Origin: Thermoplasmata archaeon
Lineage (GTDB): Archaea; Thermoplasmatota; E2; JACPAO01; JAHFTW01
Assembly: GCA_023269235.1 (NCBI GenBank)
Contig: JAHFTW010000002.1
Location: 119,294-183,293 of the forward strand
DNA length: 64,000 bases
Direction of reading: 5' to 3'
Shown: positions 1 to 64,000 of the stretch, in pieces
How the letters are laid out: every line of letters starts with the position of its first letter
Position numbering within the stretch: position 1 is the stretch's first letter
Notes under the pieces: model-generated
Seen by the model: only the letters and a program-made list of their open reading frames with translations
Database searches by the model: none
Told to the model about the DNA's origin: nothing
Program-made: the position numbers and the translations under genes

Positions 1-109
1 CGGCGAGGCGCGCGTCACGCTCCCCGTCCCCCCGGGGGCAACCGGGCTGACGATTGGGTTCCTCGCGGACCGCTCGATTCGGCAGACCTCGGAGCAGCCG
101 CTGACGCCC

Positions 110-1750
110 GTGCTGCAGCAGCAGCTCGTCGTGTACGACGCCGCCGGCCTGCAGGCCTCCTCGTTCAGCGTCTACGACCCGTCGGCGCCCGCGCAGCTGA
201 CGCGCCTGCCGTTCGCGTTCACCGTCCCCCTCGCCCCCGGCCGCACCAACGTCAGCGCCGGATGGTCGTTCGCGGACCGCGGCGGCCCATCCGGCCAGGT
301 GCTCGTGAGCCCGCTCTCGGGCCAGGGCTTCGAAGCCGTGGTGGACCAGCCGACCTTCACCTTCACCGGGCTTCCCCTCGCGGTGGAGCGCGTCCACCAG
401 GAGCGCATCGGGGTGCGCGGCGACGCGGTCGCTTCCTTGACCACGGTGCAGGTCCGCCTGGAGCCTTGGATGCTCAGCCGTGGGGCCGCGGCCATCCTCG
501 TGCGCGTCCCCGCCACGCTGGCGCTCGACGGCGCCTCTGCCCCGGACGGGGTCGAACTTGCCAACGGTGACGTCGCCGCCCTCGACCAGGCGGGGGAGCG
601 CCAAGTGACCATCGCCGCCGCCGCGACGGTCGCGCACGGCCCCGGGACGTACACGCTTCGGTTCCTCTCTGCCTCCACGCTCCAACCCGTGGCGGCCCTC
701 TACCCCTTCGCGCTTCTGATCCTCTTCGTCCCGGTCGCCGCAGGGGGCGTCGCCTTGCACAACACCCGCAACTTCTTGCGCCAGGCGCCCACCGGGTTCC
801 GCCGCACGGCGCGCATCTTGGTCCGCAGCGTCCTCGCCCTGCTCCTGGGGTACCTCCTGCTGCCTGGTTCGGTCATCCTCTCCGGCGAGATGCCGCTCCT
901 GGCGTCTTGGCCGCTGGAGGGCGAGGCGGGCCTCATCTACATCCTGGTCGGCGTCGCCTTCCTCGCCTTCATCGGGTTCGACGTGGCGGGCCGGCGCAAC
1001 CTCGCGCGCCTTGCCGCCCTCGACACGGCGGCCCGGGAACGCTCGGCCCAAGCCCTGGCTCGCTCGAACCGCGACCTCGAGCAGTTCGCCTACGTCGCCT
1101 CCCATGACCTGCAGGAGCCGCTTCGCATGGTGGCCTCGTACACGGAGCTTTTGCGGCGGCGCTACGGCGGCAAGCTCGACGCAGAGGCCGACGAGTTCAT
1201 CGGCTACGCCGTGGACGGCGCCACGCGCATGCGCCGCCTCATAGACGACCTGCTCGCTTTCAGCCGCGTCGGCACCGGCGGCCGCCCCTTCGAGCCGGTC
1301 CGGCTGGACGGCGCGCTCGACGAGGCGCTCCTGAACCTTGAGGTGGCGCGGCGGGACTCAGGCGCCGTCCTCCAGCGCGACCCGCTGCCGACCGTGCCGG
1401 GCGACGCCGTCCAGCTCGCCCAGGTGTTCCAGAACCTCGTCGGCAACGCCATCAAGTTCGCCAAGCCCGGCCAGGCGCCGCGTGTGCGCGTCACGGCGCG
1501 CGACCTCGGGGAAGAGTGGGAGGTCGCCGTGGCCGACGAAGGCATCGGCATCGCACCGCAGCACATCGGGCGCCTCTTCGTCATCTTCCAGCGCCTCCAG
1601 CCGCGCGACGCGGCCCCCGGCAACGGCATCGGCCTCGCCCTCGTCAAGCGCATCCTGGAGCGCCACGGGGGGCGCGTCTGGGTGGAGTCCGTCCCAGGCG
1701 AAGGGTCCACATTCCACTTCACCCTCCCCAAACGGCCGAGGCCTGCATGA
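110..1750 (+). CDS. Sensor histidine kinase: N-terminal extracytoplasmic domain, TM helices, HisKA and HATPase_c. May extend upstream of the window.
   Basis: H-box motif FAYVASHDLQEPLRMV. G-box GIGLALVKRILERHGGRVWVESVPGEGSTFHFTLP. Hydrophobic segments around aa 200-290. First ATG is at 110 but the frame could continue 5' of the window. Confidence 0.85.
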   Translation: MLQQQLVVYDAAGLQASSFSVYDPSAPAQLTRLPFAFTVPLAPGRTNVSAGWSFADRGGPSGQVLVSPLSGQGFEAVVDQPTFTFTGLPLAVERVHQERIGVRGDAVASLTTVQVRLEPWMLSRGAAAILVRVPATLALDGASAPDGVELANGDVAALDQAGERQVTIAAAATVAHGPGTYTLRFLSASTLQPVAALYPFALLILFVPVAAGGVALHNTRNFLRQAPTGFRRTARILVRSVLALLLGYLLLPGSVILSGEMPLLASWPLEGEAGLIYILVGVAFLAFIGFDVAGRRNLARLAALDTAARERSAQALARSNRDLEQFAYVASHDLQEPLRMVASYTELLRRRYGGKLDAEADEFIGYAVDGATRMRRLIDDLLAFSRVGTGGRPFEPVRLDGALDEALLNLEVARRDSGAVLQRDPLPTVPGDAVQLAQVFQNLVGNAIKFAKPGQAPRVRVTARDLGEEWEVAVADEGIGIAPQHIGRLFVIFQRLQPRDAAPGNGIGLALVKRILERHGGRVWVESVPGEGSTFHFTLPKRPRPA

Positions 1751-2175
1751 CCGCCCAACGCCCCCGCATCCTCCTCGTCGAGGACAACGCCCGCGACGTC
1801 CGCCTCATGCAGATCGTCCTGAGCGAGCTCGACGACTTCCCGCACCTCCTGGAGACGGCGAACGACCTCGTCTCCGGCGTGGCGCGCGTGCGGGCCGGCG
1901 GCGTGGACCTGGTCCTCCTGGACCTCAACCTCCCCGAGTCGCAGGGCGTCGCCACCCTGGCCCGCTTCGTGCGCGAGGCCCCCGCGGTCCCCGTCATCGT
2001 CGTCACCACCCTGGCCGACCGCGAGCTGGCTGCGGAGGCCGTCGCGAAGGGCGCCCAGGATTACCTTGTCAAGGGCCGCATGCACGGTCCCCTTCTGCCC
2101 CATGTGCTGCGCGGCGGCATGGAGCGGCACCGCCTGACCGCCGAGCTGCGCGCGCTGCGCTCCCCGAAGGCGTAG
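1747..2175 (+). CDS. Stand-alone response regulator receiver (CheY-like) domain
   Basis: ILLVEDN ... LVLLDLNLP ... VIVVT ... DYLVKG motifs. ATGA overlap with the kinase stop, so an operonic pair. Confidence 0.85.
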   Translation: MTAQRPRILLVEDNARDVRLMQIVLSELDDFPHLLETANDLVSGVARVRAGGVDLVLLDLNLPESQGVATLARFVREAPAVPVIVVTTLADRELAAEAVAKGAQDYLVKGRMHGPLLPHVLRGGMERHRLTAELRALRSPKA

Positions 2176-2180
2176 CCGGC

Positions 2181-3041
2181 ATGGCGGGACGCGCCCTGGC
2201 CGTGACCGTCGTGCTCGCGGGCCTCGTCCTGGCGGGCTGCGTCTCCGGTCCCGTCCAGGCGCCCCCCAGCAAAGCCACGCTCCTCCCCGCGCCCATCACC
2301 CTCAACATTGGAGCACGGGATTGCCTGAACTTCATCCTGTTCCAGTTCCTCCCCTTCGCTGCCGCCGATGCGTTTCTTCCGCCCGGCTACCACGCCCGGG
2401 ACCCCAAGGATTTCCTGAACTCCCCGGCGGCCACGGGGCAGGCCGCCGCCGTGGTGTTCCTGCTCGACTGCGCAAGCCGCGACGCGGACGGCAAGCCGTG
2501 GGTGAGCGGGTACTCCGGCGTGTACGTCGAGCCGCCCGCCGTCCCCGACACTCCTGATGCGGTGCCCTTGAACTTCTACGAGGTCGAGCACTTCGGGGAG
2601 GAACTGAACGGGACGCTGGCCAGCCTGGGATGGCCGGTCCATGCCTCGAACGTCAGCGTGGCCCGGAACACCGTGAGCCAGGACACCGTCGGGAAATCGG
2701 GCAGCATCACGGACGCCAACGGGTTGCTGTTCCAGTTCTTCGCGACGGCCGCGGCCCCGTATCAGTTGGCCTTGGGCCCGGTCCGGTTGTGGCACGAAAC
2801 CCCCAAGGGAACAGGGTACTTCCAGTACAACGCGACGCTCGATGCCCAGTTCGGACCGGTCGTGTGCATCCTGCCGCAATACGGCACCGTGCTTGGGGCG
2901 CTCATCGGGGAACCGACCCGTCTTCCCAACGGAGGGAACCTGGTGGCTTGCGCCCCAGACCGCGCCCGGCTGGGCGCCACCTTCCCGAACCTGTCGTTCC
3001 TAGGAGAGTTCCGGTTCCTGCCCGGCGTCCACGCGCGGTAG
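2181..3041 (+). CDS. Secreted lipoprotein of unknown function (lipobox LAGC). Paralog of 29436..30275.
   Basis: Signal peptide MAGRALAVTVVLAGLVLAGC. In frame with long ORF 1338..3041, whose upstream part is spurious. Shares collinear motifs with the lipoprotein at 29436. Confidence 0.6.
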   Translation: MAGRALAVTVVLAGLVLAGCVSGPVQAPPSKATLLPAPITLNIGARDCLNFILFQFLPFAAADAFLPPGYHARDPKDFLNSPAATGQAAAVVFLLDCASRDADGKPWVSGYSGVYVEPPAVPDTPDAVPLNFYEVEHFGEELNGTLASLGWPVHASNVSVARNTVSQDTVGKSGSITDANGLLFQFFATAAAPYQLALGPVRLWHETPKGTGYFQYNATLDAQFGPVVCILPQYGTVLGALIGEPTRLPNGGNLVACAPDRARLGATFPNLSFLGEFRFLPGVHAR

Positions 3042-3083
3042 GCGAAGCGACGGCCGCTGCGCTCATCGCAGCAAGACGCATCA

Positions 3084-3120
3084 AAAGGAAGGGGAAGGAA
3101 GGGGAAGGGGAAAAGAAGAC
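3084..3120 (-). terminator. Poly-pyrimidine (C/T-rich) tract immediately 3' of rpl12 (purine GGAA-repeat on + strand). Putative archaeal oligo-T terminator.
   Basis: Plus strand aaaaggaaggggaaggaaggggaaggggaaaagaag. On the minus strand this is cttcttttcccc..., beginning about 15 nt after the L12 stop. Confidence 0.4.
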
Positions 3121-3133
3121 GGGGCGGACGGCG

Positions 3134-3436
3134 TTAGCCGAACAGGGCGCCGAGGCCAGCGGCGGCCTCTTCCTCGGAGACGCCCTTCTCCTCGGGCTTC
3201 TCCTCGGCCTTCGCGGCGGGGGCGGCGGCGCCCGCGGGGGCGGCCATCGCGACCGGCGCGGCGGTGGCGTTCTTGATCGCGGCGCCGATGTCGGCGCCCT
3301 CGAGGGCGGCGACCAGGGCCTTGACACGGCCGGCGTCGGCAGGGATGCCGGCGCCCTTCAGGACCGCGTTGACGTTCGCTTCGTTGATCTCTTTCTTGGC
3401 GCTGTGCAGGAGCAGCGCGCTGTAGACGTATTCCAT
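3134..3436 (-). CDS. rpl12: 50S ribosomal protein L12 (archaeal P1 stalk protein)
   Basis: [22 protein letters not shown] ... Ala-rich hinge ... acidic C-terminal [24 protein letters not shown] start 3 codons upstream (MNTM, 3445) is also possible. Confidence 0.9.
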
Positions 3437-3451
3437 GGTGTTCATTCCTCC

Positions 3452-4498
3452 TTAACCAAACAGCGCGCCTAGTCCGGCGGCCGCTTCCTCTTCGCTGACG
3501 CCCTTCTCCTCGGGCTTCTCCTCGGCTTGCGCCTTAGAGGAGCCGGCCGAGGCGGGCGCCGCCACGGCCACTTGGCTGAGGATCTTCAGGGAGTCGCCCA
3601 GGCGCTGCTTGAGCGCCTCGGACAGGTCGGACTCCTTCTTGCCGATGGAGGCGAGGACCTTCGCGTAGTCGGCCGTGATGGTCTTCTCGACCGCGGCGTC
3701 CACGCTCAGGTTCTGCTCCAAGACCAGGGCGATGGCCTGCTTGTAGGCACGGCCCAGGAGAGCGTCGGCCGTCTCGCTGGTGATGAAGCCAGTCTGGAGC
3801 GACAACTCGTGGGCGGTGCGCACGGCGAGGCCGAGCTGGCCGAAGATGACGGTCTCGTCCACGCCGAGGGCCTCGGGGCCGAAGACGGTCCCGGCCTCGA
3901 AGGCGGCCTTGAGGTCGATCTTCAGCTCGACGGGGCGGATCTCGAGCTTGGCGAGCAGGCCGGCCAGCTCGTTGGAGACGACCTGGCCCGCCTTGACGGG
4001 GGTGGCGTCCTTGGAGATGACGACCTTGCCGGCCTCGATCTTCGCCGGGATGCCGACCTTCTGCAGCTCACCGACGATGGGGCCGGGGCCGAAGGGCGTG
4101 TTGCCCTTGGGGATGAAGATGTCGTTGGGCGCAACCTGGCCGCCCTTGAGGGGGGCCATGGAGGCGCCGGCCTTCAGGCTCTTGAAGAGCTTGAAGGGGT
4201 TCTGCTTCGTGGCGAGGATGACGGACTGGCCGTGCATCTTGGCGGCGAGCGCCTCGATGCCGGGCTTGGCCTTGGCGGCCTCGGCGATGGCAATCTTCAG
4301 CAGGCTGTTCTTGCTGCCGACGACCGACACCTTGCCGCGCAGGCTGACGCGCATCTGCTGCATCTGCGGGGCGGGGATGCCGGAGACCTCGGCGATGGCG
4401 ACGACGGGGTTGTCCACGAGGAGCTTGGTCAGCATGGCGACCTCCTCCTTCTTCCAGGGGGCGACGTGGGCGTGGCCCTCGGTGGTGCCCTTCGTCAT
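3452..4498 (-). CDS. rpl10: 50S ribosomal protein L10 (acidic ribosomal protein P0)
   Basis: 348 aa. P0 N-domain. C-terminus is identical in style to the L12 tail ([23 protein letters not shown]). Confidence 0.9.
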   Translation of the reverse strand: MTKGTTEGHAHVAPWKKEEVAMLTKLLVDNPVVAIAEVSGIPAPQMQQMRVSLRGKVSVVGSKNSLLKIAIAEAAKAKPGIEALAAKMHGQSVILATKQNPFKLFKSLKAGASMAPLKGGQVAPNDIFIPKGNTPFGPGPIVGELQKVGIPAKIEAGKVVISKDATPVKAGQVVSNELAGLLAKLEIRPVELKIDLKAAFEAGTVFGPEALGVDETVIFGQLGLAVRTAHELSLQTGFITSETADALLGRAYKQAIALVLEQNLSVDAAVEKTITADYAKVLASIGKKESDLSEALKQRLGDSLKILSQVAVAAPASAGSSKAQAEEKPEEKGVSEEEAAAGLGALFG

Positions 4499-5134
4499 CT
4501 AGACCACCTTCACGGAGGGGCCCATGGTCGTCTTCACGTACACGGCGCTGACGTTCATGCGGCCGTGCTCGAGCTTGGACTCGACACGCTTGAGGACCGC
4601 GTCGATGTTGTCGGCGAGGTCGGCGGCGGACATGGTCTCGGCGCCCACCATGCAGTGGAACACGAGCTTGTCCTTGGAGCGGAGCTTGACGGTGTTGCGC
4701 AGGTTGTTGACCTGGGGCGTCGGGTCGGCGCCGGGGGGGACGGGGCGGGGCATCTTGCCGCGGGGGCCCAGCACGACACCGAGCGTCTTGCCGATGTTGG
4801 CCATCAGGGGGGCCTCGGCGAGGAAGTAGGTGGTGTTGTTGACGATGCGCTTGAAGTTGCGCTTGTTCTTCGTCAGGGAGTCGAACTCGTCGGGCTGGAT
4901 GACGGTGTCCGCGACCTTCTTGGCCTTGGCGGCGCCTTCACCCTGCGCGAACACGCCGACCTTGGCCGGCTTGCCGCGTCCCTTCGGGAGGATGATGTCC
5001 TCGTCGATGCGGTTCTTCGGGATGCTCAGGTCGACGTTCTTGAGCATGATGGCGAGGTCCACGCTCTGCGTGAACTTGCGCTCGAGGGACTTGGAGGCCT
5101 CGAGGGCCTTCGTGACAGCTTCCAGTGTGGTCAT
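4499..5134 (-). CDS. rpl1: 50S ribosomal protein L1
   Basis: MTTLEAVTKALEASK...FTQSVDLAIMLKNVD...GKTLGVVLGPRGKMP. L1 family. The upstream part of ORF 4499..6295 is spurious. Confidence 0.9.
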   Translation of the reverse strand: MTTLEAVTKALEASKSLERKFTQSVDLAIMLKNVDLSIPKNRIDEDIILPKGRGKPAKVGVFAQGEGAAKAKKVADTVIQPDEFDSLTKNKRNFKRIVNNTTYFLAEAPLMANIGKTLGVVLGPRGKMPRPVPPGADPTPQVNNLRNTVKLRSKDKLVFHCMVGAETMSAADLADNIDAVLKRVESKLEHGRMNVSAVYVKTTMGPSVKVV

Positions 5135-5172
5135 CTCGGCGATAGGAATCACCTGCGGCAGTATGGCGACCC

Positions 5173-5184
5173 GAGACGGGTCTC
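5173..5184 (-). promoter_or_regulatory. Perfect hairpin (gagacgggtctc) in the rpl1 5' leader/promoter region. Possible L1 autoregulatory element or divergent promoter element.
   Basis: 12-nt palindrome between rpl1 (minus) and the epimerase (plus). An A/T-rich ctaaatagg TATA-like box lies about 40 nt upstream of rpl1 on the minus strand. Confidence 0.25.
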
Positions 5185-5299
5185 CTGCCGGCTTTCGTTC
5201 CGACAAGCCCCCCCTATTTAGCCATTTTCGAGGCGAAGCGAGGGTCTCCCGAACAGGGCACACGCAACCGCCAAATGGGAAGGCCCCTGGTGCGCCGGC

Positions 5300-6346
5300 A
5301 TGAAGCAGTTGGAGTCCTACCTGGTCACCGGCGGGGCCGGGTTCCTCGGGCAGGCCCTCGTCAAGCGGCTGGCGGCGCAGGGCAAGCGCATCCGCGTCCT
5401 TGACAACGCACCGCGCCCGCCGGAGCTGGCCGGCATCGAGCTCGACTATGTCCAGGGCGACATCCGCGACCGGGTCGCCGTGGCCAAAGCCGTGGCTGGA
5501 GTGGACTGTGTTCTGCACGGCGCCGCGGCGCTGCCCATCCTGCGCGATGGGAAGTTCATCCACAGCGTGAACGTGGACGGCACCCGGAACCTTCTCGAGG
5601 CCTCCGTCGCCGCGAAGGTGCCCTCCTTCGTCTTCGTCTCGACGACCGCCGTGTACGGCCTGCACAAGGAGCACCCCATCACGGAGAAGAACCGGATGAT
5701 CCCCATCGGCCCCTACGGCGAATCCAAGGTCGCGGCCGAGCTCCTGTGCGCGCAGTTCCGCGACCGCCTCCATGTCGCCGTCGTGCGCCCCAAGACCTTC
5801 CTCGGCCAGGGCCGCCTCGGCGTCTTCGAGATCCTCTTCGACTGGATCCACGACGGCAAACGCATCCCGATGATCGGCAAGGGGCACAACAAGTACCAGC
5901 TCCTCGACGTCGAGGACCTCGTGGACATCCTGCTCCTGTCTGCCAGCCACCCGAAAGGCTCGGACACCTTCAACGCCGCCGCCAACCGGTTCGGCACCCT
6001 GCGCGAGGATCTCGCTCCGCTGTTTGCCGCCGCCGGCCACAAGCCGCGTTTCCTCACGACGCCGCGCAAGACCACCATCAGCGCACTCTGGGTGCTTGAC
6101 AAGCTCCGCCTGAGCCCCCTCACGCAGTGGCACTACGGCACGATGTCCTCCGACTCCTACGTCGAGACCGACAAGGCGCGCGAGCTCCTCGGCTGGAGCG
6201 CCAAGCGCAGCAACCAGGACACCTTGCTTGCCGCCTACACCTGGTACCACGCCCACCACGACGAGGTCAAGAAAGTGGGCGGCGGCACGACGCACACGGT
6301 GCCGTGGAACCAGAAGGCGCTCGGCTTCTTCAAGCGCTTCGCGTAG
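5300..6346 (+). CDS. NAD-dependent epimerase/dehydratase (extended SDR, GalE/UDP-sugar 4-epimerase family)
   Basis: N-terminal TGGAGFLGQALVKRL Rossmann motif. YxxxK region. 348 aa. Confidence 0.85.
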   Translation: MKQLESYLVTGGAGFLGQALVKRLAAQGKRIRVLDNAPRPPELAGIELDYVQGDIRDRVAVAKAVAGVDCVLHGAAALPILRDGKFIHSVNVDGTRNLLEASVAAKVPSFVFVSTTAVYGLHKEHPITEKNRMIPIGPYGESKVAAELLCAQFRDRLHVAVVRPKTFLGQGRLGVFEILFDWIHDGKRIPMIGKGHNKYQLLDVEDLVDILLLSASHPKGSDTFNAAANRFGTLREDLAPLFAAAGHKPRFLTTPRKTTISALWVLDKLRLSPLTQWHYGTMSSDSYVETDKARELLGWSAKRSNQDTLLAAYTWYHAHHDEVKKVGGGTTHTVPWNQKALGFFKRFA

Positions 6347-6370
6347 CGCGCGTAGAAGGTCGAGGGCGGA

Positions 6371-6434
6371 GCGCCTCCGGCTTTGCGCAGCAAGGCCGGA
6401 GGCAAAAGGCTCTCAGCTTCTTCAAGCGCTTCGC
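6371..6434. repeat. Convergent intergenic hairpin plus a 20-nt direct duplication of the epimerase 3' end
   Basis: IR gcgcctccggc...gccggaggc (6371-6403). gcttcttcaagcgcttcgc at 6324-6342 is repeated at 6415-6434, recreating a ...FFKRFA* reading frame. Confidence 0.6.
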
Positions 6435-6442
6435 CTGAGCGG

Positions 6443-9400
6443 TTACGGCTGGCATGCGGACGGCGCATCGGGCGCCGCGAACGCTGGCTCGAGGGCCTTG
6501 AGCGCGACGGCCATGCACTGGCCGTTGATGGTGTCGTGGCGGCCGCCGCCGGCGACGCTGAGCTCGGTGGCGACCCACGGCTTGACGGAGGTCGCCGCGT
6601 GCGCGCCGCACGACTGGCCGACGTGGAACGTTGCCCCGTTGCGCTCCAGCCAGAGGCCCCCGGCGCGGGCGGAGAGCCGGTCGCCGGGCACGAGCGTGTA
6701 CGGGCCCGGCACGGCGTCGAGGCCGGCAAGACAGGTGTCCCCCAAGGCCGCGTTGAGGGGCAGCGCGAGGTCGGGGCCGAAGGTGAGGACGGGGACCTTG
6801 GCGGCCGACCAGCTCGTGAGCTGGGCCGAGACGGCGGGGCCCGCCCGGTAGGGGCCGTAGCCGCCCTCGATGAGGACGAGGTCGGGGGCGCCGGAGACCG
6901 CGGGGCCGAAGACGTCGGCCGCGGCGACGCGGGTCTGGGGCAGGGCGCGGGGCAGGGCCGCCAAGGCGTCGATGCCCCAGAAGTGGCTCTCGCCCAATTC
7001 CGGCACGCTTGGATCCGTCATGGACGAGCGCTCATGGAGCAGGAAGAGGACGTTCTTCGCAGGGGCCGGGGCTGCCTGGAGCGCCTGCCGCTCGGCCAGG
7101 GTCTGCTCCAAGAAGCGCGCGCCGTACTCTTGGCTGGGCTCGATGCTGGAGCCTTCGAAGAACTCGTTGAAGGTCGCGATGACGGGGAAGGTCGGCGGGT
7201 GCGCGATGGTGGAGTCCCAGCTCCGCGAGTAGAACGACGCGCCGCCCGGACCGTCGGGGAACGCGGGGATGACAAACCCGTTCGGGCGGTTGACGGTGTC
7301 GTCGTACGAGGGCGCCACGCCAAACGAGCTCAGGCGGCCCGTCGCGTCGGCGAAGGCGGTGAGGCGGTGGTTGCGGTCCTCCCACAACGCGAAGGTGTCG
7401 TTGAAGGGCGCCTTCGGCTGGTTGCCCCACGTGAAGGACGGGCTGTAGATGAACGACCCGTCGAAGGCGGAGAGGCTCACGAGCGACTTGACGGTGCCCG
7501 CCTGGAAGTCGGCGCGCTCGTTGAGGGCGTCGCCGTTGACCATGAAGAGCGGCGTCCCGACGGCGGCCTCGAGGCGGGCGCGCAGGTCCTCCCAGAACGC
7601 GACGTGCTGCACCAAGTGGGCTGCGCGCCACAGGCCGTTGGCGCCAGGGTCGTTGAAGGACTTGTACGTCGTCGGGTAGTACTGCAGGACTGAGGGGACG
7701 GTGGCCTGGAGGCTGGAGTCGTTGAAGGCGGCGCGCAGCGTCTCGAGGGAGTGGAGGGAGAGGAGGGTGCGGGCCAGGCTCGCCTTGTCCTCAGGGTGGA
7801 AGCTGACCCCGCCGACATACGAGTCGTAGAAGAAGACCACCGGGCGGCCGCCCATGTGGAGCGCGGAGGGTTGGAGCAGCTGCGCCTTGAGGTCAACGAC
7901 GAACGCCGAGATGGCGTCCCGCGTGCCGTTGTCGAGGCGGTAGAAGGAGGCGGGGACCAGCTGCCCGAGCTCGTTCACGGGGTGGTGCTCCGCCTGGTCG
8001 TACACCTGGTTGAGCTCAATGAGGGGCGCGACGCGCAGGCCCGCCTTCGTCGCCTCATCCTGGAACGTGCGGTAGCGTTCGGCCTCGCCGCGGTGGTAAC
8101 TCACGACCGCGGTGTCAATGCCGGCCCCAATCATGGCGGCGACCTGGTCGCGGGCCACGCCCCGCGTGTTCGTGTAGTAGCCGATGGTGGGGACCTGGCT
8201 GACCACCTCCCAGTTGCCGTAGCGCACCGCGGGATCATGGGCCGGGTTCTGCCACCACAAGTAGGTGAAGGCGCCCACCAGCGGCTGAGCGGTGGCGGGG
8301 ATGAAGGCGGCGGGCGGGGCGGCCGCGCCGCCGAGTGCCGGCAGGAAGCCGACGCCGATGAGGAGGAGGCCGAGAACGCCCGTCGGGAGCAGGTGGCGGA
8401 CGCCCACGGGGGAGCGCGAACGCTGGCCGCTGAGGATGCGCAGCGCGAGCCACGCCATCGCGAACAGGGTGATGGACACCAGGGCCACAAGGATGGTTTG
8501 GAGCCACCACCAGAAGTCCGGCGAAAGGCTGCGCAACCGTTCGGCCGCAACGTCCACGGGCACGCCGCCCAAGACGACGTTGGCGACGTCTGGGGGCAGG
8601 AAGGTGAGGAAATGGAAGCCGCCGATGGCGATGACGAGCGCGAACAGCGTCGGCGTCCAGCGCGTCAGGAAATGGCCGAGGCGGTCGAGGACGTGGAGTT
8701 GGTCCAGGACGAGGATGGGCGCGACGAGGAGCACAAGGTACTGTTCGTTGACGACGCGGTTCCACACGAGGATGGCGATGCCGGCCATCAGGGTCAGCAT
8801 CAGGCTGGTGCCCTTGCCGCGCAGCCGCGTTGAGAGGTAGCCCACCGCGACGAGGGAGGCCACCATCAGGAGCGGGCTGAGGAGCTTGACGACGCCGTCG
8901 GAGAGGACCTCGCGCGGCACGAGCTGCCAGAGCGTCAGGCCCTGCACGCCGCGCGCCAGGTGCATTCCGACGACCTGCTGCCAGAAGCCGCCGGGGTCGG
9001 AGAGGAAGAAGGGGGCGCTCACGGCGGCGACGATGCCGGCGCCCGCGGCGCCGAAGCGGAACGCCGACTCCCAGCCGTGGCGCCGCACCAGGTACGGCAG
9101 CATCGGCAGGACGAGGAGGGCGGGGAAGGGCTTGACCAGAAAGGCGAGGCCGACGAGGACGCCAGCCTTGCCGGGCTTGCCGTTGCCGTAGGCGAGCAGG
9201 CCGCCGAGGTAGAGGGCCATGAGCGCGACGTCGGTCATGCCCCACGCGGCGGCCACGAGCAGGAGGAACGGGTTCCAGAGGAAGCGCCGTTCGACCTTGC
9301 GGGCCTCGTCTTCGTCGGAGCCGAAGCGGCGCGCCCAAGCCCCAGCGACCCAGGCGAGCGCCACAAGGGAGGCGATCATGGGGAGCTTCCACAGCACGCG

Positions 9401-9706
9401 CTCGGCGAAGGGGGGAAGATGGAACAGGAGGGCGGGCCAGTAGGTCATCGCCATGCCAAGCAGCATGAGGGGCGGGTAGGCCCACCACTGCGTCGTGGTG
9501 TCGGTGGGCCCGAGGAAAGCGTAGAACGGCTGCTGCGCCGCGATGCCGTACGGGGAATGGCCCTGCAGGAACTGCGTGACCACGGTGCGGAACACGTAGC
9601 CGTCCCAGTCGTGGTCGAGGAGGGCCGCGAGCAGCAGGGCGACCAGGAAGGGCATGCGGGCGTCCCGCAGGCGCACCCTCCAGGCCTCCGGCAGCCGCTC
9701 CAGCAT
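6443..9706 (-). CDS. Giant integral-membrane GT-C-type glycosyltransferase. N-terminal domain has about 10-12 TM helices (DUF2029/GT87/PMT-like). Large C-terminal extracytoplasmic domain.
   Basis: In-frame start MLERLPEAWRV at 9706 (alternative MPFLVALL 51 nt downstream). Dense hydrophobic helices through about aa 560, then about 520 aa soluble domain rich in W/Y/N. The rest of ORF 6443..10684 is a spurious extension. Confidence 0.65.
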   Translation of the reverse strand: MLERLPEAWRVRLRDARMPFLVALLLAALLDHDWDGYVFRTVVTQFLQGHSPYGIAAQQPFYAFLGPTDTTTQWWAYPPLMLLGMAMTYWPALLFHLPPFAERVLWKLPMIASLVALAWVAGAWARRFGSDEDEARKVERRFLWNPFLLLVAAAWGMTDVALMALYLGGLLAYGNGKPGKAGVLVGLAFLVKPFPALLVLPMLPYLVRRHGWESAFRFGAAGAGIVAAVSAPFFLSDPGGFWQQVVGMHLARGVQGLTLWQLVPREVLSDGVVKLLSPLLMVASLVAVGYLSTRLRGKGTSLMLTLMAGIAILVWNRVVNEQYLVLLVAPILVLDQLHVLDRLGHFLTRWTPTLFALVIAIGGFHFLTFLPPDVANVVLGGVPVDVAAERLRSLSPDFWWWLQTILVALVSITLFAMAWLALRILSGQRSRSPVGVRHLLPTGVLGLLLIGVGFLPALGGAAAPPAAFIPATAQPLVGAFTYLWWQNPAHDPAVRYGNWEVVSQVPTIGYYTNTRGVARDQVAAMIGAGIDTAVVSYHRGEAERYRTFQDEATKAGLRVAPLIELNQVYDQAEHHPVNELGQLVPASFYRLDNGTRDAISAFVVDLKAQLLQPSALHMGGRPVVFFYDSYVGGVSFHPEDKASLARTLLSLHSLETLRAAFNDSSLQATVPSVLQYYPTTYKSFNDPGANGLWRAAHLVQHVAFWEDLRARLEAAVGTPLFMVNGDALNERADFQAGTVKSLVSLSAFDGSFIYSPSFTWGNQPKAPFNDTFALWEDRNHRLTAFADATGRLSSFGVAPSYDDTVNRPNGFVIPAFPDGPGGASFYSRSWDSTIAHPPTFPVIATFNEFFEGSSIEPSQEYGARFLEQTLAERQALQAAPAPAKNVLFLLHERSSMTDPSVPELGESHFWGIDALAALPRALPQTRVAAADVFGPAVSGAPDLVLIEGGYGPYRAGPAVSAQLTSWSAAKVPVLTFGPDLALPLNAALGDTCLAGLDAVPGPYTLVPGDRLSARAGGLWLERNGATFHVGQSCGAHAATSVKPWVATELSVAGGGRHDTINGQCMAVALKALEPAFAAPDAPSACQP

Positions 9707-9792
9707 CTTGGCCACTTGACCCGACAGCGTGGTATAAGGTTCGTGGGCGCGGCCCTGAACTGATGGAGAGAGACCCCGGGGCGGGGGCGCGC

Positions 9793-10677
9793 TTAGAGGC
9801 GCTGCAGCCAGTCGAGGGCGTGCTGGGCAGCCCCGCCCTGGACCGCCACGACGAGGGCGACCCAGACGGCGCCGTTGAGCAGGGTGGCGCGGTCGCGGAA
9901 GAGCATCTGCGCCTCGTCGCGGCCGTCGCGGCGGTGGACAAGGTGGTTGTAGCGCAGCACGCCGTAGAACGCGAAGGGGAGCGTGAACATCATGGCCGGG
10001 TGGGGGCCGAAGAATGTGTAGAGGCTGTACGCGGCGAGGATGAGGGCCGTGGAGACCTGGAGCGTCTGCTCGACGAAGGCGACCGAGTACTCGGCGAGCA
10101 CGGCGCGATGCTCGGAGCCGGCGCCGACGAGCAGTTCGTGGCGGCGCTTGGCGAGGCCGAGGTGGAAGGCGAACAGGAAGGTGCAGACGATGAGCCACGG
10201 CGACGGCGGGACGGGGAGGACCGTGGTGCCGGCAAGCGCGCGCAGGACGAAGCCGAGCGCGATGGCGAGGAGGTCCCACAGGAAGACCTGCTTGAGGCCG
10301 AGGTTGTAGAGGACCTGGAGGGCGACGTAGGCGAGGCCGAGCGTGAACGTGACCGTGTTGGCGCGCCACAGCAGGGCGAGGCCGCAGGCGAGCAGGACGA
10401 CTGCGAGCAGGAGGGCGGCCGGGACGGAGACGGCGCCGGAGGCGACGGGGCGCGTGCGCTTGGTGGGATGCAGACGGTCCTTGGCGGCGTCGCGGGCGTC
10501 GTTGGCGCAGTACGCCGCAGAGCTGAGCATGATGAACGCGACGACGGCGAGGGCGGCGCGCGGCCAGAGAGTGGTGTTCCCGAGGTTGCCGCTGAACAGC
10601 AGCGGCACGAGCACGATGCCGTTCTTGTACCACTGGCGCGGGCGCAGCAGGGCAAGCAACGGAGGCAGGGTCACCAA
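9793..10677 (-). CDS. UbiA-family prenyltransferase, decaprenyl-phosphate 5-phosphoribosyltransferase (DPPR synthase, Rv3806c-like)
   Basis: RPRQWYKNGIVLVPLLFSG. NDARDAAKD matches the NDxxDxxxD motif. HPTKRTRPVASG. Nine TM helices. Confidence 0.8.
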   Translation of the reverse strand: MVTLPPLLALLRPRQWYKNGIVLVPLLFSGNLGNTTLWPRAALAVVAFIMLSSAAYCANDARDAAKDRLHPTKRTRPVASGAVSVPAALLLAVVLLACGLALLWRANTVTFTLGLAYVALQVLYNLGLKQVFLWDLLAIALGFVLRALAGTTVLPVPPSPWLIVCTFLFAFHLGLAKRRHELLVGAGSEHRAVLAEYSVAFVEQTLQVSTALILAAYSLYTFFGPHPAMMFTLPFAFYGVLRYNHLVHRRDGRDEAQMLFRDRATLLNGAVWVALVVAVQGGAAQHALDWLQRL

Positions 10678-10730
10678 CGCGCACAGACCGACGGCTTCCG
10701 GTTCAAGGTTGCGCCTGACCCCGGAGCCGG

Positions 10731-11285
10731 CTAGACTTCCCAGACGTCGGACTTGCGCTTGGCGCCGACGAGGTCGATGGCGCCCGGGGCGGACTCGGCG
10801 GCGTGCGGGTTGCGCCCTCCCCCGAGGCGGCGGGCGGGCTCGGCCTCGACGACCTTGCTAGCCCCCATGTTGTCCACGAGCGCCATCTCGCCCATGAACG
10901 TGAAGCGGATGGACTCCTTGGCAAGGCGGCCAAGGAACAGTTCGCACGCGGAGACGAACGCCTGCGCGTCGAGCTTACGCTGGCCGGGCGCGGCATCGGC
11001 GGGGTAACCGCCCATGTAGATGGTGAGGAAGGCGCGGCCGAGGCGGCGCACGAAGATGAGCGTCGCCGTGCCGCGCCCCAACCGGAGGTGCGTCCCCGAG
11101 CTGTGCAGGACGAAGCCGGTCTCGCCGCCGTCCTGGACCTCCCAGCCGTCGAGCCCCATCTCGCGTGCCTGGAGCGGGCCCCACATCGCCATCGCGGTGT
11201 GCTTGGGCACGGGCGCCTCCCATTTGCTGACGAAGACCCCCGCGTCCAGCACGTCCATGCCAAGGAATGCAAGGCGCGGGGTCAT
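10731..11285 (-). CDS. Hypothetical protein (184 aa), operonic with the DPPR-synthase-like and HAD genes
   Basis: High GC3 ORF in the same orientation, with short gaps to its neighbours. No recognisable motifs. Confidence 0.4.
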   Translation of the reverse strand: MTPRLAFLGMDVLDAGVFVSKWEAPVPKHTAMAMWGPLQAREMGLDGWEVQDGGETGFVLHSSGTHLRLGRGTATLIFVRRLGRAFLTIYMGGYPADAAPGQRKLDAQAFVSACELFLGRLAKESIRFTFMGEMALVDNMGASKVVEAEPARRLGGGRNPHAAESAPGAIDLVGAKRKSDVWEV

Positions 11286-11313
11286 GGCCCTTCTGCTTCG
11301 CGCCGGTGGGAAA

Positions 11314-11895
11314 TCAGGAGGCGGCGATGCGGCGAAGGATGAGGTCCACGGCCGCGGGGAGCCCGTCCACGACGGGGACGTCCCAGCCGCGCTTCGCCAT
11401 CGCGGCCTCGAGCTGGGGCCGGGAATGCGAGGTGGAGAGAAGGATCGCCTTGCAGCCGTAGGCGTGGGCCGCCTCGGCGTCCTTGACGTTGTCGCCCACC
11501 ATGACGGCCCGCTTCGGGTCGGCGCCGAGCGCGCGGCCGCCGTCCTCGAGCATGCCGGGGCGTGGCTTGTGGCGGCGCCCGAAGGGGACGGTGGCGGCCT
11601 CGATGCGGTCCAGGCGGCCGCCCGCGGCGCGCAGCTCCTCCATCATCCAGGCGTGGAGCTCCGCGAGCTTCGTGCGCCGGAGAAGGCCCGTGGCGACGAA
11701 GGGTTGGTTCGTGGCGAGGCACACATTGATGCCGGGTCGGTTGAGGCGCGCGACGGCCTCCTTCGCGCCGGGAAGCCACTCCCATTGGGCGATGCGGGAA
11801 AGGAACAGCACGGGCCTCGTCTTCGCGAGGACGCCGTCGCGGTCAAGGAAGACCGTGAACGACCGGGTGGGGGCGGTGGCCGTCTTGCCGCTCAT
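11314..11895 (-). CDS. HAD-superfamily phosphatase, GmhB (D,D-heptose 1,7-bisphosphate phosphatase)/histidinol-phosphatase-like
   Basis: FLDRDGVL motif I. ...ATNQ... and GDNVKD motifs. 4-nt overlap with the folE2 stop. Confidence 0.8.
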   Translation of the reverse strand: MSGKTATAPTRSFTVFLDRDGVLAKTRPVLFLSRIAQWEWLPGAKEAVARLNRPGINVCLATNQPFVATGLLRRTKLAELHAWMMEELRAAGGRLDRIEAATVPFGRRHKPRPGMLEDGGRALGADPKRAVMVGDNVKDAEAAHAYGCKAILLSTSHSRPQLEAAMAKRGWDVPVVDGLPAAVDLILRRIAAS

Positions 11896-12818
11896 TCCGC
11901 GGCCCCGAGGGTCGTGTGGCGCTCGGCGTAGGCGTTGTGCTTGTGGATGGACTCCTGCGCCTCGCTGGAGACGAAGACGCTGGCCCCGGCCAGTTTCTTG
12001 TTGCGCTTGGCGAGCAGGTGGATGGCCTCGCGCACGACGTCCTCCACGAAGCGCGGGTTGTCGTGGGCCTGAATGACGAGGGCGCCCTCGTCGCCGCGCT
12101 TGAGAAGCTCGAACGTTGGGGCCGACAGGGCCTCCTCGGCGACCCCGACGAGGTCCGCCGCCTCGACGTCGGCATCGCCCGGCAGGTCGAGCAGGAGGGT
12201 GACGACGTTGCGCTGGTTGTGCGTGATGAACGGGAGGTTCGCCGCCGGCTTGCGGCCCTTCTCCGTCATCTGGTGGCGCGCGGTCTCCATGGCGCACGGG
12301 CAGGCCGACATGCCGACGACTTGGACGCCGACGCGGCGCGTCGTCGTGGGCTTGGCCTTCCCCGTCCCCCGCAGCGCCTCGGCCTCGGTGAGGAGGCGGT
12401 ACACCTCGATCGTGGCCTTGCCGCCGGGGTTGGTGCGGGTGAGGAAGTAGTCGGCCTCCGCCTTGACGTGGGCGTGGCTCGCGTAGTCGTGCCGCTCCAG
12501 AAGCCGGAGGGCGAGGCGGCGGCACAGGTTCTCCAGGCTGGGGGCCTCGGTCGCGACCTCCTCGTCCAGGATGTCCGCGAGCGCCTCGAGGTTGCGGCTC
12601 ATGTGGGTGCCCTTCTGCGTCTTGGGCAGATCCACGAACAGGTCGAAGGTGGCCACGACGCCGGTCGGTTTTTGGCCCGGGCGGTGGACGGTGACGGGTT
12701 TCTTGACGCCGCGCACGCCGACGCGGGTCAGCTTGTAGGGGTGCGGGGAAGCCGCCGCCTGGACGTCGGGCGAAGCCGTTGGCTTCGATCGCGGTGCGGC
12801 CTTCGTTGCCCGGTGCAC
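11892..12818 (-). CDS. folE2: GTP cyclohydrolase FolE2/MptA family (type IB / archaeal Fe(II)-dependent GTP cyclohydrolase)
   Basis: YKLTRVGVRGVKKPV ... GMSACPCAMETAR. FolE2/MptA hallmark Cys-containing motif. Confidence 0.8.
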   Translation of the reverse strand: MHRATKAAPRSKPTASPDVQAAASPHPYKLTRVGVRGVKKPVTVHRPGQKPTGVVATFDLFVDLPKTQKGTHMSRNLEALADILDEEVATEAPSLENLCRRLALRLLERHDYASHAHVKAEADYFLTRTNPGGKATIEVYRLLTEAEALRGTGKAKPTTTRRVGVQVVGMSACPCAMETARHQMTEKGRKPAANLPFITHNQRNVVTLLLDLPGDADVEAADLVGVAEEALSAPTFELLKRGDEGALVIQAHDNPRFVEDVVREAIHLLAKRNKKLAGASVFVSSEAQESIHKHNAYAERHTTLGAAE

Positions 12819-12851
12819 GCGGCGGCCACCGTCGGCCCCGACTTGAAGTTG

Positions 12852-13136
12852 CTACCCGGGCCGCACGCCCAGCAGCCAGGCAAGGACAAGGCCGTTGACC
12901 AGGGCACACAGCACGAACGGCACGAGGAAGGCCGCCTTGCGCGTCTTGTGACGAACGACGAGAAACGCCACGAGTTCGCCGGGCCAGCCGCCAAGCAGCG
13001 CCAAGGCCAGGAGCGCCGCCTCCGGCACGCGGCCTAGGCCCCGTTGGGCCTGGCGCTTGTCGATGGCGGCAATGACGAGGCCGACGAGGCTGGCGGCGAT
13101 CAGCCAGGCGGCCATGGCCAGCCAAGGGGCGTCCAT
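12852..13136 (-). CDS. Small membrane protein, DUF1294-like
   Basis: 94 aa with three hydrophobic helices. IAAIDKRQAQRG motif is typical of DUF1294. Confidence 0.45.
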   Translation of the reverse strand: MDAPWLAMAAWLIAASLVGLVIAAIDKRQAQRGLGRVPEAALLALALLGGWPGELVAFLVVRHKTRKAAFLVPFVLCALVNGLVLAWLLGVRPG

Positions 13137-13186
13137 ACGGGGGGGAGGGCCGGCCGCCTTTTGACCCGGCGGCTCGTGGCCCGGTC

Positions 13187-13711
13187 GTGCTGGAACTGAA
13201 GATCGACGGCTGGCGCAAGGGGCTACGGTTCAGCAGCGCCCACATCACGCCGGAGCACAAGAAGTGCGGCCGCCTGCACGGGCACACCTACGCCATCCAC
13301 TTGCGCATGCAGGGAAAGCAGGACGAGTGGGGCATCGTGCTCGACTTCGGCGTCATCACGGACACCCTCAAGGCCATCGGCGACGAGATCGACCACCTCG
13401 TCCTGGTGCCGACCGAGAGCAACCACTACTCGAACCTCAAGGTGACGAAGAAGGACGTGAAGTTCCGCGTGACCGACCCCTACACGGGCGAGCCGAAGGA
13501 GTTCAGCTTCCCCCGCCAGGACTGCGCCCTGCTCCCGCTCCCCTCGACCACGGCGGAGGACTTGGCGAAGTACGTGTACCGCGAGTTCATGAAACGCACC
13601 AAGTTCACGACGGACACCGCTTTCGTCGAGGTCGGCGTGGACGAGGGCTACGGCAAGGGCGCGTGGTACTCCGACGCGAAGCCTGTGAAGGGCAAATCCA
13701 AGGTGAAGTAG
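13187..13711 (+). CDS. queD: 6-carboxy-5,6,7,8-tetrahydropterin synthase (QueD/PTPS family)
   Basis: GTG start. CGRLHGHTY (CxxxHGH) zinc motif. Confidence 0.85.
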
Positions 13712-14397
13712 TGGCGGGCGCACCCGCCAAACCCCGGGCCGTCGTCCTCCTCAGCGGCGGCCTCGACTCCACGACGGCGGCGGCGTGGGCCCAGAAACGC
13801 GGCTACGAGGTCGTGGCGCTCTCGTTCGACTACGGCCAGCGGCACAAGAAGGAACTCACGCAGGCCAAGGCTGTCGCGAAGGCGTTGGGCATCCGGGACC
13901 ACCGCGTCCTCAAGGTCCCCGTCGGCGACCTGGGCGGCTCCGCCCTCACCGACAGGCGCATCGCGGTCCCCAAGGCCGGCAAACGCATCGGCGCCTCCAT
14001 CCCGTCCACCTACGTCCCCGCCCGCAACACGGTCTTCCTCTCCCTTGCCCTTGGCCTCGCCGAGGTCACTGGCGCGTCGGCCATCGTCATCGGCGCCAAC
14101 GCGCTCGACTACTCCGGCTACCCCGACTGCCGCCCCGAATACCTGCGCGCCTTCGAACGCATGGCCAACCTCGCCACCAAGGCCGGCATCGAGGGCCGAA
14201 AGGTGAAGGTTAAGGCTCCCCTGCTCCGACTCTCCAAGCGGGACATCGTGCAGCTCGCTCTTCGTCTCAAGGCGCCCATCCACCTGTCGTGGAGTTGCTA
14301 CCGCGGTGGCGCCCGTGCGTGCGGGACCTGCGAGTCCTGCGTCCTGCGCGCCAAGGGCTTCGCCGCGGCGGGCGTAACGGACCCGGCGGGCGCCTGA
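13711..14397 (+). CDS. queC: 7-cyano-7-deazaguanine (preQ0) synthase QueC
   Basis: GTG start overlapping the queD stop. PP-loop [11 protein letters not shown]-terminal zinc cysteines [15 protein letters not shown]. Confidence 0.9.
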
Positions 14398-15234
14398 ATG
14401 CCCATCGACCTCGTCCAGGCTACCAGCATCGTGGTCACCCTGCTCCTGCTGGAGGCTGTCCTCTCCTTCGACAACGCCGCCATCCTCGCGGTCATGTCGC
14501 GCAAGCTCCCGCCCGGGGCAGGGCGCAAGCGGGCGCTCAACTACGGCCTCCTCATCGCCTACGTCCTTCGCATCCTTGCGATCCTTGCCGCGGTCGTGCT
14601 CGCCAGCACGCCATGGTTCCTCACCGTCGGCGGCGCCTACCTCGTCTTCCTGTTCATGAAGCACTTCCTCGGCATGGCGGGCGGGAAACCGCATGCCCAC
14701 GCGACCGCGCCGGACCAGTCGGCGACGAAGGGTTTCCTGGGCCTTTCGCCGCTCCAGTCCGTCGTCCTCCAGATCGGCCTCGTGGACCTCGCCTTCGCGC
14801 TCGACCAGGTCGTCGCCGCCGTCGCGTTCACGAAGAACGTCGAGCCTGTCACGTTCCTGGGCGGCCTTGTGACCTACCAGCAGGCGCTCATCCTGGTCGC
14901 GGCCACCGCGGGACTGGTGAGCCTGCGCGTCCTGGCGCCCTTCATCAGCCGCCTCATGGACTGGCTCCCCATCCTGGAGCATATGGCCTTCGTCGCGGTC
15001 GGCTTCGTCGGCGCGCTTCTCGTGCTGGAGCATCCGCTCGTGGTGCCGCCGCTGCACGTCATCACGGATCCGCTTGAGCCCGTCAAGATCCCCGTCACGC
15101 TGGGGCTCTTCGCCGTCCCCATCTTCATCAAGCTCGTCTTCAAGGTCCCGCGCGGCCGCAGCCACGTCCATGCCGCCTCGGAGAAGGCCATTGACGCCGC
15201 GCAGCCTGGGCCTCACCTCCCCAAGAAGCCTTGA
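14398..15234 (+). CDS. TerC/DUF475-family integral membrane protein
   Basis: LSFDNAAILAV motif. Multiple TM helices. Embedded between queC and queE. Confidence 0.7.
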   Translation: MPIDLVQATSIVVTLLLLEAVLSFDNAAILAVMSRKLPPGAGRKRALNYGLLIAYVLRILAILAAVVLASTPWFLTVGGAYLVFLFMKHFLGMAGGKPHAHATAPDQSATKGFLGLSPLQSVVLQIGLVDLAFALDQVVAAVAFTKNVEPVTFLGGLVTYQQALILVAATAGLVSLRVLAPFISRLMDWLPILEHMAFVAVGFVGALLVLEHPLVVPPLHVITDPLEPVKIPVTLGLFAVPIFIKLVFKVPRGRSHVHAASEKAIDAAQPGPHLPKKP

Positions 15235-15256
15235 ACCGGAACGGACTCGACCCAGC

Positions 15257-15910
15257 GTGCAGGTCACCGAGACGTTCCTCTCCATCCAGGGCGAGGGGCG
15301 GCGCATGGGGCTCCCGACGAGCTTCGTGCGCACCACCGGCTGCCACCTGCGCTGCGTCTGGTGCGACGCGGCCTACGCCTTCCATGGCGGCAAGCCGCAG
15401 ACCGTGGCCCAGCTCGTCGAATGGTGCCGAAGCCAGCCGACGAAGGAGGTCTGTTTCACGGGCGGCGAGCCGCTCTTGCAGAAAGACGCGTGGGCGTTCG
15501 TCGAGGCCCTGCTCGCCGACGGGTTCTCGGTGCTCATCGAGACCTCCGGCAATCTCTCGTTCGCGCACGCCAACACGCTCCCGCCAGAACACCGCGCCCG
15601 CCTGTGCGTGAGCATGGACGTGAAGTGCCCGGGCTCCAAGATGGCGGACAAGAACGACCTCACGCTGCTGGCCGACTTGCGCGCGCCGGACCAGCTCAAA
15701 TTCGTCATCGTGGACCGCGCCGACTACGACTTCTCCGCGCGCGTCGTGCGCGAGCACGGCCCGTTCCCGTGCCCCGTGTACTTCAACCCGGTCGGCGGCA
15801 CGGACGCGAAGGCCATCACGGAATGGCTCCTCGCCGAGACGAAGCCGCTGCCCGTCCACGCGGGGCTCCAAATGCACAAGCTGCTCTGGGGCGACGTGCC
15901 CGGACGCTAG
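15257..15910 (+). CDS. queE: 7-carboxy-7-deazaguanine synthase QueE (radical SAM)
   Basis: GTG start. ETFLSIQGEGRRMG ... TGCHLRCVWCD (CxxxCxxC-type radical SAM motif) ... FTGGEPLL. Confidence 0.85.
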   Translation: MQVTETFLSIQGEGRRMGLPTSFVRTTGCHLRCVWCDAAYAFHGGKPQTVAQLVEWCRSQPTKEVCFTGGEPLLQKDAWAFVEALLADGFSVLIETSGNLSFAHANTLPPEHRARLCVSMDVKCPGSKMADKNDLTLLADLRAPDQLKFVIVDRADYDFSARVVREHGPFPCPVYFNPVGGTDAKAITEWLLAETKPLPVHAGLQMHKLLWGDVPGR

Positions 15911-15911
15911 A

Positions 15912-16556
15912 CTACAGTTTCGGCGCGGCCGCCTTGGCGCGCTTGGCCTTGACGACCTCATAGACGACGTAGAGCACAAGCAGCAGGAGAAGTCCCACGC
16001 CGACGAGGTCGAGGTTGCCCTTCAGCGCCGCGACCGCGCCGTCGTTGCCGGCGAACGCGTAGCCGGCGTAGAGCAGGACGCAGTTCCAGAGCGTGGCGCC
16101 TGCGATGCTCGCGAGCAGGAACGGGGCGAGCGGCATGCGCGCGGCGCCGGCAGGGATGCTGCTGACGTGCCGCACGCCGGGGATGAAACGGCACAGGAAC
16201 ACGGCGACGGCGCCGCGGCGCGCGAAGAACTCCTGGGCCTTTGTGATGTGGTGGTCGTGCACCAGCACGTACTTGCCGTAGCGGCGCACGAGCGGCAGGA
16301 GCCCATGCTGGCCAAGCAGGTAGCTCAGGTAGGAGCCGAGGGCAGAGCCGGCGCTCGAGGCGAGGATGGCGCCCGCCCAGCTGAACGTCCCGTCGTGGAC
16401 GAGCACGCCCGCGAACGGCATGACGGCCTCGCTGGGCACGGGGAAGACCATGCTCTCGGCGGCCATCAGGAGCAGCAGGCCAGCGTAGCCGGTCGTCTGG
16501 AGCGTGTGGATGGCGAAGGCGCTGAGCCAGGCAAGGGCGTCGCCGACGAAGGACAC
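15912..16556 (-). CDS. dedA: DedA-family membrane protein (SNARE-associated/VTT domain)
   Basis: ESMVFPVPSEAVMPFAG ... RFIPGVRHVSSIPAG. Confidence 0.8.
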   Translation of the reverse strand: MSFVGDALAWLSAFAIHTLQTTGYAGLLLLMAAESMVFPVPSEAVMPFAGVLVHDGTFSWAGAILASSAGSALGSYLSYLLGQHGLLPLVRRYGKYVLVHDHHITKAQEFFARRGAVAVFLCRFIPGVRHVSSIPAGAARMPLAPFLLASIAGATLWNCVLLYAGYAFAGNDGAVAALKGNLDLVGVGLLLLLVLYVVYEVVKAKRAKAAAPKL

Positions 16557-16586
16557 GAACGCCGGAGGCGGAGCGAGGGTTTGAGG

Positions 16587-17147
16587 CTACGCGAACGCGC
16601 GCACGGCGAGCAGGAGTGCGAACGCAAGGAGGCCGTCGGCAGAGAGAAGGCCCACGAGGGGGCCGAACCACGGCCAGCGCGCGGCGCCGTGCGCCATGAG
16701 GAAACTGAATCCGGCCACCCATCCGAAGATGGCGACCAGGAAGCCGACGACGCCCCAGCCTCCCGTGGCGGCCAGGAACGCCGCGCCCACCGAGGGCCAC
16801 CAAGCGTAGAAGAACGGATTGCTCAGCGTGACCGCCCACACCGCGCCCTGCGCGAGCGGCTTCGGCTCCGGCCGAGGACGCACCGTGTCCCAGGCGAGGT
16901 AGAGCATGAGCAGGGCCCCGACGCCCGCGAGGAAAGGCGCCCAGCGCGCGACGTCCAGGACGCGGGGCAGTCCGAACAGCACGAGCAGCATCGCGACGGT
17001 GTCCATGAGGGGCGCCGGGTAGCCCGCGCGGACGCCCGCCCACGCTCCGCCGCGGACCGCTTCGCGCGCGATGAGGGCGTTCACTGGCCCAGGCGGGCCT
17101 GCCAGGCTGAGGCCCAACGCGAGGCCGGCGGCGGCTTCGCCGAGCAT
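16587..17147 (-). CDS. LysE/RhtB-family amino-acid exporter-like membrane protein
   Basis: GPPGPVNALIAREA motif. Six TM segments. Confidence 0.6.
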   Translation of the reverse strand: MLGEAAAGLALGLSLAGPPGPVNALIAREAVRGGAWAGVRAGYPAPLMDTVAMLLVLFGLPRVLDVARWAPFLAGVGALLMLYLAWDTVRPRPEPKPLAQGAVWAVTLSNPFFYAWWPSVGAAFLAATGGWGVVGFLVAIFGWVAGFSFLMAHGAARWPWFGPLVGLLSADGLLAFALLLAVRAFA

Positions 17148-17701
17148 CAGTAGTGGTAGTCGCGTTCGCCGTCGGGCTCCAGCTCGACGCCGAGGCCGAC
17201 CGCGATGCGGTTAGCGAACGTGAAGTAGCCGACGACCTGGGCGGCCTGGAGGATCTCTTCGTCGCGCAGGCCGTTCTTGCGCAGCGCCTCGACCTGGGGC
17301 TTGACTCCCTTCGCGGGGTGCGCGGCCAAGATGGTGGCGTACTCGACGAGGGCGCGCTCGCGGCCCGTGGTGGCCTTGGCGGGGTCCTTCGCGACCGCCT
17401 CGACCCAGGCGGCGTCCTTGGCGTAGCGGCCAAGGGCGTCCTTGTGGTGGGAGAGGCTGTACGCGTCGCCGTTGGCGGCGGAGACCGTCACCGCGATGAC
17501 CTCGACCTCGCGCCGGCTCAGGCCACCCTTGCTGAAGCAGGTGGCCATGTAGAGGTCGAGGTGGGCGCGCATCGCCTTGGGCTCAAGGCTCTGGGCGCGC
17601 AGGATGTTGCTGACGCGGCCGCGGTTGCGCTGGATCTCGTCGTACAGCTCGAAGAGCTTGCCGTCCGCCTCGTCCTCGTGGATGACGCGAATGTAGGCCA
17701 C
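17147..17701 (-). CDS. Carboxymuconolactone decarboxylase-family protein (AhpD-like / peroxidase-related enzyme)
   Basis: CMD-family region LSRREVEVIAVTVSAANGDAYSLSHH. Confidence 0.7.
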   Translation of the reverse strand: MAYIRVIHEDEADGKLFELYDEIQRNRGRVSNILRAQSLEPKAMRAHLDLYMATCFSKGGLSRREVEVIAVTVSAANGDAYSLSHHKDALGRYAKDAAWVEAVAKDPAKATTGRERALVEYATILAAHPAKGVKPQVEALRKNGLRDEEILQAAQVVGYFTFANRIAVGLGVELEPDGERDYHY

Positions 17702-17762
17702 GCCGCTCCGACCTGGGCGGGGGGTGATAAGGCGGGCGGGTCGCGGCGTCGGGCCGGGACGC

Positions 17763-18017
17763 TCAGGCGGCGCGGCGCTTCTGCTGCGTGAAGAGCATCA
17801 TGACGCCGGCGAAGACGAGCGCGATGGGGCCCACCATGGACCAGTTGAACACCCACCACTTCATGTTGTCCCCGAGCCAGGCGACGCCGAGGACGACGAT
17901 GAAGAGGCCCCACCAGTTGATGTTGGCCCAGTCGAAGGCGGGCTTCGCGGAGCCGAGGTAGCGCGGGTCGTTGTCCATGGACCAGAACCCCCTGAGGAGG
18001 AGCATAAGGGTGTCCAT
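17763..18017 (-). CDS. Small Trp-rich membrane protein, hypothetical
   Basis: 84 aa with two hydrophobic helices. High-GC3 ORF. Confidence 0.35.
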   Translation of the reverse strand: MDTLMLLLRGFWSMDNDPRYLGSAKPAFDWANINWWGLFIVVLGVAWLGDNMKWWVFNWSMVGPIALVFAGVMMLFTQQKRRAA

Positions 18018-18134
18018 TCGGTTCCGGGGCCGCCGCTAGGGCGTGGGCGGGCGGAGGCTCGTCCAGCACGGCTGGCTCCGTGCACACGCCGGGTGGGGCC
18101 TTCGGCCCCACGCACTGGTCGGGTGGCCTCGCAA

Positions 18135-18755
18135 TCAGGTGGCCACCCGCAGACTCGTCCAGAGCACGCGGGCGGCGACCGAGTTGTAGGGCGACCAGTA
18201 TGCGCGGTGGGACTCCATGACCGCTTTCGCCTTGGGCTCCGGGACGCCGTAGGCGCGCGCGACGCCCATGCGGAGGCCGAGGTCCTCGGGGGCGAAGACG
18301 TCGGGGCGGTGGAGGTGGAAGAGGAGGAACATCTTCGCCGTCCAGGTGCCGATGCCCTTGACGGCAGTGAGCTCCTCCAGGATGGCTTCGTCGGCCATCG
18401 CGGGGAAGCGGTGGAACTCGACTTCCTTGCGCAGCGTCTTGTCGGCGAGGTCGAGGACGTACTCCGTCTTGCCCCGCGACAGGCCCGCCGACCGCAACTG
18501 CTCCGGCGTGCGGTTGAGGACGCGACGCGGCGTGACCTTGCCGCCGAGGACCTTGACGAGACGGCCATGGATGGTGCGCGCCGCGGCCATGCTGACCTGC
18601 TGGTGCGTGATGGACTGCACGAGCGTCGCGAACCCGTCGGGGGACTGGATGGGCGGCTCGCCTTCGAGGGGGTGCGCGCGGCTGAGTTTCCACATCACGG
18701 GGTCGGAGGCCTTCCACCGCGCCTCGGCTTTCTTCTGGAGGGCGTCCACGCTCAT
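18135..18755 (-). CDS. HhH-GPD base-excision DNA glycosylase (DNA-3-methyladenine glycosylase II/AlkA-like)
   Basis: HhH-GPD motif LTAVKGIGTWTAKMFLLFHLHRPDVFAPEDLGLR. Confidence 0.8.
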   Translation of the reverse strand: MSVDALQKKAEARWKASDPVMWKLSRAHPLEGEPPIQSPDGFATLVQSITHQQVSMAAARTIHGRLVKVLGGKVTPRRVLNRTPEQLRSAGLSRGKTEYVLDLADKTLRKEVEFHRFPAMADEAILEELTAVKGIGTWTAKMFLLFHLHRPDVFAPEDLGLRMGVARAYGVPEPKAKAVMESHRAYWSPYNSVAARVLWTSLRVAT

Positions 18756-20527
18756 GCGGTCTTCCAGGCATCACCGGGGCGGAACTGGGTCTCGTACGTG
18801 CCCTCGAAGAGCGGCGCGAAGCGGAGGCGTTGGTCCTTGCCGGTCGCGGTCTTTGGGATGGCGTCGACGAACTTGACGAGCTTGGGGGACTTCTCCCAGG
18901 GCACGCCCTTTCGCTTGAACCACGCCTGCACGGCGGCCTCCGTGAGTGCGGCGCCCTCGGGGCCCGGTTTGCGCTCGACGACGGCGCCGATCTCCTGGCC
19001 CAGTTTCTGCGACTTGAAGCCGTACGCGAGCGCGTTCTCGACGCCCGGGATGGAGCGCAGGAGCTGGTCGATCTCGAAGGTGCTGTACTTCTCGCCGCCG
19101 CGCTCGACGAGCTCCTTGATGCGGCCGACGATGAAGAAAAACGGGCGCCCTTTCTTGTCGAGGGCCATGAAGCCCTCGTCGCCGGTCTGCAGCACGCCGT
19201 GCGCAAACGTCTTGGCGTTGGCCTCCGGGTTGCGGAAGTACTCTTTCATGACGTTGCGGCCCGAGACGACGATTTCTCCCCAGCACTCCTTGCCGACTGG
19301 TTCGCCGAGGCGGCCGGCGGGGCGGGCCTTGCCGGTGTCGGGGTCGAGGATGCCCATCTGGTTGTGCGCGATGGGGACGCCGATGCTGGGAAAACCGTGT
19401 TCCGCGATGGCGATGCGGTAGTCTGCGTCGGTGAGGTCGCCGGGGAGGAAGCAGGAGTAGCAGGTCGTCTCCGACATGCCCCACCCGTGCGCGACGCGCA
19501 GGCCGAACTTGCTGGTGAAGCCCTCCGCCACGTCCACGTAGAGTTGCCCCGCTCCGCAGATGATGGTGCGGAACCGCTCGCGCAGGCGGGGATGTTTCGT
19601 GATGTCCTCGCCGAGGTCGGTGAGCGACTTCAGCATCGCCGGGACGACGGAGGTGGCGCTGACGTTCTCCGCGGAGACGCGGTCCCAGAACAGGGCCGGC
19701 TTCCACTTGCGGTTGAGGACGACGGTGGCGCCGCACCAGAGAGCGGTGAGGCAGGTGGTGACGATGGCGTTGACGTGGAACAACGGCATCGCCGTCATGA
19801 AGACGTCCGAGGCATCGAAGCCGTGGTGGCGCGCGATGCCGTGCGCGTCGTAGAGCATCTCGTGCGTCAGGATGACGCCCTTCGGGTTGCCCGTGGTGCC
19901 CGAGGTGTAGATGTTGATGGCGTCCGTGGCGAGGCGGCGCGGCGGGAGGTCCGCCTCGTCGGTGACGCTGTACATCATCTCGCCCCACTCCGCATCGTAC
20001 GTGGTGCGCACACAGTTCTCGCCGAACGCGATGACGGTGGTGGCGCCCGCCTTGCGGGCGATGGGGGCGACCCGCGTCGCGCAGCCGTCCCGCACGAAGA
20101 GCGCCTTCACTTGCGCATGGCCCATGATGTAGGCAAGCCGCTCATCGTCCTCCTTGAGATTGAGGGGAACGGTGAGGATGCCGGACGCCCACGCGGCGTA
20201 GAGGACGACGAGGGTGTCGCTGTGGTTGAACTCGTCCGCCGTCGCGATGGCGTCGCCCTCGACGAGGCCCAGGTCGGCCATGACCTTCGCGGCCTGGCGG
20301 ACCTCCACCAAGAACTCTTGCCGCGTCCAGTCGGCGCGGGTGCGCTCGTCGTCATCGTAGAAGACCAGGAACGGCGCGTCCGGGGCCTCGCGGGCACGAC
20401 GCTCCAAGAGGTCACCGATGCCGTCCACGCCCAGGTCGAAGCTGGGCAGGACATCGCCGTGGAGGTCGGGATGGTCTACGCGGTGCGCCTGCGTGATGAG
20501 GCCCTCGACGGGGGCGGCCTTCTGCAC
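18752..20527 (-). CDS. AMP-dependent synthetase/ligase (acyl-CoA synthetase family)
   Basis: YTSGTTGNPKGV AMP-binding motif. ...GWGMSET... About 590 aa. 4-nt overlap with the downstream glycosylase. Confidence 0.85.
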   Translation of the reverse strand: MQKAAPVEGLITQAHRVDHPDLHGDVLPSFDLGVDGIGDLLERRAREAPDAPFLVFYDDDERTRADWTRQEFLVEVRQAAKVMADLGLVEGDAIATADEFNHSDTLVVLYAAWASGILTVPLNLKEDDERLAYIMGHAQVKALFVRDGCATRVAPIARKAGATTVIAFGENCVRTTYDAEWGEMMYSVTDEADLPPRRLATDAINIYTSGTTGNPKGVILTHEMLYDAHGIARHHGFDASDVFMTAMPLFHVNAIVTTCLTALWCGATVVLNRKWKPALFWDRVSAENVSATSVVPAMLKSLTDLGEDITKHPRLRERFRTIICGAGQLYVDVAEGFTSKFGLRVAHGWGMSETTCYSCFLPGDLTDADYRIAIAEHGFPSIGVPIAHNQMGILDPDTGKARPAGRLGEPVGKECWGEIVVSGRNVMKEYFRNPEANAKTFAHGVLQTGDEGFMALDKKGRPFFFIVGRIKELVERGGEKYSTFEIDQLLRSIPGVENALAYGFKSQKLGQEIGAVVERKPGPEGAALTEAAVQAWFKRKGVPWEKSPKLVKFVDAIPKTATGKDQRLRFAPLFEGTYETQFRPGDAWKTA

Positions 20528-20637
20528 GGAAGCGCCAGAGGGAGGACCCGCTTGAAGCTGGCGGGCAAGGCCAACGAGCGACCGAGTTCACCGTACCCAC
20601 CAAATCGCAGAAATGTGGGTAAGGCTTATCGGGTCGC

Positions 20638-20919
20638 GTGCCCCATCTCACCCTCGTGAACCAGGAACTTGTCGCTGACGACCGTGGCCGCGTCACGCTT
20701 CCCCCGGACATGCGCAGGCGGCACGGCCAGCGCTACATGGCCATTGACACCCCCGACGGAATCCACCTGTTCCCCATCCCGAAGCGCGGCGACACCCAAT
20801 GGCTCGGCAAGCCGATCCCGTCGTCCGAGTACCGCCGCGTCGCCATGGAAGCGGCCGAGAAAGAAGTGGAGGACGAGCTCCGCACCATCCATGGGGTGAA
20901 ACGTGGTCGGAAGCGCTGA
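20638..20919 (+). CDS. vapB: AbrB/SpoVT/MazE-fold antitoxin (VapB-like)
   Basis: GRVTLPPDMRRRHG swapped-hairpin motif. Overlaps the downstream PIN gene. Confidence 0.65.
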   Translation: MPHLTLVNQELVADDRGRVTLPPDMRRRHGQRYMAIDTPDGIHLFPIPKRGDTQWLGKPIPSSEYRRVAMEAAEKEVEDELRTIHGVKRGRKR

Positions 20920-21271
20920 CGCAAACCTGCTGCTTGCCGCCGTGGACCCGCAGGACGCCCTCCACGCGCGAGCCCGCAGCCACATCCATGCGCATGGACG
21001 CCTGCGCGCCTCCGTTCCCGCCGTCCTCGAGGCGTTCATCGTGCTGCGCCGTCGTGGCGCGAGCCTGCAAGCCCTGGTCGCCCGCCTCAATGAGCACTTT
21101 GACCTGGACGACGCCGGCAGCCTCCAAACGGCCGCATGGGCCCTCGACAAAGGCCTCCTCCGAACGCCCTTCGACGCCTACCACGCCGCCGACGCCCACC
21201 GACGCGGCGAGCCTCTCCACACCGCCGACCAGGAACTCCTCGCCTCGGCGTTCCCGACCATCGCCTACTGA
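20903..21271 (+). CDS. vapC: PIN-domain toxin (VapC-like)
   Basis: Acidic residues in a PIN-like arrangement (LLLAAVDPQD ... D...). 17-nt overlap with vapB. Confidence 0.6.
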   Translation: MVGSADANLLLAAVDPQDALHARARSHIHAHGRLRASVPAVLEAFIVLRRRGASLQALVARLNEHFDLDDAGSLQTAAWALDKGLLRTPFDAYHAADAHRRGEPLHTADQELLASAFPTIAY

Positions 21272-21389
21272 CCCGCCCCCCGACGGAGTTAAAGAGCCCC
21301 CGCCGGCATGGAACCCCCGATGAACGGCTTGGGCTCCGACGCCCGCGAGTCATCACCGTAGGCCGCGCAGCTAGCGTGGCCCCGCATCT

Positions 21390-21473
21390 GCCAACGTCGC
21401 TCAATCCGGTAGAGCAGCGGTCTTGAAAACCGCCGTCCGCAAGGATTTCCAGGTTCAAATCCTGGCGTTGGCG
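21390..21473 (+). tRNA. tRNA-Ser (anticodon TGA), class II with long variable arm
   Basis: Manual fold: acceptor GCCAACG/CGTTGGC. D stem GCTC/GAGC. Anticodon stem GCGGT/ACCGC with loop CTTGAAA. Long variable arm. T arm CCAGG-TTCAAAT-CCTGG. Discriminator G. Confidence 0.8.
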
Positions 21474-21522
21474 CTTGGGTTGATCGGCAGATCTATGGAT
21501 CTCGGCACCATCGTTTTGGACG

Positions 21523-22047
21523 ATGAGTCGCCGGGCTTCTTACCAGAAGACTCGGTCGAACAATCAAACTGAAGATGAGGCGTTGTTGGTTGTCTTACGC
21601 GCCGACCCCAGAATGCAACTGGTGAATTCCAAGACGCGCAATCGTCTCCTCGACCTTCTGGGACTTCGACCGGGTTTCAGTAGCCGCGTGTTTGACCTCA
21701 TCCGAACCAACTCTGTAGCTCCGGCGCTTGACGAATCTAACATTCACGAACATTTGGACGGCCTTGTTCTTGTTGAGGTCAAAGCCACTCAAGCGCCCAT
21801 CGTCGATTCGTCTCTTCATGGGTTCTTTTTTGGGGCAACCGAGAATGAGTACAAAATTGCGAAGCAACTTGGAGCGGCCTATTGTTTCGCGTTCGTGGTC
21901 CTTCGACCTGCGGGGGGCGGCAAACCTTTCCACGTTCTCTTGGACCTCGATGAAGTTGAGCGCCGCACACAGACCAAGCGAACGCAGTTTCAGGTGAATT
22001 TCAAGTCGGCCCGTCAAGGTGGTGTTCCCCCTGGACCTAAGCCTTGA
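21523..22047 (+). CDS. DUF3883-like PD-(D/E)xK nuclease-fold protein (low-GC islet gene 1)
   Basis: HEHLDGLVLVEVKAT ... FFFGATENEYKIAKQLGAAYCFAFVV resembles the DUF3883 core and C-terminal helix. Codon usage is markedly lower in GC than its surroundings. Confidence 0.5.
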   Translation: MSRRASYQKTRSNNQTEDEALLVVLRADPRMQLVNSKTRNRLLDLLGLRPGFSSRVFDLIRTNSVAPALDESNIHEHLDGLVLVEVKATQAPIVDSSLHGFFFGATENEYKIAKQLGAAYCFAFVVLRPAGGGKPFHVLLDLDEVERRTQTKRTQFQVNFKSARQGGVPPGPKP

Positions 22048-22807
22048 CCCCCGCCCCGGTGAAGGATACCGAAGCGCCAGCCAATGGGCCCGTCGCGTAA
22101 CTGAGAATTGGGCCGCGCGTGAATTGTACTGTTGGGGATGCCAGTCCCCACATCTTTCCGCGCACGCGACCAACACCAGCGTCGAGGATTACCGTTGTCC
22201 GTCTTGCTCTCGACGCGTTCAAGTCAAGGCGAAAAACGGGCCAATCGGGAAGACGGTTGCCAACTCAGGCTACGAAGTAAAACTTCAGGCCATCCGGAAA
22301 AATGTCGCACCAGACTATGCGTTCATGTCGTACAGCCGAACCGATTTGGCCGTCGAATCATTGTTCGTTGTTCCCGGTTCGTTTCTCTCTCAATCTGTAA
22401 TTTCTCCGCGTACGCCTTTGAGCGCGACTGCTCGGCGTGCTGGCTGGGTCGGCTCGAATATTCATCTGGACCGCATTCCGGCGTTTGGGAAAATCGTCGT
22501 GATTGCCGACGGAGCCGCACGTCCCAAGGTGCAGGTCCGCAAAGATTTCTCACAGATTGGATTTGTCGGGTCCTTCCCTCAAGAGCAGCGTGGTTGGCTT
22601 GGGGATGTCCTTTCTTGTTTGGAGAAGCTTGACCTCACGTCCGGAAGTTCATTCCATCTTGGCGACCTCTACGCATTCGAGGATTCCCTGCGTCGCCTGC
22701 ATCCAACGAACAACAACATTCAGCCAAAAATTCGGCAGCAACTCCAAGTGTTGGAACGGCAAGGAATTGTTCGCCGTCTCCGCCCGGGACTGTTCCAAAA
22801 GGTTTGA
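22019..22807 (+). CDS. DpnI-like (Dam-replacing family) methyl-directed type IIM restriction endonuclease: Zn-ribbon + PD-(D/E)xK + C-terminal winged helix
   Basis: YCWGCQSP...YRCPSC zinc ribbon. GYEVKLQAI (ExK). SATARRAGWVGSNIHLDRIP and KIRQQLQVLERQGIVRRL closely recall DpnI segments (TARRAGWIG..., IRQQLQIL...). Low-GC codon usage. Confidence 0.6.
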   Translation: MVFPLDLSLDPRPGEGYRSASQWARRVTENWAARELYCWGCQSPHLSAHATNTSVEDYRCPSCSRRVQVKAKNGPIGKTVANSGYEVKLQAIRKNVAPDYAFMSYSRTDLAVESLFVVPGSFLSQSVISPRTPLSATARRAGWVGSNIHLDRIPAFGKIVVIADGAARPKVQVRKDFSQIGFVGSFPQEQRGWLGDVLSCLEKLDLTSGSSFHLGDLYAFEDSLRRLHPTNNNIQPKIRQQLQVLERQGIVRRLRPGLFQKV

Positions 22808-23035
22808 CTCCACCCCGGCAAAGCGATTTCGTTGCCGTTTCCATCTGAGTCGCATGAGCTACCGGCCGCTGGTGCCGCAGGTTGTTTGTCCGTGTGGGAG
22901 AAAAATTCCTCGTCGAAGTCTTGCGTTGACGGAGCCTGATACGGGGAGTTACCGGGGCGCCATATGGCAATCAGGTTGCTCCTGCGGACGTTCCCTGACG
23001 ATTGAAATTGCGGACGACCCCGAATATCCTTCCGA

Positions 23036-23659
23036 CTAGTCGCCCTGCTTCTTCGCCCTTGGTCCCGGCACAAAATTCCACACGGCGACCTGCGCGAACT
23101 CTTCCTCGTTCCAACCGACCGCGGACACGTTGCCGTAGTCCTGCGCGAACGCGAACGTCTGGACGTAGGGCAGTCCAAGGGAGTGGGCAAGGATCGCGCG
23201 GCTCACGCCCGCGTGACCGAACAGCGCAATCGTGCGTCCCTTGAACTCGTCCCGCAGTTTGTCCAAGCCGTCGGCGACGCGCTTCTGGAACACGCTGCCG
23301 GATTCTCCGCCGGGGGCCGCGTGGGCCATGACGTCACCCTGCCAGGCCTCTGCGTGGCCGGGGGAGTGCGCGAGGATTTGGGGCCAGAACAGGCCGTCCC
23401 ATTGGCCGAAGTCCATCTCCGCGAAGGCGGGCCGGACGGTGAGCGTCATGCCCTTGGCCTTGGCGAGGGGGGCGGCGGTGTCGAGGGCGCGGCGGCGCGG
23501 GCTCGCCACGATGGCGTCCAGCTCCGCCTCCTCGAGGTAGGCGGCGATGGCTTGGCCCTGGTGGCGCCCCAGGTCGGAGAGGGCGACGTCGGTGCGGCCG
23601 ATGAAGGCGCCGACGAACTTCGCCTCCACCTCGCCGTGTCGCATGAAGAACAGCCGCAC
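23036..23659 (-). CDS. Histidine phosphatase-family protein (phosphoglycerate mutase-like)
   Basis: FFMRHGE catalytic RHG motif. ...LFGHAGV... second His. Confidence 0.8.
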   Translation of the reverse strand: MRLFFMRHGEVEAKFVGAFIGRTDVALSDLGRHQGQAIAAYLEEAELDAIVASPRRRALDTAAPLAKAKGMTLTVRPAFAEMDFGQWDGLFWPQILAHSPGHAEAWQGDVMAHAAPGGESGSVFQKRVADGLDKLRDEFKGRTIALFGHAGVSRAILAHSLGLPYVQTFAFAQDYGNVSAVGWNEEEFAQVAVWNFVPGPRAKKQGD

Positions 23660-23703
23660 GCGTCGCCCAGCGGCAGGGGGCTCATCATGGTGCCGACGGC
23701 CTT

Positions 23704-24054
23704 TTGGGCAAGCCCCGTCTTGGAGCGGCCGTGGCTCCCCTCGCCTTGCCGCGCTTCCTGCGCTACGGCGAGTCGGAGCTGGACCCCGCCGTCCACGCCG
23801 AGATCCTGCTGGAGTCGGCGCGCAACGAAGCCCGCGTCGCCATCCTGGAGCTGGTGCTCGCCATTGGGTTCGGGCTCTGGTACGGTTTCCGCGGCGACGC
23901 GTTCCGCGCCGTGACGGTCTTCTCTCTCATCACCGTGCTGCCGTTGCTGCTCGACGCCCTGCTGCGGCGCATGGCAGCCAAGCGCCTCGCGGGCACGGGC
24001 CCGCACCCGGCGCCACGCGTGGGCCAGGGCGAGTTCGCGTACCGGCGCCGCTAG
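23704..24054 (+). CDS. Hypothetical small membrane protein
   Basis: 116 aa with two hydrophobic helices. High GC3. No known motif. Confidence 0.3.
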   Translation: MGKPRLGAAVAPLALPRFLRYGESELDPAVHAEILLESARNEARVAILELVLAIGFGLWYGFRGDAFRAVTVFSLITVLPLLLDALLRRMAAKRLAGTGPHPAPRVGQGEFAYRRR

Positions 24055-24057
24055 CGA

Positions 24058-24459
24058 CTACAGGCTGCGTTCGTGGCCGGCGCGCGAGCCGGAGCCTGCG
24101 CCCATCCACGCGAGGCGGCCGGGGCCGCGCGCGACGATGACGCGCAAGCCGCTCTTCACGGCCTCCGCCTGGATGCGGCGGTCGTTGGTGAAGACGACGC
24201 CCTGCAGGCGGCGCGCGACCTCGAGGAGGCCATCATCGCCGGGCAAGGTCGTGGGCGCGACGGTGCTGCGCGCGGTGAGCTTGAGGGCCAGCTTGGCGGC
24301 GCGGCCGGGGGCGCCGCCGTTCTTGGCGAGGCCGGAGAGCTCGTTGGCGACGCTTTGCGGGACGACGAGCTCGATGATGCCGGCGAGCTGCTCGAGGCGC
24401 GTCAGGATGTCCCCCTCCGCGACGAGCAGGAGCGCGTTGGTGTCGGCGACGATCTGCAT
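24058..24459 (-). CDS. PIN-domain protein immediately downstream of aIF2-gamma (conserved archaeal pairing)
   Basis: MQIVADTNALLL ... TNDRR. PIN acidic residues. Confidence 0.75.
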   Translation of the reverse strand: MQIVADTNALLLVAEGDILTRLEQLAGIIELVVPQSVANELSGLAKNGGAPGRAAKLALKLTARSTVAPTTLPGDDGLLEVARRLQGVVFTNDRRIQAEAVKSGLRVIVARGPGRLAWMGAGSGSRAGHERSL

Positions 24460-24464
24460 GGTGC

Positions 24465-25760
24465 TCAGGCGGCCTTGGGGACGCCGTAGCCGATGAGGCG
24501 CCAGCGGCCGCCGACGCGACGGCTGATGGCGATGCGGCTGTCGGCCTCGATGGCGACGGGCAGCTTGAGGACCGACTCGACGACGTTGTTGGCCGACTTG
24601 AGGACCATGCCGACGGTGGTGGCGGTGCCGACGTTGAGCATGAGGGGCTCCTTCACCTTGATGGGCTCGACGGCCGCCTCGTCCTCGGCGCCGACGACGC
24701 GCTCCAGGAGGGTGACGGCCATGTTGAGGCGGTCCACGGTCTTGGGGAGCTTGCCGGGGTGGCCGACGGCGCGGCCGACGAGGTTGTCGGCCTTCGTGAC
24801 GCTGGGGTCCAGCTCGGTGCCGATGGCGATGAGGCCGCCGGGGCCCGCCGACTCGACGGGTTCGCTGCCGCAGAAGAGGCTGACGATCTTCGACTTGAGG
24901 GGCTTCGTGGTGGACTTGCCGTCCGGGGTCTCGACGCGCAGGCCGGGGCTGATCTCGATCTCGTCGCCGACGCGCAGCGTGCCGCGGCTGAGGGAGCCGC
25001 CCATGACGCCGCCGCGCAGCTTGTCGGGGCGGGTGCCAGGGCGGTTGATGTCGAAGCTGCGCGCCACGAGCATGACGGGCTCATCCTTGGCGCTGTGCGG
25101 CTTCGTGGGGATGGTGGCCTCGATGGCCTCGATGAGGGCGCTGAGGTTGACGTCGTGGTGCGCGGAGATGGGGATGACGGGGGCAGTCTCGGCGACGGTG
25201 CCCTTGACGAACGCCTGGATCTCCTTGTAGTTCTCCAGGGCGCGCTTCTCGTCCACGAGGTCGATCTTGTTCTGGACGATGACGATGTTCTTCGCGCCGG
25301 CGATCTGCAGGGCCATGAGGTGCTCGCGCGTCTGCGGCTGCGGGCATTTCTCGTTCGCGGCGACCAGCAACAAGGCACCGTCCATGAGGGCGGCGCCGGA
25401 GAGCATGGTGGCCATGAGCGTCTCGTGGCCGGGGGCGTCCACGAAGCTGACGCGGCGCAGCTTGGCGGGCGCGGCGGCGAAGCGGGGGTCGTCCTTCTTG
25501 GTGCTGAAGACCGCCTGGCCCTCCGCGTCGGCGCCCTTGTAGAACGTCGAGTCGGCGTAGCCGAGCTTGATGCTGATGCCGCGCTTGATCTCCTCGGAGT
25601 GCACGTCGGTCCAGACGCCGGAGAGCGCCTTCGTGAGCGTGGTCTTGCCGTGGTCGACGTGGCCGATGAGGCCGATGTTGACCTCGGGCTGCTCGAACGG
25701 CGTGCTGCCCGCCGCTCCGGAGGTTTCGGCCTTCTTGGGGGCGGGGGCTTTCACGGCCAT
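24465..25760 (-). CDS. eif2g: Translation initiation factor 2 subunit gamma (aIF2-gamma)
   Basis: VNIGLIGHVDHGKTTLTKALSG G1 motif ... zinc knuckle ... Starts MAVKAPAPKK. The remaining upstream part of ORF 24465..26252 is spurious. Confidence 0.9.
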   Translation of the reverse strand: MAVKAPAPKKAETSGAAGSTPFEQPEVNIGLIGHVDHGKTTLTKALSGVWTDVHSEEIKRGISIKLGYADSTFYKGADAEGQAVFSTKKDDPRFAAAPAKLRRVSFVDAPGHETLMATMLSGAALMDGALLLVAANEKCPQPQTREHLMALQIAGAKNIVIVQNKIDLVDEKRALENYKEIQAFVKGTVAETAPVIPISAHHDVNLSALIEAIEATIPTKPHSAKDEPVMLVARSFDINRPGTRPDKLRGGVMGGSLSRGTLRVGDEIEISPGLRVETPDGKSTTKPLKSKIVSLFCGSEPVESAGPGGLIAIGTELDPSVTKADNLVGRAVGHPGKLPKTVDRLNMAVTLLERVVGAEDEAAVEPIKVKEPLMLNVGTATTVGMVLKSANNVVESVLKLPVAIEADSRIAISRRVGGRWRLIGYGVPKAA

Positions 25761-25828
25761 GAGGGCGCCCAGGAGGGTCTCCTTCAAAAAGGGGCGTGCC
25801 GGGAGAACGCTCTGGAGAAGACGGGCTC

Positions 25829-26242
25829 CTAGGGTTTCCCGCCTTTGCCCTCGAAGTCCAGGCTCGCCGAGTTGATGCAGTAGCGCTGCCCCGTCGGCGT
25901 CGGTCCGTCGTCGAAGAGGTGGCCCAGGTGGGCATCGCAGGCGGCGCAGCGGACCTCCGTGCGCTCCATCCCGTACGCGCGGTCCACGACCTCCTTGATC
26001 TTCGTCTTGTCCACGCTCTCCCAGAAGCTCGGCCAGCCGGTGCCGGAGTCGAACTTGGTGTCGGACTTGAACAGGCCGGCGCCGCAGCAGACGCACTTGT
26101 ACATCCCGACGCCCTTGTGGTTCCAGTACTTCCCCGAGAACGGCCGCTCCGTCGCGGAGCAGCGCGTCACCTCGTACTGCTCCTCGGTGAGCTTGCCTTT
26201 CCACTCGGCGTCGCGGGTCGTGTCCGGCATCGCTTTGGCCAT
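25829..26242 (-). CDS. msrB: Peptide-methionine (R)-S-oxide reductase MsrB
   Basis: CxxC...CxxC zinc site ([19 protein letters not shown]). RYCINSASL catalytic Cys region. Confidence 0.9.
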
Positions 26243-26250
26243 GCTGGTCC

Positions 26251-27426
26251 ATGACCCTTGGACCTGTTCAGGTTTCCCCTGTTGGCAAAGGCTATCCCCA
26301 GGCCAGCCGGTGGCGAAGCGTGCCCTTCACGCTCTCCGACGACGAGGCGCTCATGCGCGACACGGTGCGCCAGTTCGCGCGTCAATGGGGCCTCGAGAAG
26401 GCGGCCGACGCGGACCGCCACGACCGCTACCCCGTGCAGGCGATGGCGGACGCCGCGGCCCTCGGCCTCACCGGCCTCGCCGCGCGGGACGGCCCGGGAG
26501 CGACCGCGTACGTCCTTGCCCTCGACGAGGTCGCCCAGGTGGACCCGACGCTCGCCGCCTGCCTCGCCGCCCACAACGCAGCCCTCGCCGCAGCCTCCAC
26601 CGCGAACCACCCGGTCGCCGGCCCGCTCGCCGCCGGAGAGATTGGGGCCCTGCTCGTCGCCGAGGAGGCCGCGGGCTCGGATGCCCTCCACCCCGGCACC
26701 GCCCTCGCCGGCGACGCCGCGCTCACGGTGAGCGGCCAGAAGGTGTGGGGCATCAACGCCCTCGCCGCGCGCCACCTCCTTGTCCTCGCCAAGCACGGCA
26801 CAAGCCTGAGCCTGCTCGCCCTCCCCCGCGACGCAGTCGGCGTCAGCGTCGGCGCCAACGAGCCCCTCATGGGCCTGCGAGCCGCCGGCATCCGCACGGT
26901 CTATCTTTCCAAGGTCGCCGTCCCGCCTGCGGCCTTCGTCGGCGCGTCGGGCCAGGGCGCCGCGGCGGTCGCCGCGGGACGGGCTTGGCTCACGCTCGGG
27001 TCGGCGGCCGCGCTGTGCGGCGCGGTCGCCGGCGGCCTCGCCGCGGCGGCCACGTTCGCGCAGAACCGGGTCCAGTTCGGCGCCCCCATCGCCACCTACC
27101 AGGCCGTCTCTGACGGCCTCACCACGATGGATGTCCAGCTCGCCGCCGCGCGCGCCCTCGTGCTGCAGGCAGCCGCCCGCCTCAGCGAGCCCGACGGCGC
27201 CGTGTGGGCGGCGCGCGCCAAGGCGTTCGCCGCCGAGATGGCCATCCCGATGACGCGGCAGGCCATCCGTGTCCAGGGCGGCACGGGCTTCATGCGCGAG
27301 GGGGGCACCGAGCGCTTCGCCCGCGACGCGCGCGCCCTGCAGTTCGTGGGCGAGACCGTGCAGATCCAGCGCGACATCCTGAAGCGCGCCCTCCTGCCCG
27401 ACGTCGCGTTCGCGCCCGAGCCGTAG
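26251..27426 (+). CDS. Acyl-CoA dehydrogenase-family protein
   Basis: [17 protein letters not shown]-terminus ... C-terminal [24 protein letters not shown]. True start may be GTG at 26320. Confidence 0.75.
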
Positions 27427-27471
27427 GGGCCTGGAGCATAGATTTAGGTACGCCAAACCGGTCGGCTTGGC

Positions 27472-27900
27472 GTGGACGGCGCGGTCTCCGACCAGATGCA
27501 GGAGTACCTGGAGACCATCTATCGTCTCGAGGCGGAGTCCGTCATCGCGCGCACCGGCGAGATCGCGCGCCACCTCAAGGTCGCACCGCCCTCCGTCACC
27601 GACATGATCCAGAAGCTCGAGAAGGCGGGCCTCGTCGAGTATGAGCCGTACAAGGGCGTCGTGCTGACCCCGGCGGGACGCGCCGTCGGCAAGAGGCAGC
27701 TCGAGAAACACCGCATCATGCAGGCGTTCCTGCAGGAGGTGTGCGGCATGGGCCACGACGAGGCGCACGAGGCCGCCTGCGACATGGAGCACACGCTTCC
27801 CGCGCAGCTGGAGCAGTGGTGCGCCGCCTTCCTCGCCAAAAAGATGGGCAAACCCTTCGACACGACGCGCAAGGTCAAGGAACAGATCGTGAGCCGGTAG
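27472..27900 (+). CDS. DtxR/MntR-family metal-dependent transcriptional repressor
   Basis: MQEYLETIYRL...IARTGEIARHLKVAPPSVTDMIQKLEKAGLV HTH. Metal-binding H/E/C residues in the dimerisation domain. Confidence 0.85.
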   Translation: MDGAVSDQMQEYLETIYRLEAESVIARTGEIARHLKVAPPSVTDMIQKLEKAGLVEYEPYKGVVLTPAGRAVGKRQLEKHRIMQAFLQEVCGMGHDEAHEAACDMEHTLPAQLEQWCAAFLAKKMGKPFDTTRKVKEQIVSR

Positions 27901-27954
27901 TGCCCTAGCTGCACCACCCCCACGTCTTCGTTCGACGCGCCTCGACCGCGTGGA

Positions 27955-28015
27955 TTTCGACTCGTCGAAAATCGTTAATACCCCTCGCCCGTCGCTGATT
28001 TCGAGGCCCCGAAAT
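27955..28015. promoter_or_regulatory. Putative metal-repressor operators and TATA box in the FTR1 promoter
   Basis: IR1 TTTCGAC-tc-GTCGAAA (27955-27970). TATA-like ttaata (27975-27980). IR2 ATTTCG-aggcccc-CGAAAT (27998-28015) overlapping the ATG. Both IRs share a GATTTCGA core. Confidence 0.45.
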
Positions 28016-28877
28016 GGCGTTCCTGGACACCACCCTCGTCTCCCTGCGCGAATCGCTCGAGGCGTTCTTGCTTGTCGGCATCCTCAGCGGCCTCGTCGTC
28101 AAGCTCGGCCATCCCAAGGCGCGCGCGCCCATCCTGTGGGGCGCCCTCGCCGGCCTGCTTGCCGCGACCTTGCTTGGCATCCTCGCCAACGGCGTGGCCG
28201 CCGAGCTGTACGGCAACAACGCCGCGCTCTTCGAGGGCCTCGCGAGCCTGCTTGCCGTGGGCATCCTGAGCTACATGGTCGTCTGGATGTACAAGCACAC
28301 GCGCACCATGATGGGCACGCTGCACACCAAGGCCAAGGAGGCGCTTGGGGCCGGCCGCCCCGCGCTCCTCTTCGGCCTCGCCTTCGTCGCCGTCGTGCGC
28401 GAGGGCATCGAGACTGTCCTCTTCATCGCCGGCAAACTCCCCGAGGACGGCGCCGGCCCCACCAGCCTCGCGGTCCTCGTCGGCGTCGCCCTCTCCGCGC
28501 TCCTCGCCTTCGCGCTCTTCGCCGGCGTCGTGAAGCTGAACGTCCAGGGCTTCTTCGCGGTCACGGGCGCCCTCCTCGTCGTCGTCGGCGCCGGCCTCAT
28601 GATCACCGTCGTCCACGAGCTCTCCGAGCCCAAGGACGAGGGCGGACCCGGATGGTTCCCAGAGACCCCCGTCGCCTTCGACCTCTCCGGCTCCCTGCCC
28701 ACCGAGTGCGCTGCGACCACGGGCGCGGCTTGCACCACCGGCGGCATCCTGCATGCGGCCTTCGGCTACCGCGCCGACTTGCGCTGGGCCGAGCTCGCCG
28801 CGTGGGCCGCCTACCTCGGGGCCTTCGGCGTCGGCTACGGCCTCTCCCGCCGCGCCCCGGCCTCTCCCGCCGCCTGA
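28014..28877 (+). CDS. FTR1/EfeU-family high-affinity iron permease
   Basis: Two RExxE motifs (RESLEAF, REGIETV). Seven TM helices. Confidence 0.85.
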   Translation: MAFLDTTLVSLRESLEAFLLVGILSGLVVKLGHPKARAPILWGALAGLLAATLLGILANGVAAELYGNNAALFEGLASLLAVGILSYMVVWMYKHTRTMMGTLHTKAKEALGAGRPALLFGLAFVAVVREGIETVLFIAGKLPEDGAGPTSLAVLVGVALSALLAFALFAGVVKLNVQGFFAVTGALLVVVGAGLMITVVHELSEPKDEGGPGWFPETPVAFDLSGSLPTECAATTGAACTTGGILHAAFGYRADLRWAELAAWAAYLGAFGVGYGLSRRAPASPAA

Positions 28878-28979
28878 GCCGGGTTTAAGTAGCGGAAAGG
28901 GTCACGACGAATTGCTCCCGAAGCCCCACATGGTGAACTGAGCCCGCCGCGAGGCAGGCTCGGAATACCGGGAGCAGAG

Positions 28980-29393
28980 TTGACACCCATGGCGAACTTC
29001 AAACTGGTCATCAACGACCCCAGCACCGGCAAGTCCTACAACTTCGAGGTCACCGGCCACCACGCGCAGAGCTTCCTCAGCAAGAAGATCGGCGACCAGA
29101 TCGACGGCATCAACGCGAACCTGCCCGGCTACAAGCTGCAGATCACGGGCGGCTCCGACAAGGCCGGCTTCCCGATGCGCGCCGACTTCGAGGGCTCCGC
29201 CCGCCGCCGCCTGCTCCTCACCGAGGGCACCGGCTACCACCCGAAGGACTACCCCGGCAAGCGCAAGCGCGTCTCTGTGCGCGGCAACCGCGTCAGCAAC
29301 GACATCCTCCAAGTCAACCTCAAGGTCGCCAAGGCCGGCTCGAAGCCCGTCGGCGACCACTTCTCCGCCCTGCCCGCGCAGGACAAGAAGTAA
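28980..29393 (+). CDS. rps6e: 30S ribosomal protein S6e
   Basis: MANFKLVINDPSTGKSYNFEV ... GFPMRAD. Start possibly at the MANFK codon (28989). Confidence 0.85.
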   Translation: MTPMANFKLVINDPSTGKSYNFEVTGHHAQSFLSKKIGDQIDGINANLPGYKLQITGGSDKAGFPMRADFEGSARRRLLLTEGTGYHPKDYPGKRKRVSVRGNRVSNDILQVNLKVAKAGSKPVGDHFSALPAQDKK

Positions 29394-29435
29394 GACGAGG
29401 GAAACCTCCATCACGCCCCTGGACTCTAAAGGCGC

Positions 29436-30275
29436 GTGAGCGGTTCAGCCCTTGCCCTGTTCGTCCTGATGGTGGCCGTCGGCCTAGCGGGCTGCGCCTC
29501 CAACCATAGCCTGCCGTCCGCGACCCACTCGTCCACGACGTCGGTCCCAACCCCGGGCGTTCAACCGGTAAGCGTCATGGGTCCCGTGCTTGGGCCATCG
29601 TTCGAGCTCAGCGATTGCCGCAACCGGGGCGGCTCCTTCAGCGTCCCACGCAGCAACCTCGACGGCATCCTGCCCGAAGGCTTCGAGGCAGTCGCTTCCA
29701 CCGATCCGACGGCCCCACCGGACAGCGTCGTCGTGTACGCCATCGCGGTGTCGTGCGCCGCGTTCCGCGTGAACGGCACCGAGGGAAAGGCCGTCGAATT
29801 GGCGTACGCAGAGGTCGCGGTGACGCCGTCGACGAAGGAGTCGGTGCCTGGCATCACGGACTGCACGATGCCGCTCTTCTTCGTCGCGACCGACGAGGCC
29901 CTTGGCGCCGCCCTGCACGCGCACGGTCTTGGATTGGCCGGGACCGGGACCCTTGGAACGACGGCCATCGAGACTTCCCCAGGGGCCCGCACGGACTCCT
30001 ACACCCTCGGCGACGGGTCGTTGCAGTTCATCTTCGGAGAAACCACGCCGGACACGCTGGGCGTGACGGGCGGGGACTTCATGCTCTACGGAGTCCAAGG
30101 CGGCCACGTGGTGTCGCGCTTGCAGGGGACCTCCGAGGGCGGAACGGCCCACTACGCTTCCGCGATGGTCCAGTCGACTGGAGTGCCCGGCCTCACGGGG
30201 TTCCGGGATGCCGCCCTTGGGTTCGGCGCCTCTGGCTTCTCCCTTCACTTCCGACCCCTCGCGCCCGCGCCCTGA
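29436..30275 (+). CDS. Secreted lipoprotein of unknown function (lipobox LAGC). Paralog of 2181..3041.
   Basis: MSGSALALFVLMVAVGLAGC signal peptide. Conserved blocks shared with the 2181 protein (DC...LPxGF/Y...D, VVxxxxxxCA, VxVxP). Confidence 0.6.
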   Translation: MSGSALALFVLMVAVGLAGCASNHSLPSATHSSTTSVPTPGVQPVSVMGPVLGPSFELSDCRNRGGSFSVPRSNLDGILPEGFEAVASTDPTAPPDSVVVYAIAVSCAAFRVNGTEGKAVELAYAEVAVTPSTKESVPGITDCTMPLFFVATDEALGAALHAHGLGLAGTGTLGTTAIETSPGARTDSYTLGDGSLQFIFGETTPDTLGVTGGDFMLYGVQGGHVVSRLQGTSEGGTAHYASAMVQSTGVPGLTGFRDAALGFGASGFSLHFRPLAPAP

Positions 30276-30300
30276 AATCCCCGCCCGCCCTGCCGGCACC

Positions 30301-30705
30301 ATGGCCCTGCCGCCCGCCGCCGAGGTCATCCAGGCGACTCTTGCCCCCGCGTTTCTCATCTCGGGCACGAGCGTGTTCCTGAACTTCAGCCAGCAGCGCC
30401 TGTTCCGCGTCGTGGACCGGGCCCGCGCCATCGCCAAAACGGAGGGGCACGACCCCGAGGACCTGCGCCGGCAGCAGAAACGGGCCCGCATCCTGCGCAA
30501 CGGCATCGCGTTCGGCGTCCTCACCGTGGCGTTCACCGTCGCGACGGCCATCCTCGTCATGGCGAGCGAGCTCCTCGTCATCGAACGCTTCGCGAGCTGG
30601 GCGCCCTACTGCTTCGCGCTCGCGCTGCTCTCGCTCTTCGCGGCGCTCGTCTTCATCTTCGCGGACACCGTCATCTCTGTGGCCTCCGTCGAGCAGGCGC
30701 GCTAA
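30301..30705 (+). CDS. Small two-TM membrane protein (DUF2721-like)
   Basis: Start MALPPAAEV chosen within ORF 30208..30705. Two long hydrophobic helices separated by a basic loop. Confidence 0.4.
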   Translation: MALPPAAEVIQATLAPAFLISGTSVFLNFSQQRLFRVVDRARAIAKTEGHDPEDLRRQQKRARILRNGIAFGVLTVAFTVATAILVMASELLVIERFASWAPYCFALALLSLFAALVFIFADTVISVASVEQAR

Positions 30706-30729
30706 GCGCCCGGTGGCCGCAAACCCCAT

Positions 30730-32184
30730 GTGCCAGGGCCCTTGCTTCGGTGCGTGCGCGTCACGGCCTTCGCCCTGCTGAGCCTCGTCCTGTTCGTCGC
30801 CGGTTGCGCCTTGCCCGCGACCACCACGACGGGAACGTCCTCCCTCCCGGTTGCCGCGCCGCCGCGCTTCGCCGACGCCGTGGGGATGCCCGACGTTGGC
30901 GGCGGCGAGCCAAACCTCGCCATCCTCCCCGACGGGACGCTGTTCGTCACTTCCCCCGCCGGCGCCGCGCAGAAGCCGAACGTGCGCGAGGGCTCCGCGT
31001 TCCTGTGGCGCTCCAGCGACGGCGGGAAGACCTGGCAGACCCTGCGCAGCCCCGACGTCGTCCCGACTCCGGTCGAGGGCCAGCGCGTCCCCGGCGCCTT
31101 CTGCTCCTGCGACGCCGACGTCACCACCAGCAGCGACGGCTGGGTGTACTACGCCGACTGGTGGATCGCCGGCCTCGTCGGCCCCGGCAACTACATCGTC
31201 GAGGCCTCGCACGACAAGGGCGCGACCTGGACCTCCGCCTCCGTGACCATCCCGGAGAACCTTGTCGCCTCCGTGGACCGCGAATGGCTTGTCGCCGGCT
31301 CCGACGGCTTCCTCGGCCTGTTCTACTCCTTCTTCGGCCCCACGGCGGTCGGAGGCCTTCCCGTCCCCGCCTTCGGGCTGGACCGCCCCGGGCAGGCCAT
31401 CGAGGCCGTGTTCAGCCACGACCATGGCGCAACCTGGAGCAATCCCACCGCGGTCGTCGCCGCGAACGGCGACAGCCTGCAGATCGGCCATCCGTTCATG
31501 GCGCCCAACGGCACGCTGATGATGGCGTACGGCCGCGTCCACTCCCCGCCCTCCGGGACGTTCTGGTACGACCCCTCCGAGGTGGACCTCGCCTACTCCA
31601 CGGACAAGGGAACGACATGGAAGAGCATGAAGCTCGCCGACGTCCCGCTTGGGTTCGACAACCTGTGGGCCGTGCAGGGCGCCGTGGACGCGAGCACCGG
31701 CCAGTCCACCGTCGTCTGGGCGGGCCGTCTCGACGATGTCGCCGACGGCAAGGCGGGCAAGGAGTCCCGCATGGGCCTCTGGGTCAAGCAGTTCGGCCCG
31801 CAAGGCGACTTCGACCCCGTCCTGGTGCGCGGCGACGGACAGAATTTCCTTCCGTGGGCGACGGCGCGCGACGGCCGCGCCGCGGTTGGTTGGTACGGCG
31901 GCGACGCCCGGGGCCACATGATGGAGGCGCCCGCCGGCGCAAACTGGTTCGCCTACGCCGCGGTGGCGGAGGACGGCCACTTCACGAACCGCACCGCCTC
32001 CGTGCCCGTCGTCGAGGAGCCGGTCAAGGTCGGCCCCATCTGCCCGAAGGGGTCCGCCTGCAACGGGAACCGCGAACTCTTGGACTACGTCAGCCTCGTC
32101 CTCGACGGGGCGGGCAAGGTGCACTACGCCTACACCCGCTCGGAGCAGGGCAACCCGCACGTCGCCGTCGTCGGCCAAGAATGA
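30730..32184 (+). CDS. Secreted BNR/Asp-box repeat protein (sialidase/glycosyl-hydrolase-like beta-propeller), lipoprotein
   Basis: Lipobox LFVAGC. Four Asp-box motifs SxDxGxTW (SSDGGKTW, SHDKGATW, SHDHGATW, STDKGTTW). Confidence 0.8.
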   Translation: MPGPLLRCVRVTAFALLSLVLFVAGCALPATTTTGTSSLPVAAPPRFADAVGMPDVGGGEPNLAILPDGTLFVTSPAGAAQKPNVREGSAFLWRSSDGGKTWQTLRSPDVVPTPVEGQRVPGAFCSCDADVTTSSDGWVYYADWWIAGLVGPGNYIVEASHDKGATWTSASVTIPENLVASVDREWLVAGSDGFLGLFYSFFGPTAVGGLPVPAFGLDRPGQAIEAVFSHDHGATWSNPTAVVAANGDSLQIGHPFMAPNGTLMMAYGRVHSPPSGTFWYDPSEVDLAYSTDKGTTWKSMKLADVPLGFDNLWAVQGAVDASTGQSTVVWAGRLDDVADGKAGKESRMGLWVKQFGPQGDFDPVLVRGDGQNFLPWATARDGRAAVGWYGGDARGHMMEAPAGANWFAYAAVAEDGHFTNRTASVPVVEEPVKVGPICPKGSACNGNRELLDYVSLVLDGAGKVHYAYTRSEQGNPHVAVVGQE

Positions 32185-32191
32185 TCGCGCG

Positions 32192-32656
32192 CTAGCCGAG
32201 CTCGGCGACGACTTCCACTTCGAAGGGGACGTTGAGCGGCAGGCCCGGGGCGCCGACGGCGCTGCGGGCGTGCATCGTCCCGAAGGCGAGCATGAAGAGC
32301 TCCGAGGCGCCGTTGGCGACCAGGTGCATGTCGGTGAAGCCGGGCGCGCTCGCCACGAAGTTCATCGTGCGCAGGATGCGGACCTGGTCGAGCGTCTTGC
32401 CGTTGGCCTCCGCCGCGGCCTTGAGGGCGGCGATGACGTTCAGGGCCGCGACCTCGGCCACTTTCTTGGCCTGCTCGAGGGTGTGGTCTTTGCCGACGAG
32501 GCCGGTGGCGACCGGCTTGCCGTCGCGGCTTGGAATCTGGCCCGCCGTGAAGATGAGCTTGCCGTGCTGCGTCCAGTGGATGTAGGCGGCGGCCGGCTTC
32601 GGGCTGGGCGGCACGGTGTGTCCGGCGGCGGCGAGGCGGGCTTCGACCTGGCTCAT
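32192..32656 (-). CDS. RidA/YjgF/TdcF-family protein (reactive-intermediate deaminase-like)
   Basis: PAAAYIHWTQHGKLIFTAGQIP ... C-terminal EVEVVAELG. Start taken at MSQVEARL. An upstream M (32683) is possible. Confidence 0.75.
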   Translation of the reverse strand: MSQVEARLAAAGHTVPPSPKPAAAYIHWTQHGKLIFTAGQIPSRDGKPVATGLVGKDHTLEQAKKVAEVAALNVIAALKAAAEANGKTLDQVRILRTMNFVASAPGFTDMHLVANGASELFMLAFGTMHARSAVGAPGLPLNVPFEVEVVAELG

Positions 32657-32714
32657 GCCTGCCGCACCCAGACACCCGCTCATGAAGGCACCTGCTGCGA
32701 CGAGGGCTGCAGAC

Positions 32715-33194
32715 CTACTCGTGCAGGCCGAGCCAGCCGAACACGGTCGCCGGAAGCCAGAGCGCCGTGTTGACCCACATGAACGGCGGCACGTCGCCCA
32801 GGCCAAAGTCCGAGCCGGCCGCAACGTAGGCGCGCAGGATAAGAAGCCAGAATGGAAGGACGACGGCGCCGGCGGCCGCGAGAGTCCAAAACGCCCAGGG
32901 CGCTTTCGAGGGGAGGGCGAACCACGCCACGGCGGCGACCAGGAGGCCGCCGGCGACGAGAAGCCCGGCCACGGCGGTGAGCAGGAGGTTGCGCAGGGTG
33001 TGCAGCGCGGGGTCGCGCGCCATCAGGTCCGCCGGTGCGCCCCCAAACGTGGCGTTGTCGGCGCGGGCCGTGAAAAAGAGGCCGCCCGTTCCCAGCTTGG
33101 CGTCCAACGCGAAGGGGGTGAGCGTGCCAATCAGGAACCAGAAGGCGCCGAACAGCACGAAGAGGACGCGGGACAGCGCCAACAGGTTGGCCAT
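32715..33194 (-). CDS. Hypothetical integral membrane protein
   Basis: 159 aa with four hydrophobic helices. Confidence 0.4.
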   Translation of the reverse strand: MANLLALSRVLFVLFGAFWFLIGTLTPFALDAKLGTGGLFFTARADNATFGGAPADLMARDPALHTLRNLLLTAVAGLLVAGGLLVAAVAWFALPSKAPWAFWTLAAAGAVVLPFWLLILRAYVAAGSDFGLGDVPPFMWVNTALWLPATVFGWLGLHE

Positions 33195-33204
33195 GCCGCC
33201 ACCG

Positions 33205-33693
33205 TTATCCCGATTTGGACGTCGCTTGGCTGGTCTTGACCGCCCGCACGACCACCCAGGTGACGTAGGCGGTGGCCGCGATGAGCGTCACATGGAAGGC
33301 GTAGTCAATGACGAGCAAGCCATCGAGGTTCATGCCGTTGGTCTTGTGCACCGAGTCGTGCACCCACCAGTTGGCAAGCAACCAAAAGATGCACGCCGAG
33401 AACAGCGCCCCAGAACCGACGCGTGCCTGCGCGCTGCGGCGGCCGAAGGCGAGGTAGCTCACGGCGAGCCCGAACGCCAAGGCTTCGACGATGGCGAGGA
33501 CGATGAACAACGGAATCTGGACGCTCGTCGGCTCGGGGGACGCGTCCGGATTCTTGAACGGCCACGCCGACGTCCAGAGGCCCGCGCCCACCGGGGACCC
33601 GGCGGCGAGGACGAAGGCGGGGAGGGCGGCGACAAGCGTGGTGAGGATGACCTTGGTCTTGGTGTTCATGCGGAACTCCAGCCCAGAACGCAA
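33205..33693 (-). CDS. Hypothetical integral membrane protein
   Basis: 162 aa with four hydrophobic helices. Tandem with the previous gene. Confidence 0.4.
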   Translation of the reverse strand: MRSGLEFRMNTKTKVILTTLVAALPAFVLAAGSPVGAGLWTSAWPFKNPDASPEPTSVQIPLFIVLAIVEALAFGLAVSYLAFGRRSAQARVGSGALFSACIFWLLANWWVHDSVHKTNGMNLDGLLVIDYAFHVTLIAATAYVTWVVVRAVKTSQATSKSG

Positions 33694-33767
33694 CTCCCCG
33701 GGTTTGAGGGTGCCGGCGCCACCGGGGGCGGCTAAGGCGTTTTCAACCCCCCTCCCGTCGCGAGCGC

Positions 33768-34532
33768 ATGGTGAAGATTGCGGTCCTCGTCAAGATGGCG
33801 CCCGACGTGACGCAGCTCAAGATCGACCCCACGACGCTCGCGCCCCGCATGGAGGGCCTGCCATGGAAGGTCAGCGACTTCGACAAGAACGCCATCGAGG
33901 CCGCCGTCAAGCTGAAGGAGAAGGGCCAGGCCACCAAGATCACGGCCTACACGTTCAACGGCGGCCCCAACGCCCTCAACCTCATCAAGGAGCCCCTCGC
34001 GATGGGCTGCGACGAAGCGGTCGTGCTCACCGGCCCCGACACGGACGGCTCCGGCATCGCGCGTGTCCTCGCCGAGGCCATCAAGAAGGACGGCGCGGAC
34101 CTTGTCTTCGCGGGCGAGATGAGCATTGACCGCATCGCCGGTGAGGTCGGCCCCCGCGTCGCGGCCCTGCTCGGGATGCCAAGCCTCGTCAACACCCAAG
34201 AGGTCCTCGGCGTCGAGGGCGGCAAGCTGAAGGCCACACGCGACGGCGAACCCGCCGAGACCGTCGAGGTCGCGCTCCCTTGCGCCGCCACGTTCAACGA
34301 CGAGGCGAACAAACCCCGTCTCCCCGCCCTCATGCAGATTCTTGGCGCCGGCAAGAAGCCCATCCGCCAGGTCAAGACCAGCGACCTTGGCATCGCCGAC
34401 GCAACCCTTGCTCGCAAGATGGCGATGACGGGCAACAAGGCGCCCAAGCAGGAGCGCAAGAACATCCTCTTCACCGGCACGGACGCCGCTGAGCAGCTTG
34501 CCGCGGCCCTCAAGAAGGAGGGCGTTGCATGA
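33768..34532 (+). CDS. etfB: Electron transfer flavoprotein beta subunit
   Basis: MVKIAVLVKMAPDV ... AAVKLKEKG ... canonical EtfB. Confidence 0.9.
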   Translation: MVKIAVLVKMAPDVTQLKIDPTTLAPRMEGLPWKVSDFDKNAIEAAVKLKEKGQATKITAYTFNGGPNALNLIKEPLAMGCDEAVVLTGPDTDGSGIARVLAEAIKKDGADLVFAGEMSIDRIAGEVGPRVAALLGMPSLVNTQEVLGVEGGKLKATRDGEPAETVEVALPCAATFNDEANKPRLPALMQILGAGKKPIRQVKTSDLGIADATLARKMAMTGNKAPKQERKNILFTGTDAAEQLAAALKKEGVA

Positions 34533-35371
34533 CGACCGTCCTCGTCTATTCGGACGACGCCAAGCTCCAAGCCGAGCTCGCCGGCAAGGCCGCCACCCTT
34601 GGCACCGCACAGGCGTTCGACCCCGCTGGCCTCCCGGACACCGACTCCGCGACGCTCGCCCTCGGCCTTGCCGCAGCCGCCAAATCCTCCGGCGCCGCGC
34701 TCGTGATGGTCGGCGCCACGAAGAAGGGCAAGGACATCGGTCCTCGCCTCGCAGCTCACCTCGACTGGCCGTACGCCTCGGAGGTGCAGTCCATTGTCAA
34801 CGCGGGTGGCTGGACCGTCGAGCGCATGGTGCTCTCCGGCAACTCGAAGGCGACCTACACGATGGGCGCCAACGCCGTGTGCACTGCGACGCCCAAGACC
34901 TTCGAGGCGGGCCAAGCGTCCGGCAAGGCGAGCGCGTCGGGAACCCCTGCCAGCCCGGTCAAGGTCGTCGCCAAGAAGGAGGAAAAGCACAGCAGCTTCG
35001 ACCTCGGCTCCGCCCCCGTCGTCGTCGGCGTCGGCCGCGGCTTCAAGCAGCAAGCGGACCTCAAGCTCGCCGAGGATCTCGCGAAGGCCTTCCCCGGCGG
35101 CGCCGTCGGCTGCAGCCGTCCCATCGCGGCCGACCTGAAGTGGCTCGGCGAAGAGCACTGGATTGGCCTGAGCGGCCACCAGATCAAGCCGAAGGCGTAC
35201 ATCGCGTGCGGCGTGTCGGGCCAGATCCAGCACATCGCCGGCATCCGCGGCTCGAAGCTCATCATCGCCATCAACACGAACAAGGACGCGCCCATTTTCC
35301 AGATCGCGGACTACGGCGTCGTGGGCGACCTGTACCAGGTCATCCCGAAGCTCGTCGCGGCGCTGAAGTAG
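34529..35371 (+). CDS. etfA: Electron transfer flavoprotein alpha subunit
   Basis: FAD-binding C-terminal IACGVSGQIQHIAGIRGSKLIIAINTNKDAPIF. 4-nt overlap with etfB. Confidence 0.9.
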   Translation: MTTVLVYSDDAKLQAELAGKAATLGTAQAFDPAGLPDTDSATLALGLAAAAKSSGAALVMVGATKKGKDIGPRLAAHLDWPYASEVQSIVNAGGWTVERMVLSGNSKATYTMGANAVCTATPKTFEAGQASGKASASGTPASPVKVVAKKEEKHSSFDLGSAPVVVGVGRGFKQQADLKLAEDLAKAFPGGAVGCSRPIAADLKWLGEEHWIGLSGHQIKPKAYIACGVSGQIQHIAGIRGSKLIIAINTNKDAPIFQIADYGVVGDLYQVIPKLVAALK

Positions 35372-35415
35372 CCCCACGCACAAACGCTAAGTCGCAGGGA
35401 CGGGAGTCCACCCCC

Positions 35416-36153
35416 ATGCGTTCTTGGCTCGTGGCGGCCCTCGTCATCGCGGTCGCGTTGCCTGGCTGCCTCAACGGGGTCTTCAGCGGCGGCGTGGGCC
35501 CGCGAGACTACCTGTCCAGCTCGACGTACCGCAAGCTGGTCGTGGAAATCGACTACGCGACCGGCCACAAGCCCGCGGACGAGCTCCTGAATTTCCTGAA
35601 GGGACGCTTGCAAGGCGTCGTGGACAAGCCCGACGGCGTGGAGTTCCAGGTCGGGGAATCCCTCACGGACGCCGGCCGAACGTGGAGCGATGGAGACCTG
35701 CAGTCGTATGCGGCGGACCACGCCTCGCTCAAGACCGAAGGGACCACGGTCGTGATGCACGTCCTGTTTGTCGCAGGGCATTCCGCGAAAGACGACGGCG
35801 ACTCCAAAGTGCTCGGCATCACGTTCGGGGCCGGCCCGATTGCCATCTTCAGCGAGCAAGTCGACGGCCTGTGCAACAGCGCGCTCATCCCAGGGACCTG
35901 CAGCACCACCCCGTTCTACCACAGCGTCGTCCTGCACGAGATGGGCCACGCGCTCGGCCTGGTCGCCCATGGCATCCCGATGGTCCAGCCGCATGAGGAC
36001 AGCGGCCACTCCGGGCACTCGTCGAACAGCAAGTCCGTCATGTACTGGGCCGTGGACAGCTCGAGCGCGTTCCTCCAGCTCCTGGGCAACAACCCCCCTA
36101 GCGACTTCGACGGCGACGACCGGGCGGACATGCACGCGGCGGGCGGGAAGTAG
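35416..36153 (+). CDS. Secreted zinc metalloprotease-like lipoprotein (HExxH metzincin-like)
   Basis: Lipobox ALPGC. HEMGHALGLVAHG zinc-binding motif. Confidence 0.6.
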   Translation: MRSWLVAALVIAVALPGCLNGVFSGGVGPRDYLSSSTYRKLVVEIDYATGHKPADELLNFLKGRLQGVVDKPDGVEFQVGESLTDAGRTWSDGDLQSYAADHASLKTEGTTVVMHVLFVAGHSAKDDGDSKVLGITFGAGPIAIFSEQVDGLCNSALIPGTCSTTPFYHSVVLHEMGHALGLVAHGIPMVQPHEDSGHSGHSSNSKSVMYWAVDSSSAFLQLLGNNPPSDFDGDDRADMHAAGGK

Positions 36154-36185
36154 GCCCTTAAGCCCTCCAGGGGCCTCGCGCCCTC

Positions 36186-38402
36186 GTGGCGGAGTGCATC
36201 CCGACCTCGGACCTGCCGTGCCGGGCGAATCTTGACTTGATGCCGGCGGGCACGCCGCTCTGGATGTACGCCCTCACCGCCCTCGCGTTCCTCGTCTTCG
36301 CGTACGGCGTCTACGAGATGGTGAAGGTCTGGCGTCTAGGCAAGGCGTGGAAGCCGGGCGACTGGAAGGTCGGCCTGAAGCGCCTCATCGTGGGACTCGC
36401 CTCCCACCGCAAGTTCCGCCAGGACAAGAAGCCGGGCACGATGCACGCCTGGATCTTCTTCGGGTTCGTGATGCTGTTCATCGGCACCACCATCGTCGCC
36501 ATTGACTACGACCTGTTCGAGCACATCCTTGGCTCCAAGCTCCTCATCGGGAGCAAGTATCTCCTCTTCGAGGCCGTCCTTGACCTGTTCGGCGTCGTCT
36601 TCCTCGCCGGCCTCACGGTCGCCTTCCTTCGCCGCGCCCGCAACCGTCCTGCCCACCTGCACGACACCAAGGTTCCTGAGGCGCGTGGTCTCCTCGGCAA
36701 GCTCGACGCAGACGCGGTCGCGCTCCAGTCGCTGTTCCTCATCGGCATCACCGGGTTCTTGCTCGAGGCGCTGCGTCTGCGCTACCAGGTCCTGCACGAC
36801 GGCATCACGTACGCGAGCTGGAGCTTCGTCGGCAACACCCTCGGCCTCCTGTTCAAAGGCTGGTCGCAGCAGCAGCTCCTCGGCATCTATCCGTATCTGT
36901 GGTACACGCACTTCCTGCTCTGGTCCACGGTGCTCGCCATCCTCCCCTGGACAAAGCTCAAGCACATCGTCACGAGCAGCCTGAACCTGTACTTCCACGA
37001 CCCGAAGCGCCAGAGCCTGCCGCAGCTTCCGACGCCGTTCTCGCTCCAGAAGGTCCTCGAGTCCGGAACGACCGACATCCCGAGCGTCGGGTATGCGACG
37101 ATTCGCGACCTGACGTGGAAGGACCGTCTCAGCCTCGACGCCTGCACCAACTGCGGCCGCTGCGAGGCGCAATGCCCCGCCCACGCCGCGGGCCGTCCCC
37201 TGTCGCCGCGCAAACTCATCCAGGATCTCAAGGCGGAGATGTGGAACGACTACCGCGCTGGGAATGGCAAGGCCGACCACCAACCGCGCAAACTGGCTCA
37301 GGCGGACGGTGTCGGCGCCGCGCTCTCGGAGGCGACTCTCTGGAGCTGCACGACCTGCCGCGCCTGCGTCACCGCGTGCCCCGTGGACATCGAGCACGTG
37401 GACCTCATCACGGAGATGCGGCGCGGCCTCGTCATGGAGTCGCGCCTCGACGAACACCAGCAGAAACTGCTCGTCAACCTCACCAACGCCGGCAACCCGT
37501 ACGGCTTCCCGGCCTCGGACCGCCCGAACTGGATGGCCCAACTGCCCCCCGGCGTCGTCGTGCCCACGGCCGCCGAGAAAGTCGCCGCGGGCCAATCGTT
37601 CGAGTACCTCTGGTGGGTCGGCTGCTCCGGCTCCTATGACCCGCGCAACCAGCAAGTGACGCGCTCCATCGCGACACTGCTCAACGCCGCCAAAGTGGAT
37701 TTCGCCATCCTCGGCGCGGAGGAGCGCTGCAACGGCGACCCCGCGCGCCGCCTCGGCGAGGAGGGCCGCTTCCAGCAGTCCGTCATGGAGAACCTCGCAG
37801 TGCTCCAGAAGTACAACGTGACGAAGGTCATCGCGCAGTGCCCACACTGCTTCAACACGCTGCGCAACGAGTACCCCGAGTTCGGCGCCAAGCTGGAGGT
37901 CGTCCACCACACGCAGCTCCTGGAGCAACTGCTGGAGGCCAAGCGCATTCCGCTCAAGGACGGCAAGCCGCTCGCGGTCACGTACCACGACTCGTGCTAC
38001 CTCATGCGACACAACGGCGTGGCCGACGCGCCGCGCAACGTCCTCAAGCAGGCCAACAACGGCCTCCCCGTGCTGGAGATGGCGCAGAACCGCGAGCAGG
38101 GCCTGTGCTGCGGCGCTGGCGGCTCGAACATGTGGTTCGAGGTCAAGCAAGAGACGGAGCGCATCAACGTGATTCGCGCCAAGCAGGCCATCGCCACCGG
38201 CGCCGACACGGTTGCCACCGCCTGCCCGTTCTGCCTTACCATGATGAGCGACGGCCTCAGCCTCACCGGCCAAGAGGGCAAGATGATGGCGCGCGACCTG
38301 GCCGAGATCGTCGCGGATCACCTGGACTGGACTCCCCCTGCGCCTCCTGCCCCGCCCGCGTCGGCTCCCGTCGAGGCCGCGTCCGGCGGATGGTCTGGAT
38401 AA
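36186..38402 (+). CDS. Fused membrane cytochrome-b-like (HdrE/NarI/DsrM-like) + HdrD-like Fe-S oxidoreductase: 2x[4Fe-4S] ferredoxin motifs + 2 CCG domains. Candidate Etf:quinone oxidoreductase.
   Basis: N-terminal 5-6 TM helices with conserved His. CTNCGRCEAQCP and CTTCRACVTACP. CCG motifs CPHCFNTLRNEY... and ...CCGAGG.../CPFC. Confidence 0.75.
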   Translation: MAECIPTSDLPCRANLDLMPAGTPLWMYALTALAFLVFAYGVYEMVKVWRLGKAWKPGDWKVGLKRLIVGLASHRKFRQDKKPGTMHAWIFFGFVMLFIGTTIVAIDYDLFEHILGSKLLIGSKYLLFEAVLDLFGVVFLAGLTVAFLRRARNRPAHLHDTKVPEARGLLGKLDADAVALQSLFLIGITGFLLEALRLRYQVLHDGITYASWSFVGNTLGLLFKGWSQQQLLGIYPYLWYTHFLLWSTVLAILPWTKLKHIVTSSLNLYFHDPKRQSLPQLPTPFSLQKVLESGTTDIPSVGYATIRDLTWKDRLSLDACTNCGRCEAQCPAHAAGRPLSPRKLIQDLKAEMWNDYRAGNGKADHQPRKLAQADGVGAALSEATLWSCTTCRACVTACPVDIEHVDLITEMRRGLVMESRLDEHQQKLLVNLTNAGNPYGFPASDRPNWMAQLPPGVVVPTAAEKVAAGQSFEYLWWVGCSGSYDPRNQQVTRSIATLLNAAKVDFAILGAEERCNGDPARRLGEEGRFQQSVMENLAVLQKYNVTKVIAQCPHCFNTLRNEYPEFGAKLEVVHHTQLLEQLLEAKRIPLKDGKPLAVTYHDSCYLMRHNGVADAPRNVLKQANNGLPVLEMAQNREQGLCCGAGGSNMWFEVKQETERINVIRAKQAIATGADTVATACPFCLTMMSDGLSLTGQEGKMMARDLAEIVADHLDWTPPAPPAPPASAPVEAASGGWSG

Positions 38403-38476
38403 AACGGCCCTTTTCGTTGGGGGTTTGCAGGAAACGGCCAGAGGGTTTATCGGCCCAGGATGCCCAAGCTGACCTG

Positions 38477-39799
38477 ATGCGTCCGCTGACCGTGCTGCCT
38501 CTCATTCTGGGCTTGGCCTTGGCTCTCCCGCTCGCCTCGCCGACGGTGGCCGCCGCGTCCACGCCGACGACGCTCTACTTCCACCTCTTCGACACGTTCA
38601 CGGCGTTCCCCATCAACACGCAGCCGCCGAAGGTCTCCTTCTTCGAGGTGGGCGGCACCAGCTTTCCCACCATCGCGAGCCAGGGGTTCCAGTTCAACAC
38701 GGTGCGCGGCTTCGCGACGCCCGGCCCCGTCGAATACGACTTCATCGAGTCGGGCCGGCCGCGCTTCCATTTCGAGCATGGCATCGCCGCCCCCGTCCAG
38801 CTTGACCGGGCGGCCGGCGCGACGGCCTACCTCTACCTCGACGTGCGCGACCTCACCGGCCTCGGCAACGCCCCGAACGCGCTGCCCAGCTTCACCTTCC
38901 ACGTCGCGATGCGAGAGGGCAACGACCTCGGGAACGACGCCCTGCTCGATGGCGGTGCCCTCATCCTGGAGAACTCCATGACCGCCCACGTCGTGGATGC
39001 GACGGCGTGCGTCCCCGACCCCACCACGGACAACCTGGACCCGCTCGTGTGCCAGAGCCTGAACGACGTCCTGCGCGGCCAGGCGTCCCCCGACGGAACC
39101 CCGATTCTTGTGCCGGACGCCGACGGCGTTGTCGAGTTCGCCCTCCCGCTCGACATCGCCTCCGCGACCATCCCGAAGAGCGCCTACAACGTGCGCGTGG
39201 ACTGGTGGCAGAACCCGACAGGAGACGCCCAGCAGGACGGCCAACTCGCCGAGGGCTTCGTCCGCCTCGTCTCCGATGCGACTCACCACCCGCGCATCCA
39301 GCTCAGCGTGCTCAACCCCGTGTACATCGAGTACATCCATCCCGAGGTGGCCGCCGGCATCCTGCTCATCCACACCGCCGTCAACTCCCCGTTCGGGACC
39401 TACGACGTGGACGTGCGCAACATGACCGTCAGCGTCACCGGGCCCAGCACACCGGCCAAGCTGCAACAGGTCGTGAGCCAAGGCGCCCACGTGCACAATC
39501 TGCACGACAAGCCCGCCGAGGTGACCTGGCTGTGGCGGTACCGCGAAGAGGGCGCCAAGCTCGGCGACTACAAAGTCGAGCTCAAGGTCCCCAACCTCGC
39601 GGGCACCGCCACCATCGTGGACAGCGCCGGCTTCACCGTGCAGGCCGACAAGGCGTTCGGCGTGGACCAGAACGGCAACGTCGTCACCAACACGAACGCC
39701 CCCACCGACTCCAAGAGCTCTCCCGCCGCCGGCATCCTGGTCGTGGCCGTGCTCGCCGGATGCGCCCTGCTTGCCCGCCGCAAAGGGGGCCCCGCATGA
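38477..39799 (+). CDS. Secreted cell-surface protein with C-terminal TM anchor (…VLAGCALLARRKGGPA)
   Basis: Signal peptide MRPLTVLPLILGLALALPLASP. About 410-aa beta-rich ectodomain. C-terminal hydrophobic helix followed by basic residues. In frame within ORF 37838..39799. Confidence 0.55.
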   Translation: MRPLTVLPLILGLALALPLASPTVAAASTPTTLYFHLFDTFTAFPINTQPPKVSFFEVGGTSFPTIASQGFQFNTVRGFATPGPVEYDFIESGRPRFHFEHGIAAPVQLDRAAGATAYLYLDVRDLTGLGNAPNALPSFTFHVAMREGNDLGNDALLDGGALILENSMTAHVVDATACVPDPTTDNLDPLVCQSLNDVLRGQASPDGTPILVPDADGVVEFALPLDIASATIPKSAYNVRVDWWQNPTGDAQQDGQLAEGFVRLVSDATHHPRIQLSVLNPVYIEYIHPEVAAGILLIHTAVNSPFGTYDVDVRNMTVSVTGPSTPAKLQQVVSQGAHVHNLHDKPAEVTWLWRYREEGAKLGDYKVELKVPNLAGTATIVDSAGFTVQADKAFGVDQNGNVVTNTNAPTDSKSSPAAGILVVAVLAGCALLARRKGGPA

Positions 39800-40677
39800 G
39801 CCGCCTCCTGGTCGTGGCACTCCTCGCCGGGATGCTCCTCGCCGGGTGCGGGAGCCCCGACAACCCCCAGGCAACCAACGGCAGCCAACCGCCCATCGAG
39901 GCCGGCAAGGGCGCCATCAGCGGCCTCCTCATCGACGACGTGTACCGCCCCATCGCGAAGGCGCTCATCCTCGTCCAGGGCGCCGGCCTCACCGCCACCA
40001 CCGACGACGCCGGCCAGTTCACCCTCCTCAACCTCAACCCCGGCGCCTACATCCTCGTGATGCAGGCCGACGGCTTCGAGGCCGCGCCCAAGAACGTGGA
40101 CGTCAAGGAGGGCCTCTACAATCCCGTGGAGTACCAGGCCCGCCGCATCGTCAACCAGGGCAGCCAGATCCTCACGGAAGAATACTCGGTCTTCATCCCC
40201 TGCACGTTCGCCGTGCCCGTGGCGGGCTGGGTGACGTTCAACTGCGTTCTGGACCTGTCCGGCGACTCCTTCCGCTCCAGCACCGACCCGCTCAACTACA
40301 GCGCGTTCCCGGATCTGACCTATCTCGTGGCCGAGGCCAAGATGAACCGCGTGGGCAGCTACAACTTCGTCGTGCGTCCCCCCGGTTCAGACGTCAACGG
40401 CACCTCCTACGGGGACGCCGTCGTGCAGGACACGGACTACGCAAAGGTCATCCTGAAGAAGAACGAGTTGAACCCGGGCGGGAACATCCCGTGGTACAAC
40501 CACAAGACGCTCGAGGCCGCCCTCTTCGTGAGCGGCCAGATCCCCGTCAGCCCTGACCCGGGTTTCCCCAACGGCGGCCCTGGCCTGGGGGCCAACGTCG
40601 CCGTGCGGGCGACCATCATCGTGTCGGTCTTCCTCGGCCTGCCGACGGTGGACGTCGAGAGTTATCACCTCCTGTAG
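39796..40677 (+). CDS. Lipoprotein with carboxypeptidase-regulatory-like (CarD-like) beta-sandwich domain
   Basis: Lipobox LLAGC. ISGLLIDDVYRPIAKALILVQGAGLTATTDDAGQFTLLNLNPGAYILVMQADGFE (CarboxypepD_reg-like). ATGA overlap with the upstream gene. Confidence 0.6.
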   Translation: MSRLLVVALLAGMLLAGCGSPDNPQATNGSQPPIEAGKGAISGLLIDDVYRPIAKALILVQGAGLTATTDDAGQFTLLNLNPGAYILVMQADGFEAAPKNVDVKEGLYNPVEYQARRIVNQGSQILTEEYSVFIPCTFAVPVAGWVTFNCVLDLSGDSFRSSTDPLNYSAFPDLTYLVAEAKMNRVGSYNFVVRPPGSDVNGTSYGDAVVQDTDYAKVILKKNELNPGGNIPWYNHKTLEAALFVSGQIPVSPDPGFPNGGPGLGANVAVRATIIVSVFLGLPTVDVESYHLL

Positions 40678-40793
40678 GACCGCCCCCGCGGCGGCGCCAG
40701 GTTCAAAGACCCCCCGGAAGTCGGCCGGTCGTCAAGGGGGACCGGGACACATCGGCCCGGCAGGCAATGCCACCCCGGGCACCGGCGCGTTCC

Positions 40794-40866
40794 GGGGAGA
40801 TACCAAAGCGGCTATGGGCGGGACTGCAGATCCCGTTTTACGGGGGTTCGAATCCCTCTCTCCCCT
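40794..40866 (+). tRNA. tRNA-Cys (anticodon GCA)
   Basis: Acceptor GGGGAGA/TCTCCCC. Anticodon stem CGGGA/TCCCG with loop CTGCAGA. T arm GGGGG-TTCGAAT-CCCTC. Discriminator U (Cys identity element). D arm is irregular. Confidence 0.6.
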
Positions 40867-40871
40867 CTGCC

Positions 40872-41681
40872 ATGCTTGGCCAATGCCGCACCCATGGATA
40901 CTACCGCGGGGAGTCGTGCCCCCTCTGCGACCAGCCTGGTCGTCTCCTGATGAAGGACTTCGAGATTGACCGCGTCGGCCGCATGATGGCCGGCATCCTG
41001 CGCCATTTCCCGGAGCGCTTCGGCCTCCAGATGGACGGCCGCGGCTGGGTGGACCTCGACGGCTTCGTCGCCTCCATCCAGCAGAGCCGCGACAACTACC
41101 GCCGCTGGCTGCGCCGCGAGCACATCGAGGCCCTCGTCGAGACCGACGAGAAAGGCCGCTACCAGATCGACGGCGGCATGGTGCGCGCCACCTACGCCCA
41201 CTCCGTCAAGGTCAACCTCGACGACCTGCCCGAGTGCACCCTGGAGACCCTCTACTTCCCTGTCAGCGAAGAGGAGATGGACTTGGTCCTCGAGACCGGC
41301 CTGCGCCCGTCGGACCGCGACAAGATCCACCTCTCCAGCACGCCCGACAAGGCGTACTCGGCCGGGCGCGTCCACATCGCGGACCCCATCCTGCTCGCCA
41401 TCAACGTCAAGAAGGCCTCGGACGCGGGGAACTTCATCTTCCGCGCCGGAAAGACCGTCTACATCACGGACGCCGTCGAGCCCGAGCACCTCAGCAAGTT
41501 CGACGACGCCGAGGCCATGGCCAAACTCCAGGAGGAGTTCGGCACCTCGAAGTCCGACGACGAGAAGAAGGCCCGCGAAGACGCTGCGCGCAAGGAGGAA
41601 GACGCCAAGATGGCGGCGCGCAGCGAGGAAGAGGGCGGCCCCGCGAAGGCCGACTCCGACGACGACGCGGACGACGAATAG
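40872..41681 (+). CDS. kptA: RNA 2'-phosphotransferase KptA/Tpt1 with possible N-terminal Zn-ribbon extension and acidic/Lys-rich C-terminal tail
   Basis: KDFEIDRVGRMMAGILRHFPERFGLQMDGRGWVDL matches the Tpt1 core. CRTHGYYRGESCPLCDQ lies upstream, in frame. Alternative start MKDFEID (40950). Confidence 0.75.
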   Translation: MLGQCRTHGYYRGESCPLCDQPGRLLMKDFEIDRVGRMMAGILRHFPERFGLQMDGRGWVDLDGFVASIQQSRDNYRRWLRREHIEALVETDEKGRYQIDGGMVRATYAHSVKVNLDDLPECTLETLYFPVSEEEMDLVLETGLRPSDRDKIHLSSTPDKAYSAGRVHIADPILLAINVKKASDAGNFIFRAGKTVYITDAVEPEHLSKFDDAEAMAKLQEEFGTSKSDDEKKAREDAARKEEDAKMAARSEEEGGPAKADSDDDADDE

Positions 41682-41760
41682 AATCCCCTTCTGGCGAACC
41701 GCCGGCGCGACCCTAGCCCTTATCTAGAAGTCGTTTGTCGCGCGGTTCGCCGCAAGGCAT

Positions 41761-41836
41761 GGGCGATTAGCCGAGACAGGTAAATGGCAGCGGACTCTTA
41801 ATCCGCTATCCACCGGTTCGAATCCGGTATCGCCCG
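41761..41836 (+). tRNA. tRNA-Lys (anticodon CTT)
   Basis: Acceptor GGGCGAT/ATCGCCC. D stem GCCG/TGGC. Anticodon stem GCGGA/TCCGC with loop CTCTTAA. T arm ACCGG-TTCGAAT-CCGGT. Discriminator G. Confidence 0.8.
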
Positions 41837-41991
41837 CTCGCACAAGTGCGAGCTGCCGAGCGCCACGAGCGCTTGTGCGCTCGTGGCTATCGCCCGCTCA
41901 TTCGCTCACGCACGAAGCGGCCGAGCGCCTGGAGCCGCCGTCGCGCCGCTCCTCTGCTCCCGGCTATCGCCCGCCAGGGGCCCGCCCCTGG
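41828..41991 (+). repeat. Three tandem copies of the tRNA-Lys 3' acceptor segment (TATCGCCCGC), each followed by a GC-rich hairpin
   Basis: Copies at 41828, 41888 and 41965. Hairpins ctcgcacaagtgcgag, gccacgagcgcttgtgcgctcgtggc and ccaggggcccgcccctgg. Confidence 0.6.
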
Positions 41992-43193
41992 ACCCCATTG
42001 TATTTGTGGGCGAACAGGCACGCGGCGTCGTGGCCTTCACGAAGACCGAGCGCGGCCTCATCGCGGGCGCGTCGTTCCTGGTGTTCACCCGCGTCTTCGC
42101 GTTCAGCCTCACCACGCTGGGGTTCACGGAGTACGCGCGCGGCCTCGTCCCCGCCGGCACTGATGCGGCCACGGCGAGCCTGTGGGCCGGCGTCGCGTTG
42201 GGCGCCTACGGAGTCACGATGGCCCTCGCCCAGCTCGCCGCGGGCTGGCTCTCCGACCGCGTCGGCCGCCGCACCGTCCTCCTGGGCGGTTCCCTGCTGT
42301 TCGTGCTGGGGGGCGTCCTCTGTGCGACCGCCACTACGGTTCCCTTCCTCGTCCTCGGCCGCCTCGTCGCGGGTCTCGGCGGGGTGTCGAGCGTCGCGAT
42401 GGCCGCCGTCGGCGAGACCGTCCCCGACGAGCGCCGCACGCGCGCCATGGCGATGGTGGGTGTCCCCGCCGGCCTCGGCGTCTTCCTCGGCTTCATCGTC
42501 GGCCCCCCCGTCGCGGCCGCGTTCGGGTTCACGACCCTGTTCTGGTGCACGGCGGCCCTCGGCCTGCTGGCGGCCCTCCCGTCGATGCGCGCGATGCCCG
42601 CCCCACTGCCCGGCCTCGCCACGCCGAACCGCAGCTTGAGCGCCCCGGTTCTCGCCCTCGGGCTGGCGGGCTTCAGCATCAACTTCGCCATGAACACCGT
42701 CATGTTCGACTTCCAGAGCGGCGTCCTCACACGCATCGGGGAGACCGCCCTGGCGCTCATCCTGGTCGCGGCCCTCGTCATCATGGGTGGCATCAGCCGC
42801 CGCATGGACAAAGGCGGCCTGGCCCACGTCGCCATCGCCTCCGCACTGGCCCTGCTCGCCCTCGCGGCGCCGACGTTCCGGCTCGCGGGCACCTGGTGGA
42901 TCGTGGTGGCGGCCGGCGTGGCCTTCTTCGCCGCCCACGCCACCCTCTCCGCCGTCCTGCCGAGCCAGGTGAGCCGCCTCGCCGGCCGTTCCGGAGGCCT
43001 CGGCCACGGCATCCAGCTCGTGATGGCCTACTTGGGCTCCGCCGTGGGTGGCCTCGTCGCCGGCCGCTTCGCGGGCGGCCTCGCCCCCGCCTTCGAGGGG
43101 CTCGCGGTCCTCGCCGGCCTCGCCGCCGTCCTGGCCCTCCGGACCCTGGCCCGCCGGGAACCGTCCCCCGCGAGCGCGGTTCCCCAACCTTGA
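41883..43193 (+). CDS. MFS transporter. True start probably about 42006 (GTG).
   Basis: Twelve TM helices. WLSDRVGRRTVLLGGS (MFS motif A-like). The ATG at 41883 lies in the repeat array. Confidence 0.75.
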   Translation: MAIARSFAHARSGRAPGAAVAPLLCSRLSPARGPPLDPIVFVGEQARGVVAFTKTERGLIAGASFLVFTRVFAFSLTTLGFTEYARGLVPAGTDAATASLWAGVALGAYGVTMALAQLAAGWLSDRVGRRTVLLGGSLLFVLGGVLCATATTVPFLVLGRLVAGLGGVSSVAMAAVGETVPDERRTRAMAMVGVPAGLGVFLGFIVGPPVAAAFGFTTLFWCTAALGLLAALPSMRAMPAPLPGLATPNRSLSAPVLALGLAGFSINFAMNTVMFDFQSGVLTRIGETALALILVAALVIMGGISRRMDKGGLAHVAIASALALLALAAPTFRLAGTWWIVVAAGVAFFAAHATLSAVLPSQVSRLAGRSGGLGHGIQLVMAYLGSAVGGLVAGRFAGGLAPAFEGLAVLAGLAAVLALRTLARREPSPASAVPQP

Positions 43194-43218
43194 AATCAAC
43201 GGGGGACTGGACCCGGCC

Positions 43219-43827
43219 ATGGAGCAGCGCATTCCCCTGCTGCGGCGCCTCGGACTGCTCAGCGTGGGCCTGACCATCCTCCTCATGGTGCTGGGTGCCT
43301 GGGTGAAGGCCAACGGGGCCGGACTCTCCTGCCCGGACTGGCCTGCCTGCTACGGCAAGCTCCTCCCCCCGTTCCCGAGCTACGAGAACGGCGGAACCTG
43401 GCACGGCCAGCCCGTCCTCTACTCACAGGCCCAGGAGCTCTACGAGTGGGGCCACCGCGCCGTCGTGAGCCTACTGTTTGTCCCGCTCGCGGCCTTCGCC
43501 CTCGTCGCCGCGTTCGGCAAGACGCTGCGCCCTGCTCTGCGCTGGCTCCCGCTCGCGGCGCTCGGCCTCTACTTCTTCCAGGCCTTCCTTGGAGCCGTCA
43601 CCGTCCTGACGGGCAACCCGCCGTGGGCGACGACGTTCCACCTGGCCACCGCGGTCGCGTTCCTGACGACGCAGCTCGTCGCGACCTGCGCCGCCTACTT
43701 CGCGCCCACCGCCCCGACCCGCCTGGAGCCCACGACGCCGACGGCGGCCGCCCCCGGCCTGGTGCAGCCGCGCGCCTTCACCGGCTACACGTGGGCCGAC
43801 TCTCGCCCGCCGGAGAAGAATGGCTAG
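43219..43827 (+). CDS. ctaA: Heme A synthase (CtaA/COX15, short type)
   Basis: CPDWPAC motif. Conserved His in TM helices (EWGHR, TFHLA). Confidence 0.8.
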   Translation: MEQRIPLLRRLGLLSVGLTILLMVLGAWVKANGAGLSCPDWPACYGKLLPPFPSYENGGTWHGQPVLYSQAQELYEWGHRAVVSLLFVPLAAFALVAAFGKTLRPALRWLPLAALGLYFFQAFLGAVTVLTGNPPWATTFHLATAVAFLTTQLVATCAAYFAPTAPTRLEPTTPTAAAPGLVQPRAFTGYTWADSRPPEKNG

Positions 43828-44707
43828 CCGCGCCGCGGATCTCTGGGCCATCAGCAAGCCCCGCATCCTCTACCTCCTGCTCGTCGTGGCCTGGAGCGCC
43901 ATGTTCGTCGCCGCGCGCGGCTGGCCCGACGGGAAGGCCTTCCTGGCCGTCACGCTCGCCGGCGCCTTCTCGGTCGCCTCCTCGGGCGCCTTCAACCACG
44001 TCCTCGAGCGCCACCGCGACGCGCGCATGAAGCGCACCGCCGACCGCCCGGTCGCATCCGGCCGCCTCGCGGTCCGCCACGCGGTCGCGTACGGCCTCGT
44101 CACGGGCGCGCTCTCGTTCGCGAGCCTCGCTGTCCTCCAGCTCTGGGTCGCTGCGGCCCTCACCGTCGCGGCGATTCTCTACTACGTGGTCATCTACACG
44201 ATCCTCCTCAAGCCAGCGACGCCGCAGAACATCGTCATCGGCGGCCTCGCCGGCTCCTTCCCCGCCCTCATCGGCTGGGCCGCGCAGACCGGCGGCCTTG
44301 GCTGGCCCGCCGTGCTCCCGGCCCTCGTCCTCGCCCTGCTCGTCTTCCTCTGGACGCCTGCCCACTTCTGGGCGCTCGCGCTGCTGTACAAGGAGGACTA
44401 CGCCGCCGCGGAGTACCCGATGATGCCCAACGTGCGCGGCGAGACGAGCACGCGCCGCCAGGTCGTCGTGTACGCCATCCTCACCGCCCTGTGCAGCGGC
44501 GCGGTCCTGGTCGTCTACCGCGGCGGTTGGACCTACCTCGTCGCGGCCGCGGCGCTTGGAGCCTGGCTCGTGGCGCGCGCCGTGCGGATGCACCAGGCGC
44601 CCTCGCCGAAGGCGTACCGCTCGTTCTTCTTCCTCACCATTCAGTACCTCGGCCTCCTGCTGGTCGCCCTGATGGTGGACCAGGCGGGCCCGCGCCTTCC
44701 GTTCTGA
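43820..44707 (+). CDS. ctaB: Protoheme IX farnesyltransferase (heme O synthase, UbiA family)
   Basis: NHVLERHRDARMKRTADRPVASGR UbiA motif. 8-nt overlap with ctaA. Confidence 0.85.
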   Translation: MASRAADLWAISKPRILYLLLVVAWSAMFVAARGWPDGKAFLAVTLAGAFSVASSGAFNHVLERHRDARMKRTADRPVASGRLAVRHAVAYGLVTGALSFASLAVLQLWVAAALTVAAILYYVVIYTILLKPATPQNIVIGGLAGSFPALIGWAAQTGGLGWPAVLPALVLALLVFLWTPAHFWALALLYKEDYAAAEYPMMPNVRGETSTRRQVVVYAILTALCSGAVLVVYRGGWTYLVAAAALGAWLVARAVRMHQAPSPKAYRSFFFLTIQYLGLLLVALMVDQAGPRLPF

Positions 44708-44728
44708 AGCCTCGCCGCTTTTGAGGGG

Positions 44729-45289
44729 ATGGCTGCATGGGCGCGCATGGCCCGCATCGACGCCGCGGAGGACAGCATCGTGGTTGCACGCTCCCTCATC
44801 GAGGAGGGGCGAGTGGACCTCGTGGTGCCCCGCCTTGCCCCGGTGCGCGTCGCCGTCGGCCAGCGCCTTGTCCTGGCGCACGTCTACGACCTGGTCGAGG
44901 CGAGCCCAAAACACGAGACGTTCGGGTTCGGCATCGCCGCCACGACGCCAGGCGAGCCGCCAAAGAAGGGACGCTCCATCGTGCAGGATCGTCCCATGGT
45001 CCACGATGACATCAAAGGCGCCGTCAGTGTCGCGTACCGGTTCGCTGAGCCCGGGCGCCGCACGGTGCGCCTCACGTTCTGGACTGAGTACCGCATCGGA
45101 GCGTGGGCGCGCGCGCCCGCGACGGGCGAGCGCCGCGAGGCGTCCGGAAGCCTGACCGTGGTCGTCGAGGGTCCGACCAAGGCCGCCCCGGCCCGGCCCG
45201 CGAAGAAGGCGGCGAAGGCCAAACCGGCCAAGACGACGCGCAAGGCGGCCCGGAAGCCGGCACGCACAACCAGCCGCAAGCGGACCTAA
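44729..45289 (+). CDS. Hypothetical protein with C-terminal Ala/Lys-rich basic tail. Tandem paralog of 45347..45820.
   Basis: Conserved blocks with the neighbour: RID..AA.VVVR..IEEG, FGFG/FAFG, SV.VA.RF.EPGR, GxLTVxV. Tail KKAAKAKPAKTTRKAARKPARTTSRKRT. Confidence 0.5.
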   Translation: MAAWARMARIDAAEDSIVVARSLIEEGRVDLVVPRLAPVRVAVGQRLVLAHVYDLVEASPKHETFGFGIAATTPGEPPKKGRSIVQDRPMVHDDIKGAVSVAYRFAEPGRRTVRLTFWTEYRIGAWARAPATGERREASGSLTVVVEGPTKAAPARPAKKAAKAKPAKTTRKAARKPARTTSRKRT

Positions 45290-45346
45290 ACCGGTTCACC
45301 TTTGACCCGCCGACAAACCTAGTCAGATGGGAACCTTCCCCCGCGC

Positions 45347-45820
45347 TTGAAGAGGGGCGCGACGGCATTCCTGCCCATGCCTCGCATCGACATGGACGCG
45401 GCGGCGGTCGTCGTCGTCCGCACCCGGATTGAGGAAGGGGCGGTCAAGATGGAGCACGGCCCCGCGGAGCCGTTGCATCTCCAGCCCGGCCAGAAACTCA
45501 TCGTGTACCACACCTACGAGTTCGACGAGGGCGCCTGGCGTCGCGAGGCGTTCGCCTTCGGCCTGGACGCGCGCCCCGACAAGGAGGACGCCCACCACGC
45601 CGAGACCATCCTGCACAACCATCTGTTCCTCGCCTCGCACGGCAAGGGCTCCGTCAGCGTCGCGCACCGGTTCCAGGAGCCGGGTCGCCACGTCCTCGCC
45701 TTCTCCGCGCTGGCGGAGTACCATGGTGGCTCATGGTCGCGCACCGACACGCCGACCGAGCGCAAGACGGCGACCGGTCGCCTCACCGTAATCGTCGCGA
45801 AACGACCGACTAACGGCTGA
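45347..45820 (+). CDS. Hypothetical protein, tandem paralog of 44729..45289 (no basic tail)
   Basis: See the paralog entry at 44729..45289. Confidence 0.5.
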   Translation: MKRGATAFLPMPRIDMDAAAVVVVRTRIEEGAVKMEHGPAEPLHLQPGQKLIVYHTYEFDEGAWRREAFAFGLDARPDKEDAHHAETILHNHLFLASHGKGSVSVAHRFQEPGRHVLAFSALAEYHGGSWSRTDTPTERKTATGRLTVIVAKRPTNG

Positions 45821-46043
45821 GCGCCGCGACGTGGCGGCAGATGGCCGCGAGGTCGTTGCTGACGAACGCGCCGTCCTCGAGGACGGGGACGGACTCCGAC
45901 TTGAACTTCTGCCGGACCAGGGTCTTGTCTCCGACGGGGAGCGTCACGACCTCGAACGGGGTGTCGGCCTGCCGCAGGAGCCGGCGCACCAGGCCGCACT
46001 CGTGGCACTCGGCGAACTGGTAGAGCTTCATGGCCGCCGGCAC
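45810..46043 (-). CDS. Glutaredoxin/NrdH-like small thioredoxin-fold protein
   Basis: MKLYQFAECHECGLVRRLL (CxxC). ...SVPVLEDGAF... Probable start MKLYQ (46031). Confidence 0.6.
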   Translation of the reverse strand: MPAAMKLYQFAECHECGLVRRLLRQADTPFEVVTLPVGDKTLVRQKFKSESVPVLEDGAFVSNDLAAICRHVAALSR

Positions 46044-46052
46044 GCGCAGGGG

Positions 46053-46730
46053 CTACTTGGGTTCTGTGCGCCACGCCCCGACGACCCAGGTGGCCCGGCT
46101 CGCGGTCGCCTCGACCTGGGCCGTCTCCACCACGAGGCGGCGGCGGAAACAGGGGGCATCGAGGACGAGCGTCTCGTACTCGCCTCCTTCTCCGGCGACG
46201 TGGGGGCGCGCCTTGTGGGCCGCCATCGCGAGGAGCTTCGCCTCGTCCAGCCGCTCGCCGCACCATGCATTGGGGACGCCCTCTGCGGCAGTGCGGCTGA
46301 ACCGGATGTCCCAGCCTCCGCGCACGAGGGAGCGGACGTAGCCGGCGGGCTCCTTGTGCCAAAGCGGCATGAACGACTTGAGCCCAAGGCGGTGCCCGAT
46401 GGCCTCGAGGCGCGTGCGCTGGTACTCGCTGGCAATGGCTCCTGATACGAAGCCGTCGAGACGCCACTCCGTCTTGAGGCGGGCGAGGGCGGCCTCCAGG
46501 TCCTGGACTTCTTCCACGGCGCCCGAACGGACGGGGACGGCGACGACAGGGAGCCCAAGGCACTGCGCGACCCCTTCCGCGGCGCCGAGGGCCGGCGTGT
46601 GGAACATCCAGGCGTCGTCCTGGGCGGGCTTCACAATGAGGGCGCCGACGACGTCCCAGCCGTGGCCGCGCGCAGTCTCGACGGCGCAGACCGAGTCCTT
46701 GCCCCCGGAGAGGAGGGCGGCGACACGCAT
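46053..46730 (-). CDS. dph6: Diphthine--ammonia ligase (Dph6, MJ0570-family PP-loop ATPase)
   Basis: MRVAALLSGGKDS PP-loop. ...EGGEYETLVLDAP... C-terminal motif. Confidence 0.75.
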   Translation of the reverse strand: MRVAALLSGGKDSVCAVETARGHGWDVVGALIVKPAQDDAWMFHTPALGAAEGVAQCLGLPVVAVPVRSGAVEEVQDLEAALARLKTEWRLDGFVSGAIASEYQRTRLEAIGHRLGLKSFMPLWHKEPAGYVRSLVRGGWDIRFSRTAAEGVPNAWCGERLDEAKLLAMAAHKARPHVAGEGGEYETLVLDAPCFRRRLVVETAQVEATASRATWVVGAWRTEPK

Positions 46731-47551
46731 CAGCGCGCCTTCTTCCCCTTCGTCTTCGCGGCGACCGGCAGCGTGGCGAGGGCTCCGTCGCGCAGGGTGG
46801 GGCGGAACTCGCGGGCGGGGGCGAGGTCGTCCCAGTCGAGCTCGACGAGGGTGCGGCCTTCCTTGAGCGCCTCCATGCGGCCAAGCAGCGTGCCGCGCGG
46901 GCCCCACGCCTGGGAGCCGCCCCAGAAGACGACGCCGTCTTGCGGCCCGACGACGTTGCAGTAGGCGGCGAAGCTGGCGTTCTCGATGGCGCGCGCCGGC
47001 ATGAGCGCCTCGAAGAAACGCTGGCTCGTCGTCGGGCTCGCGCTGATGTTGAGGAGCAAGTCGGCGCCGGCGAGCGCCTGGGCGCGCGGGAACTCGGGGA
47101 AGAACCAGTCGTAGCAGATCGTGATGCCGATGCGGCCAACGCCGGTGTCGAAGACGGGGCTCGTCGTCCCGGGCTTGAAGAAGAGGCCCTCCTGGAACGT
47201 CGTGAAGGTGGCGGGCTCACGCTTGTCGTAGGCGGCCGTCTCGCCGCCGGGGCCGAACAGGAGCGCGCTGTTGTACATGATGCCCTTGCGCGGCGTGCGG
47301 GGCGCGCCGACGACGCAGTGCGCCTTCGCGGCCGCGCAGGCCTTGCGGATGGGCTCCAACCGGTCGTCGCCGTCCTTGAACGCGAGACGCTGGGCGTCGT
47401 CGCCGATGGCATAGCCTGTGAGGAACATCTCGGGGAACACCACGAGGTCCGCCTCGCGCGACGCGACGGCCTTGGCGACGGCGGCGACGTTGGCCTCGAC
47501 GTTGCCGAGCTTGGGGGCCGCGCTGTGCAAGGCGAGCCGGGTGGGCTTCAC
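46730..47551 (-). CDS. Carbon-nitrogen hydrolase (nitrilase/amidase superfamily)
   Basis: VVFPEMFLTGY (catalytic Glu) ... ITICYDWFFPE (catalytic Cys). Shares one nucleotide with dph6 (TGATG). Confidence 0.8.
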   Translation of the reverse strand: MKPTRLALHSAAPKLGNVEANVAAVAKAVASREADLVVFPEMFLTGYAIGDDAQRLAFKDGDDRLEPIRKACAAAKAHCVVGAPRTPRKGIMYNSALLFGPGGETAAYDKREPATFTTFQEGLFFKPGTTSPVFDTGVGRIGITICYDWFFPEFPRAQALAGADLLLNISASPTTSQRFFEALMPARAIENASFAAYCNVVGPQDGVVFWGGSQAWGPRGTLLGRMEALKEGRTLVELDWDDLAPAREFRPTLRDGALATLPVAAKTKGKKAR

Positions 47552-47586
47552 GCGCCGTTCAAATCCGGGGCCGCCTTGGACGTTTC

Positions 47587-48462
47587 GTGCCGAAAGCCGC
47601 CTCCGGTCCCGCCTCCGACCCGGTCGGGCCGGAGGGCGCCGTCACCGTCACGGAGGGCCCCGCCCGCTGGGAGGCGGTCCTCCAGGCGTTCCTGCGCCAC
47701 GCGGTGGAGGCCGCGGGGGCGAAGGGGCTCGTCGTCGGCGTCTCCGGGGGCCTCGACTCCGCCGTGGTCGCGGGCCTCGCCGCGCGGGCGTTGGGGCGGG
47801 AGCGCGTGCTCGCCATCATGCTCCCCTCTCCCGACTCGAACCCGCTGGACGCGGAGCACGCCAAGCTCGGCTGCGCCGCCTTCGGCCTCACGCCGGTCCT
47901 GCACGGCATCGGCCCCATCGTGGCCGGCCTGGAGTCCACCTTGGGGTACACGCCGGCGGCGCGCGAGCGTGGCAACGCCAAGGCGCGCGCCCGCATGCTC
48001 CTCCTGTACGCGGAGGCTGCCCGGCGCGATTTCCTCGTCTGCGGCACGGGCAACAAGTCGGAGCTTCTCACCGGCTACTTCACGAAGCACGGCGACGGCG
48101 GAGTGGACCTCCAGCCCATCGGCGACCTCTACAAGACGCAGGTGCGCGAGCTGGCCCGCCACCTCGGCGTCCCCAAGCCCATCATCGAGAAGGCGCCCTC
48201 CGCCGGCCTCTACCCGGGCCAGACGGACGAAGGCGACATGGGTCTCACCTACGACCAGCTCGACAGCGTCCTGCGCCAGCTGGAGCTGAACCACGGCCTC
48301 GACGTCGTGGCGCGCAAGACGGGGCTCACGCTCGCGATGGTCGAGAAGGTGGACGGGATGGTCCGCCGCACGGAGCACAAGCGCCGGACAGCGCTCGTGC
48401 CGAAGCTGGGCTCGCGCACCGTGGGAATCGACTGGCGCCGCAGCGTGCAGTGGGACGCGTAG
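47587..48462 (+). CDS. nadE: NH3-dependent NAD+ synthetase
   Basis: VVGVSGGLDSAVV PP-loop ... canonical NadE C-terminal half. Confidence 0.85.
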   Translation: MPKAASGPASDPVGPEGAVTVTEGPARWEAVLQAFLRHAVEAAGAKGLVVGVSGGLDSAVVAGLAARALGRERVLAIMLPSPDSNPLDAEHAKLGCAAFGLTPVLHGIGPIVAGLESTLGYTPAARERGNAKARARMLLLYAEAARRDFLVCGTGNKSELLTGYFTKHGDGGVDLQPIGDLYKTQVRELARHLGVPKPIIEKAPSAGLYPGQTDEGDMGLTYDQLDSVLRQLELNHGLDVVARKTGLTLAMVEKVDGMVRRTEHKRRTALVPKLGSRTVGIDWRRSVQWDA

Positions 48463-48469
48463 GGCGGGC

Positions 48470-48757
48470 TTAGGCCGCGATTAGGCCGGGGCTCGGCGTG
48501 GAGCCGACTTCAGCGGGCGTCGCGGGGGAGACGACCCAGAAGTAGGTCTGCCGGGTGTCGCGCAGGCTGGCGCGCTCCTTCAGGATGCCCAGCGCCTTGA
48601 GGGTCTTCAGGGCGGCGTACACCGTGCGGCGGGGCAGGCCGGTGGAGGCGCGGATCTCGGCGCCGGTCATGGGGGTGTGCTCGACCAGGGTGCAGAGCAC
48701 GGTCTGGACGGAGGGGGCGATGTGCGGGAGCGAGCGGACGGTGTCAGCGCAGGGCAT
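48470..48757 (-). CDS. Small winged-helix transcriptional regulator (TrmB/ArsR-like)
   Basis: TGAEIRASTGLPRRTVYAALKTLKALGIL HTH. Divergent from the HxlR gene across an AT-rich spacer. Confidence 0.55.
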   Translation of the reverse strand: MPCADTVRSLPHIAPSVQTVLCTLVEHTPMTGAEIRASTGLPRRTVYAALKTLKALGILKERASLRDTRQTYFWVVSPATPAEVGSTPSPGLIAA

Positions 48758-48829
48758 GATTCCTACTATGCGAGGTGGAGTATTAGAGGTGAAAAGTTCA
48801 TACCGGTTAACTGTCTATACTGGATTGCC

Positions 48830-49180
48830 ATGAGCATGAAACCTGAGGCCGACCTCGAGGGCTGCTGCCCCTTCCAGGAGGCCATCGACCTCCTGTCCAG
48901 GCGCCACGCCATGACCCTCGTCTGGCTCCTCCAGGACGGCAAGCCCCGCCGCTTCAACGACATCAAGCGCGCCCTCGGCGTCAACCCCGTCAGCCTGAGC
49001 CAGCGCCTGGGGGAGCTCGAAGGCGCCGGCGTCGTGGACCGCAAGACGTTCAAGCAGGTCCCCCCGCGCGTCGAGTACTGGCTCACCGACAAGGGCCGCG
49101 AGCTCGTGCCCCTCATGGACCAGCTCGGCGTCTGGAGCAGCAAGCACCACGCGACGCCGCCCGCGCCGGTCCCGGCGTGA
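48830..49180 (+). CDS. HxlR-family transcriptional regulator
   Basis: CPFQEAIDLLSRRHAMTLVWLL..RRFNDIKRALGVNPVSLSQRLGELEGAGVVDRK...EYWLTDKG. Confidence 0.8.
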   Translation: MSMKPEADLEGCCPFQEAIDLLSRRHAMTLVWLLQDGKPRRFNDIKRALGVNPVSLSQRLGELEGAGVVDRKTFKQVPPRVEYWLTDKGRELVPLMDQLGVWSSKHHATPPAPVPA

Positions 49181-49187
49181 CGCCCCC

Positions 49188-50153
49188 GTGAAGCGCGTCC
49201 TCGGCCTGCACCAGCCCCTGGTCCTCTCCCCCATGGTGGACGTCACGGACCCCGCCTTCCGCGGCCTCGCCAAGGCGCACGGCGCCGACGTCACCTGCAG
49301 CGAGATGATCGCCGCCGTCGGCCTCGTGCACGGCAACCGCACCGCCTGGAGCCTCGTCGAGCGCGCCCCCAATGAATCCCCGTATGGCGTCCAGTTCATG
49401 TCGGCGGACCCCGCCACCATCCGGGACGCGGTGCGGCAGCTCGCCGAGCGCGTGAAGGTCGAGTTCGTGGACGTGAACCTGGGCTGTCCCGCCCCGAACA
49501 TCCTCAAGTCCTGCGCCGGCGGGTTCCTCATGCGCGACCCAGCACTCGCCGGCAAGGTGGTCGCCGCCGCCCGCGCCGCCGCCGACGAGGCCGGCATCCC
49601 GCACGTCTCCGCCAAGATGCGCCTCGGCCCCGATGCCAGCCGGCTGACCTACCTCGAGGTCGGCCAGGCCGTGACGGACGCCGGCGCCGACTGGGTGACG
49701 TTGCACGCCCGCACGGTGGCGCAGGGCTACTCCGGCGACGCCGAGTGGGGCCACATCGCGCGCCTCGTCGAGCACCTCGACGCCCCGGTGCTCGGCAACG
49801 GCGACCTGCGCACCCCCGAGGACGTCGTACGCATGCGCGACACGACCGGTTGCGCCGGGTTCTTCGTGGCGCGCGCCGCGATGCGCGACCCCACCGTCTT
49901 CTCCCGCATGCGCAAAGCCCTCGACGGGAAGCCCCCTGGCCCCGAGCCGACGATGCCGGAGCGCATGGCCACGCTGCTCGACTACCTGGACCGCTCCGGG
50001 CCCGATGCTCCCATTGGCGACCTGCGCCGCATGGGAACCCGCCTCGTGGCAGGCTCCCCCGGCGCGGCCCGGCTGCGGTCGCAGTTCAACGCTGCCGCGG
50101 ACGCCGCCACCCTGCGTGTGCTGGCCGAGACTACTCGAAATTCCGCCGCTTGA
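49188..50153 (+). CDS. dus: tRNA-dihydrouridine synthase
   Basis: LSPMVDVTDPAFR ... VDVNLGCPAPNILKSCAGGFLM (catalytic Cys). Confidence 0.85.
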   Translation: MKRVLGLHQPLVLSPMVDVTDPAFRGLAKAHGADVTCSEMIAAVGLVHGNRTAWSLVERAPNESPYGVQFMSADPATIRDAVRQLAERVKVEFVDVNLGCPAPNILKSCAGGFLMRDPALAGKVVAAARAAADEAGIPHVSAKMRLGPDASRLTYLEVGQAVTDAGADWVTLHARTVAQGYSGDAEWGHIARLVEHLDAPVLGNGDLRTPEDVVRMRDTTGCAGFFVARAAMRDPTVFSRMRKALDGKPPGPEPTMPERMATLLDYLDRSGPDAPIGDLRRMGTRLVAGSPGAARLRSQFNAAADAATLRVLAETTRNSAA

Positions 50154-51059
50154 CGACGAGCACGCTGAGGCCGTAGAAGATCAGCGTGTACACGACGAGC
50201 ATGAGCGCGGCGAGGCCGGAGTCGTTGGGGGCCCCGTTGAAGAAGTTCAGGAGGCGCAGGAACTGCGCCGTGTCGCCCGTGTCGTGGGGAAGCAGCGCGC
50301 GCAGCCCCGCCTGCATGTCGGCCACCGGGTTGAGGTAGAGCCACGCCTGCACCTGCGGGAGGTCGTAGAAGTTCTGCACGGTGCCGTCGCGGGCGGCGTC
50401 GCGCAGGCTCGTGAAGACGCCGATTGAGCCCAGGATGGGGAACCCGATGAGCCACACGCCCAACGTGTAGAGGAAGCTCATCAGCGTGGACTTCGTGATG
50501 GTGGAGAAGAACAGGCTGATGGAGGCGAACGCGGCGCAGCCGAGCAGGATGAACACGAGCATCAGGAAGAAGCCCGCGACCTCGGCGCCGTCCGGCGACC
50601 CCGCGTAGAAGAACTGCATGAGGCCGTAGTCCAGGATGAACAGGCCCCCGATGGTGACGAAGACCGTCGTGAGGTTGCCCAGCAGCTTGCCGGTCACGAA
50701 CGCCACGCGGCTCACCGGCTTCGACAGCAGCAGGAAGATGGTGCGGTTCGACCACTCGCTGCACACGGCGTCGCCTGTGAGCACGATGGCTAGCAGCTGC
50801 GTGAACTGCAACCCACCCACCAGGCTCACGCCGAAGTACACCGTGAGGACCATGTTCTCCAGGGCGTTCGTGAACGGGTGGTCGCTGTTGCCGGTGCCGC
50901 CCCCCACGTTCGCGTCCTTGGTGACCTGCGGGCCGAAGACCAGCGTCACCATGACCAGGAGGAACAGCATGATGCCGGCGATGATGAGGAGGCGCTTGGT
51001 GCGGATGTGCTGCAGCACCTCTTTGCGGGCGACCTCGTAGGTGGCGCGCAGGAAATCGC

Positions 51060-51063
<4 letters not shown>
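50131..51063 (-). CDS. ABC-2 family transporter permease
   Basis: Start MSDFLRATYEVARKEV. Six TM helices. The rest of ORF 50131..52029 is out of frame and spurious. Confidence 0.7.
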
Positions 51064-51986
<923 letters not shown>

Positions 51987-52079
51987 GACGACGCCAGCCT
52001 CCAGGGCCTATGAAGCCTGACTGGTTCACCGATTGAACCGTGGAGAAACGGTTTCACGTCGCGACCAGTCGCCGACCTT

Positions 52080-53363
52080 GTGCTGGTGGGGCTGGACGAC
52101 ACGGATTCCTTGACCGGCGGGTGCACGACCCACCTCACGCTCCGCCTCCTGGCGGCCGTCCCGGAGCTCGCCCTCGCCGGACCGCCGCGCCTGGTGCGCC
52201 TGAACCCCAACAACCCCCGCAAGACGCGCGGCAACGGCGCCGTCGCCTTCACGCTGGTACGGCCGCAAGGCCCGCCCCGCGTCGTCGGGGCGTGGCACGG
52301 CGAGCGTGTCCTTGCCTACCCGCAGGGGGCTCCTGTGGCCGCGACGGAAGCGCTCCTCGACCTTCTCTGGGCCGCCGTGGAGGCGCACGCCGAACCTGAC
52401 GCCGGAACCGGCCTTGTGGTGGCCGATGCCCCCCCGCCAGCCCTGGCGTACTGGAAGGCCGTGCGCGGCCAGGCCGCCGCCCCGGACGCGGGCGGTCTGG
52501 CCCATCGGCGCCGCGGCGACGGCTGGGGCCTTGTCGGCGCCTACGCCGCCCTCGCTTGGCCCGGTCCGGCCGCAAGTTGGGAGCTCATCGCGTACCGCGC
52601 CCCCCAACGGGTCGGAACGCCGCGCGCCGTGGAGCCCGCGCCGCTTGCCGCGCTGGACCGCGCCGTGACCTTCCACACGTTCGACACCGCCGCTCGACGG
52701 CTCGCCTGCGTCCCGCACACGCCTTGTCCAGTGCTTGCGGGCCTGCGCGGCCGCGACGCCGCGTCGCTCCTGGCCCAAGGACTACCCGCGCTGCGCTCGG
52801 CCGCGGAGCCGTTCGACACGTGGCTTCTCTGGGAGACGAACCAGGCCTCGGGCGACCATGTCACCCCGGTCCAGTCGCTCGCGCAGGCCCCGCCGTGGGG
52901 GACCATCGAGGCGGACGCCGTCGTCCTGGACCGCCCCATCCGCCGAGCCGGGGGGCATCTCTTCGTCTCCTGCAAGGACCGCACGGGCGCCCGCTTCACC
53001 GCTGCCGCCTTCGAGCCGACGAAGGGGTTCCGCGACGCGGTCGGAGCCCTGCGGGCAGGCGACCGCATCACCGTCGTCGGCCCCGTCGAGGACGGGACCG
53101 TCCGGCTCGAGAAACTGCGCGTCGTCGCGCTCGCCAACGTGCTCGTCAAGGAGGCCAACCCCGTCTGCCCCGAGTGCGGCAAGCGCATGAAGTCGGCCGG
53201 GGCGGGCGCCGGCTACCGCTGCCGCACCTGCGGGACCGAGGCGCCCCCGGACGCGGCGGACCTGCACGACGAGGCGCGCACCCTCAAGCCAGGCTGGCTC
53301 GAAGTGCCCGTCGGGGCGCGCCGCCACCTGCACCGCCCGGTGGCGTGGACGATGGGTCTTTGA
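52080..53363 (+). CDS. tiaS: tRNA(Ile2) 2-agmatinylcytidine synthetase TiaS
   Basis: GTG start. LVGLDDTDSLTGGCTTHL N-terminal hallmark. C-terminal Zn ribbon CPECGKRMK...CRTCG. Confidence 0.8.
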   Translation: MLVGLDDTDSLTGGCTTHLTLRLLAAVPELALAGPPRLVRLNPNNPRKTRGNGAVAFTLVRPQGPPRVVGAWHGERVLAYPQGAPVAATEALLDLLWAAVEAHAEPDAGTGLVVADAPPPALAYWKAVRGQAAAPDAGGLAHRRRGDGWGLVGAYAALAWPGPAASWELIAYRAPQRVGTPRAVEPAPLAALDRAVTFHTFDTAARRLACVPHTPCPVLAGLRGRDAASLLAQGLPALRSAAEPFDTWLLWETNQASGDHVTPVQSLAQAPPWGTIEADAVVLDRPIRRAGGHLFVSCKDRTGARFTAAAFEPTKGFRDAVGALRAGDRITVVGPVEDGTVRLEKLRVVALANVLVKEANPVCPECGKRMKSAGAGAGYRCRTCGTEAPPDAADLHDEARTLKPGWLEVPVGARRHLHRPVAWTMGL

Positions 53364-53376
53364 CGGGCTGGCCAGG

Positions 53377-53814
53377 TTGGCCCGCATGCGCTGGTTCGCC
53401 TTCGCCGCCCTTCCCCTGCTTGCCGTGGTCTTCGCCGGATGCGAAAGCAATGAGGGGTCCGCCTGCGGCGAGGCCGAGGCCGGCGTCACCACGCTGACGG
53501 TCCACCTGGGCACGAACGCGGACGGCTCGATGTACATGACGCCGTCCGGCTTGCAAGCCGCCCAGGGGGCCAAGGTCCGTTTCCAGGTCGTCAACGACGA
53601 CGCCAAGGTGTTCCACGACTTTGCGGTCCTGAACCTCCTGGGCGACGGCAAGAACCTCGAGCATGAGGTGGACGGCGGCGCCACGGTCTGCACCACGCAC
53701 GAAGGCAAGCCCTACGTCGTCCTTGACAAGAGGGGATCGTTCACCGTCGTCTGCGAGGTGTCCGGCCACAAGGAACTCGGCATGAAGATGAAGGACGGCT
53801 TCAAGGTGGTCTGA
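53377..53814 (+). CDS. Blue copper (cupredoxin/halocyanin-like) lipoprotein
   Basis: Lipobox VFAGC. Type-1 Cu ligands FHDFAV (His) ... CEVSGHKELGM (Cys-x3-His-x4-Met). Confidence 0.7.
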   Translation: MARMRWFAFAALPLLAVVFAGCESNEGSACGEAEAGVTTLTVHLGTNADGSMYMTPSGLQAAQGAKVRFQVVNDDAKVFHDFAVLNLLGDGKNLEHEVDGGATVCTTHEGKPYVVLDKRGSFTVVCEVSGHKELGMKMKDGFKVV

Positions 53815-53826
53815 GGACGCCCCGGG

Positions 53827-55863
53827 TTACATTCCCCAGAACTTGTCCTCTTTGCGCTTGACGCGCAGGAGCTCGAGGAGCGTGTCCTTCTCCTCGGGGC
53901 TGATTTTTCCTTCGGTGAGGAGCCATTTGGCGTCGCCCTCGGGGATGTCCATGTGGAACAGGTCGCCTTCCATGATCTGGCGCCCGATGGTGGGACCGTG
54001 CACCGAGATGGCGACCTCGTCGCCGAGCTTTGCCTCCTCCACGGTCTTCTTGTCCTTCTGGATGCTCTTGACGCGACCGATGGGCTTGCCGTCTTCTTTC
54101 ATCAGCATGCGGCCCGCAAGCAGCGTGCCGGCCAGCACGCGGACGCCGAAGACGGCGGGGTCGCGGCCGCGAAACGCGTTGCCGGGCAGGAAGCGAATCT
54201 TACAGGGGTGGACGTGCGTCTGGCGGTTGGCCGCCTCGAGCTTCCGCTTCTCGTCGGCGAGCCACTTGTCGTGGTTGTCGAGGAGCCCGTAGATGACGCG
54301 GTCGGTGAAGACGGTGAGCTCGCGCGCCTGGGCCTCGGCCTCGACGTCGGGGAGCATCTTGACGTTGAAGCCCAGCAAGATCCGCTGCAGCGGGTCCGTC
54401 ATGGCGGCGGCCTCGACGACGTCGCGGCGGCTGATGTCCCCGACCTCCGCTTTGCGGATGGAGACTTGGCGCTCCTTCAGAAGATTGGCGAGCGCCTCCA
54501 GGCCGCCGATGGTATCGGATTTGACGTAGATGCCCGTGTCGCGCAGCTCGACTTGCGGCTTGCTGGCAGCGGCGACCGCCTCGTAGGCGGCCTTGTTCTG
54601 CTCGGCGTCCTGGCGCACGACGCGCATGGGCGCCCCGGCGACGACCCCTTCGGCGTCGGGGATGAGGAGCTTGATGCCGGCCGCGGCGACGACCTCGTCG
54701 GCGGCGGTGAACGCCTTGCGGGCGTCGCGCATCTCGTCGAGCGGCGCGGGGCGCAGGAGGCCCTTGACCTTGCTGATGAGCGGCTCATTCTTGGTGCCGA
54801 GGAGGATGGTGTCCGACTTGCGGATTTTCCCTGCGTACAGGATGACGTCGAGGACGGTGCCGAGGCCCTTGTCCTGCTTGACTTCGAGGACGGTGCCTTC
54901 GCCGGGCAGCTCCTCGTCGGTCTCGAGGCGCGCCTCGAGGAACTTCTGCGCCAGGCCCACCAGCATCGCGAGGAGGTCTTGGATGCCTTCGCCCGAGCGC
55001 GCGCAGGTCGGGACGATGGCGATGTTCTTCGTGAAATCCGAGATGCGGTCGTAGCGCTCCGCGTTGAGGCCCTGCTCGTAGAGGGCGGCGATGAGGCGGT
55101 AGAATTTCTCGTCGAAGTTCGCCTGCGCGCTCGGGCCCTGGTCGCGGACGTTCAGGATGAACGGCTTGTCGGCCGTGACCCAGCCTTGGCAGCGGTCCAC
55201 CTTGTTCGCGGCCACGATGAACGGCGTCTTCGTGGAGCGCAGGATCTGGATGGCCTCCACGGTCTGCGGCATGAGGCCCTCGGTCATGTCCACGACGAGG
55301 ATGGCGATGTCGGCGAGTTGGCCGCCGCGGCGGCGCAGGCTGCTGAACGCGTGGTGGCCCGGCGTGTCAATGAAGAGAAGGCCGGGGACGGTGAACTTCT
55401 TGCCCTTCAGGACGGGGCCGCAGCGCTCGTAGATGGTGGCGAGCGGGACCTCGGAGGCGCCGATGTGCTGCGTGATGGCGCCCGCCTCGCGGTCGAACAC
55501 TTTCGTGCCGCGCACCTTGTCGAGAAGGCTCGTCTTGCCGTGGTCGACGTGCCCGAGGACGGACACGATGGGGTGGCGCGTGTAGGCGGTCGCGGACTTC
55601 GCGGTCAGGGACCCGAGCGCCTTCTCGACGTCGCCCTCGACGGCGGCCTTGGCCTGCTCCCTGGCCCGGGCGATGGACTCCTCGGAGGGCACGAGCGCGG
55701 CCGGCTGGGGCTCCTCCCGCTTGGGGGCCTCGGTAGGCTTTCCTTCGACCTTGGCCGGGGCGGGCGCCTCCGGCGCATCTTCGACCTGGTCGCCGAACTC
55801 CGCCTCCAGTTCCGCGGCGAGCTGATCCGCCAGCTTCTCCTCGGCTGTGCGGTCGTCGCCCAT
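53827..55863 (-). CDS. infB: Translation initiation factor aIF5B (IF2 homolog)
   Basis: IVSVLGHVDHGKTSLLDKVRGT G1 ... DTPGH ... AANKVD. About 678 aa. Confidence 0.9.
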   Translation of the reverse strand: MGDDRTAEEKLADQLAAELEAEFGDQVEDAPEAPAPAKVEGKPTEAPKREEPQPAALVPSEESIARAREQAKAAVEGDVEKALGSLTAKSATAYTRHPIVSVLGHVDHGKTSLLDKVRGTKVFDREAGAITQHIGASEVPLATIYERCGPVLKGKKFTVPGLLFIDTPGHHAFSSLRRRGGQLADIAILVVDMTEGLMPQTVEAIQILRSTKTPFIVAANKVDRCQGWVTADKPFILNVRDQGPSAQANFDEKFYRLIAALYEQGLNAERYDRISDFTKNIAIVPTCARSGEGIQDLLAMLVGLAQKFLEARLETDEELPGEGTVLEVKQDKGLGTVLDVILYAGKIRKSDTILLGTKNEPLISKVKGLLRPAPLDEMRDARKAFTAADEVVAAAGIKLLIPDAEGVVAGAPMRVVRQDAEQNKAAYEAVAAASKPQVELRDTGIYVKSDTIGGLEALANLLKERQVSIRKAEVGDISRRDVVEAAAMTDPLQRILLGFNVKMLPDVEAEAQARELTVFTDRVIYGLLDNHDKWLADEKRKLEAANRQTHVHPCKIRFLPGNAFRGRDPAVFGVRVLAGTLLAGRMLMKEDGKPIGRVKSIQKDKKTVEEAKLGDEVAISVHGPTIGRQIMEGDLFHMDIPEGDAKWLLTEGKISPEEKDTLLELLRVKRKEDKFWGM

Positions 55864-55884
55864 GCCGTGGCCGACTTGGGACCG

Positions 55885-56919
55885 CTATTTGCGGGTTTTG
55901 GGAACTCCCAAGTCCCGAACAAGAGGCGCGACCTCGGTTCCAAGGAGCTCGATGGACCGCCGTAGCCTGGCCTCCGGCATCCCGGCGATGTCCAGAGAAA
56001 CGAGCGTGCGCGAACTCCCGAACCATGTGTGCTGGAGGCGCAGCTTCGCCGCGACCTCACGGGGAGACCCGACGTAGAGCCCGCCGCGCGGGCCGGCCTC
56101 ATAGGCGTACTGTTCATGCGTCACCTCAAACCCTGCCATGCGGTTGCGTAGACCGCGCCTCCACTGCGCCACGTACAGCGGCTCGTGCAGGGCGCGCGCT
56201 TCTGTTCCATCGTCGGCCAAGAATCCCAACCCGGCAACCGCGACAGCCGGCGGCGCGTGCCCGGCCCGCACGGCCGCCGCGCGGTGCATGGCCGCGAAAG
56301 GGATGAACCGCTCCGGCCCGCCCAGGATGGCCAACGCCATCGGCAACCCCATGCGGCCGGCCCGTTCGGCGCTCGACGGCGTGCCGCCGACGCCGACCCA
56401 CACCGGCAGCGCCCCCTCGGCGCGCGGGGCGATCTCGGCCGCGTCGAGCGGGGAACGAAAACGGCCGCGCCACGACACAATGGGGGCGCCGTTGAGTTGT
56501 TGGAACAGTTCCAGGCCTTCGATGAACAGGTCATCCGAGTCGTCGAGGTCGCGCCCGAACAGTTGGAAACTCTCGATGAACGAGGCTCGGCCCATGATGA
56601 GCTCGGCCCGGCCCCCGGAGAGCAGGTCGAGGGTCGCGAAATCCTCGTAGACGCGAACGGGGTCAAGGGTGCCAATCAGGGTGGTCGCGCTCGTGAGGCG
56701 GATGCGTTGCGTCGCCGCGGCGATGGCGGCTAGCACGACGGCGGGGGATGAGATGGCCATGTCCAGGCGGTGGTGCTCCCCTGCCGCGAAGAGGTCGAGT
56801 CCGACCTCGTCGGCAAGGCGGGCCAACCGGACGGTGCGGTCCAGGACTTGGCGCGCGGTCGGAATCTCGCCGTCGGGGCCGGGGCCTTGCATGCCAAACG
56901 TCGAGACGCCCAGTTCCAT
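55885..56919 (-). CDS. Luciferase-like (LLM) flavin/F420-dependent oxidoreductase
   Basis: MELGVSTFGM...LFAAGEHH. LLM TIM-barrel family. Confidence 0.75.
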   Translation of the reverse strand: MELGVSTFGMQGPGPDGEIPTARQVLDRTVRLARLADEVGLDLFAAGEHHRLDMAISSPAVVLAAIAAATQRIRLTSATTLIGTLDPVRVYEDFATLDLLSGGRAELIMGRASFIESFQLFGRDLDDSDDLFIEGLELFQQLNGAPIVSWRGRFRSPLDAAEIAPRAEGALPVWVGVGGTPSSAERAGRMGLPMALAILGGPERFIPFAAMHRAAAVRAGHAPPAVAVAGLGFLADDGTEARALHEPLYVAQWRRGLRNRMAGFEVTHEQYAYEAGPRGGLYVGSPREVAAKLRLQHTWFGSSRTLVSLDIAGMPEARLRRSIELLGTEVAPLVRDLGVPKTRK

Positions 56920-57128
56920 CGTGGCGCCGAGGGGCCCCCACGTTCAAAGCGTTCGGCCCCCGGGCAGACCGGCAAGACGAGGGCCAGGAACTGTCCTAAA
57001 ACTCGAGGAGAGAATGCGCCCCCTCCATCGCGCCACGTCTTGCGCCGAGACGATGGATGCGGTCGTCGTGGCCGCTGTGGAATCCGTGCCTTGGGCAGTC
57101 GCTTGCCCGTCCTGCCAGGACCCCGCAA

Positions 57129-57150
57129 GAGGGGAGCTTTCACTCCCCTC
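57129..57150. other. Strong 8-bp-stem hairpin (gaggggag-ctttca-ctcccctc) in a 270-bp intergenic spacer
   Basis: Lies between the divergent LLM oxidoreductase and DUF488 genes. No coding capacity. No flanking T-tract. Confidence 0.3.
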
Positions 57151-57188
57151 CTGACAACCCACTTGGGCTTCGTGCCGGTGTTTGTCGC

Positions 57189-57689
57189 ATGAACGGACCC
57201 GGCCTCTACAGCATCGGCTACGGCAACCGCACGATGGGCGATTTCCTGGCCCTCCTGGAGGACCACGGCATCGGCACCGTCGTGGACGTGCGCTCCGTCC
57301 CATTCTCCTCATTCCACCCGGAGTTCGCCCGCGACCCGTTGCGCGCCACCCTCCAGGAGAGCGGCGTCGTGTACGCCTGGATGGGCGACACGTTGGGCGG
57401 CCGCTGCGGCGGGGCCGCTCCCTCCAACATTGCGTTCCGTTCCAGCCTGCGTCGCCTCGCGCTCATGGGCACCGACCGCCGCGTTGCGTTCCTGTGCGCC
57501 GAACTGCGCCCGGAGTCCTGCCACCGCGTCCGCATCGTCGGCGCGGCGCTCGAAGAGAACGGCGTCGCCGTTCGCCACATTGACGAGCATGGCCGCCTCC
57601 GCTCTCAGCGCGAGGTCGTGCACCGCCTCACGGGCGGGCAGGTCACGCTAGGCGCGGTGGTGGCGGAGCTGGCGGCTGTGGCGGCCTAG
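57189..57689 (+). CDS. DUF488-family protein
   Basis: LYSIGYGNRTMGDFLALLEDHGIGTVVDVRSVPFS matches the DUF488 N-terminal signature. Confidence 0.7.
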   Translation: MNGPGLYSIGYGNRTMGDFLALLEDHGIGTVVDVRSVPFSSFHPEFARDPLRATLQESGVVYAWMGDTLGGRCGGAAPSNIAFRSSLRRLALMGTDRRVAFLCAELRPESCHRVRIVGAALEENGVAVRHIDEHGRLRSQREVVHRLTGGQVTLGAVVAELAAVAA

Positions 57690-58024
57690 ACGCCGGGGCG
57701 GCGGCTGGCGAGCGAAGCCAGGTCGTCGTTCCATCCCTTGCGGATCCGAGCGAGCCCTTGTTGGACCGGGAGGGCGGCGACGATCCGCTTGACGCCGTCT
57801 GCCTTGCTCCACACCTCGAGTCGCACGCGGGCTCCTCCGTCTGTGCCTGGGACGACGGTCCATTTGCCGTGGAACCACCAGGCGCCCTCGACCCAGAGGG
57901 CACGCTCGGCATCGTCGTGGTGGACGATGGTGACCCCGTCGCTCTTGGTCTCGGAGGCGAGCTTGGCGAAGACAGCGTCGGGCTCGGACGGGACGTCGCC
58001 CTCGAAGGTCCGCACGAGGCGCAT
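57686..58024 (-). CDS. SRPBCC-superfamily (polyketide cyclase/AHSA1-like) small protein
   Basis: 112 aa, beta-rich, with Trp-rich WVEGAWWFHGKW segment. Convergent 4-nt overlap with the DUF488 gene. Confidence 0.4.
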   Translation of the reverse strand: MRLVRTFEGDVPSEPDAVFAKLASETKSDGVTIVHHDDAERALWVEGAWWFHGKWTVVPGTDGGARVRLEVWSKADGVKRIVAALPVQQGLARIRKGWNDDLASLASRRPGV

Positions 58025-58026
58025 GG

Positions 58027-58479
58027 TTACTCGAAGAGGAACTCGTCGCCGGCGCGCTTGTACTGGGCGCCGCCCTTGGGGAACCAGAGGCCAAGCTCGA
58101 AGGCGGCGGTCTCGGCGGAGTCGGAGCCGTGGATGATGTTGCGGCCGATGTGCTGGCCGAAGTCGAAGCGGATCTCGCCGGGCTTGCCCGCGACCGGGTT
58201 CGTGGCGCCCATGAGGGCGCGGCTGACGGCGATGGCGGACTCGCCCTCGACCATCATGGGGACGACGGGGCCGCTCGTCATGTACTTCACGAGGCCGGGG
58301 TAGAAGGGGCGGGCCTTGTGGACCTCGTAGTGCTTCTCGATGGTGGCCGGGTTCGGCATCTCGAGGCGCATCGCCTTGATCTTGAGGCCCTTCTGCTCGA
58401 AGCGCTGCACGATGGCGCCGACGAGGCCGCGCTGGACCGCATCCGGCTTGATCATGACGAAGGTCGTTTCGAGGGCCAT
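58027..58479 (-). CDS. ndk: Nucleoside diphosphate kinase
   Basis: ETTFVMIKPDAVQRGLVG ... NIIHGSDS (active His). Confidence 0.9.
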   Translation of the reverse strand: MALETTFVMIKPDAVQRGLVGAIVQRFEQKGLKIKAMRLEMPNPATIEKHYEVHKARPFYPGLVKYMTSGPVVPMMVEGESAIAVSRALMGATNPVAGKPGEIRFDFGQHIGRNIIHGSDSAETAAFELGLWFPKGGAQYKRAGDEFLFE

Positions 58480-58534
58480 GGCGGCGCCGACTTGGGGCCT
58501 CCCTTTGAGGCTTGTGCCGACGCAGGCGATTCGC

Positions 58535-58861
58535 TCAGAAGGAACGGTAGAGGGCGAAATGGCTCCCGGCCCATCCGGCCATGCCGATGACCACGTCGGC
58601 GGCGATGTTGAGCCGGGACTCGTGCTCGAAGATGCCGGCACCATGCCGGACGCGGCGTAATCCCGCCTCGAAGACCTCGTACCCTGCCAAGAGAATCAAC
58701 GCGACCCACCACGGAAATGGAAGAAGACCGAGGCCCAGGCCGGAGGCGGTGTGGACCAAGCTCCACGCATCCAAGGGCCCGACGCCGGGCTTCGGGCGCC
58801 ACCACGGCCGGTCCGGCGCGACCTGGCTGGACGTCCTTTGCGTCGCTGAGGTCTTCACCAC
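58535..58861 (-). CDS. Hypothetical small membrane protein
   Basis: Two or three hydrophobic helices. High GC3. Start uncertain. Confidence 0.3.
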   Translation of the reverse strand: MVKTSATQRTSSQVAPDRPWWRPKPGVGPLDAWSLVHTASGLGLGLLPFPWWVALILLAGYEVFEAGLRRVRHGAGIFEHESRLNIAADVVIGMAGWAGSHFALYRSF

Positions 58862-58897
58862 GACCGCTAGAAGGGCGCGCCGCGCATCAACGTTCCG

Positions 58898-59170
58898 TCA
58901 CCGGATGACTCGGAACCCGACGGCGCCTTCCCCGGCCTCTTCTCGGCAGTCCAACCGGATGACCACCGCGTCGGGCGGCCCGCGCCGGCACCACTCCTCC
59001 ACGGCCTGCACCGCCGGGCTGAGGCCTTCCAGCACGGCCTCGACGCGCCCGTCCGGAAGGTTGCGCGTCCACCCCGCGACCCCCCGCCGCTCCGCCTCGC
59101 GCCGCAAGGACTCGCGGAACATCACGCCCTGCACTGTGCCGGAGACCCACAGATGGAGCCGAAGGGTCAC
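58898..59170 (-). CDS. acyP: Acylphosphatase
   Basis: VSGTVQGVMFR signature ... GWTRNLPDGRVE. Likely GTG start at 59170. The ATG-defined ORF extends to 59311. Confidence 0.75.
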   Translation of the reverse strand: MTLRLHLWVSGTVQGVMFRESLRREAERRGVAGWTRNLPDGRVEAVLEGLSPAVQAVEEWCRRGPPDAVVIRLDCREEAGEGAVGFRVIR

Positions 59171-59304
59171 GCGGCGCCGACCGCCCCGGTCCTGATAGGG
59201 CCGACGGAGCCTCCGGTGCTTCGCGTGGCCAGGTCCAACCAACCCGAACCGGTCCACCCTATCCTTGAACACGCTCGGGAATAGCTTGATGCGCAAAGAG
59301 GCGG

Positions 59305-60897
59305 ATGCCAAGGCGCCCTATGGCTGACCTGGCCCGCCCAGCCATCGTGGCGCCCCCCACGCCGCGGCAAGCCGAGGTCCTGACCCCCGCCGCCCTCGAC
59401 CTCCTCGGCGCGCTGCATGCGCGCTTCGAGCCCGACCGCCAACGCTGCCTCGCCGCGCGCTCCGCCGCGCAGGCGCGCTTCGACCGCGGCGAGCTTCCCA
59501 CGTTCCTGGAGGAGACACGCGAGGTGCGCGAGGCGAGCTGGACCGTCCGCCCCGCGCCCGCCGACCTCACCCGCCGCATCGTGGAGATCACCGGCCCCTG
59601 CGACCGCAAGATGATGGTCAACGCCCTCAACTCCGGCGCCGACTGCTTCATGGCGGACCTCGAGGACGCCACGAGCCCAACGTGGACGAACCTGGTCTCC
59701 GGGCAAGCGAACCTGATGGACGCGGTGCGCGGCCGCCTCGAACACACGAGCCCCGAGGGCCGCCGCTACACCGTCGGCGCGACGCCTGCTGTCCTGTTGG
59801 TACGGCCGCGCGGATGGCACTTGCCCGAACCGCATGCGCGCGTCGCAGGCGAACCGATGTCGGGGAGCCTCTTCGATGCCGGCCTGTTCCTCGTCCACAA
59901 CGCCGCGGCCCTCGTCGCCCAAGAAACCGGGCCCTACCTCTACCTCCCGAAACTGGAGAGCCACGACGAGGCCAGCCTGTGGGACGCCGTGCTTGCCTTC
60001 TGCGAAGAACGGCTCGGTCTCCCCGTGGGCACCGTCCGCGTCACCGTCCTCGTCGAGACGCTGCCCGCCGCGTTCCAGATGGAGGAAATCCTGTGGGCGC
60101 TGCGCGGCCGCTGCGTCGCCCTCAACGCGGGCCGCTGGGACTACCTCTTCTCCGCGCTCAAGGTCCACCGCGCCCACCCTGTCGCGTTGCCCGACCGCGA
60201 CCGCGTCACGATGGAGGCGCCGTTCCTGCGCGCCTACGCCCGCCTGCTCGTCGCGACCTGCCACAAGCGCGGCGCCCATGCCCTGGGCGGCATGGCCGCG
60301 TTCCTCCCGAACCGCCGTGACCCTGACGCGACCGTCGCCGCGGTGCGCAAGGTCCGCGAGGACAAGGAGCGCGAAGCGGAGGATGGTTTCGACGGCACCT
60401 GGGTCGCGCACCCCGACCTCGTCCCCGTCGCGCGCGCCGCCTTCGAACGCCGCCTGCGCGGCGCACCCAATCAACTTGAGCGCACCCCGACCGTGGTGCG
60501 CGACGCGGCCGCCCTGCTGGACCTGCGCGTCCCCGGCGCCGCGACCGAGGCGGGCGTCCGCCACAACCTGCGCGCGGCGCTCCTGTACCTCGCGGCCTGG
60601 CTCGACGGCACTGGCGCGGTCGCGCTGGACAACCGCATGGAGGACGCCGCCACCGCCGAGATCTCGCGCACGCAGCTCTGGCATTGGCGCCATCACGCCG
60701 CACGCCTCGCGGACGGTCGCACGGTGGACCCCCCGCTCCTGCTCGCTTGGCTCGAGGACGAAGAGGAGTCAGCACGCATGGCGGGCGCGCCGCACCGCCT
60801 CGCCGACGCGGTGGCCCTGCTGCGCCAGGCCCTCCTCGCCCCAGAGCTTCCCCCCTTCCTCACCCTCCTCGCCCTAGACCAGTTGGAGACCCCATGA
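59305..60897 (+). CDS. aceB: Malate synthase (A-type)
   Basis: ...[14 protein letters not shown]... and C-terminal catalytic region. 530 aa. Confidence 0.85.
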
Positions 60898-62228
60898 CCG
60901 ACCTCGCCCCCGAGATGACCAAGCAAGCCGAGCAACTGCGCCGCGACTGGGAGACGAACCCGCGCTGGACCGGCGCCCGCCGCGACCACTCGGCCAACGA
61001 CGTCGTGCGCCTGCGCGGAAGCCTGCAGTTCGACTACCCCGTGGCTCGGCACGGCGCAAAGCGGTTGTGGGACCTCGTCACGAAGGAGCCCTATGTCCCA
61101 GCGCTAGGCGCGGTGACCGGGAACCAGGCCATCCAGATGGCGCGCGCCGGCCTCAAGGCCATCTACCTCTCGGGCTGGCAGGTCGCCGCCGACAACAATC
61201 TCGCCGAGCAGATGTACCCCGACCAGAGCCTATACCCCGCGAACTCGGTGCCTGCCGTCATCCGCCGCATCAACAACTCCTTGCGCCGCGCCGACCAGAT
61301 CGAGTGGTCCGAGGGCAAGCTGACGCGCGACTGGTTCATCCCCATCCTCGCGGACGCGGAGGCCGGCTTCGGGGGCCCGCTCAACGCCTTCGAGCTCATG
61401 AAGGCCATGATCGAAGCGGGCGCCGCCGGCGTCCACTGGGAAGACCAGCTCGCGTCCGAGAAGAAGTGCGGCCACCTCGGCGGCAAGGTCCTCATCCCGA
61501 CGAACCAGCACATCCGCACCCTCAAGGCCGCGCGCCTCGCCGCCGACGTCATGGGCGTCCCGACGCTTATCGTGGCGCGCACCGACGCCCGCGCCGCGAC
61601 ACTCCTGACCTCCGACGTGGACCCCAACGACCACGCCCATGTCACCGGCGAGAAGACCCCCGAAGGCTACCTGCGCGTCAAGCCGGGGCTGGAGCACGCC
61701 ATCGCGCGCAGCAACCTCTACGCGCCCTACGCGGACCTGCTGTGGTGCGAGACCTCCACGCCCGACATGGACGAGGCGCGCGCCTTCGCCGACGCGGTCC
61801 GCCGCAAGCACCCCGGAAAGATGCTGGCGTACAACTGCAGTCCATCGTTCAACTGGAAGAAGCACCTCTCGGACGCGCAGATCGCGCGCTTCCAGGACGA
61901 GCTGGCCGCGATGGGCTACAAGTTCCAGTTTGTGACCCTCGCCGGCTTCCACGCCCTCAACGAGTCCATGTTCGAGCTCGCGCACGGCTACGCGCGCGAG
62001 GGCATGACCGCGTACGTGCGCCTCCAGGAGGCCGAGTTCGCCCTCGAGAAGAAGGGCTACACGGCCACGAAGCACCAGCGCGAGGTGGGCACAGGCTACT
62101 TCGACGAAGTGTACACCGCCATCTCGGGCGGCTTGCACTCCACGAAGGCGATGCACGGCTCGACGGAGAGCGAGCAGTTCCACGTTGACCCGAAGGCCAA
62201 GGTGCCCGCGAAGAACGGCCACGCCTGA
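60894..62228 (+). CDS. aceA: Isocitrate lyase
   Basis: KKCGHLGGK signature (K-[KR]-C-G-H). ATGA overlap with aceB. Confidence 0.9.
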
Positions 62229-62231
62229 GCG

Positions 62232-63008
62232 CTAATTCGGCGCGCGGTGGACTTGCCCGACGTGGGCCTGGTCGGTCGGGTAGAGCACCAGTTCCTGGAC
62301 ATTGACGTGCGGCGGGCGGCTGCACGCCCACAGGATGGTGTCGGCGACGTCCTCGGGCCTCAGGGGGCGCGTGTCCGCGTAGACGGCCTTCGCCTTTGCG
62401 GCGTCGCCCTTGTGGCGCACCAGGCTGAACTCGGTCTCCACCATGCCGGGCTCGATGTTCGTCACGCGGATGTTCTTGCCGAGGAGGTCCATGCGCAAGC
62501 CCTCGGTGAGCTTGACGACGGCGGCCTTCGTGGCCGCGTAGACGCCGCCGCCGGGGTAGGTCCAGCGCCCCGCGACGGAGCCCAGGTTGACGATGTGGCC
62601 GGAGCCCTTCTGGAGCATGTGCGGCACGACGGCCCGCGTCATGTACAGGAGGCCCATGACGTTGGTCTGCACCATCGCCTCCCAGTCGTCCAGCTCGCCT
62701 TCCTGGAGCGGGTCGCGGCCTAGGGCGAGGCCGGCGTTGTTGACGAGGATGTCCACGTCGAAGAGGTTCGGATGGTCCACCGTGATGCCCTCGATGTCGG
62801 GGCGGCTGCCCACGTCGAGCACGACGGCGGCGACGTCGCAACCGTACTTGTCCGACCAGGCCTTCGCCTTCTCCTGCAGCAGGTCCTCGCGCCGCCCCAC
62901 GACGATCAGTTCGGCGCAGCCGGCGCGGCAGAACGCCTCCGCGGTGGCGGCGCCGATGCCCGAGGTGGCGCCCGTTACCAGGATGCGCTTGCCGTCGAAG
63001 TCTCCCAT
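62232..63008 (-). CDS. Short-chain dehydrogenase/reductase (SDR)
   Basis: VTGATSGIG ... NNAG ... YAATKAA (YxxxK). Starts MGDFDGKRILV. Upstream ORF extension is spurious. Confidence 0.85.
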   Translation of the reverse strand: MGDFDGKRILVTGATSGIGAATAEAFCRAGCAELIVVGRREDLLQEKAKAWSDKYGCDVAAVVLDVGSRPDIEGITVDHPNLFDVDILVNNAGLALGRDPLQEGELDDWEAMVQTNVMGLLYMTRAVVPHMLQKGSGHIVNLGSVAGRWTYPGGGVYAATKAAVVKLTEGLRMDLLGKNIRVTNIEPGMVETEFSLVRHKGDAAKAKAVYADTRPLRPEDVADTILWACSRPPHVNVQELVLYPTDQAHVGQVHRAPN

Positions 63009-63080
63009 GGCCGCGCCGACGCGCGGGGGTTGGAAAACTGCGACGGTCGGTGGCCCGGCCGCGCCTCCCAGGTCGGCTTC

Positions 63081-64000
63081 ATGTGGCAGGAGGGAGTGGC
63101 CGCCGCGTTGGGCGTCAAACTGGGGGACCTGTTCCCCGCGCACCCGGTCCCGGCCGGCTGGTACGAGGGCAAGCGCATCGCCGTGGACGGCCACAACGTC
63201 GCGTTCCGCTACCTCACCTCGTTTCGCGGCAAAGACGGCGACGTGCTGCGCAACAAGGAGGGCAAGGCCATCGCCCACCTCGTCGGGTTCGTCAACCTCG
63301 TGCGGCACCTGCGCGAGCGCGGCGCGGAACCCATCGTCATCTGGGACGGCGACATCCACCCCAAGAAGCGCGCCACCGTGGAGGAGCGCATCGCCAAACG
63401 CGTCGAGGCCGCCCTCAACGCCCAGGACGCGCTCGAAGCGGGCGACAAGGACGCGTACGCGAAGTACCAGCGCATGACCACGTACCTGGATGGCGCCATG
63501 ATCCGCGACGCCACCTCCGTCCTCGAGGCGCTCGGGGTCGCCGTCGTGCGCGCCCCCCATGACGGGGAGCGCTACGCTGCCGCCTTGTGCCTTGCCGGCC
63601 ACGCCCACGCCGTGGCCACCGAGGACTACGACGCCCTCGTCGCGGGCGCCCCCACCGTCTTGCGCAAGGCGGGCTCGCAAGACCCCTGGCTTCACCACTT
63701 CAGCGATCTCGCCGCGCACGGCCTCACGCAGGAGCAGTTGCGCGCCGTCGCCATCCTGAGCGGCACCGACTGGCACCCCGGTGTCACGGGCTTTGGCGCC
63801 AAGACCGCCGCCAAGCTCGTCAAGGCACACGACCTGCGCTCCCTCCTGCGGGACGCCGACGCTGGGGCGGCGGGCAAGCACGCGGAGCGCTTCCGGGCGG
63901 ACGGCTTCACGCTGGCGCTCTTCGACGAACTCGACATCTACATCCGCGACCTCCCCCCGGCGCACGGGCCCCTCGCCCCCCGCCCCGACCCGGAACGGGC
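63081..64000 (+). CDS. fen1: Flap endonuclease FEN-1 (3'-truncated by window end)
   Basis: Translated by hand: GKRIAVDGHNVAFRYLTSFRGKDGDVLRNKEGKAIAHLVGFVN...IVIWDGDIHPKKRATVEER...SGTDWHPGVTGFGAKTAAKLV. Absent from the ORF track because it has no in-window stop. Confidence 0.8.
   Translation, partial: MWQEGVAAALGVKLGDLFPAHPVPAGWYEGKRIAVDGHNVAFRYLTSFRGKDGDVLRNKEGKAIAHLVGFVNLVRHLRERGAEPIVIWDGDIHPKKRATVEERIAKRVEAALNAQDALEAGDKDAYAKYQRMTTYLDGAMIRDATSVLEALGVAVVRAPHDGERYAAALCLAGHAHAVATEDYDALVAGAPTVLRKAGSQDPWLHHFSDLAAHGLTQEQLRAVAILSGTDWHPGVTGFGAKTAAKLVKAHDLRSLLRDADAGAAGKHAERFRADGFTLALFDELDIYIRDLPPAHGPLAPRPDPER

Follow-up and report, generated by a model that had tools for sequence, protein, structure and literature searches.

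Does a UbiA-type gene that lies beside a large membrane glycosyltransferase in a Thermoplasmata archaeon belong to a pathway supplying a lipid-linked pentose for surface glycans? The earlier note on this DNA had read the locus as an archaeal analogue of the mycobacterial decaprenyl-phospho-arabinose (DPA) pathway. The window, which is the whole 64-kb stretch of DNA analysed, contains the following features.

5300-6346, plus strand: SDR of the extended GalE type, NAD-dependent epimerase/dehydratase family, 348 aa
6443-9706, minus strand: GT-C protein with soluble ectodomain, whole ORF, 1087 aa counted from the ATG
8327-9706, minus strand: membrane domain of the GT-C protein, approximately residues 1-460 of 1087
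6443-8326, minus strand: soluble region of the GT-C protein, approximately residues 461-1087, putatively extracytoplasmic
9793-10674, minus strand: UbiA-superfamily protein, candidate PPPRS/DPPRS-like enzyme, 293 aa from the called GTG start
10731-11285, minus strand: soluble hypothetical protein, 184 aa
11314-11895, minus strand: HAD-IIIA phosphatase, GmhB/histidinol-phosphatase-like
11892-12818, minus strand: mptA, GTP cyclohydrolase MptA, upstream of the HAD gene
43820-44707: heme O synthase, a separate gene adjoining CtaA

All ORFs of the earlier note lie where it had placed them, and the GT-C protein that it gave as about 1090 aa has 1087 residues; a 1091-aa numbering of this protein is shifted by +4 relative to the count from the ATG. 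The motifs that it quoted are also present: NDARDAAKD at residues 58-66 and HPTKRTRPVASG at residues 69-80 of the UbiA protein, and FLDRDGV in the HAD protein. The layout requires correction. Instead of five co-oriented minus-strand genes with UbiA last, the run comprises six (DUF1294, mptA, HAD, the 184-aa hypothetical protein, UbiA and GT-C) and ends with the GT-C gene, and the epimerase gene described as divergent is convergent with GT-C, tail to tail across a gap of 96 nt.

The best NCBIfam match of the UbiA protein is NF008977, decaprenyl-phosphate phosphoribosyltransferase (210.4 bits, below the equivalog cut-off of 234), and NF008978 scores 175.3 bits, below its cut-off of 207. Models of conventional prenyltransferases score 16-54 bits on the same protein, leaving NF008977 a margin of more than 150 bits. 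A phmmer comparison aligned the protein in full length (residues 8-278) with Rv3806c (PDB accession number 8j8j) with an E value of 6.5e-28 and ~28% sequence identity. The Rv3806c residues that contact PRPP, Mg and the 5-phosphate have been named from its structure, and its phosphoribose-binding sites are not common to ordinary UbiA enzymes (PMC10994848). The window protein has the identical residue at all ten of the positions R22, K28, Y70, N73, D77, K87, R90, Q135, Y138 and K143 of Rv3806c; each is kept in 118-120 of 120 homologues, except for Q135, which is kept in 112. Y157 is replaced by Phe, as in some mycobacteria, and the position of K208 is not conserved in this comparison. The AF2 model of the UbiA protein (pLDDT 93) retrieved 8j8j as the first Foldseek match (E value of 1e-11, TM score of 0.80), followed by AfUbiA (1.4e-6) and DGGGPS (2.8e-5), so that Rv3806c leads the next match by five orders of magnitude. 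Judged by sequence and predicted fold, the protein holds as a member of the DPPR-synthase (Rv3806c) clade, and its very probable reaction is the transfer of ribose phosphate from PRPP to a lipid carrier. The DPPR-synthase assignment of the earlier note is thus borne out by family match, ligands and fold.

It is extremely improbable that the protein is an ordinary prenyltransferase, such as a DGGGP synthase, a heme O synthase or a quinone prenyltransferase, in a cluster unrelated to pentoses. It does belong to the Pfam UbiA family, and its homologues are publicly annotated as '4-hydroxybenzoate polyprenyltransferase', a label that the present analysis corrects. However, the low NCBIfam scores of such families, the retained PRPP-specific ligands and the top structural match contradict these identities, and the genome has its own heme O synthase beside CtaA. 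Grouping with DGGGP synthase or with menaquinone and heme prenyltransferases, the outcome that the earlier note had set against its own assignment, was not found.

The GT-C protein scores 48.2 bits against the Pfam GT87 family (PF09594, gathering cut-off 25), which is matched by 38 of the 41 members of this GT-C family. The model (pLDDT 93) adopts the GT-C_A fold, and the closest relatives in both sequence and structure are GT87/PimE, PIG-M, ALG3 and ALG6. An invariant, Asp-rich HDWDG motif (residues 32-36) directly follows TM1, at a place corresponding to that of the catalytic Asp of PimE. The soluble region of roughly 620 aa resembles GH99 and GH42 proteins and has several domains, in which a GH99-like (endo-alpha-mannosidase-like) TIM barrel is followed by C-terminal alpha/beta and beta-sandwich domains. 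With the gathering score of Pfam PF16317 plus the catalytic Glu pair as yardstick, membership in GH99 is tentative: the catalytic glutamates are conserved, at a low overall identity to GH99 enzymes of 14-22%, and the domain may only bind an acceptor. The combination differs from both parent groups. The hexose transferases of the GT87/GT-C_A type (PimE, PIG-M/GPI-MT-I, ALG3 and ALG6) are not fused to such an ectodomain, and the window protein is coupled genomically to a phosphoribosyltransferase instead of a Dol-P-Man synthase; the GH99 endo-alpha-1,2-mannosidases and mannanases (BtGH99/BxGH99 of Bacteroides, human MANEA) differ in that the window domain forms part of a GT-C membrane enzyme. 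P0175, a paralogue that shares this architecture, is encoded in a cluster without UbiA, beside a GT2 protein and a PIG-V-like mannosyltransferase.

The resemblance to Emb/Aft proteins that had been proposed for the GT-C protein was found neither by sequence nor by fold, and the protein is not of the GT53, GT85, GT89 or AftD type. The outcome that the earlier note had set against its own GT-C reading, a canonical AglB, PMT or ArnT with a known dolichol-hexose donor, is nearly reached: the nearest relatives use lipid-phosphate hexoses, although the protein itself is of none of these canonical families. Because these donors are polyprenyl- or dolichyl-phosphate hexoses and the outer domain is mannosidase-like, the enzyme may be a mannosyltransferase and not a pentosyltransferase. 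The arabinofuranosyltransferase AftC is placed in family GT87 by UniProt; if so, GT87 is not limited to mannose donors.

The SDR matches the Pfam Epimerase family with an E value of 3e-39, carries the motifs TGGAGFLG (residues 10-17), S114 and YGESK (residues 139-143), and has no predicted TM segments. It reaches no NCBIfam equivalog. Its orthologues are 73-84% identical where the match is full-length, which exceeds the identity among the UbiA and GT-C proteins. An SDR orthologue adjoins the GT-C or the flippase-like gene in four loci (L001, L003, L005 and L007) and lies ~5 kb away in L009, and in some bacteria it adjoins UbiA (L019, L037 and L048). Two bacterial orthologues of ~50% identity have no UbiA nearby, and one archaeal orthologue sits with family-B GT-C-like genes with no UbiA within 9 kb.

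The HAD protein scores 104 bits against the NCBIfam GmhB-type 7-phosphatase model (cut-off 178) and 71.7 bits against HAD-IIIA (cut-off 44.6). The start of its gene overlaps the stop of mptA by 4 nt, and of the 9 metagenome loci with a HAD orthologue, 8 have mptA directly before it in the same orientation. None of the 85 other UbiA loci examined has a HAD orthologue nearby, and no HAD-UbiA fusion occurs among 86 loci. The HAD gene, which the earlier note had counted as a pathway member, is thus probably paired with mptA and outside the module. Membership of the 184-aa protein is uncertain. It has no Pfam or NCBIfam match; a copy of 81% identity lies at the outer edge of the L001 glycan cluster, and another, of 58% identity, is located 1.6 kb downstream of mptA-HAD in L090.

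The adjacency of UbiA, GT-C and SDR is not random. It recurs in Thermoplasmatota loci in which UbiA is 55-75% identical and the outer flanks differ, and the order UbiA, optional flippase-like gene, GT-C, SDR is the same across rearranged loci. By hand comparison, at least 25 of the 34 GT-C orthologues on contigs of at least 10 kb share the contig with a UbiA orthologue. In the relatives the trio is embedded in a larger cluster that encodes acyltransferases, an LPG_synthase_TM flippase-like protein situated between UbiA and GT-C, and five to seven GT-C-like proteins, including families A and B, the latter unannotated. The multi-GT-C cluster suggests a whole extracytoplasmic glycan assembly line, and the number of GT-C-like genes suggests polymer assembly and not the addition of a single side chain. 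The trio comprises the only cluster genes retained in the window, which contains none of the relatives' extra GT-C-like, acyltransferase and LPG_synthase_TM genes and no flippase gene of the MATE, SMR, GtrA or LPG_synthase_TM type. An LPG_synthase_TM gene adjoins UbiA in 17 archaeal and bacterial loci (16 of them distinct from L001, the query's own locus). For many such pairs, including those of a haloarchaeon (L010) and Rubrobacter, the neighbourhood contains no recognisable GT-C.

Among described systems, the bacterial three-component pentofuranose system, represented by ORF15/14/12, with or without ORF13, of Citrobacter youngae O1/O2, comes closest. Biochemical work showed that in such systems O antigens receive alpha-Ribf or Xylf through a PPPRS, a flippase and a GT-C, optionally joined by a GalE-like SDR (Kelly et al., PNAS 2024, PMC11127046). 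They have been reported from bacteria and one phage only, and they already generalise the mycobacterial logic, including a GalE-like SDR epimerase (PMC11127046). The archaeal locus shares with them an Rv3806c-like UbiA-superfamily PPPRS with the NDxxDxxxD loop, a GT-C carrying an additional carbohydrate-related domain outside the membrane, and a cytoplasmic GalE-type SDR with TGxxGxxG and YxxxK, likened to ORF13 by its motifs. A PRPP-derived lipid-linked pentofuranose made inside and used outside the membrane would be a further common trait. The differences are the archaeal host with its presumed dolichyl phosphate carrier, the absence of a fused HAD 'PRP' domain from the window UbiA, a candidate flippase in the relatives that is LPG_synthase_TM and not MATE-type and is missing from the window, and the multiplicity of GT-C-like genes in the relatives. 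The GT-C fold protein adjoins UbiA in a conserved linkage, yet it is only a candidate counterpart of the prototype GT-C: its lineage is GT87/PIG-M/ALG6-like with a GH99-like domain, and the prototype is a GT136 protein with an Ig-like CBM.

Compared with the mycobacterial DPA pathway (Rv3806c, Rv3807c, DprE1/DprE2, Emb/Aft), the first enzyme is of the same type, with the PRPP, Mg and 5-phosphate ligands kept, multiple GT-C enzymes would use lipid-linked donors, and the relatives' cluster of many GT-Cs and acyltransferases recalls lipoarabinomannan or arabinogalactan assembly. The analogy drawn in the earlier note survives for UbiA and its coupling to a GT-C. It does not extend further, since neither the window nor the relatives' loci contain a PAP2 phosphatase of the Rv3807c family, a DprE1-type FAD oxidase (FAD_binding_4 or ALO type) or a classical-SDR DprE2, the only SDR being of the extended GalE type, and the GT-C is not Emb/Aft-like.

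A five-step route can be proposed. At the cytoplasmic face, UbiA would transfer 5-phosphoribose from PRPP to a polyprenyl phosphate, presumably dolichyl phosphate given the archaeal host; the transfer is supported by sequence and model comparisons. A phosphatase would then remove the 5-phosphate. No dedicated phosphatase linked to the trio was found at the window locus, and synteny with mptA makes the neighbouring HAD protein a weak candidate. By comparison with ORF13 of Citrobacter youngae O2, the cytoplasmic SDR may turn the lipid-P-ribofuranose, via a short-lived keto form, into an epimer, for example xylo- or arabinofuranose. The lipid-linked pentose would be flipped, with LPG_synthase_TM as candidate flippase in the relatives, and outside the membrane a GT-C would transfer the pentose to a surface glycan. 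Conserved adjacency makes the 1087-aa enzyme the candidate for this last step, in which the GH99-like domain of the enzyme may bind an acceptor of the alpha-mannoside type or trim it.

We consider the chances evenly balanced that the trio is an archaeal variant of the PRPP-dependent systems that add lipid-linked pentofuranoses to surface glycans. A variant of the bacterial pentofuranose system is plausible, in which both the donor sugar and the GT-C acting on it are inferred. Counting against this reading of the trio are the hexose-using relatives and mannosidase-like outer domain of the GT-C, the UbiA score below the equivalog cut-off (210 versus 234), the lack of a linked flippase candidate or dedicated phosphatase at the window locus, the occurrence of a P0175-type paralogue without UbiA, and the SDR orthologues found away from UbiA. 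The fuller proposal is more tentative and less likely than not: starting from PRPP, Thermoplasmatota would produce a pentofuranose linked to dolichyl phosphate (Ribf, or else Xylf or Araf through the SDR), and a multi-GT-C line outside the membrane would use it to build or decorate a surface lipoglycan or glycoprotein glycan based on mannose.

The glycan could be the same and the user of the donor another. The 1087-aa GT-C would then be a Dol-P-mannose (or glucose) transferase, the UbiA product would serve the family A and B GT-C-like proteins of the relatives' clusters, and the GH99-like domain would build or remodel an alpha-mannan-type lipoglycan or glycoprotein glycan. This is unlikely on balance but a serious contender. 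The Thermoplasmatales tetraether lipoglycan contains glucose and mannose (PMC12448462), and the hexose-using relatives of the GT-C, the retained GH99 glutamates, the surroundings of P0175 and the many GT-C-like proteins of the relatives all agree with it. Against it, the window retains no other GT-C beside UbiA and the gene order is constant across rearranged loci; the placement of AftC in GT87 would moreover widen the range of donors. If the UbiA product were a phosphoribosyl-lipid that serves not as a glycosyl donor but, for instance, as a membrane-lipid head group or as precursor of another metabolite, the GT-C adjacency would come down to a shared envelope function. The UbiA and LPG_synthase_TM pairs without a GT-C fit such a product, and LPG_synthase_TM domains are known from the lipid-modifying MprF (Pfam family description). 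Nonetheless it is improbable, because every characterised member of the clade feeds a GT-C, in mycobacteria, in Pseudomonas pilin and in the Citrobacter O antigen (PMC11127046), and UbiA and GT-C are tightly linked across Thermoplasmatota.

A true DPA analogue, in which UbiA, the HAD as 5-phosphatase, the SDR as 2'-epimerase and an Emb/Aft-like GT-C would produce arabinan, is decidedly improbable. The UbiA assignment and the conservation of the SDR beside GT-C are compatible with it; GmhB-like HAD enzymes act on sugar bisphosphates, which would be chemically akin to lipid-P-ribose-5-P, and bacterial PPPRS carry fused HAD-type phosphoribose phosphatase domains (PMC11127046). However, the HAD gene follows mptA and not UbiA, DprE1 and DprE2 counterparts are lacking, and the GT-C is unlike Emb/Aft. 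Bacterial Araf systems have DprE1/E2 homologues, whereas a single GalE-like SDR goes with Xylf (PMC11127046), and no indication that the sugar is arabinose was found at the locus.

Archaeal surface glycans are built from nucleotide sugars and dolichyl-phosphate or -pyrophosphate hexoses. As the earlier note had stated, no comparable module in Archaea is described in the literature searched, which reports neither a PRPP-derived lipid-linked pentofuranose donor in Archaea nor a pentofuranose-containing glycan in these organisms; the bacterial pentofuranose systems had been overlooked in that statement (PMC11127046). If the pentofuranose reading is true, the locus would give Archaea their first lipid-linked pentofuranose donor and their first glycan pathway that depends on PRPP, and the three-component principle would hold in two domains of life. 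In function the pathway would parallel the assembly of mycobacterial lipoarabinomannan, with other GT-C families, another candidate flippase family and one enzyme for the epimerisation. New GT-C lineages, one GT87-like and fused to a GH99-like domain and the other the unannotated GT-C-like family B, and a new candidate flippase family for lipid-linked pentose donors would be added. A canonical S-layer is mostly missing from cultivated Thermoplasmatales, which carry the glucose- and mannose-containing lipoglycan (PMC12448462), and the trio would give genetic access to the Thermoplasmatota envelope, which is poorly understood.

The window, whose GC content is ~70% throughout, is archaeal and carries an L1/L10/L12 ribosomal-protein operon at 3134–5200. 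Proteins identical to its UbiA and GT-C are encoded on metagenomic contigs of 194–253 kb, and the closest named relatives are Thermoplasmatota MAGs. The trio of UbiA, GT-C and SDR genes and its neighbors are arranged as listed below; outside the trio region the window carries housekeeping genes.

Genes at 5300–12818 of the window.
5300–6346, plus strand: extended-SDR epimerase/dehydratase family gene, convergent with the GT-C gene
6443–9706, minus strand: GT-C gene, 1087 amino acids from the ATG
9793–10674, minus strand: UbiA-family gene, 293 amino acids
10731–11285, minus strand: hypothetical gene, 184 amino acids, without a family match
11314–11895, minus strand: HAD-IIIA phosphatase gene
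11892–12818, minus strand: mptA, encoding the GTP cyclohydrolase MptA (score 301 bits, cut-off 220)

GT-C residue numbers are higher by 4 where translation was begun at 9718 instead of the ATG. An earlier note on this DNA proposed an archaeal analogue of the mycobacterial decaprenyl-phospho-arabinose (DPA) pathway; the motifs it quoted are all found in the encoded proteins, but the epimerase gene that it described as divergent is convergent with the GT-C gene. Beyond the HAD gene, the minus strand continues with mptA and a DUF1294 gene. The queD, queC, TerC-family and radical-SAM (QueE-like) genes at 13187–15910 (plus strand) diverge from the DUF1294-mptA-HAD genes, so that preQ0/archaeosine genes adjoin that of the GTP cyclohydrolase.

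The window UbiA is a candidate phosphoribosyltransferase of the type of mycobacterial Rv3806c because profile ranking, structure-database matches, ligand conservation and the order of Foldseek matches all favor that enzyme, as the earlier note had anticipated in calling it a DPPR synthase. Three decaprenyl-phosphate phosphoribosyltransferase models and the related PRK08238 head the NCBIfam ranking (210, 175, 154 and 118 bits), the top score being slightly below the curated equivalog cut-off of 234. Grouping with DGGGP synthase or with menaquinone or heme prenyltransferases is disfavored by scores of 16–54 against 210 bits: the best conventional prenyltransferase model reaches 54 bits, the 4-hydroxybenzoate octaprenyltransferase (UbiA enzyme) and heme O synthase models ~40 bits, and the DGGGP synthase model ~30 bits. 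The sole matches in the PDB are two Rv3806c entries (E 6.5e-28, residues 8–278). In Rv3806c, Mg is bound by N73 and D77, the ribose by N73 and Q135, the 5-phosphate by K28, Y70 and Y157, and the pyrophosphate by R22, K87, R90, Y138 and K143, and the phosphoribose sites are absent from ordinary UbiA enzymes (PMC10994848). Alignment with Rv3806c and 120 homologues shows all of these residues to be identical in the window protein except Y157, which is replaced by a phenylalanine also seen in some mycobacteria; the positions are kept in 118–120 of the 120 homologues, Q135 in 112. The AlphaFold2 model (pLDDT 93) retrieves Rv3806c first in Foldseek (PDB accession number 8j8j, E 1e-11, TM 0.80), followed by AfUbiA (1.4e-6) and DGGGP synthase (2.8e-5). 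A second UbiA-family gene at 43820–44707 (plus strand), which adjoins a COX15/CtaA gene, encodes heme O synthase and provides an internal contrast to the phosphoribosyltransferase-like protein.

Scanning one genome per species with the UbiA alignment yielded at least 592 relatives. Among the matches listed, these are mostly bacterial and from many phyla, and the archaea comprise Thermoplasmatota, a true haloarchaeon (locus L010, with bat and brp neighbors) and a Methanosarcinales MAG. In a rough neighbor-joining tree, for which branch support was not evaluated, the Thermoplasmatota UbiAs group together with the haloarchaeal sequence next. Across 86 UbiA loci, the 1100-residue GT-C is confined to Thermoplasmatota, LPG_synthase_TM adjoins UbiA in 17 (16 apart from L001, the locus of the closest relative) in both domains, and three bacterial loci have an SDR orthologue (42–45% identity) near UbiA. 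The pair of an Rv3806c-like UbiA with LPG_synthase_TM directly after it recurs (L010 10001–12655; L015; L013, L024, L027, L035, L036 and L074), occurring in the haloarchaeon, the Methanosarcinales MAG and many Rubrobacter/Actinomycetota, often without a recognizable GT-C nearby. An apparent fusion of the two in L036 was rejected, as a stop codon separates the frames of what are adjacent genes. HAD-UbiA fusions of the PRK08238/ORF15 type were found in none of the 86 loci, and long N-terminal UbiA "extensions" considered as such fusions were rejected as open frames in high-GC DNA.

The UbiA orthologues of Thermoplasmatota with 75% (L001), 59% (L002/L009), 55% (L003) and 55% (L005) identity share a cluster that comprises Acyl_transf_3, PMT_2/TMEM260-like GT-Cs (family A), two or three proteins of family B, UbiA, LPG_synthase_TM, the ~1100-residue GT-C and the SDR, with a methyltransferase as an occasional member. 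Family B consists of unannotated polytopic membrane proteins of 470–579 residues, present in one to four copies per locus and without a Pfam match. Profile-profile comparison indicates that they are GT-C-like (hhalign probability 94–95% against family A and against the GT87-like domain), and they may form a new GT-C lineage.

Family-B genes in the retrieved loci.
L001: 6201–7940
L002: 3320–6484
L003: 1353–2765 and 7386–8957
L005: 4393–8901
L113: 636–8951

At the edge of the L003 cluster (1–1170) there is a 1029-residue protein that has a GtrA_DPMS_TM domain; proteins of the GtrA type are proposed lipid-linked sugar flippases.

When the cluster proteins were compared with the window by tblastn, matches were confined to UbiA, the GT-C and the SDR; the acyltransferases, PMT_2-like GT-Cs, family B, methyltransferase and LPG_synthase_TM had none in the 64 kb. 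Relative to L001 (517–7940 and 8863–9909; window 9706–11285), the window lacks the LPG_synthase_TM gene and a ~7.5-kb block of two Acyl_transf_3 genes, two PMT_2/TMEM260-like GT-C genes and one family-B gene. The L001 cluster has an 81%-identical copy of the 184-residue protein at its outer edge (2–454). With the cluster proteins largely absent and this copy at the edge, the window locus looks like the L001 arrangement minus the block and LPG_synthase_TM. The 184-residue soluble protein also occurs at L090 4624–5088 (58% identity), 1.6 kb past mptA-HAD. The linkage of UbiA, GT-C and SDR is shown to be conserved in Thermoplasmatota: hand matching of longest-contig sizes places a UbiA orthologue on the same contig for at least 25 of the 34 GT-C orthologues on contigs of at least 10 kb, and many SDR orthologues agree with those contig sizes as well. 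The SDR is the best conserved of the trio (73–84% identity where the match is full-length).

The HAD protein, a GmhB/histidinol-phosphatase-like HAD-IIIA enzyme, was counted by the earlier note as part of the pentose pathway. It is missing from the other 85 UbiA loci, being present on the window's own contig alone. A metagenome scan identified orthologues with 44–67% identity in nine loci (L087–L094 and L106); in eight, mptA directly precedes the HAD gene on the same strand, and the ninth has no upstream sequence. In the window, mptA and the HAD gene share 4 nt at the mptA stop and the HAD start. The HAD was therefore rejected as the default 5-phosphatase of the pathway, and nothing supports a role for it on lipid-P-ribose-5-P. 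Its synteny with mptA and not with UbiA makes the MptA (pterin) context the best assignment, its nearness to UbiA appearing to follow from local rearrangement, and it is a candidate for an unassigned phosphatase reaction that follows MptA when archaea make pterins.

The GT-C matches the Pfam family GT87 above threshold and GH99 weakly. Among 41 family members, GT87 is matched by 38 and GH99 by 35, there are minor matches to WbsX, PIG-U, ALG6/8, ALG3 and PIG-M, and none matches an arabinosyltransferase family. AftC may also belong to GT87; no confirmation was found in the literature searched. In the PDB, the family profile aligns with GH99 endo-α-mannosidases (E 7e-15) and with GPI mannosyltransferase 1 (E 1.4e-9). 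The AlphaFold2 model (pLDDT 93, pTM 0.91) comprises a helical membrane domain to about residue 460 and then a soluble region of ~620 residues, presumably extracytoplasmic. The NEFFEG motif aligns with NEWHEG of BxGH99, so that the catalytic glutamate pair, E333 and E336, is preserved, with a conservation of at least 90% across the family. HDWDG, directly past TM1, is invariant, and PimE and other GT-C_A enzymes have their catalytic Asp at the matching place. Emb, AftA and AftD are not among the top 60 matches of the model, and Foldseek is in agreement for the ectodomain. Thus, the membrane GT-C with a large soluble domain described in the earlier note was recovered but its likeness to Emb/Aft was not; judged by profiles and models, its relatives are polyprenyl-/dolichyl-phosphate-hexose transferases and a mannosidase.

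Three observations count against the linkage of the trio. A reciprocal search from the SDR identified two bacterial orthologues (~50% identity) that adjoin CopC/CopD genes and not UbiA, so the SDR family is not exclusively tied to UbiA, and an archaeal orthologue (58% identity) is accompanied by four family-B genes, a GT2 and the methyltransferase of the cluster, and there is no UbiA gene within 9 kb of it. L112 (9001–13598), a glycan cluster, contains a GT-C paralogue (30% identity) with the same GT87 and GH99 fusion, together with GT2 genes and a PIG-V-like (Mannosyl_trans2) GT-C and with no UbiA nearby; Thermoplasmatota therefore use the fusion in two or more distinct glycan clusters. Taken together, the SDR is tied to the entire glycan cluster, and the UbiA product may be used by the adjacent GT-C or by another one.

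Among described systems, the bacterial three-component pentofuranose pathway comes closest. In it, an Rv3806c-like polyprenyl-phosphate phosphoribosyltransferase (PPPRS) with a fused HAD phosphoribose phosphatase acts together with a flippase and a GT-C (GT136) carrying a carbohydrate-binding module (PMC11127046). The xylofuranose version adds a cytoplasmic GalE-like SDR (ORF13), and the arabinofuranose-adding systems have DprE1/E2 homologues instead; that study reports such systems from bacteria and one phage alone (PMC11127046). Unlike the three-component enzyme, the window UbiA has no fused HAD phosphatase. An archaeal counterpart was not found in the literature searched. By analogy, we infer a pathway in which UbiA would act on a lipid acceptor, the 5-phosphate would be removed, the SDR would epimerize the pentose at one position, the lipid-linked donor would be flipped, and one of the GT-Cs would transfer the pentose to a final acceptor.

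A canonical S-layer is missing from most cultivated Thermoplasmatales, and these archaea have a tetraether lipoglycan with glucose and mannose (PMC12448462), which would fit a mannoside acceptor. The detailed DPA/arabinan mapping of the earlier note is not supported; by computation, DprE1-, PAP2- and Emb/Aft-type genes are absent from the window and the relatives' loci. The trio is nonetheless a real, conserved archaeal module, and the more general part of that model, in which an archaeon would make a lipid-linked pentose donor from PRPP, is plausible.

What the first reader, a model, noticed from the sequence alone, without database searches (positions are those of the whole stretch)
6443..9706. 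Unusually large GT-C membrane protein with a 500-aa C-terminal ectodomain
About 560 aa of densely packed TM helices (DUF2029/GT87-like) are fused to a W/Y/N-rich soluble domain of unclear fold. The real CDS occupies only the 3' three-quarters of a 1413-codon ORF. The first in-frame ATG (MLERLP) sits 86 nt from the UbiA gene.
Basis: seen in the sequence. Interest (0 to 1): 0.6.

Follow-up and report, generated by a model that had tools for sequence, protein, structure and literature searches.

The report
Archaeal membrane glycosyltransferase fused to mannanase-like domain
This is a real 1087-residue archaeal membrane glycosyltransferase whose large outer domain is a glycan-cutting-type (GH99-like) barrel with its catalytic residues intact. 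It sits in a conserved gene cluster with a lipid-linked pentose donor synthase; both the fusion and the cluster are uncharacterised, but each part is of a known kind.

Summary
The CDS runs 9706 to 6443 on the minus strand (1087 aa). The upstream quarter of the 1413-codon ORF is a non-coding shadow of the UbiA gene, and the gap to UbiA is 86 nt.

The proportions were off. The membrane module is about 460 aa (11 TM helices, N-in/C-out) and the ectodomain about 625 aa.

The fold is no longer unclear:
- Residues 1-462 are a GT-C module of GT87/PIG-M (GT50) type, with an invariant HDWDG motif in the first outer loop.
- Residues ~470-870 are a GH99-like (β/α)8 barrel. Both catalytic glutamates (NEFFEG, E848/E851) are invariant in 39 homologs.
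- Residues 871-1087 are a disulfide-bearing α/β domain with a weak GATase/ThuA-like fold.

About 58 full-length homologs exist, all from Thermoplasmatota MAGs. More distant GT-C+GH99-like fusions occur in CPR bacteria, and some of those are also fused to GT2+GtrA.

In Thermoplasmatota the gene is syntenic with a DPPRS-type UbiA and a GalE-like epimerase. This resembles bacterial pentofuranose "three-component" systems and mycobacterial LAM synthesis.

The likely function is building a surface glycan from a polyprenyl-phosphate sugar and processing it outside the cell. Whether the donor is mannose or a pentofuranose is unresolved. It is a new variant of a known kind, of moderate interest.

The parts
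6443..9706 (-). Complete CDS of the GT-C/GH99-like fusion protein (1087 aa plus stop at 6443-6445)
   Evidence: GC3 frame plot. Start supported by homolog N-termini. Identical protein P0001 in public assemblies and about 58 full-length homologs. AF2 model has pLDDT 87.4 and pTM 0.82.
9707..10684 (-). Non-coding 5' part of the 1413-codon ORF: an alternative-frame shadow of the UbiA gene plus the 86-nt spacer
   Evidence: The high-GC3 phase switches from phase 2 to phase 1 at about 9700-9790. The translation here is Arg/Pro-rich nonsense.
9731..9739 (-). Promoter-like (TATA-like) element CCTTATACC, 33 nt upstream of ATG 9706
   Evidence: Only 3 matches to CCTT[ATG][ATC]A[AC]C in 64 kb, all 33-34 nt upstream of start codons (GT-C, UbiA, gene at ~15262). 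TATA-like elements also lie upstream of orthologs in L003, L004, L007, L010 and L012. The transcript start itself is inferred, not mapped.
8321..9706 (-). GT-C transmembrane module, residues 1-462: 11 predicted TM helices, N-in/C-out
   Evidence: Pfam GT87 E=1.4e-12. Family profile against PDB: GPI mannosyltransferase 1 (PIG-M), E=8.6e-17, colinear. Foldseek: ALG6, GPI-MT-I, PimE. Hydropathy and positive-inside analysis.
9599..9613 (-). HDWDG (H32-G36): DxD-type catalytic motif in the first outer loop
   Evidence: Invariant in 39 archaeal homologs and in CPR relatives. Aligns with DIDYFVF of GPI-MT-I. The DxD motif after TMD1 is essential in GT-C enzymes (PMC6801728).
7097..8299 (-). GH99-like (β/α)8 barrel, residues ~470-870
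   Evidence: Family profile against PDB: BxGH99/BtGH99 E~7e-10, with three colinear segments. Foldseek top hits are BxGH99, E 1e-7, TM 0.6. Pfam GH99 matches 37 of 39 members, but the query scores only 23.7 bits against a threshold of 33.
7151..7168 (-). NEFFEG (N847-G852): counterpart of the GH99 catalytic motif NEWHEG (E333/E336 of BxGH99)
   Evidence: HMM alignment to 4ad1 residues 332-337. N847, E848, F850, E851 and G852 are invariant in A1. Roles of E333/E336 from PMC6001782 and of the EW[H/G]E motif from PMC11025385.
6446..7096 (-). C-terminal α/β(+β) domain, residues 871-1087, with four invariant Cys and invariant E892/H908/D931
   Evidence: Separate AF2 model has pLDDT 88. Only weak fold matches (best E 2.5e-3) to class-I glutamine-amidotransferase/ThuA-like domains. 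The whole ectodomain aligns over ~700 columns with three-domain GH42 enzymes. Cys counts.
9793..10674 (-). UbiA-family polyprenyl-phosphate phosphoribosyltransferase (DPPRS/PPPRS-type), immediately upstream
   Evidence: The only PDB hits are Mtb DPPRS 8j8j/8j8k (E=6.5e-28 and 1.3e-18), with NDxxDxxxDRxHPxKRxRPxAxG conserved. NCBIfam DPPRS models score 210 bits, below the 234 cutoff. 48% identity to a bacterial protein annotated by NCBI as DPPRS. Ortholog within 3 kb upstream in 10 of 13 related loci.
5300..6346 (+). GalE-like NAD-dependent SDR epimerase, convergent with the GT-C gene (96-nt gap)
   Evidence: Pfam Epimerase E=3e-39. PDB hits are GalE-like. An ortholog (54-84% identity) lies within the fetched flank in 9 of 13 related loci, directly beside the GT-C gene in 7.
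11314..11895 (-). HAD-IIIA (GmhB-like) sugar-phosphate phosphatase; possible phosphoribose phosphatase, assignment uncertain
   Evidence: Pfam/NCBIfam/PDB hits. Not conserved beside the GT-C in relatives. Overlaps the FolE2 stop by 4 nt, so it may belong to the pterin/preQ0 genes instead.
10731..11285 (-). 184-aa protein of unknown function between the HAD and UbiA genes
   Evidence: No Pfam or NCBIfam hit. An 82%-identical ortholog lies 8 kb upstream in L010.

Best explanation
The gene encodes a bifunctional cell-surface glycan enzyme of an uncultured, high-GC Thermoplasmatota archaeon.

Shown by sequence or model:
- An 11-helix GT-C module of GT87/GT50 (PimE/PIG-M) type carries its DxD motif (HDWDG) and other invariant motifs (KPF, HxxR, NRVxNEQY) in outer loops.
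- The last helix leads into a rigidly packed ectodomain. This is a GH99-like TIM barrel retaining both catalytic glutamates, followed by a disulfide-bearing α/β domain.

Inferred:
- The GT-C module takes a sugar from a polyprenyl(dolichyl)-monophosphate donor at the outer membrane face. It adds the sugar, with inversion, to a membrane-anchored glycan (a lipoglycan or glycoconjugate).
- The GH99-like domain then cleaves or transglycosylates that same α-linked, 1,2-trans glycan. Its role would be trimming, length control or hand-over.

Donor: my estimate is about 50% mannose from Dol-P-Man. Every characterised relative of both modules is mannose-specific. On this reading the neighbouring DPPRS-type UbiA and SDR epimerase supply a lipid-linked pentofuranose that decorates the same polymer through other GT-Cs, as in LAM. 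About 35% is that the pentofuranose is this enzyme's own donor.

The gene appears to have its own TATA-like promoter and a short or absent leader.
For: Architecture and topology.

GH99-like domain with invariant E848/E851. The mechanism of the equivalent BxGH99 residues is from PMC6001782.

pTM of 0.82 for the two-module model suggests a fixed arrangement of the modules.

Outside location: four invariant Cys, sequons almost only in the ectodomain, and K+R bias.

Selection on the catalytic motif: distant paralogs have degenerate motifs (NDFHSG, NGFKWG, NNFFDG), while this clade keeps NE..EG strictly.

Mannose side:
- PIG-M profile match, E=8.6e-17.
- Pfam GT87 hit.
- PimE, ALG6 and GPI-MT-I fold hits.
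- The CPR relative L015 lies between phosphomannomutase, GT2, GtrA and Man-1-P guanylyltransferase genes.
- P0059 and P0070 are GT2+GtrA+GT87+GH99-like fusions.

Pentofuranose side:
- DPPRS-type UbiA lies 86 nt upstream.
- UbiA synteny in 10 of 13 loci, and a shared contig for at least 27 of 58 homologs.
- The SDR epimerase is within the flank in 9 of 13 loci.
- No other GT was found in the 64-kb window.
- There is precedent in bacterial three-component pentofuranose systems (PMC11127046).

Promoter.
Against: - There are no biochemical data for any member of the family.
- The query's Pfam GH99 score is below the gathering threshold, identity to BxGH99 is about 16%, and of five described GH99 motifs only the Glu pair and one further Glu are clearly kept. 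Substrate specificity cannot be read off.
- Some relatives have lost the catalytic Glu residues, so the fold can serve as a binding module.
- The donor sugar cannot be inferred from the GT-C family alone.
- In most relatives the cluster also holds 2-3 other GT-C genes that could be the users of the UbiA product.
- No flippase and no Dol-P-Man synthase were found in the window.
- TM topology comes from hydropathy and charge bias, not from a dedicated predictor or experiment.
Confidence: 0.6

Rival explanations
1. It is a pentofuranosyltransferase. The GT-C module uses the product of the adjacent pathway directly: PRPP plus polyprenyl-P goes to polyprenyl-P-Ribf-5-P (UbiA), is dephosphorylated (HAD?), then epimerised (SDR) to Araf or Xylf. 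This would be an archaeal version of the bacterial three-component pentofuranose systems or of mycobacterial arabinan synthesis. The GH99-like domain would act on or bind the acceptor.
For: - UbiA is of DPPRS type.
- It lies 86 nt upstream on the same strand.
- UbiA-GT-C-SDR is the part of the cluster retained in this genome, while the PMT_2-type GT-Cs are absent from the 64-kb window.
- A GalE-like SDR alone converts undP-Ribf to undP-Xylf in Citrobacter (PMC11127046).
- An inverting GT-C acting on a β-linked Araf donor would give α-Araf, a 1,2-trans linkage chemically compatible with a GH99-type 2-OH-assisted mechanism (my inference).
- From memory, unverified: mycobacterial AftC is a GT87-family arabinofuranosyltransferase.
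Against: - All characterised relatives of both modules are mannose enzymes.
- Distant relatives are fused to, or sit beside, GT2/GtrA and mannose-activation genes.
- UbiA and the GT-C each have their own promoter-like element.
- In relatives other GT-Cs flank UbiA.
- The HAD gene is not conserved in the cluster and overlaps FolE2.
- No DprE1/E2 homologs were seen.
Confidence: 0.35
2. The GH99-like ectodomain is a non-catalytic acceptor-binding module. Functionally it would be like the CBMs of EmbC, AftD or GT136 ORF12, holding the growing glycan near the GT-C active site.
For: - GT-C enzymes commonly carry extracytoplasmic CBMs (PMC11127046).
- Several distant relatives have lost one or both Glu residues of the NExxEG motif.
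- Other GH99 motifs are only partly conserved.
Against: - N847, E848, E851 and G852, and many other barrel residues, are invariant in all 39 aligned members of this clade down to 41% identity.
- The barrel is the most conserved part of the protein.
Confidence: 0.2
3. It is an annotation artefact: two genes (a GT-C and a secreted glycosidase) merged by a sequencing or assembly error, or a pseudogene.
For: None found.
Against: - The same fused architecture is found in about 58 independent assemblies from several sources, in 15 loci from species-representative genomes, and in many 900-1300-aa representatives.
- GC3 is continuous and high across the junction.
- AF2 packs the modules with pTM 0.82.
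Confidence: 0.01

Closest known systems
GT87 / GT50 GT-C mannosyltransferases (mycobacterial PimE; eukaryotic GPI mannosyltransferase I, PIG-M/Gpi14)
   Same: - Multi-span GT-C fold, with a DxD motif just after TM1 in the first outer loop.
- Motifs colinear with GPI-MT-I: DWDGfVF..GxxPY, KPFP, HLxR, NxVxxxQY.
- Pfam GT87 hit.
- Foldseek hits to PimE, GPI-MT-I and ALG6.
   Different: - Those enzymes are about 400-430 aa and have no large outer domain.
- PIG-M has 12 TMDs with a cytoplasmic C-terminus (PMC6801728). Here an 11-TM core ends outside and continues into a 625-aa ectodomain.
- Donor and acceptor are unknown here.
GH99 endo-α-1,2-mannosidases/mannanases (BxGH99, BtGH99, human MANEA)
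   Same: - (β/α)8 barrel and the best fold and profile match.
- The two catalytic Glu are in the same motif position (NEWHEG against NEFFEG).
- The Glu of the H[I/L]EPY motif is kept (E564).
- The YDDTxNR segment aligns with GYIDTRIR.
   Different: - About 16% identity, and the query is below the Pfam gathering score.
- The W and H of EW[H/G]E are replaced by F and F; the H and Y of HIEPY are not kept.
- It is tethered to a membrane glycosyltransferase rather than being a soluble or Golgi catabolic or trimming enzyme.
- It is followed by an extra α/β domain.
- A few relatives score better with Pfam WbsX (PF14307).
Three-component extracytoplasmic pentofuranose glycosylation systems (Citrobacter youngae ORF12-15; Kelly et al. 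2024, PMC11127046) and mycobacterial DPA/arabinan-LAM synthesis (Rv3806c, DprE1/E2, Emb/Aft)
   Same: - A UbiA-type polyprenyl-phosphate phosphoribosyltransferase next to a GT-C, plus a GalE-like SDR epimerase.
- A HAD phosphatase is nearby.
- A flippase-like gene (TIGR00374) lies beside the GT-C in relatives.
- The GT-C has an added outer domain.
   Different: - Archaeal host.
- The GT-C is of GT87/GT50 type, not GT136/Emb/Aft type.
- The outer domain is glycosidase-like rather than a CBM.
- There is no MATE/GtrA flippase in the window and no DprE1/E2.
- The HAD gene is neither fused nor conserved.
- Which GT-C uses the pentofuranose donor is not established.
Glycoside hydrolases that accompany exopolysaccharide synthases (BcsZ, PslG, PelA, AlgL)
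   Same: The concept of a polymer-cleaving enzyme operating alongside the synthesising machinery on the outer side of the membrane. This comparison is from general knowledge.
   Different: Those are separate proteins of other GH families, working with GT-2-type synthases. Here the hydrolase-like domain is covalently fused to a GT-C.

Membership tests
GT-C superfamily / Pfam GT87 (PF09594) | Match to the family profile above the curated threshold | tested here: met
   48.3 bits against a cutoff of 25, residues 75-310. 34 of 39 homologs match.
GT-C superfamily / Pfam GT87 (PF09594) | Multi-span membrane fold with a DxD/ExD motif shortly after TM1 in the first extracytoplasmic loop | tested here: met
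   HDWDG at residues 32-36 after TM1 (7-29), invariant. Criterion taken from PMC6801728.
GT-C superfamily / Pfam GT87 (PF09594) | Use of a polyprenyl-phosphate-linked sugar donor; α-1,2-mannosyl transfer for characterised GT87 members | not testable with these tools
   Needs an enzyme assay. Only context evidence is available.
GT50 (GPI mannosyltransferase I, PIG-M) | Sequence and motif colinearity with solved GPI-MT-I | tested here: inconclusive
   Family profile against 23gx gives E=8.6e-17 over residues ~27-325. However, Pfam PF05007 matches only 2 of 39 members, and the topology differs (C-terminus outside).
GH99 (endo-α-1,2-mannosidase/mannanase) | Match to Pfam PF16317 above the gathering score | tested here: not met
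   The query scores 23.7 bits against 33. Some homologs do pass (e.g. P0068 at 54.8 bits), and 37 of 39 match at E<=0.01.
GH99 (endo-α-1,2-mannosidase/mannanase) | Two catalytic glutamates in the EW[H/G]E motif (E333/E336 in BxGH99; E404/E407 in MANEA) | tested here: met
   E848 and E851 align to E333 and E336 and are invariant. The intervening residues are FF rather than W[H/G].
GH99 (endo-α-1,2-mannosidase/mannanase) | (β/α)8 barrel superposable on solved GH99 structures | tested here: met
   Foldseek top hits are BxGH99, E 1e-7, with TM-score about 0.6 normalised to the target.
GH99 (endo-α-1,2-mannosidase/mannanase) | Other substrate-binding motifs (residue 189 W/Y, H[I/L]EPY, Y323) | tested here: inconclusive
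   Low-scoring HMM segments align vsYH to vtWW and PLIELN to FHIEPY. Only E564 is clearly conserved.
GH99 (endo-α-1,2-mannosidase/mannanase) | Endo-α-1,2-mannosidic bond cleavage with retention | not testable with these tools
   Needs an enzyme assay.
Three-component pentofuranose glycosylation system (PMC11127046) | Polyprenyl-phosphate phosphoribosyltransferase (PPPRS/DPPRS) | tested here: met
   The only PDB hits are Mtb DPPRS 8j8j/8j8k, E=6.5e-28 and 1.3e-18. 48% identity to a bacterial protein annotated by NCBI as DPPRS. The NCBIfam score of 210 is below the equivalog cutoff of 234.
Three-component pentofuranose glycosylation system (PMC11127046) | Phosphoribose 5-phosphatase | tested here: inconclusive
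   A GmhB-like HAD gene lies two genes upstream. It is not conserved in related clusters and is translationally coupled to FolE2.
Three-component pentofuranose glycosylation system (PMC11127046) | Dedicated flippase (MATE or GtrA/SMR type) | tested here: not met
   None in the window. Relatives have a TIGR00374 flippase-like gene beside the GT-C.
Three-component pentofuranose glycosylation system (PMC11127046) | A GT-C that uses the polyprenyl-P-pentofuranose | not testable with these tools
   A GT-C is adjacent, but it is of GT87/GT50 type. Its donor is unknown.

The most novel reading that the evidence does not exclude
The UbiA-GT87/GH99-SDR core, together with the PMT_2-type GT-Cs, acyltransferases, methyltransferase and flippase-like gene found in relatives, encodes a lipoarabinomannan-like, pentofuranose-containing lipoglycan pathway in wall-less Thermoplasmatota. 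As far as I could find, this would be the first lipid-linked pentofuranose donor pathway described in Archaea. In it the fused GH99-like domain is an active endo-glycanase or transglycosylase, working by the 1,2-anhydro-sugar mechanism. It would set chain length or transfer the polymer to its final anchor, making this a GT-C with a built-in processing enzyme.
Probability: 0.2. Interest if true: 0.75.

Novelty: new variant of a known kind. Interest (0 to 1): 0.45.

Why it matters
GT-C enzymes build mycobacterial cell walls, eukaryotic N-glycan and GPI precursors, and bacterial O-antigen decorations. Their added outer domains described so far are carbohydrate-binding modules.

A conserved family in which the outer domain is a GH99-like barrel with intact catalytic residues suggests a different arrangement. 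Synthesis and endo-cleavage or transglycosylation of a surface glycan would be coupled in one polypeptide.

Its linkage to a DPPRS-type enzyme in Thermoplasmatota also points to lipid-linked pentofuranose chemistry in Archaea. My literature searches found this described only for bacteria. That is relevant to how S-layer-less Thermoplasmatota build their lipoglycan-rich envelopes (PMC12448462).

The family also offers simple, testable targets: expression of the ectodomain, and E848Q/E851Q mutants.

Tried and rejected
I could not measure the distance or orientation between the GT-C and GH99-like active sites, nor count membrane passes in 3D.
- The look-up of encoding contigs for window 39760-40677 failed because the start codon differs from the public gene call.
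- Literature searches found nothing on the fusion or on an archaeal PPPRS: GT87+GH99, an archaeal UbiA phosphoribosyltransferase, AftC+GT87, GT-C evolution.
- The idea that the HAD phosphatase is the pathway's phosphoribose phosphatase was downgraded. It overlaps FolE2 and is absent from related clusters.
- I searched for PMT_2, flippase-like, methyltransferase and acyltransferase cluster genes in the window and found none. A search with the PMT_2-type GT-C of the closest relative found no hit on this contig. One homolog lies at a separate locus in a genome I could not tie to this one.
- The C-terminal domain gave no significant fold match (best E 2.5e-3).
- Frameshift or fusion artefact was rejected.

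Full report
**1. The observation**

The window has about 70% G+C. ORF 6443..10684 on the minus strand has 1413 codons.

A codon-phase G+C plot shows third-position G+C above 0.9 in this frame only from 6443 to about 9700. From about 9750 to 10650 the high-GC3 phase is that of a different minus-strand gene, at 9793..10677. The first 326 codons translate to Arg/Pro-rich nonsense. They are a shadow frame of that gene.

The first ATG (9706, MLERLP) gives 1087 aa and lies 86 nt from the upstream gene's stop. The N-termini of 38 homologs align with this start; the closest begins MEGLPAAWRLRLRE.

An identical protein (P0001) is present in public assemblies. About 58 full-length, colinear homologs (41-69% identity, roughly 1000-1250 aa) exist, so no frameshift or artificial fusion is involved.

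**2. Anatomy**

*Membrane module.* Hydrophobic segments stop at residue 462. The AlphaFold2 model built on 39 homologs (pLDDT 87.4, pTM 0.82) is all-helical up to residue 458.

An 11-TM, N-in/C-out model treats the hydrophobic stretch 79-97 as part of the first outer loop, which is common in GT-C enzymes (PMC6801728). Across 39 homologs this model gives a K+R density of 0.207 in cytoplasmic loops against 0.062 in outer loops.

The ectodomain has exactly four Cys in nearly all homologs, all of them invariant. N-glycosylation sequons occur almost only there.

The membrane module is therefore about 460 aa and the ectodomain about 625 aa, not 560 and 500.

*GT-C identity.* The evidence is:
- Pfam GT87, E=1.4e-12, above threshold.
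- A profile of the TM module (archaeal plus CPR members) matches solved GPI mannosyltransferase I (PIG-M/Gpi14) at E=8.6e-17. The motifs are colinear: DWDGfVF..GktPY with DIDYFVF..GKSPY, KpFP with KIYP, HLaR with HLYR, and NrVvNeQY with NKVCTSQY.
- Foldseek finds ALG6, GPI-MT-I and PimE.
- H32-D33-W34-D35-G36 is invariant, including in CPR relatives. It sits where GT-C enzymes carry their essential DxD motif.

*Ectodomain.* Residues ~470-870 form a (β/α)8 barrel.
- The family profile hits GH99 endo-α-mannanase structures (4ad1, 5lyr, 4acy; E about 1e-9 to 7e-10) in three colinear segments. NEFFEG (847-852) aligns to NEWHEG (332-337) of BxGH99.
- In BxGH99, E333 is the base that deprotonates the 2-OH and E336 is the general acid/base of the 1,2-anhydro-sugar mechanism (PMC6001782). 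The EW[H/G]E motif is conserved across GH99 (PMC11025385).
- N847, E848, F850, E851 and G852 are invariant in all 39 aligned homologs.
- Foldseek's best PDB hits for the whole model are BxGH99 structures (E 1e-7, TM about 0.6).

The query's own Pfam GH99 score (23.7 bits) is below the gathering score (33), although 37 of 39 homologs match at E<=0.01. Identity to BxGH99 is about 16%, and the other GH99 motifs are only partly kept (E564 of H[I/L]EPY). I therefore call the domain GH99-like rather than a GH99 member.

*C-terminal domain.* Residues 871-1087 fold as an α/β(+β) domain (pLDDT 88). It has only weak similarity to class-I glutamine-amidotransferase/ThuA-like folds (best E 2.5e-3).

The whole ectodomain aligns over ~700 columns with three-domain GH42 enzymes. 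Invariant E892, H908 and D931 and the motif HERSSRT..ETDxSHxWG are unexplained.

**3. Context**

The organism is an uncultured Thermoplasmatota archaeon. This follows from the homolog names and from archaeal L1/P0/P1, aIF2γ, TiaS and preQ0 genes in the window.

*The minus-strand gene series.* The order is DUF1294, FolE2, HAD (GmhB-like), a 184-aa unknown, UbiA, then the GT-C. A GalE-like SDR epimerase converges on the GT-C 3' end.

*UbiA.* It is of DPPRS type:
- Its only PDB hits are M. tuberculosis decaprenyl-phosphate phosphoribosyltransferase entries 8j8j and 8j8k, E=6.5e-28 and 1.3e-18.
- NCBIfam DPPRS models score 210 bits, just under the cutoff, against 54 bits or less for other prenyltransferase models apart from PRK08238, a generically named UbiA-family model, at 153.5 bits.
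- The nearest non-archaeal relatives include a protein annotated by NCBI as bacterial DPPRS, at 48% identity.

*Synteny in 13 related Thermoplasmatota loci.*
- A UbiA ortholog (50-74% identity) lies within 3 kb upstream in 10 loci.
- An SDR ortholog lies within the fetched flank in 9 and directly beside the GT-C gene in 7.
- Most relatives add PMT_2-type and AZOBR_p60025-like GT-Cs, acyltransferase_3, a methyltransferase and a TIGR00374 flippase-like gene.
- None of these is in this 64-kb window.

*HAD.* It is not conserved in the cluster and overlaps the FolE2 stop by 4 nt. Its role in this pathway is doubtful.

*Promoter-like element.* A TATA-like element (CCTTATACC) lies 33 nt upstream of ATG 9706. 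The same motif precedes UbiA and one other gene, with only 3 matches in 64 kb. TATA-like elements also precede several orthologs. This suggests the gene has its own promoter and a short or absent leader. That is an inference; the transcript start was not mapped.

**4. Wider family**

The ectodomain alone finds 401 cluster representatives (33 at E<=1e-30). Many are 900-1300 aa, with the match starting near residue 500, so they are GT-C+GH99-like fusions. A few are stand-alone.

Species-level genomes show distant fusions (26-30% identity, lacking the C-terminal domain) in CPR bacteria. One of these lies between phosphomannomutase, GT2, GtrA and mannose-1-phosphate guanylyltransferase genes.

P0059 and P0070 are four-domain GT2+GtrA+GT87+GH99-like fusions. 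This implies a polyprenyl-P-hexose donor in those lineages.

In some distant members the NExxEG motif is degenerate (NDFHSG, NGFKWG, NNFFDG). The clade studied here keeps it strictly.

**5. Mechanism**

*Shown (sequence or model):*
- A GT-C module with its catalytic motifs in outer loops.
- An extracytoplasmic GH99-like barrel with both catalytic Glu.
- A confident fixed arrangement of the two modules (pTM 0.82).

*Inferred:*
- Transfer of a sugar from a polyprenyl-monophosphate donor to a membrane-anchored glycan.
- Endo-cleavage or transglycosylation of that glycan by the barrel.

*Donor.* Mannose is favoured by every characterised relative of both modules and by the CPR and fusion contexts. 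A pentofuranose is favoured by the tight, conserved UbiA/SDR synteny. That synteny matches the bacterial three-component pentofuranose systems (PPPRS, HAD phosphatase, optional GalE-like epimerase, flippase, GT-C; PMC11127046) and recalls mycobacterial LAM synthesis.

I put mannose at about 0.5, pentofuranose at about 0.35 and other donors at about 0.15.

Both α-Man and α-Araf products are 1,2-trans. Both are therefore chemically compatible with a GH99-type mechanism (my inference).

Thermoplasmatales membranes contain a glucose- and mannose-bearing tetraether lipoglycan (PMC12448462). That makes a plausible kind of acceptor. However, no homolog was found in cultured Thermoplasmatales by the pattern scan.

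**6. Novelty and verdict**

Public annotation calls these proteins 'glycosyltransferase 87 family protein' or 'hypothetical'. I found no paper on a GT-C/GH99 fusion or on an archaeal DPPRS-type pathway.

Every component belongs to a known superfamily, and GT-Cs with extra outer domains are known.

What is new:
- The outer domain is catalytic-looking and glycosidase-like.
- The setting is archaeal and linked to a DPPRS-type enzyme.

The domain sizes were misjudged and the fold is now assigned. It is a new variant of a known kind and of moderate interest.

Noticed in passing
window 9731-9739 (-), 10700-10708 (-), 15229-15237 (+): The motif CCTT(A/G)(T/A)ACC occurs only three times in 64 kb. Each copy lies 33-34 nt upstream of a start codon (GT-C, UbiA, a plus-strand gene starting near 15262). 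It is probably the local TATA/BRE-type promoter element with leaderless or short-leader transcripts.
   Followed up: partly
window 6446-7096 (-), residues 871-1087: The C-terminal domain has invariant E892, H908 and D931 within a strongly conserved HERSSRT..ETDxSHxWG motif, plus four invariant Cys. It has only a weak class-I GATase/ThuA-like fold match, so a second functional site is possible.
   Followed up: partly
window ~8150-8250 (-), residues 486-518: This barrel loop is highly conserved (N487, H490, P492, G497-N498-W499, G509, Y511, R515-G516 invariant) yet has low model confidence (pLDDT 51-64). It may be a mobile lid or the interface with the GT-C outer loops.
   Followed up: no
window 11314-11895 (-) and 11892-12818 (-): The GmhB-like HAD phosphatase overlaps the stop of the FolE2-type GTP cyclohydrolase by 4 nt. 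QueD, QueC and a radical-SAM (QueE-like) gene lie divergently at ~13187-15910. The HAD gene may belong to pterin/preQ0 metabolism rather than to the glycan genes.
   Followed up: partly
window 10731-11285 (-): A 184-aa soluble protein with no Pfam or NCBIfam match lies between the HAD and UbiA genes. An 82%-identical ortholog lies 8 kb upstream of the GT-C in the closest relative (L010).
   Followed up: partly
L015 8185-13820; proteins P0059, P0070: CPR bacteria carry GT87/PIG-M+GH99-like fusions inside mannose-activation gene sets. Some unidentified lineages fuse GT2+GtrA+GT87+GH99-like into a single 1300-1450-aa protein.
   Followed up: partly
L022 (Logan SRR14366791), 2125-9873: In a related genome the PMT_2-type GT-C, two acyltransferase_3 genes and two ~500-aa GT-C-like unknowns form a separate locus without UbiA or the GT87-GH99 gene. 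This suggests the large cluster seen in other relatives can be split in two. Whether it is the same organism as the window could not be established.
   Followed up: partly
window 43820-44707 (+): A second UbiA-family gene lies next to COX15/CtaA, so it is presumably heme O synthase. It is unrelated to the DPPRS-type UbiA (34% identity over 68 aa to the DPPRS-type UbiA of relative L002).
   Followed up: no
window ~59800-62230: Isocitrate lyase and malate synthase (glyoxylate shunt) are adjacent. An acyl-CoA dehydrogenase gene (26320-27426) and ETF α/β plus CCG/Fe-S oxidoreductase genes (33762-38402) lie elsewhere in the window, hinting at fatty-acid or acetate assimilation in this archaeon.
   Followed up: no
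window 39796-40677 (+); L003 10139-11107: CarboxypepD_reg-domain surface proteins are present. In relative L003 one lies directly downstream of the GT-C ortholog, making it a possible glycosylation target or surface partner.
   Followed up: no
window 21390-21474, 40794-40867, 41761-41837: tRNA-Ser(TGA), tRNA-Cys(GCA) and tRNA-Lys(CTT) genes.
   Followed up: no

Follow-up and report, generated by a model that had tools for sequence, protein, structure and literature searches.

The low-GC islet 3′ of tRNA-Ser(TGA) studied here probably constitutes a methyltransferase-less restriction operon, in which a DpnI-type effector (ORF2) is joined by an independent nuclease (ORF1) and a small accessory protein (ORF3). 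As a new observation, we found clusters of GATC sites immediately ahead of ORF1-like genes, in archaea as well as in several bacterial phyla. The relevant features of the window, that is, the whole 64-kb stretch of DNA that was analysed, are as follows.

20638-21271, VapB-like and PIN pair, on the opposite side of the tRNA from the islet
21390-21474, plus strand, tRNA-Ser(TGA) (ARAGORN; Rfam tRNA, 60.3 bits), directly upstream of the cassette
21475-23035, low-GC islet, between tRNA-Ser(TGA) and the histidine-phosphatase gene
21482-21501, plus strand, GATCGGCAGATCTATGGATC, three GATC sites 8 bp apart, likely core promoter
21489-21502, palindrome AGATCTATGGATCT, at the islet entry
21523-22047, plus strand, ORF1, 174 aa, ATG start, stand-alone PD-(D/E)XK-fold protein (modelled)
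22019-22807, plus strand, ORF2, 262 aa, GTG start (22019 or 22022), DpnI-family type IIM protein by sequence
22854-23039, plus strand, ORF3, 61 aa, Cys4 (CxC..CxC) zinc-ribbon-like mini-protein
23036-23659, minus strand, His_Phos_1 gene, the far border of the islet

Windowed GC analysis confirmed the sharp drop in composition predicted between tRNA-Ser and the histidine-phosphatase gene. The islet has a GC content of 0.550, compared with a mean of 0.690 (sd 0.027) for same-size windows across the 64 kb, which places it about 5 sd under the mean and makes it the minimum of the whole window at this size (1.56 kb). The three islet genes also have a low GC3 (0.55-0.58, as against 0.82-0.97 for the genes on either side). 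The VapBC pair expected across the tRNA is likewise present, as a VapB-like gene with a PIN gene. No integrase ORF was found in 21475-23035, and the search for a tRNA-derived direct repeat at the far border gave only chance-level 15-19-mers. Scans of the islet for sigma-70 promoters and terminators were also at chance level, and such scans do not apply to an archaeon.

The cassette occupies the same tRNA-Ser site in six syntenic relatives (L001, L003, L012, L092, L093 and L094), and no empty site was found among the syntenic relatives recovered, the islet being present in 6/6. The identity of the islet genes across these relatives roughly parallels the divergence of the flanking genes, and their gene overlaps are 4-29 nt; in L003 the islet is internally deleted, with DpnI lost and an intact ORF1 retained. 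Thus, the islet has the position 3′ of a tRNA and the deviant composition of a tRNA island, but neither an integrase or tRNA 3′ repeat nor variable presence among relatives. A recent tRNA-targeted integration was dropped in favour of an ancient acquisition, because there is no integrase or att-like repeat and all relatives carry the islet. The original prediction of a horizontally acquired islet 3′ of tRNA-Ser was therefore right about the place and the low GC, but a recent acquisition does not agree with six relatives sharing the site. The best explanation of these comparisons is that the islet is old, acquired by an ancestor of this Thermoplasmatota clade and then inherited vertically. A defence cassette at GC3 ~0.55 in a genome of GC3 ~0.9 despite such long vertical descent would be a useful case for studying how, and whether, foreign genes drift toward host composition.

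ORF2 had been predicted to be DpnI-like, with a Zn ribbon and a winged helix, and profile searches gave a full-length family match. With the DpnI family of type IIM defined by PF06044 plus PF17726, ORF2 matched Pfam DpnI with an E-value of 1.7e-49 (168.4 bits, cut-off 26.7; profile positions 2-180 of 183) and the DpnI_C winged helix with 1.6e-20 (73.5 bits, cut-off 23; profile positions 1-70 of 70), as well as PDB 4esj over its full length (2.2e-49) and PADLOC mREase_II (2.8e-57). The blocks CWGCQSP..CPSC, TARRAGWVGSNI and KIRQQLQVLERQGIV are all present as quoted. The protein consists of an N-terminal PD-QxK catalytic domain (E29, D57, Q68, K70), a Cys4 Zn site formed by two CXXC motifs (C38, C41, C60, C63) that aligns with the DpnI cysteines, and a C-terminal winged helix. 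When the conserved DpnI residues were mapped from published work (PMC3424567 and PMC4117772), ORF2 kept the equivalents of S17, Q18, E25, N48, R126, L129, R135, W138, G140, K229 and R231, among which S17, Q18, N48, R126, L129, R135, W138 and G140 read the base or the methyl group (PMC4117772). These results indicate that, by sequence, ORF2 is a genuine DpnI-family type IIM protein, and it is predicted to cut adenine-methylated GATC.

The ExK nuclease motif claimed for this gene did not hold: E86-V-K88 is not the catalytic motif, which is D57..Q68-V-K70. In the DpnI catalytic set (E25, D53, E64, K66), the equivalents E29, D57 and K70 are kept, while Q68 stands at the E64 position. E64A abolishes DpnI activity (PMC3424567), and we considered whether ORF2 might be a catalytically dead DpnI. 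This reading was set aside because Q is the majority state at that position, present in 117/121 aligned close family members, and because Mrr-type domains are known to include a PD-QXK catalytic variant (PMC11037411). No biochemical data on any QxK-type DpnI homologue were found in the literature searched; the QxK type is thus the majority among close homologues, yet apparently none has been characterised. The characterised enzymes FcyTI and Psp4BI are ~58% identical to DpnI (PMC11037411). Such a gene is also less unusual in an archaeon than first supposed, since m6A-dependent enzymes of archaea have already been characterised (PMC11037411) and Thermoplasmatota DpnI-domain proteins are already so annotated by NCBI. 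Given such annotations in Thermoplasmatota MAGs, the DpnI-like gene by itself adds little.

We then consider methylation in the host. As predicted for a methyltransferase-less cassette, no DNA methyltransferase gene was found inside the islet, nor was a Dam-like gene or a DPPY-type methylase ORF found within the 64 kb. The only match to an approximate Dam query was spurious, 52 aa read antisense to an Fe-S oxidoreductase gene. Host GATC sites are presumed to be free of N6-methylation, and the host presumably lacks a Dam. GATC is also two-fold depleted in the host (106 observed vs 214 expected), which is not explained by a methyl-dependent enzyme alone.

ORF1 carries the motifs D58, E85-x-K87, FFFGATxxE and QxQxN together with the VEVK and ENEYKIA..AYCFAFVV blocks, and D58, E85 and K87 are conserved across its family. 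Its structure model is confident and adopts the PD-(D/E)XK fold, with the D..ExK motif and the helix that follows it. The assignment of this gene to DUF3883 stood in part, in that the nuclease fold and a weak affinity were borne out, while the match to DUF3883/NOV_C (PF13020) reached only 14.8 bits (E 0.031), under the Pfam cut-off of 22.1. Similarly, 18/22 family members matched PF13020 weakly (best E 9e-5), and UniProt names some Flavobacteriia members NOV_C. Judged from the model, ORF1 is a stand-alone PD-(D/E)XK nuclease-fold protein and a remote relative of DUF3883/NOV_C. A Foldseek search against the PDB returned nothing significant, no modification-reading domain was recognisable in ORF1, and the longer members of its profile search had no extra Pfam domains. 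Among mobile elements, searches of IMG/VR, INPHARED phages and PLSDB plasmids yielded no ORF1-like gene. We also ruled out ORF1 as a DpnD homologue on the absence of a Pfam DpnD-family match in any member, a comparison that rests on the Pfam family profile. The family comprises ~330 clusters annotated as hypothetical.

Two overlapping genes had been described in the islet, and ORF1 and ORF2 do share 29 nt of their reading frames; the count missed a third conserved gene, ORF3, whose stop falls within the 3′ end of the His_Phos gene, which is convergent with it. Orthologues of ORF3 (48-66% identity) come after DpnI in L001/2, L012, L093 and L094/95, with 22 invariant columns that include the four Cys. 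No matches were obtained in Pfam, NCBIfam or PADLOC, and a single-sequence AF2 model was too poor for use (pLDDT 54). ORF3 is best explained as a clade-specific Zn-ribbon accessory protein.

The palindrome with a GATC site predicted at the islet entry was located as AGATCTATGGATCT, and the GATC sites of the overlapping GATCGGCAGATCTATGGATC are the only ones in the islet. This 20-mer is near-invariant in 7 archaeal loci while the surrounding sequence is unconserved. A TATA-like TCTATGGA lies ~27 nt before the ORF1 ATG, and across the archaeal loci the T of TATGGAT stands 29 nt (range 27-30) before the ATG. These positions suggest that GATCGGCAGATCTATGGATC is likely the core promoter, and the spacing of the TATA-like element most likely implies a leaderless mRNA. 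GATCGGCAGATCTATGGATC may in addition serve as an operator that responds to methylation or is bound by a protein. In the literature, the motif GATCTTGATC turned up in primer sequences only.

In the reading we propose, the three GATC sites form the heart of the promoter, and the transcript most likely begins at the ORF1 ATG or close to it. ORF2 would be a monomeric effector that recognises fully adenine-methylated GATC with its catalytic domain and also with its winged helix, and it would cut inside GATC through its PD-QxK active site. With the host's own GATC presumably lacking N6-methylation, the enzyme would cleave incoming DNA from Dam-type methylating donors, such as viruses, plasmids and invading R-M systems. 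ORF1 would be a second, separately evolving PD-(D/E)XK nuclease whose family moves with its own GATC-studded promoter; in this clade it would be translationally coupled to DpnI rather than act as an obligate subunit. In our view, ORF1 is a nuclease in its own right that has to do with DNA modification or with GATC; like the DUF3883 domains of YenY4I and McaZI, it would probably be of a type IV-like kind.

Could ORF1 and the DpnI-like protein instead form one obligate complex, possibly joined by ORF3, in which recognition of Gm6ATC falls to DpnI and ORF1 makes the cut or finishes it, for example by cutting the second strand or degrading the DNA after the first cut? The overlapping frames are conserved in the archaeal clade, and both genes are tied to GATC. 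Moreover, ORF1-like genes recur next to DpnI in archaea, Patescibacteria, a gammaproteobacterium and one unassigned metagenome contig; three unrelated bacterial lineages have the ORF1-like gene directly upstream of DpnI, and in L108 the two genes are divergent. These adjacencies involve different subtypes of both proteins, with non-monophyletic ORF1 and both ExK- and QxK-type DpnI, a hint that the two are functionally connected and not neighbours by chance. However, an ORF1-like gene was present at 1/80 diverse DpnI loci and absent from the other 79, and DpnI was found at only ~5% of ORF1-like loci. There were also no ORF1-DpnI fusions among 330 family representatives, DpnI is a self-sufficient monomer (PMC4117772), and L003 lost DpnI while its ORF1 stayed intact. 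An obligate complex is accordingly improbable; the two proteins are not an obligate pair and are mostly found apart, and the paired module of the original prediction does not stand, given these frequencies and the retention of ORF1 alone in L003.

The neighbours of ORF1-like genes are predominantly restriction nucleases in defence-island settings. They include DpnI, GmrSD, NERD, HNH, PDC-S36/NOV_C, an MvaI-like enzyme, a DUF2075 helicase and Sau3AI-like enzymes with a C5 methyltransferase. The family consists of stand-alone nuclease-fold proteins accompanying many different restriction enzymes. GATC density reaches 29/kb over the last 50 bp before ORF1-like genes vs ~6/kb elsewhere (117 sites observed vs 36 expected), with at least two sites in 38/51 loci, and GATCNNGATC occurs within 160 bp upstream in 22/91 ORF1-like loci vs ~1.3 expected. 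The clusters span Patescibacteria, Actinomycetota and Thermoplasmatota and persist across bacterial and archaeal promoter architectures; loci with an Xre-type HTH gene upstream carry a palindromic operator instead. These observations would suit an ORF1 that is mainly a GATC-binding controller of its own promoter, setting the expression of a toxic nuclease downstream, or a promoter that senses foreign Dam-type methylation. The gene order agrees where the ORF1-like gene comes first, with DpnI, NERD, GmrSD or the DUF2075 helicase coupled downstream. In contrast, the HNH, NOV_C and MvaI-like partners stand upstream of the ORF1-like gene, and the family-wide conservation of D, E and K argues for an enzyme. 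A predominantly regulatory ORF1 is thus unlikely, and we continue to favour an independent nuclease.

A broader proposal, which we offer tentatively and regard as somewhat doubtful, is that the ORF1-like gene and its GATC-cluster promoter form a portable module that crosses the boundary between bacteria and archaea, with the GATC sites as an epigenetic or operator switch. Either the ORF1-like protein would bind these sites, or a foreign Dam-type methylase would alter promoter strength, and the switch would drive the restriction nuclease downstream, which is DpnI here and NERD, GmrSD or DUF2075 elsewhere. If the proposal is true, it would add a new regulatory principle to methyltransferase-less restriction and would make the ORF1 family a new GATC-specific protein family. 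The family offers a concrete lead, pointing either to a new nuclease (modification-dependent or GATC-specific) or to a control element that senses methylation.

ORF1 could also be an orthodox GATC endonuclease with a protecting C-methylase elsewhere in the genome, giving a double lock in which ORF1 cuts unmethylated GATC and DpnI cuts Gm6ATC. The two-fold GATC depletion of the host would fit, as would a Bacteroidota layout in which an HTH (C-protein-like) gene and an ORF1-like gene are convergent with a C5 methylase, and in a survey of archaeal R-M systems DUF3883 appears among the presumed type IIR groups (PMC10609329). However, a C5 methylase is near only ~20/76 non-redundant ORF1-like loci, the GATC-rich Actinomycetota loci have no adjacent methylase, and no recognisable DNA methylase stands beside any of the seven archaeal cassettes (0/7; L092 has an unclassified SAM-methyltransferase-like gene), which makes this arrangement very unlikely. 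That ORF1 is a Vsr-like mismatch-repair nuclease, present here incidentally, is scarcely credible, as there is no C5 methylase nearby in the window or at most loci, the dominant neighbours are restriction nucleases and there is no Vsr Pfam match.

The closest known relative of the favoured restriction operon is R.DpnI of Streptococcus pneumoniae (dpnC/dpnD cassette; PDB 4esj, 4kyw), which shares with FcyTI and ORF2 the same two-domain layout. R.DpnI and ORF2 both have a PD-(D/E)XK domain with a Cys4 Zn site and a winged helix, and the published base- and methyl-contact residues are kept; in both cases the cognate methylase is missing, and uncharacterised genes accompany the nuclease gene, as dpnD does (PMC4471560). 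ORF2 differs in having Q for the catalytic E64 and an archaeal host, and it is at most 54% identical to every DpnI-family sequence from outside the clade that was compared. Its partners, ORF1 upstream and ORF3 downstream, have no Pfam DpnD-family match. The ORF1 core resembles the DUF3883/NOV_C domain of the YenY4I/McaZI group (DUF3427-DUF3883; Lutz et al. 2019, PMC6765204), and its family shares two contexts of DUF3427-DUF3883 proteins, namely a Sau3AI/MutH-like enzyme with a C5 methylase, and DUF2075 NTPases (PMC6765204). Unlike YenY4I and McaZI, the family members are stand-alone proteins of 150-190 aa with neither a DUF3427 nor a PUA reader domain. Mrr-type PD-QxK domains have a Q in the middle of the catalytic motif, as ORF2 does (PMC11037411); ORF2 is nevertheless a DpnI-family protein by sequence, and the likeness is confined to this motif variant.

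Dam-sensitive promoters, and R-M promoters that carry their own recognition site, are regulated by methylation. As in these promoters, recognition-type GATC sites here lie inside the likely core promoter of a restriction-related gene. The islet differs in that its promoter has no linked methylase and its regulation is hypothetical, and, unlike those promoters, the GATC cluster is conserved together with one small nuclease family in both bacteria and archaea.

Nucleotide composition drops sharply between the tRNA-Ser gene and the histidine-phosphatase gene, as the original prediction had it. In 300-nt windows, GC was 0.53-0.59 at about 21350-23150 compared with 0.65-0.75 on either side, and the 1561-nt islet at 21475-23035 had a GC of 0.550, the lowest of all same-size windows across the 64 kb (mean 0.690, sd 0.027). 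The drop lay mostly at third codon positions, with GC3 values of 0.55, 0.58 and 0.55 in the three islet genes and 0.82-0.97 in their neighbours. The features are as follows.

20638-21271, VapB-like and PIN gene pair, on the far side of tRNA-Ser from the islet
21390-21474, tRNA-Ser(TGA); the islet starts directly after it
21523-22047, ORF1, weak NOV_C/DUF3883 relative
22019-22807, ORF2, DpnI family
22854-23039, ORF3, 61 aa with a CxC..CxC pattern
23036-23659, minus strand, convergent, His_Phos_1 gene (E 2e-47); the islet ends at its stop codon

The VapBC pair expected across the tRNA was thus found, between the AMP-binding gene and tRNA-Ser. It also occurs in one related locus (L092:3362-3986; 47% and 66% identity) and is absent from three others (L001, L093 and L094), so that side of tRNA-Ser is a variable spot.

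The assignment of the second gene as DpnI-like held: ORF2 scored 168 bits for Pfam DpnI and 73.5 bits for DpnI_C, both well over threshold, its residues 14-261 aligned to the R.DpnI crystal-structure sequence (E 2e-49), and PADLOC mREase_II matched at 2.8e-57. We placed published functional residues of DpnI (PMC3424567, PMC4117772) on an alignment of ORF2, DpnI and 120 homologues. In DpnI numbering, ORF2 keeps the four zinc cysteines plus E25, D53 and K66, the base-contact residues S17, Q18, N48 and R126, the methyl-pocket residues L129, R135, W138 and G140, and the winged-helix residues K229 and R231. The ExK proposed earlier as the nuclease motif (E86-V-K88) was misplaced, since it aligns to a non-catalytic stretch of DpnI, and the equivalent of E64 is Q68. 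Since Q stands here in 117 of the 121 aligned sequences, it does not count as a lesion; the ELK motif occurs in the three bacterial DpnI genes linked to ORF1-like genes. A PD-QXK catalytic variant has been described for Mrr-type domains (PMC11037411). Judged by its sequence, ORF2 is a true member of the DpnI family, and the retained residues, the majority state of Q and the known PD-QXK variant together predict Gm6ATC-dependent cleavage. We found no literature report of an assay of any Q-type DpnI homologue.

The third gene was missing from the original prediction. ORF3 orthologues lie directly after DpnI in L001/2, L012, L093 and L094/95, with 48-66% identity and all four cysteines invariant, and ORF3 converges on the His_Phos gene, whose end it overlaps with its stop codon. 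No family match was obtained in Pfam, NCBIfam or PADLOC, and a single-sequence structure model was unusable. In L092 (5749-6747), a 239-aa SAM-methyltransferase-like gene (weak MTS, Methyltransf_23) and a 73-aa ORF replace ORF3 between DpnI and His_Phos.

The closest genome match was L012, a Thermoplasmatota MAG. The gene order AMP-binding, tRNA-Ser, ORF1(-DpnI-ORF3), His_Phos, PIN_9, aIF2-gamma and S6e is common to six loci (L001, L003, L012, L092, L093 and L094). Islet genes share 52-70% identity with those of the window, on a par with the faster-evolving flank genes at 53-75% (His_Phos) and 48-85% (PIN_9); L093, the nearest relative by flanks, is also the nearest by ORF1. Cassette GC lies below that of its flanks in every relative, at 0.49-0.66 versus 0.64-0.72 over the window, L001, L012, L092, L093 and L094 (GC3 refers to the window alone). 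Neither an integrase nor a convincing att repeat was found at the islet. The islet is thus foreign in composition, yet its shared synteny, its parallel divergence and the lack of an integrase or convincing att repeat indicate that it is old and vertically maintained; of the proposed horizontal acquisition, the foreign composition stands while its recency was overstated. As a separate observation, the low GC persists although the proteins have diverged to 52-70% identity, and the drift to host composition expected of an old insertion is absent.

The L003 sequence between ORF1 and His_Phos runs from LDPTLGAGYASR straight into RGAVWQKSCAAAR, the opening DpnI codons continuing as the latter half of ORF3. 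This remnant (L003:751-861) is in frame and comprises the first ~12 DpnI codons and the C-terminal half of ORF3. DpnI was therefore lost by deletion and ORF1 left intact, as was its promoter save for the third GATC, which became GATG. A GC-rich, hairpin-rich spacer of 90-190 nt separates tRNA-Ser from the GATC motif in four relatives (L012:7811-7960, L092:4373-4465, L094:4358-4465 and L093:4369-4455), with a portion common to L012, L092 and L094 (GCGTCAGGGGCTGCGCCCCCGACACCCC...); the window, L001 and L003 are without it.

ORF1 had been called a DUF3883 protein. Its NOV_C/DUF3883 match was sub-threshold (14.8 bits vs 22.1), and NCBIfam and PADLOC gave none. A word-indexed search of 5.8e9 proteins returned 21 relatives, and an exhaustive profile search of 1.84e9 cluster representatives returned 330 family representatives at E <=1e-3, nearly all of them stand-alone proteins of 100-200 aa; the few longer members carried no extra Pfam domains. 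Conserved positions were F57-D58, L83-x-E85-x-K87-x-T89, G100-FFFGAT-xx-E109 and R153-x-Q-x-Q-x-N159, which on the alignment read as a PD-(D/E)XK pattern. Given this pattern and the weak NOV_C matches in 18 of 22 aligned members, the DUF3883 label is reasonable as remote kinship, although ORF1 is not formally a member. UniProt names some Flavobacteriia members NO VEIN C-terminal domain proteins, and NCBI lists all as hypothetical. No ORF1-like genes were found in the viral, phage and plasmid collections IMG/VR, INPHARED and PLSDB. One cluster (L088-type) spans Pontimicrobium, Polaribacter, Jejuia, Winogradskyella, Hwangdonia and Crocinitomix (Flavobacteriia) at >=90% identity, a sign that the form linked to an upstream HTH gene has recently spread horizontally.

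All three GATC sites of the islet, where ~6 would be expected, lie inside the 20-mer GATCGGCAGATCTATGGATC (21482-21501), and the coding DNA downstream has none. Upstream of ORF1, 7/7 archaeal loci carry this 20-mer in essentially unchanged form, amid unconserved non-coding sequence. The ORF1 ATG follows the T of TATGGAT by 29 nt (range 27-30), the spacing to be expected if an archaeal TATA element produced a leaderless mRNA, a role that we infer. Across 53 non-redundant ORF1-like loci without an HTH gene, GATC density was 29/kb at -50 to 0, 16.5/kb at -100 to -50 and ~6/kb elsewhere. There were 117 sites against 36.4 expected, and 38/51 loci had >=2 sites; as the loci are not phylogenetically independent, the Poisson significance of the excess is overstated. 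GATC was the only GC-containing 4-mer palindrome strongly enriched upstream. A recurrent bacterial form, GATCTTGATC-N17-19-GATC, occurs in Actinomycetota, Verrucomicrobiota, Patescibacteria, Elusimicrobiota, Chloroflexota and one gammaproteobacterium, and GATCNNGATC lies <=160 bp upstream in 22/91 loci (~1.3 expected). Within these promoters, TTGATC has the look of a -35 element and TGATCTAAT resembles an extended -10 element. Where an HTH gene is linked, the loci carry a palindromic operator instead, often centred on a GATC. Retention of the motif across domains, while the proteins share 35-45% identity, is hard to explain without function; the sites could be read by the ORF1-like protein or through methylation status. 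DpnI-only loci show no more than a weak upstream GATC rise and are GATC-poor within the gene. Across 80 metagenome DpnI loci (L096-L175), GATC fell to 0.2-2 per kb at +50 to +200 vs 3.9 per kb overall, echoing the GATC-free coding part of the window cassette.

GATC is two-fold under-represented in the window as a whole (106 observed vs 214 expected by a Markov model, ratio 0.49), comparable to CTAG (0.44), and ratios are similar in related Thermoplasmatota contigs (L001, L012 and L030); Actinomycetota loci of similar GC-richness have 8-14 GATC per kb. A methyl-dependent enzyme alone leaves this host depletion unexplained. Within the 64-kb window we found neither a Dam-like gene nor an ORF for a DPPY-type methylase. 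In a survey of archaea, no persistent methylase was reported for Thermoplasmatota; several other archaeal groups had Dam-like orphans, possible donors of methylated DNA (PMC10609329).

Neighbours were surveyed at 80 genome loci with ORF1-like genes and, separately, at 80 diverse DpnI loci. DpnI directly follows an ORF1-like gene in L012 (archaeal), L048 and L068 (Patescibacteria) and L059 (Gammaproteobacteria), and the two genes are divergent in L108. The ORF1 sequences linked to DpnI are not one another's nearest relatives, and the adjoining DpnI genes include ELK as well as QxK types, so the adjacency arose more than once. The proposed pairing thus recurs, but was overstated, as 79/80 diverse DpnI loci have no ORF1-like gene. 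For most ORF1-like genes the neighbour is something else: NERD (L006-8, L040, L041), GmrSD (L021), HNH (many Actinomycetota loci), a PDC-S36/NOV_C protein (L009), an MvaI/BcnI-like enzyme (L079) and a DUF2075/Schlafen-type helicase (L047). An overlapping upstream Xre-type HTH gene marks ~30 mostly Bacteroidota loci, among which 20 have a convergent C5 DNA methylase and 13 a divergent double-MutH, Sau3AI-like enzyme. We read ORF1 as a restriction-toolkit component in its own right, often co-opted into operons with other nucleases, rather than a dedicated DpnI subunit. The DpnI part of the cassette is a further member of a known family; for the ORF1 family with its GATC-cluster promoter, the part that deserves experiments, no earlier description could be found. 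Modification-dependent DUF3427-DUF3883 endonucleases have been reported beside Sau3AI/MutH-like enzymes with a C5 methylase, and beside DUF2075 (Lutz et al., PMC6765204), two genomic contexts that the ORF1 family has in common with them.
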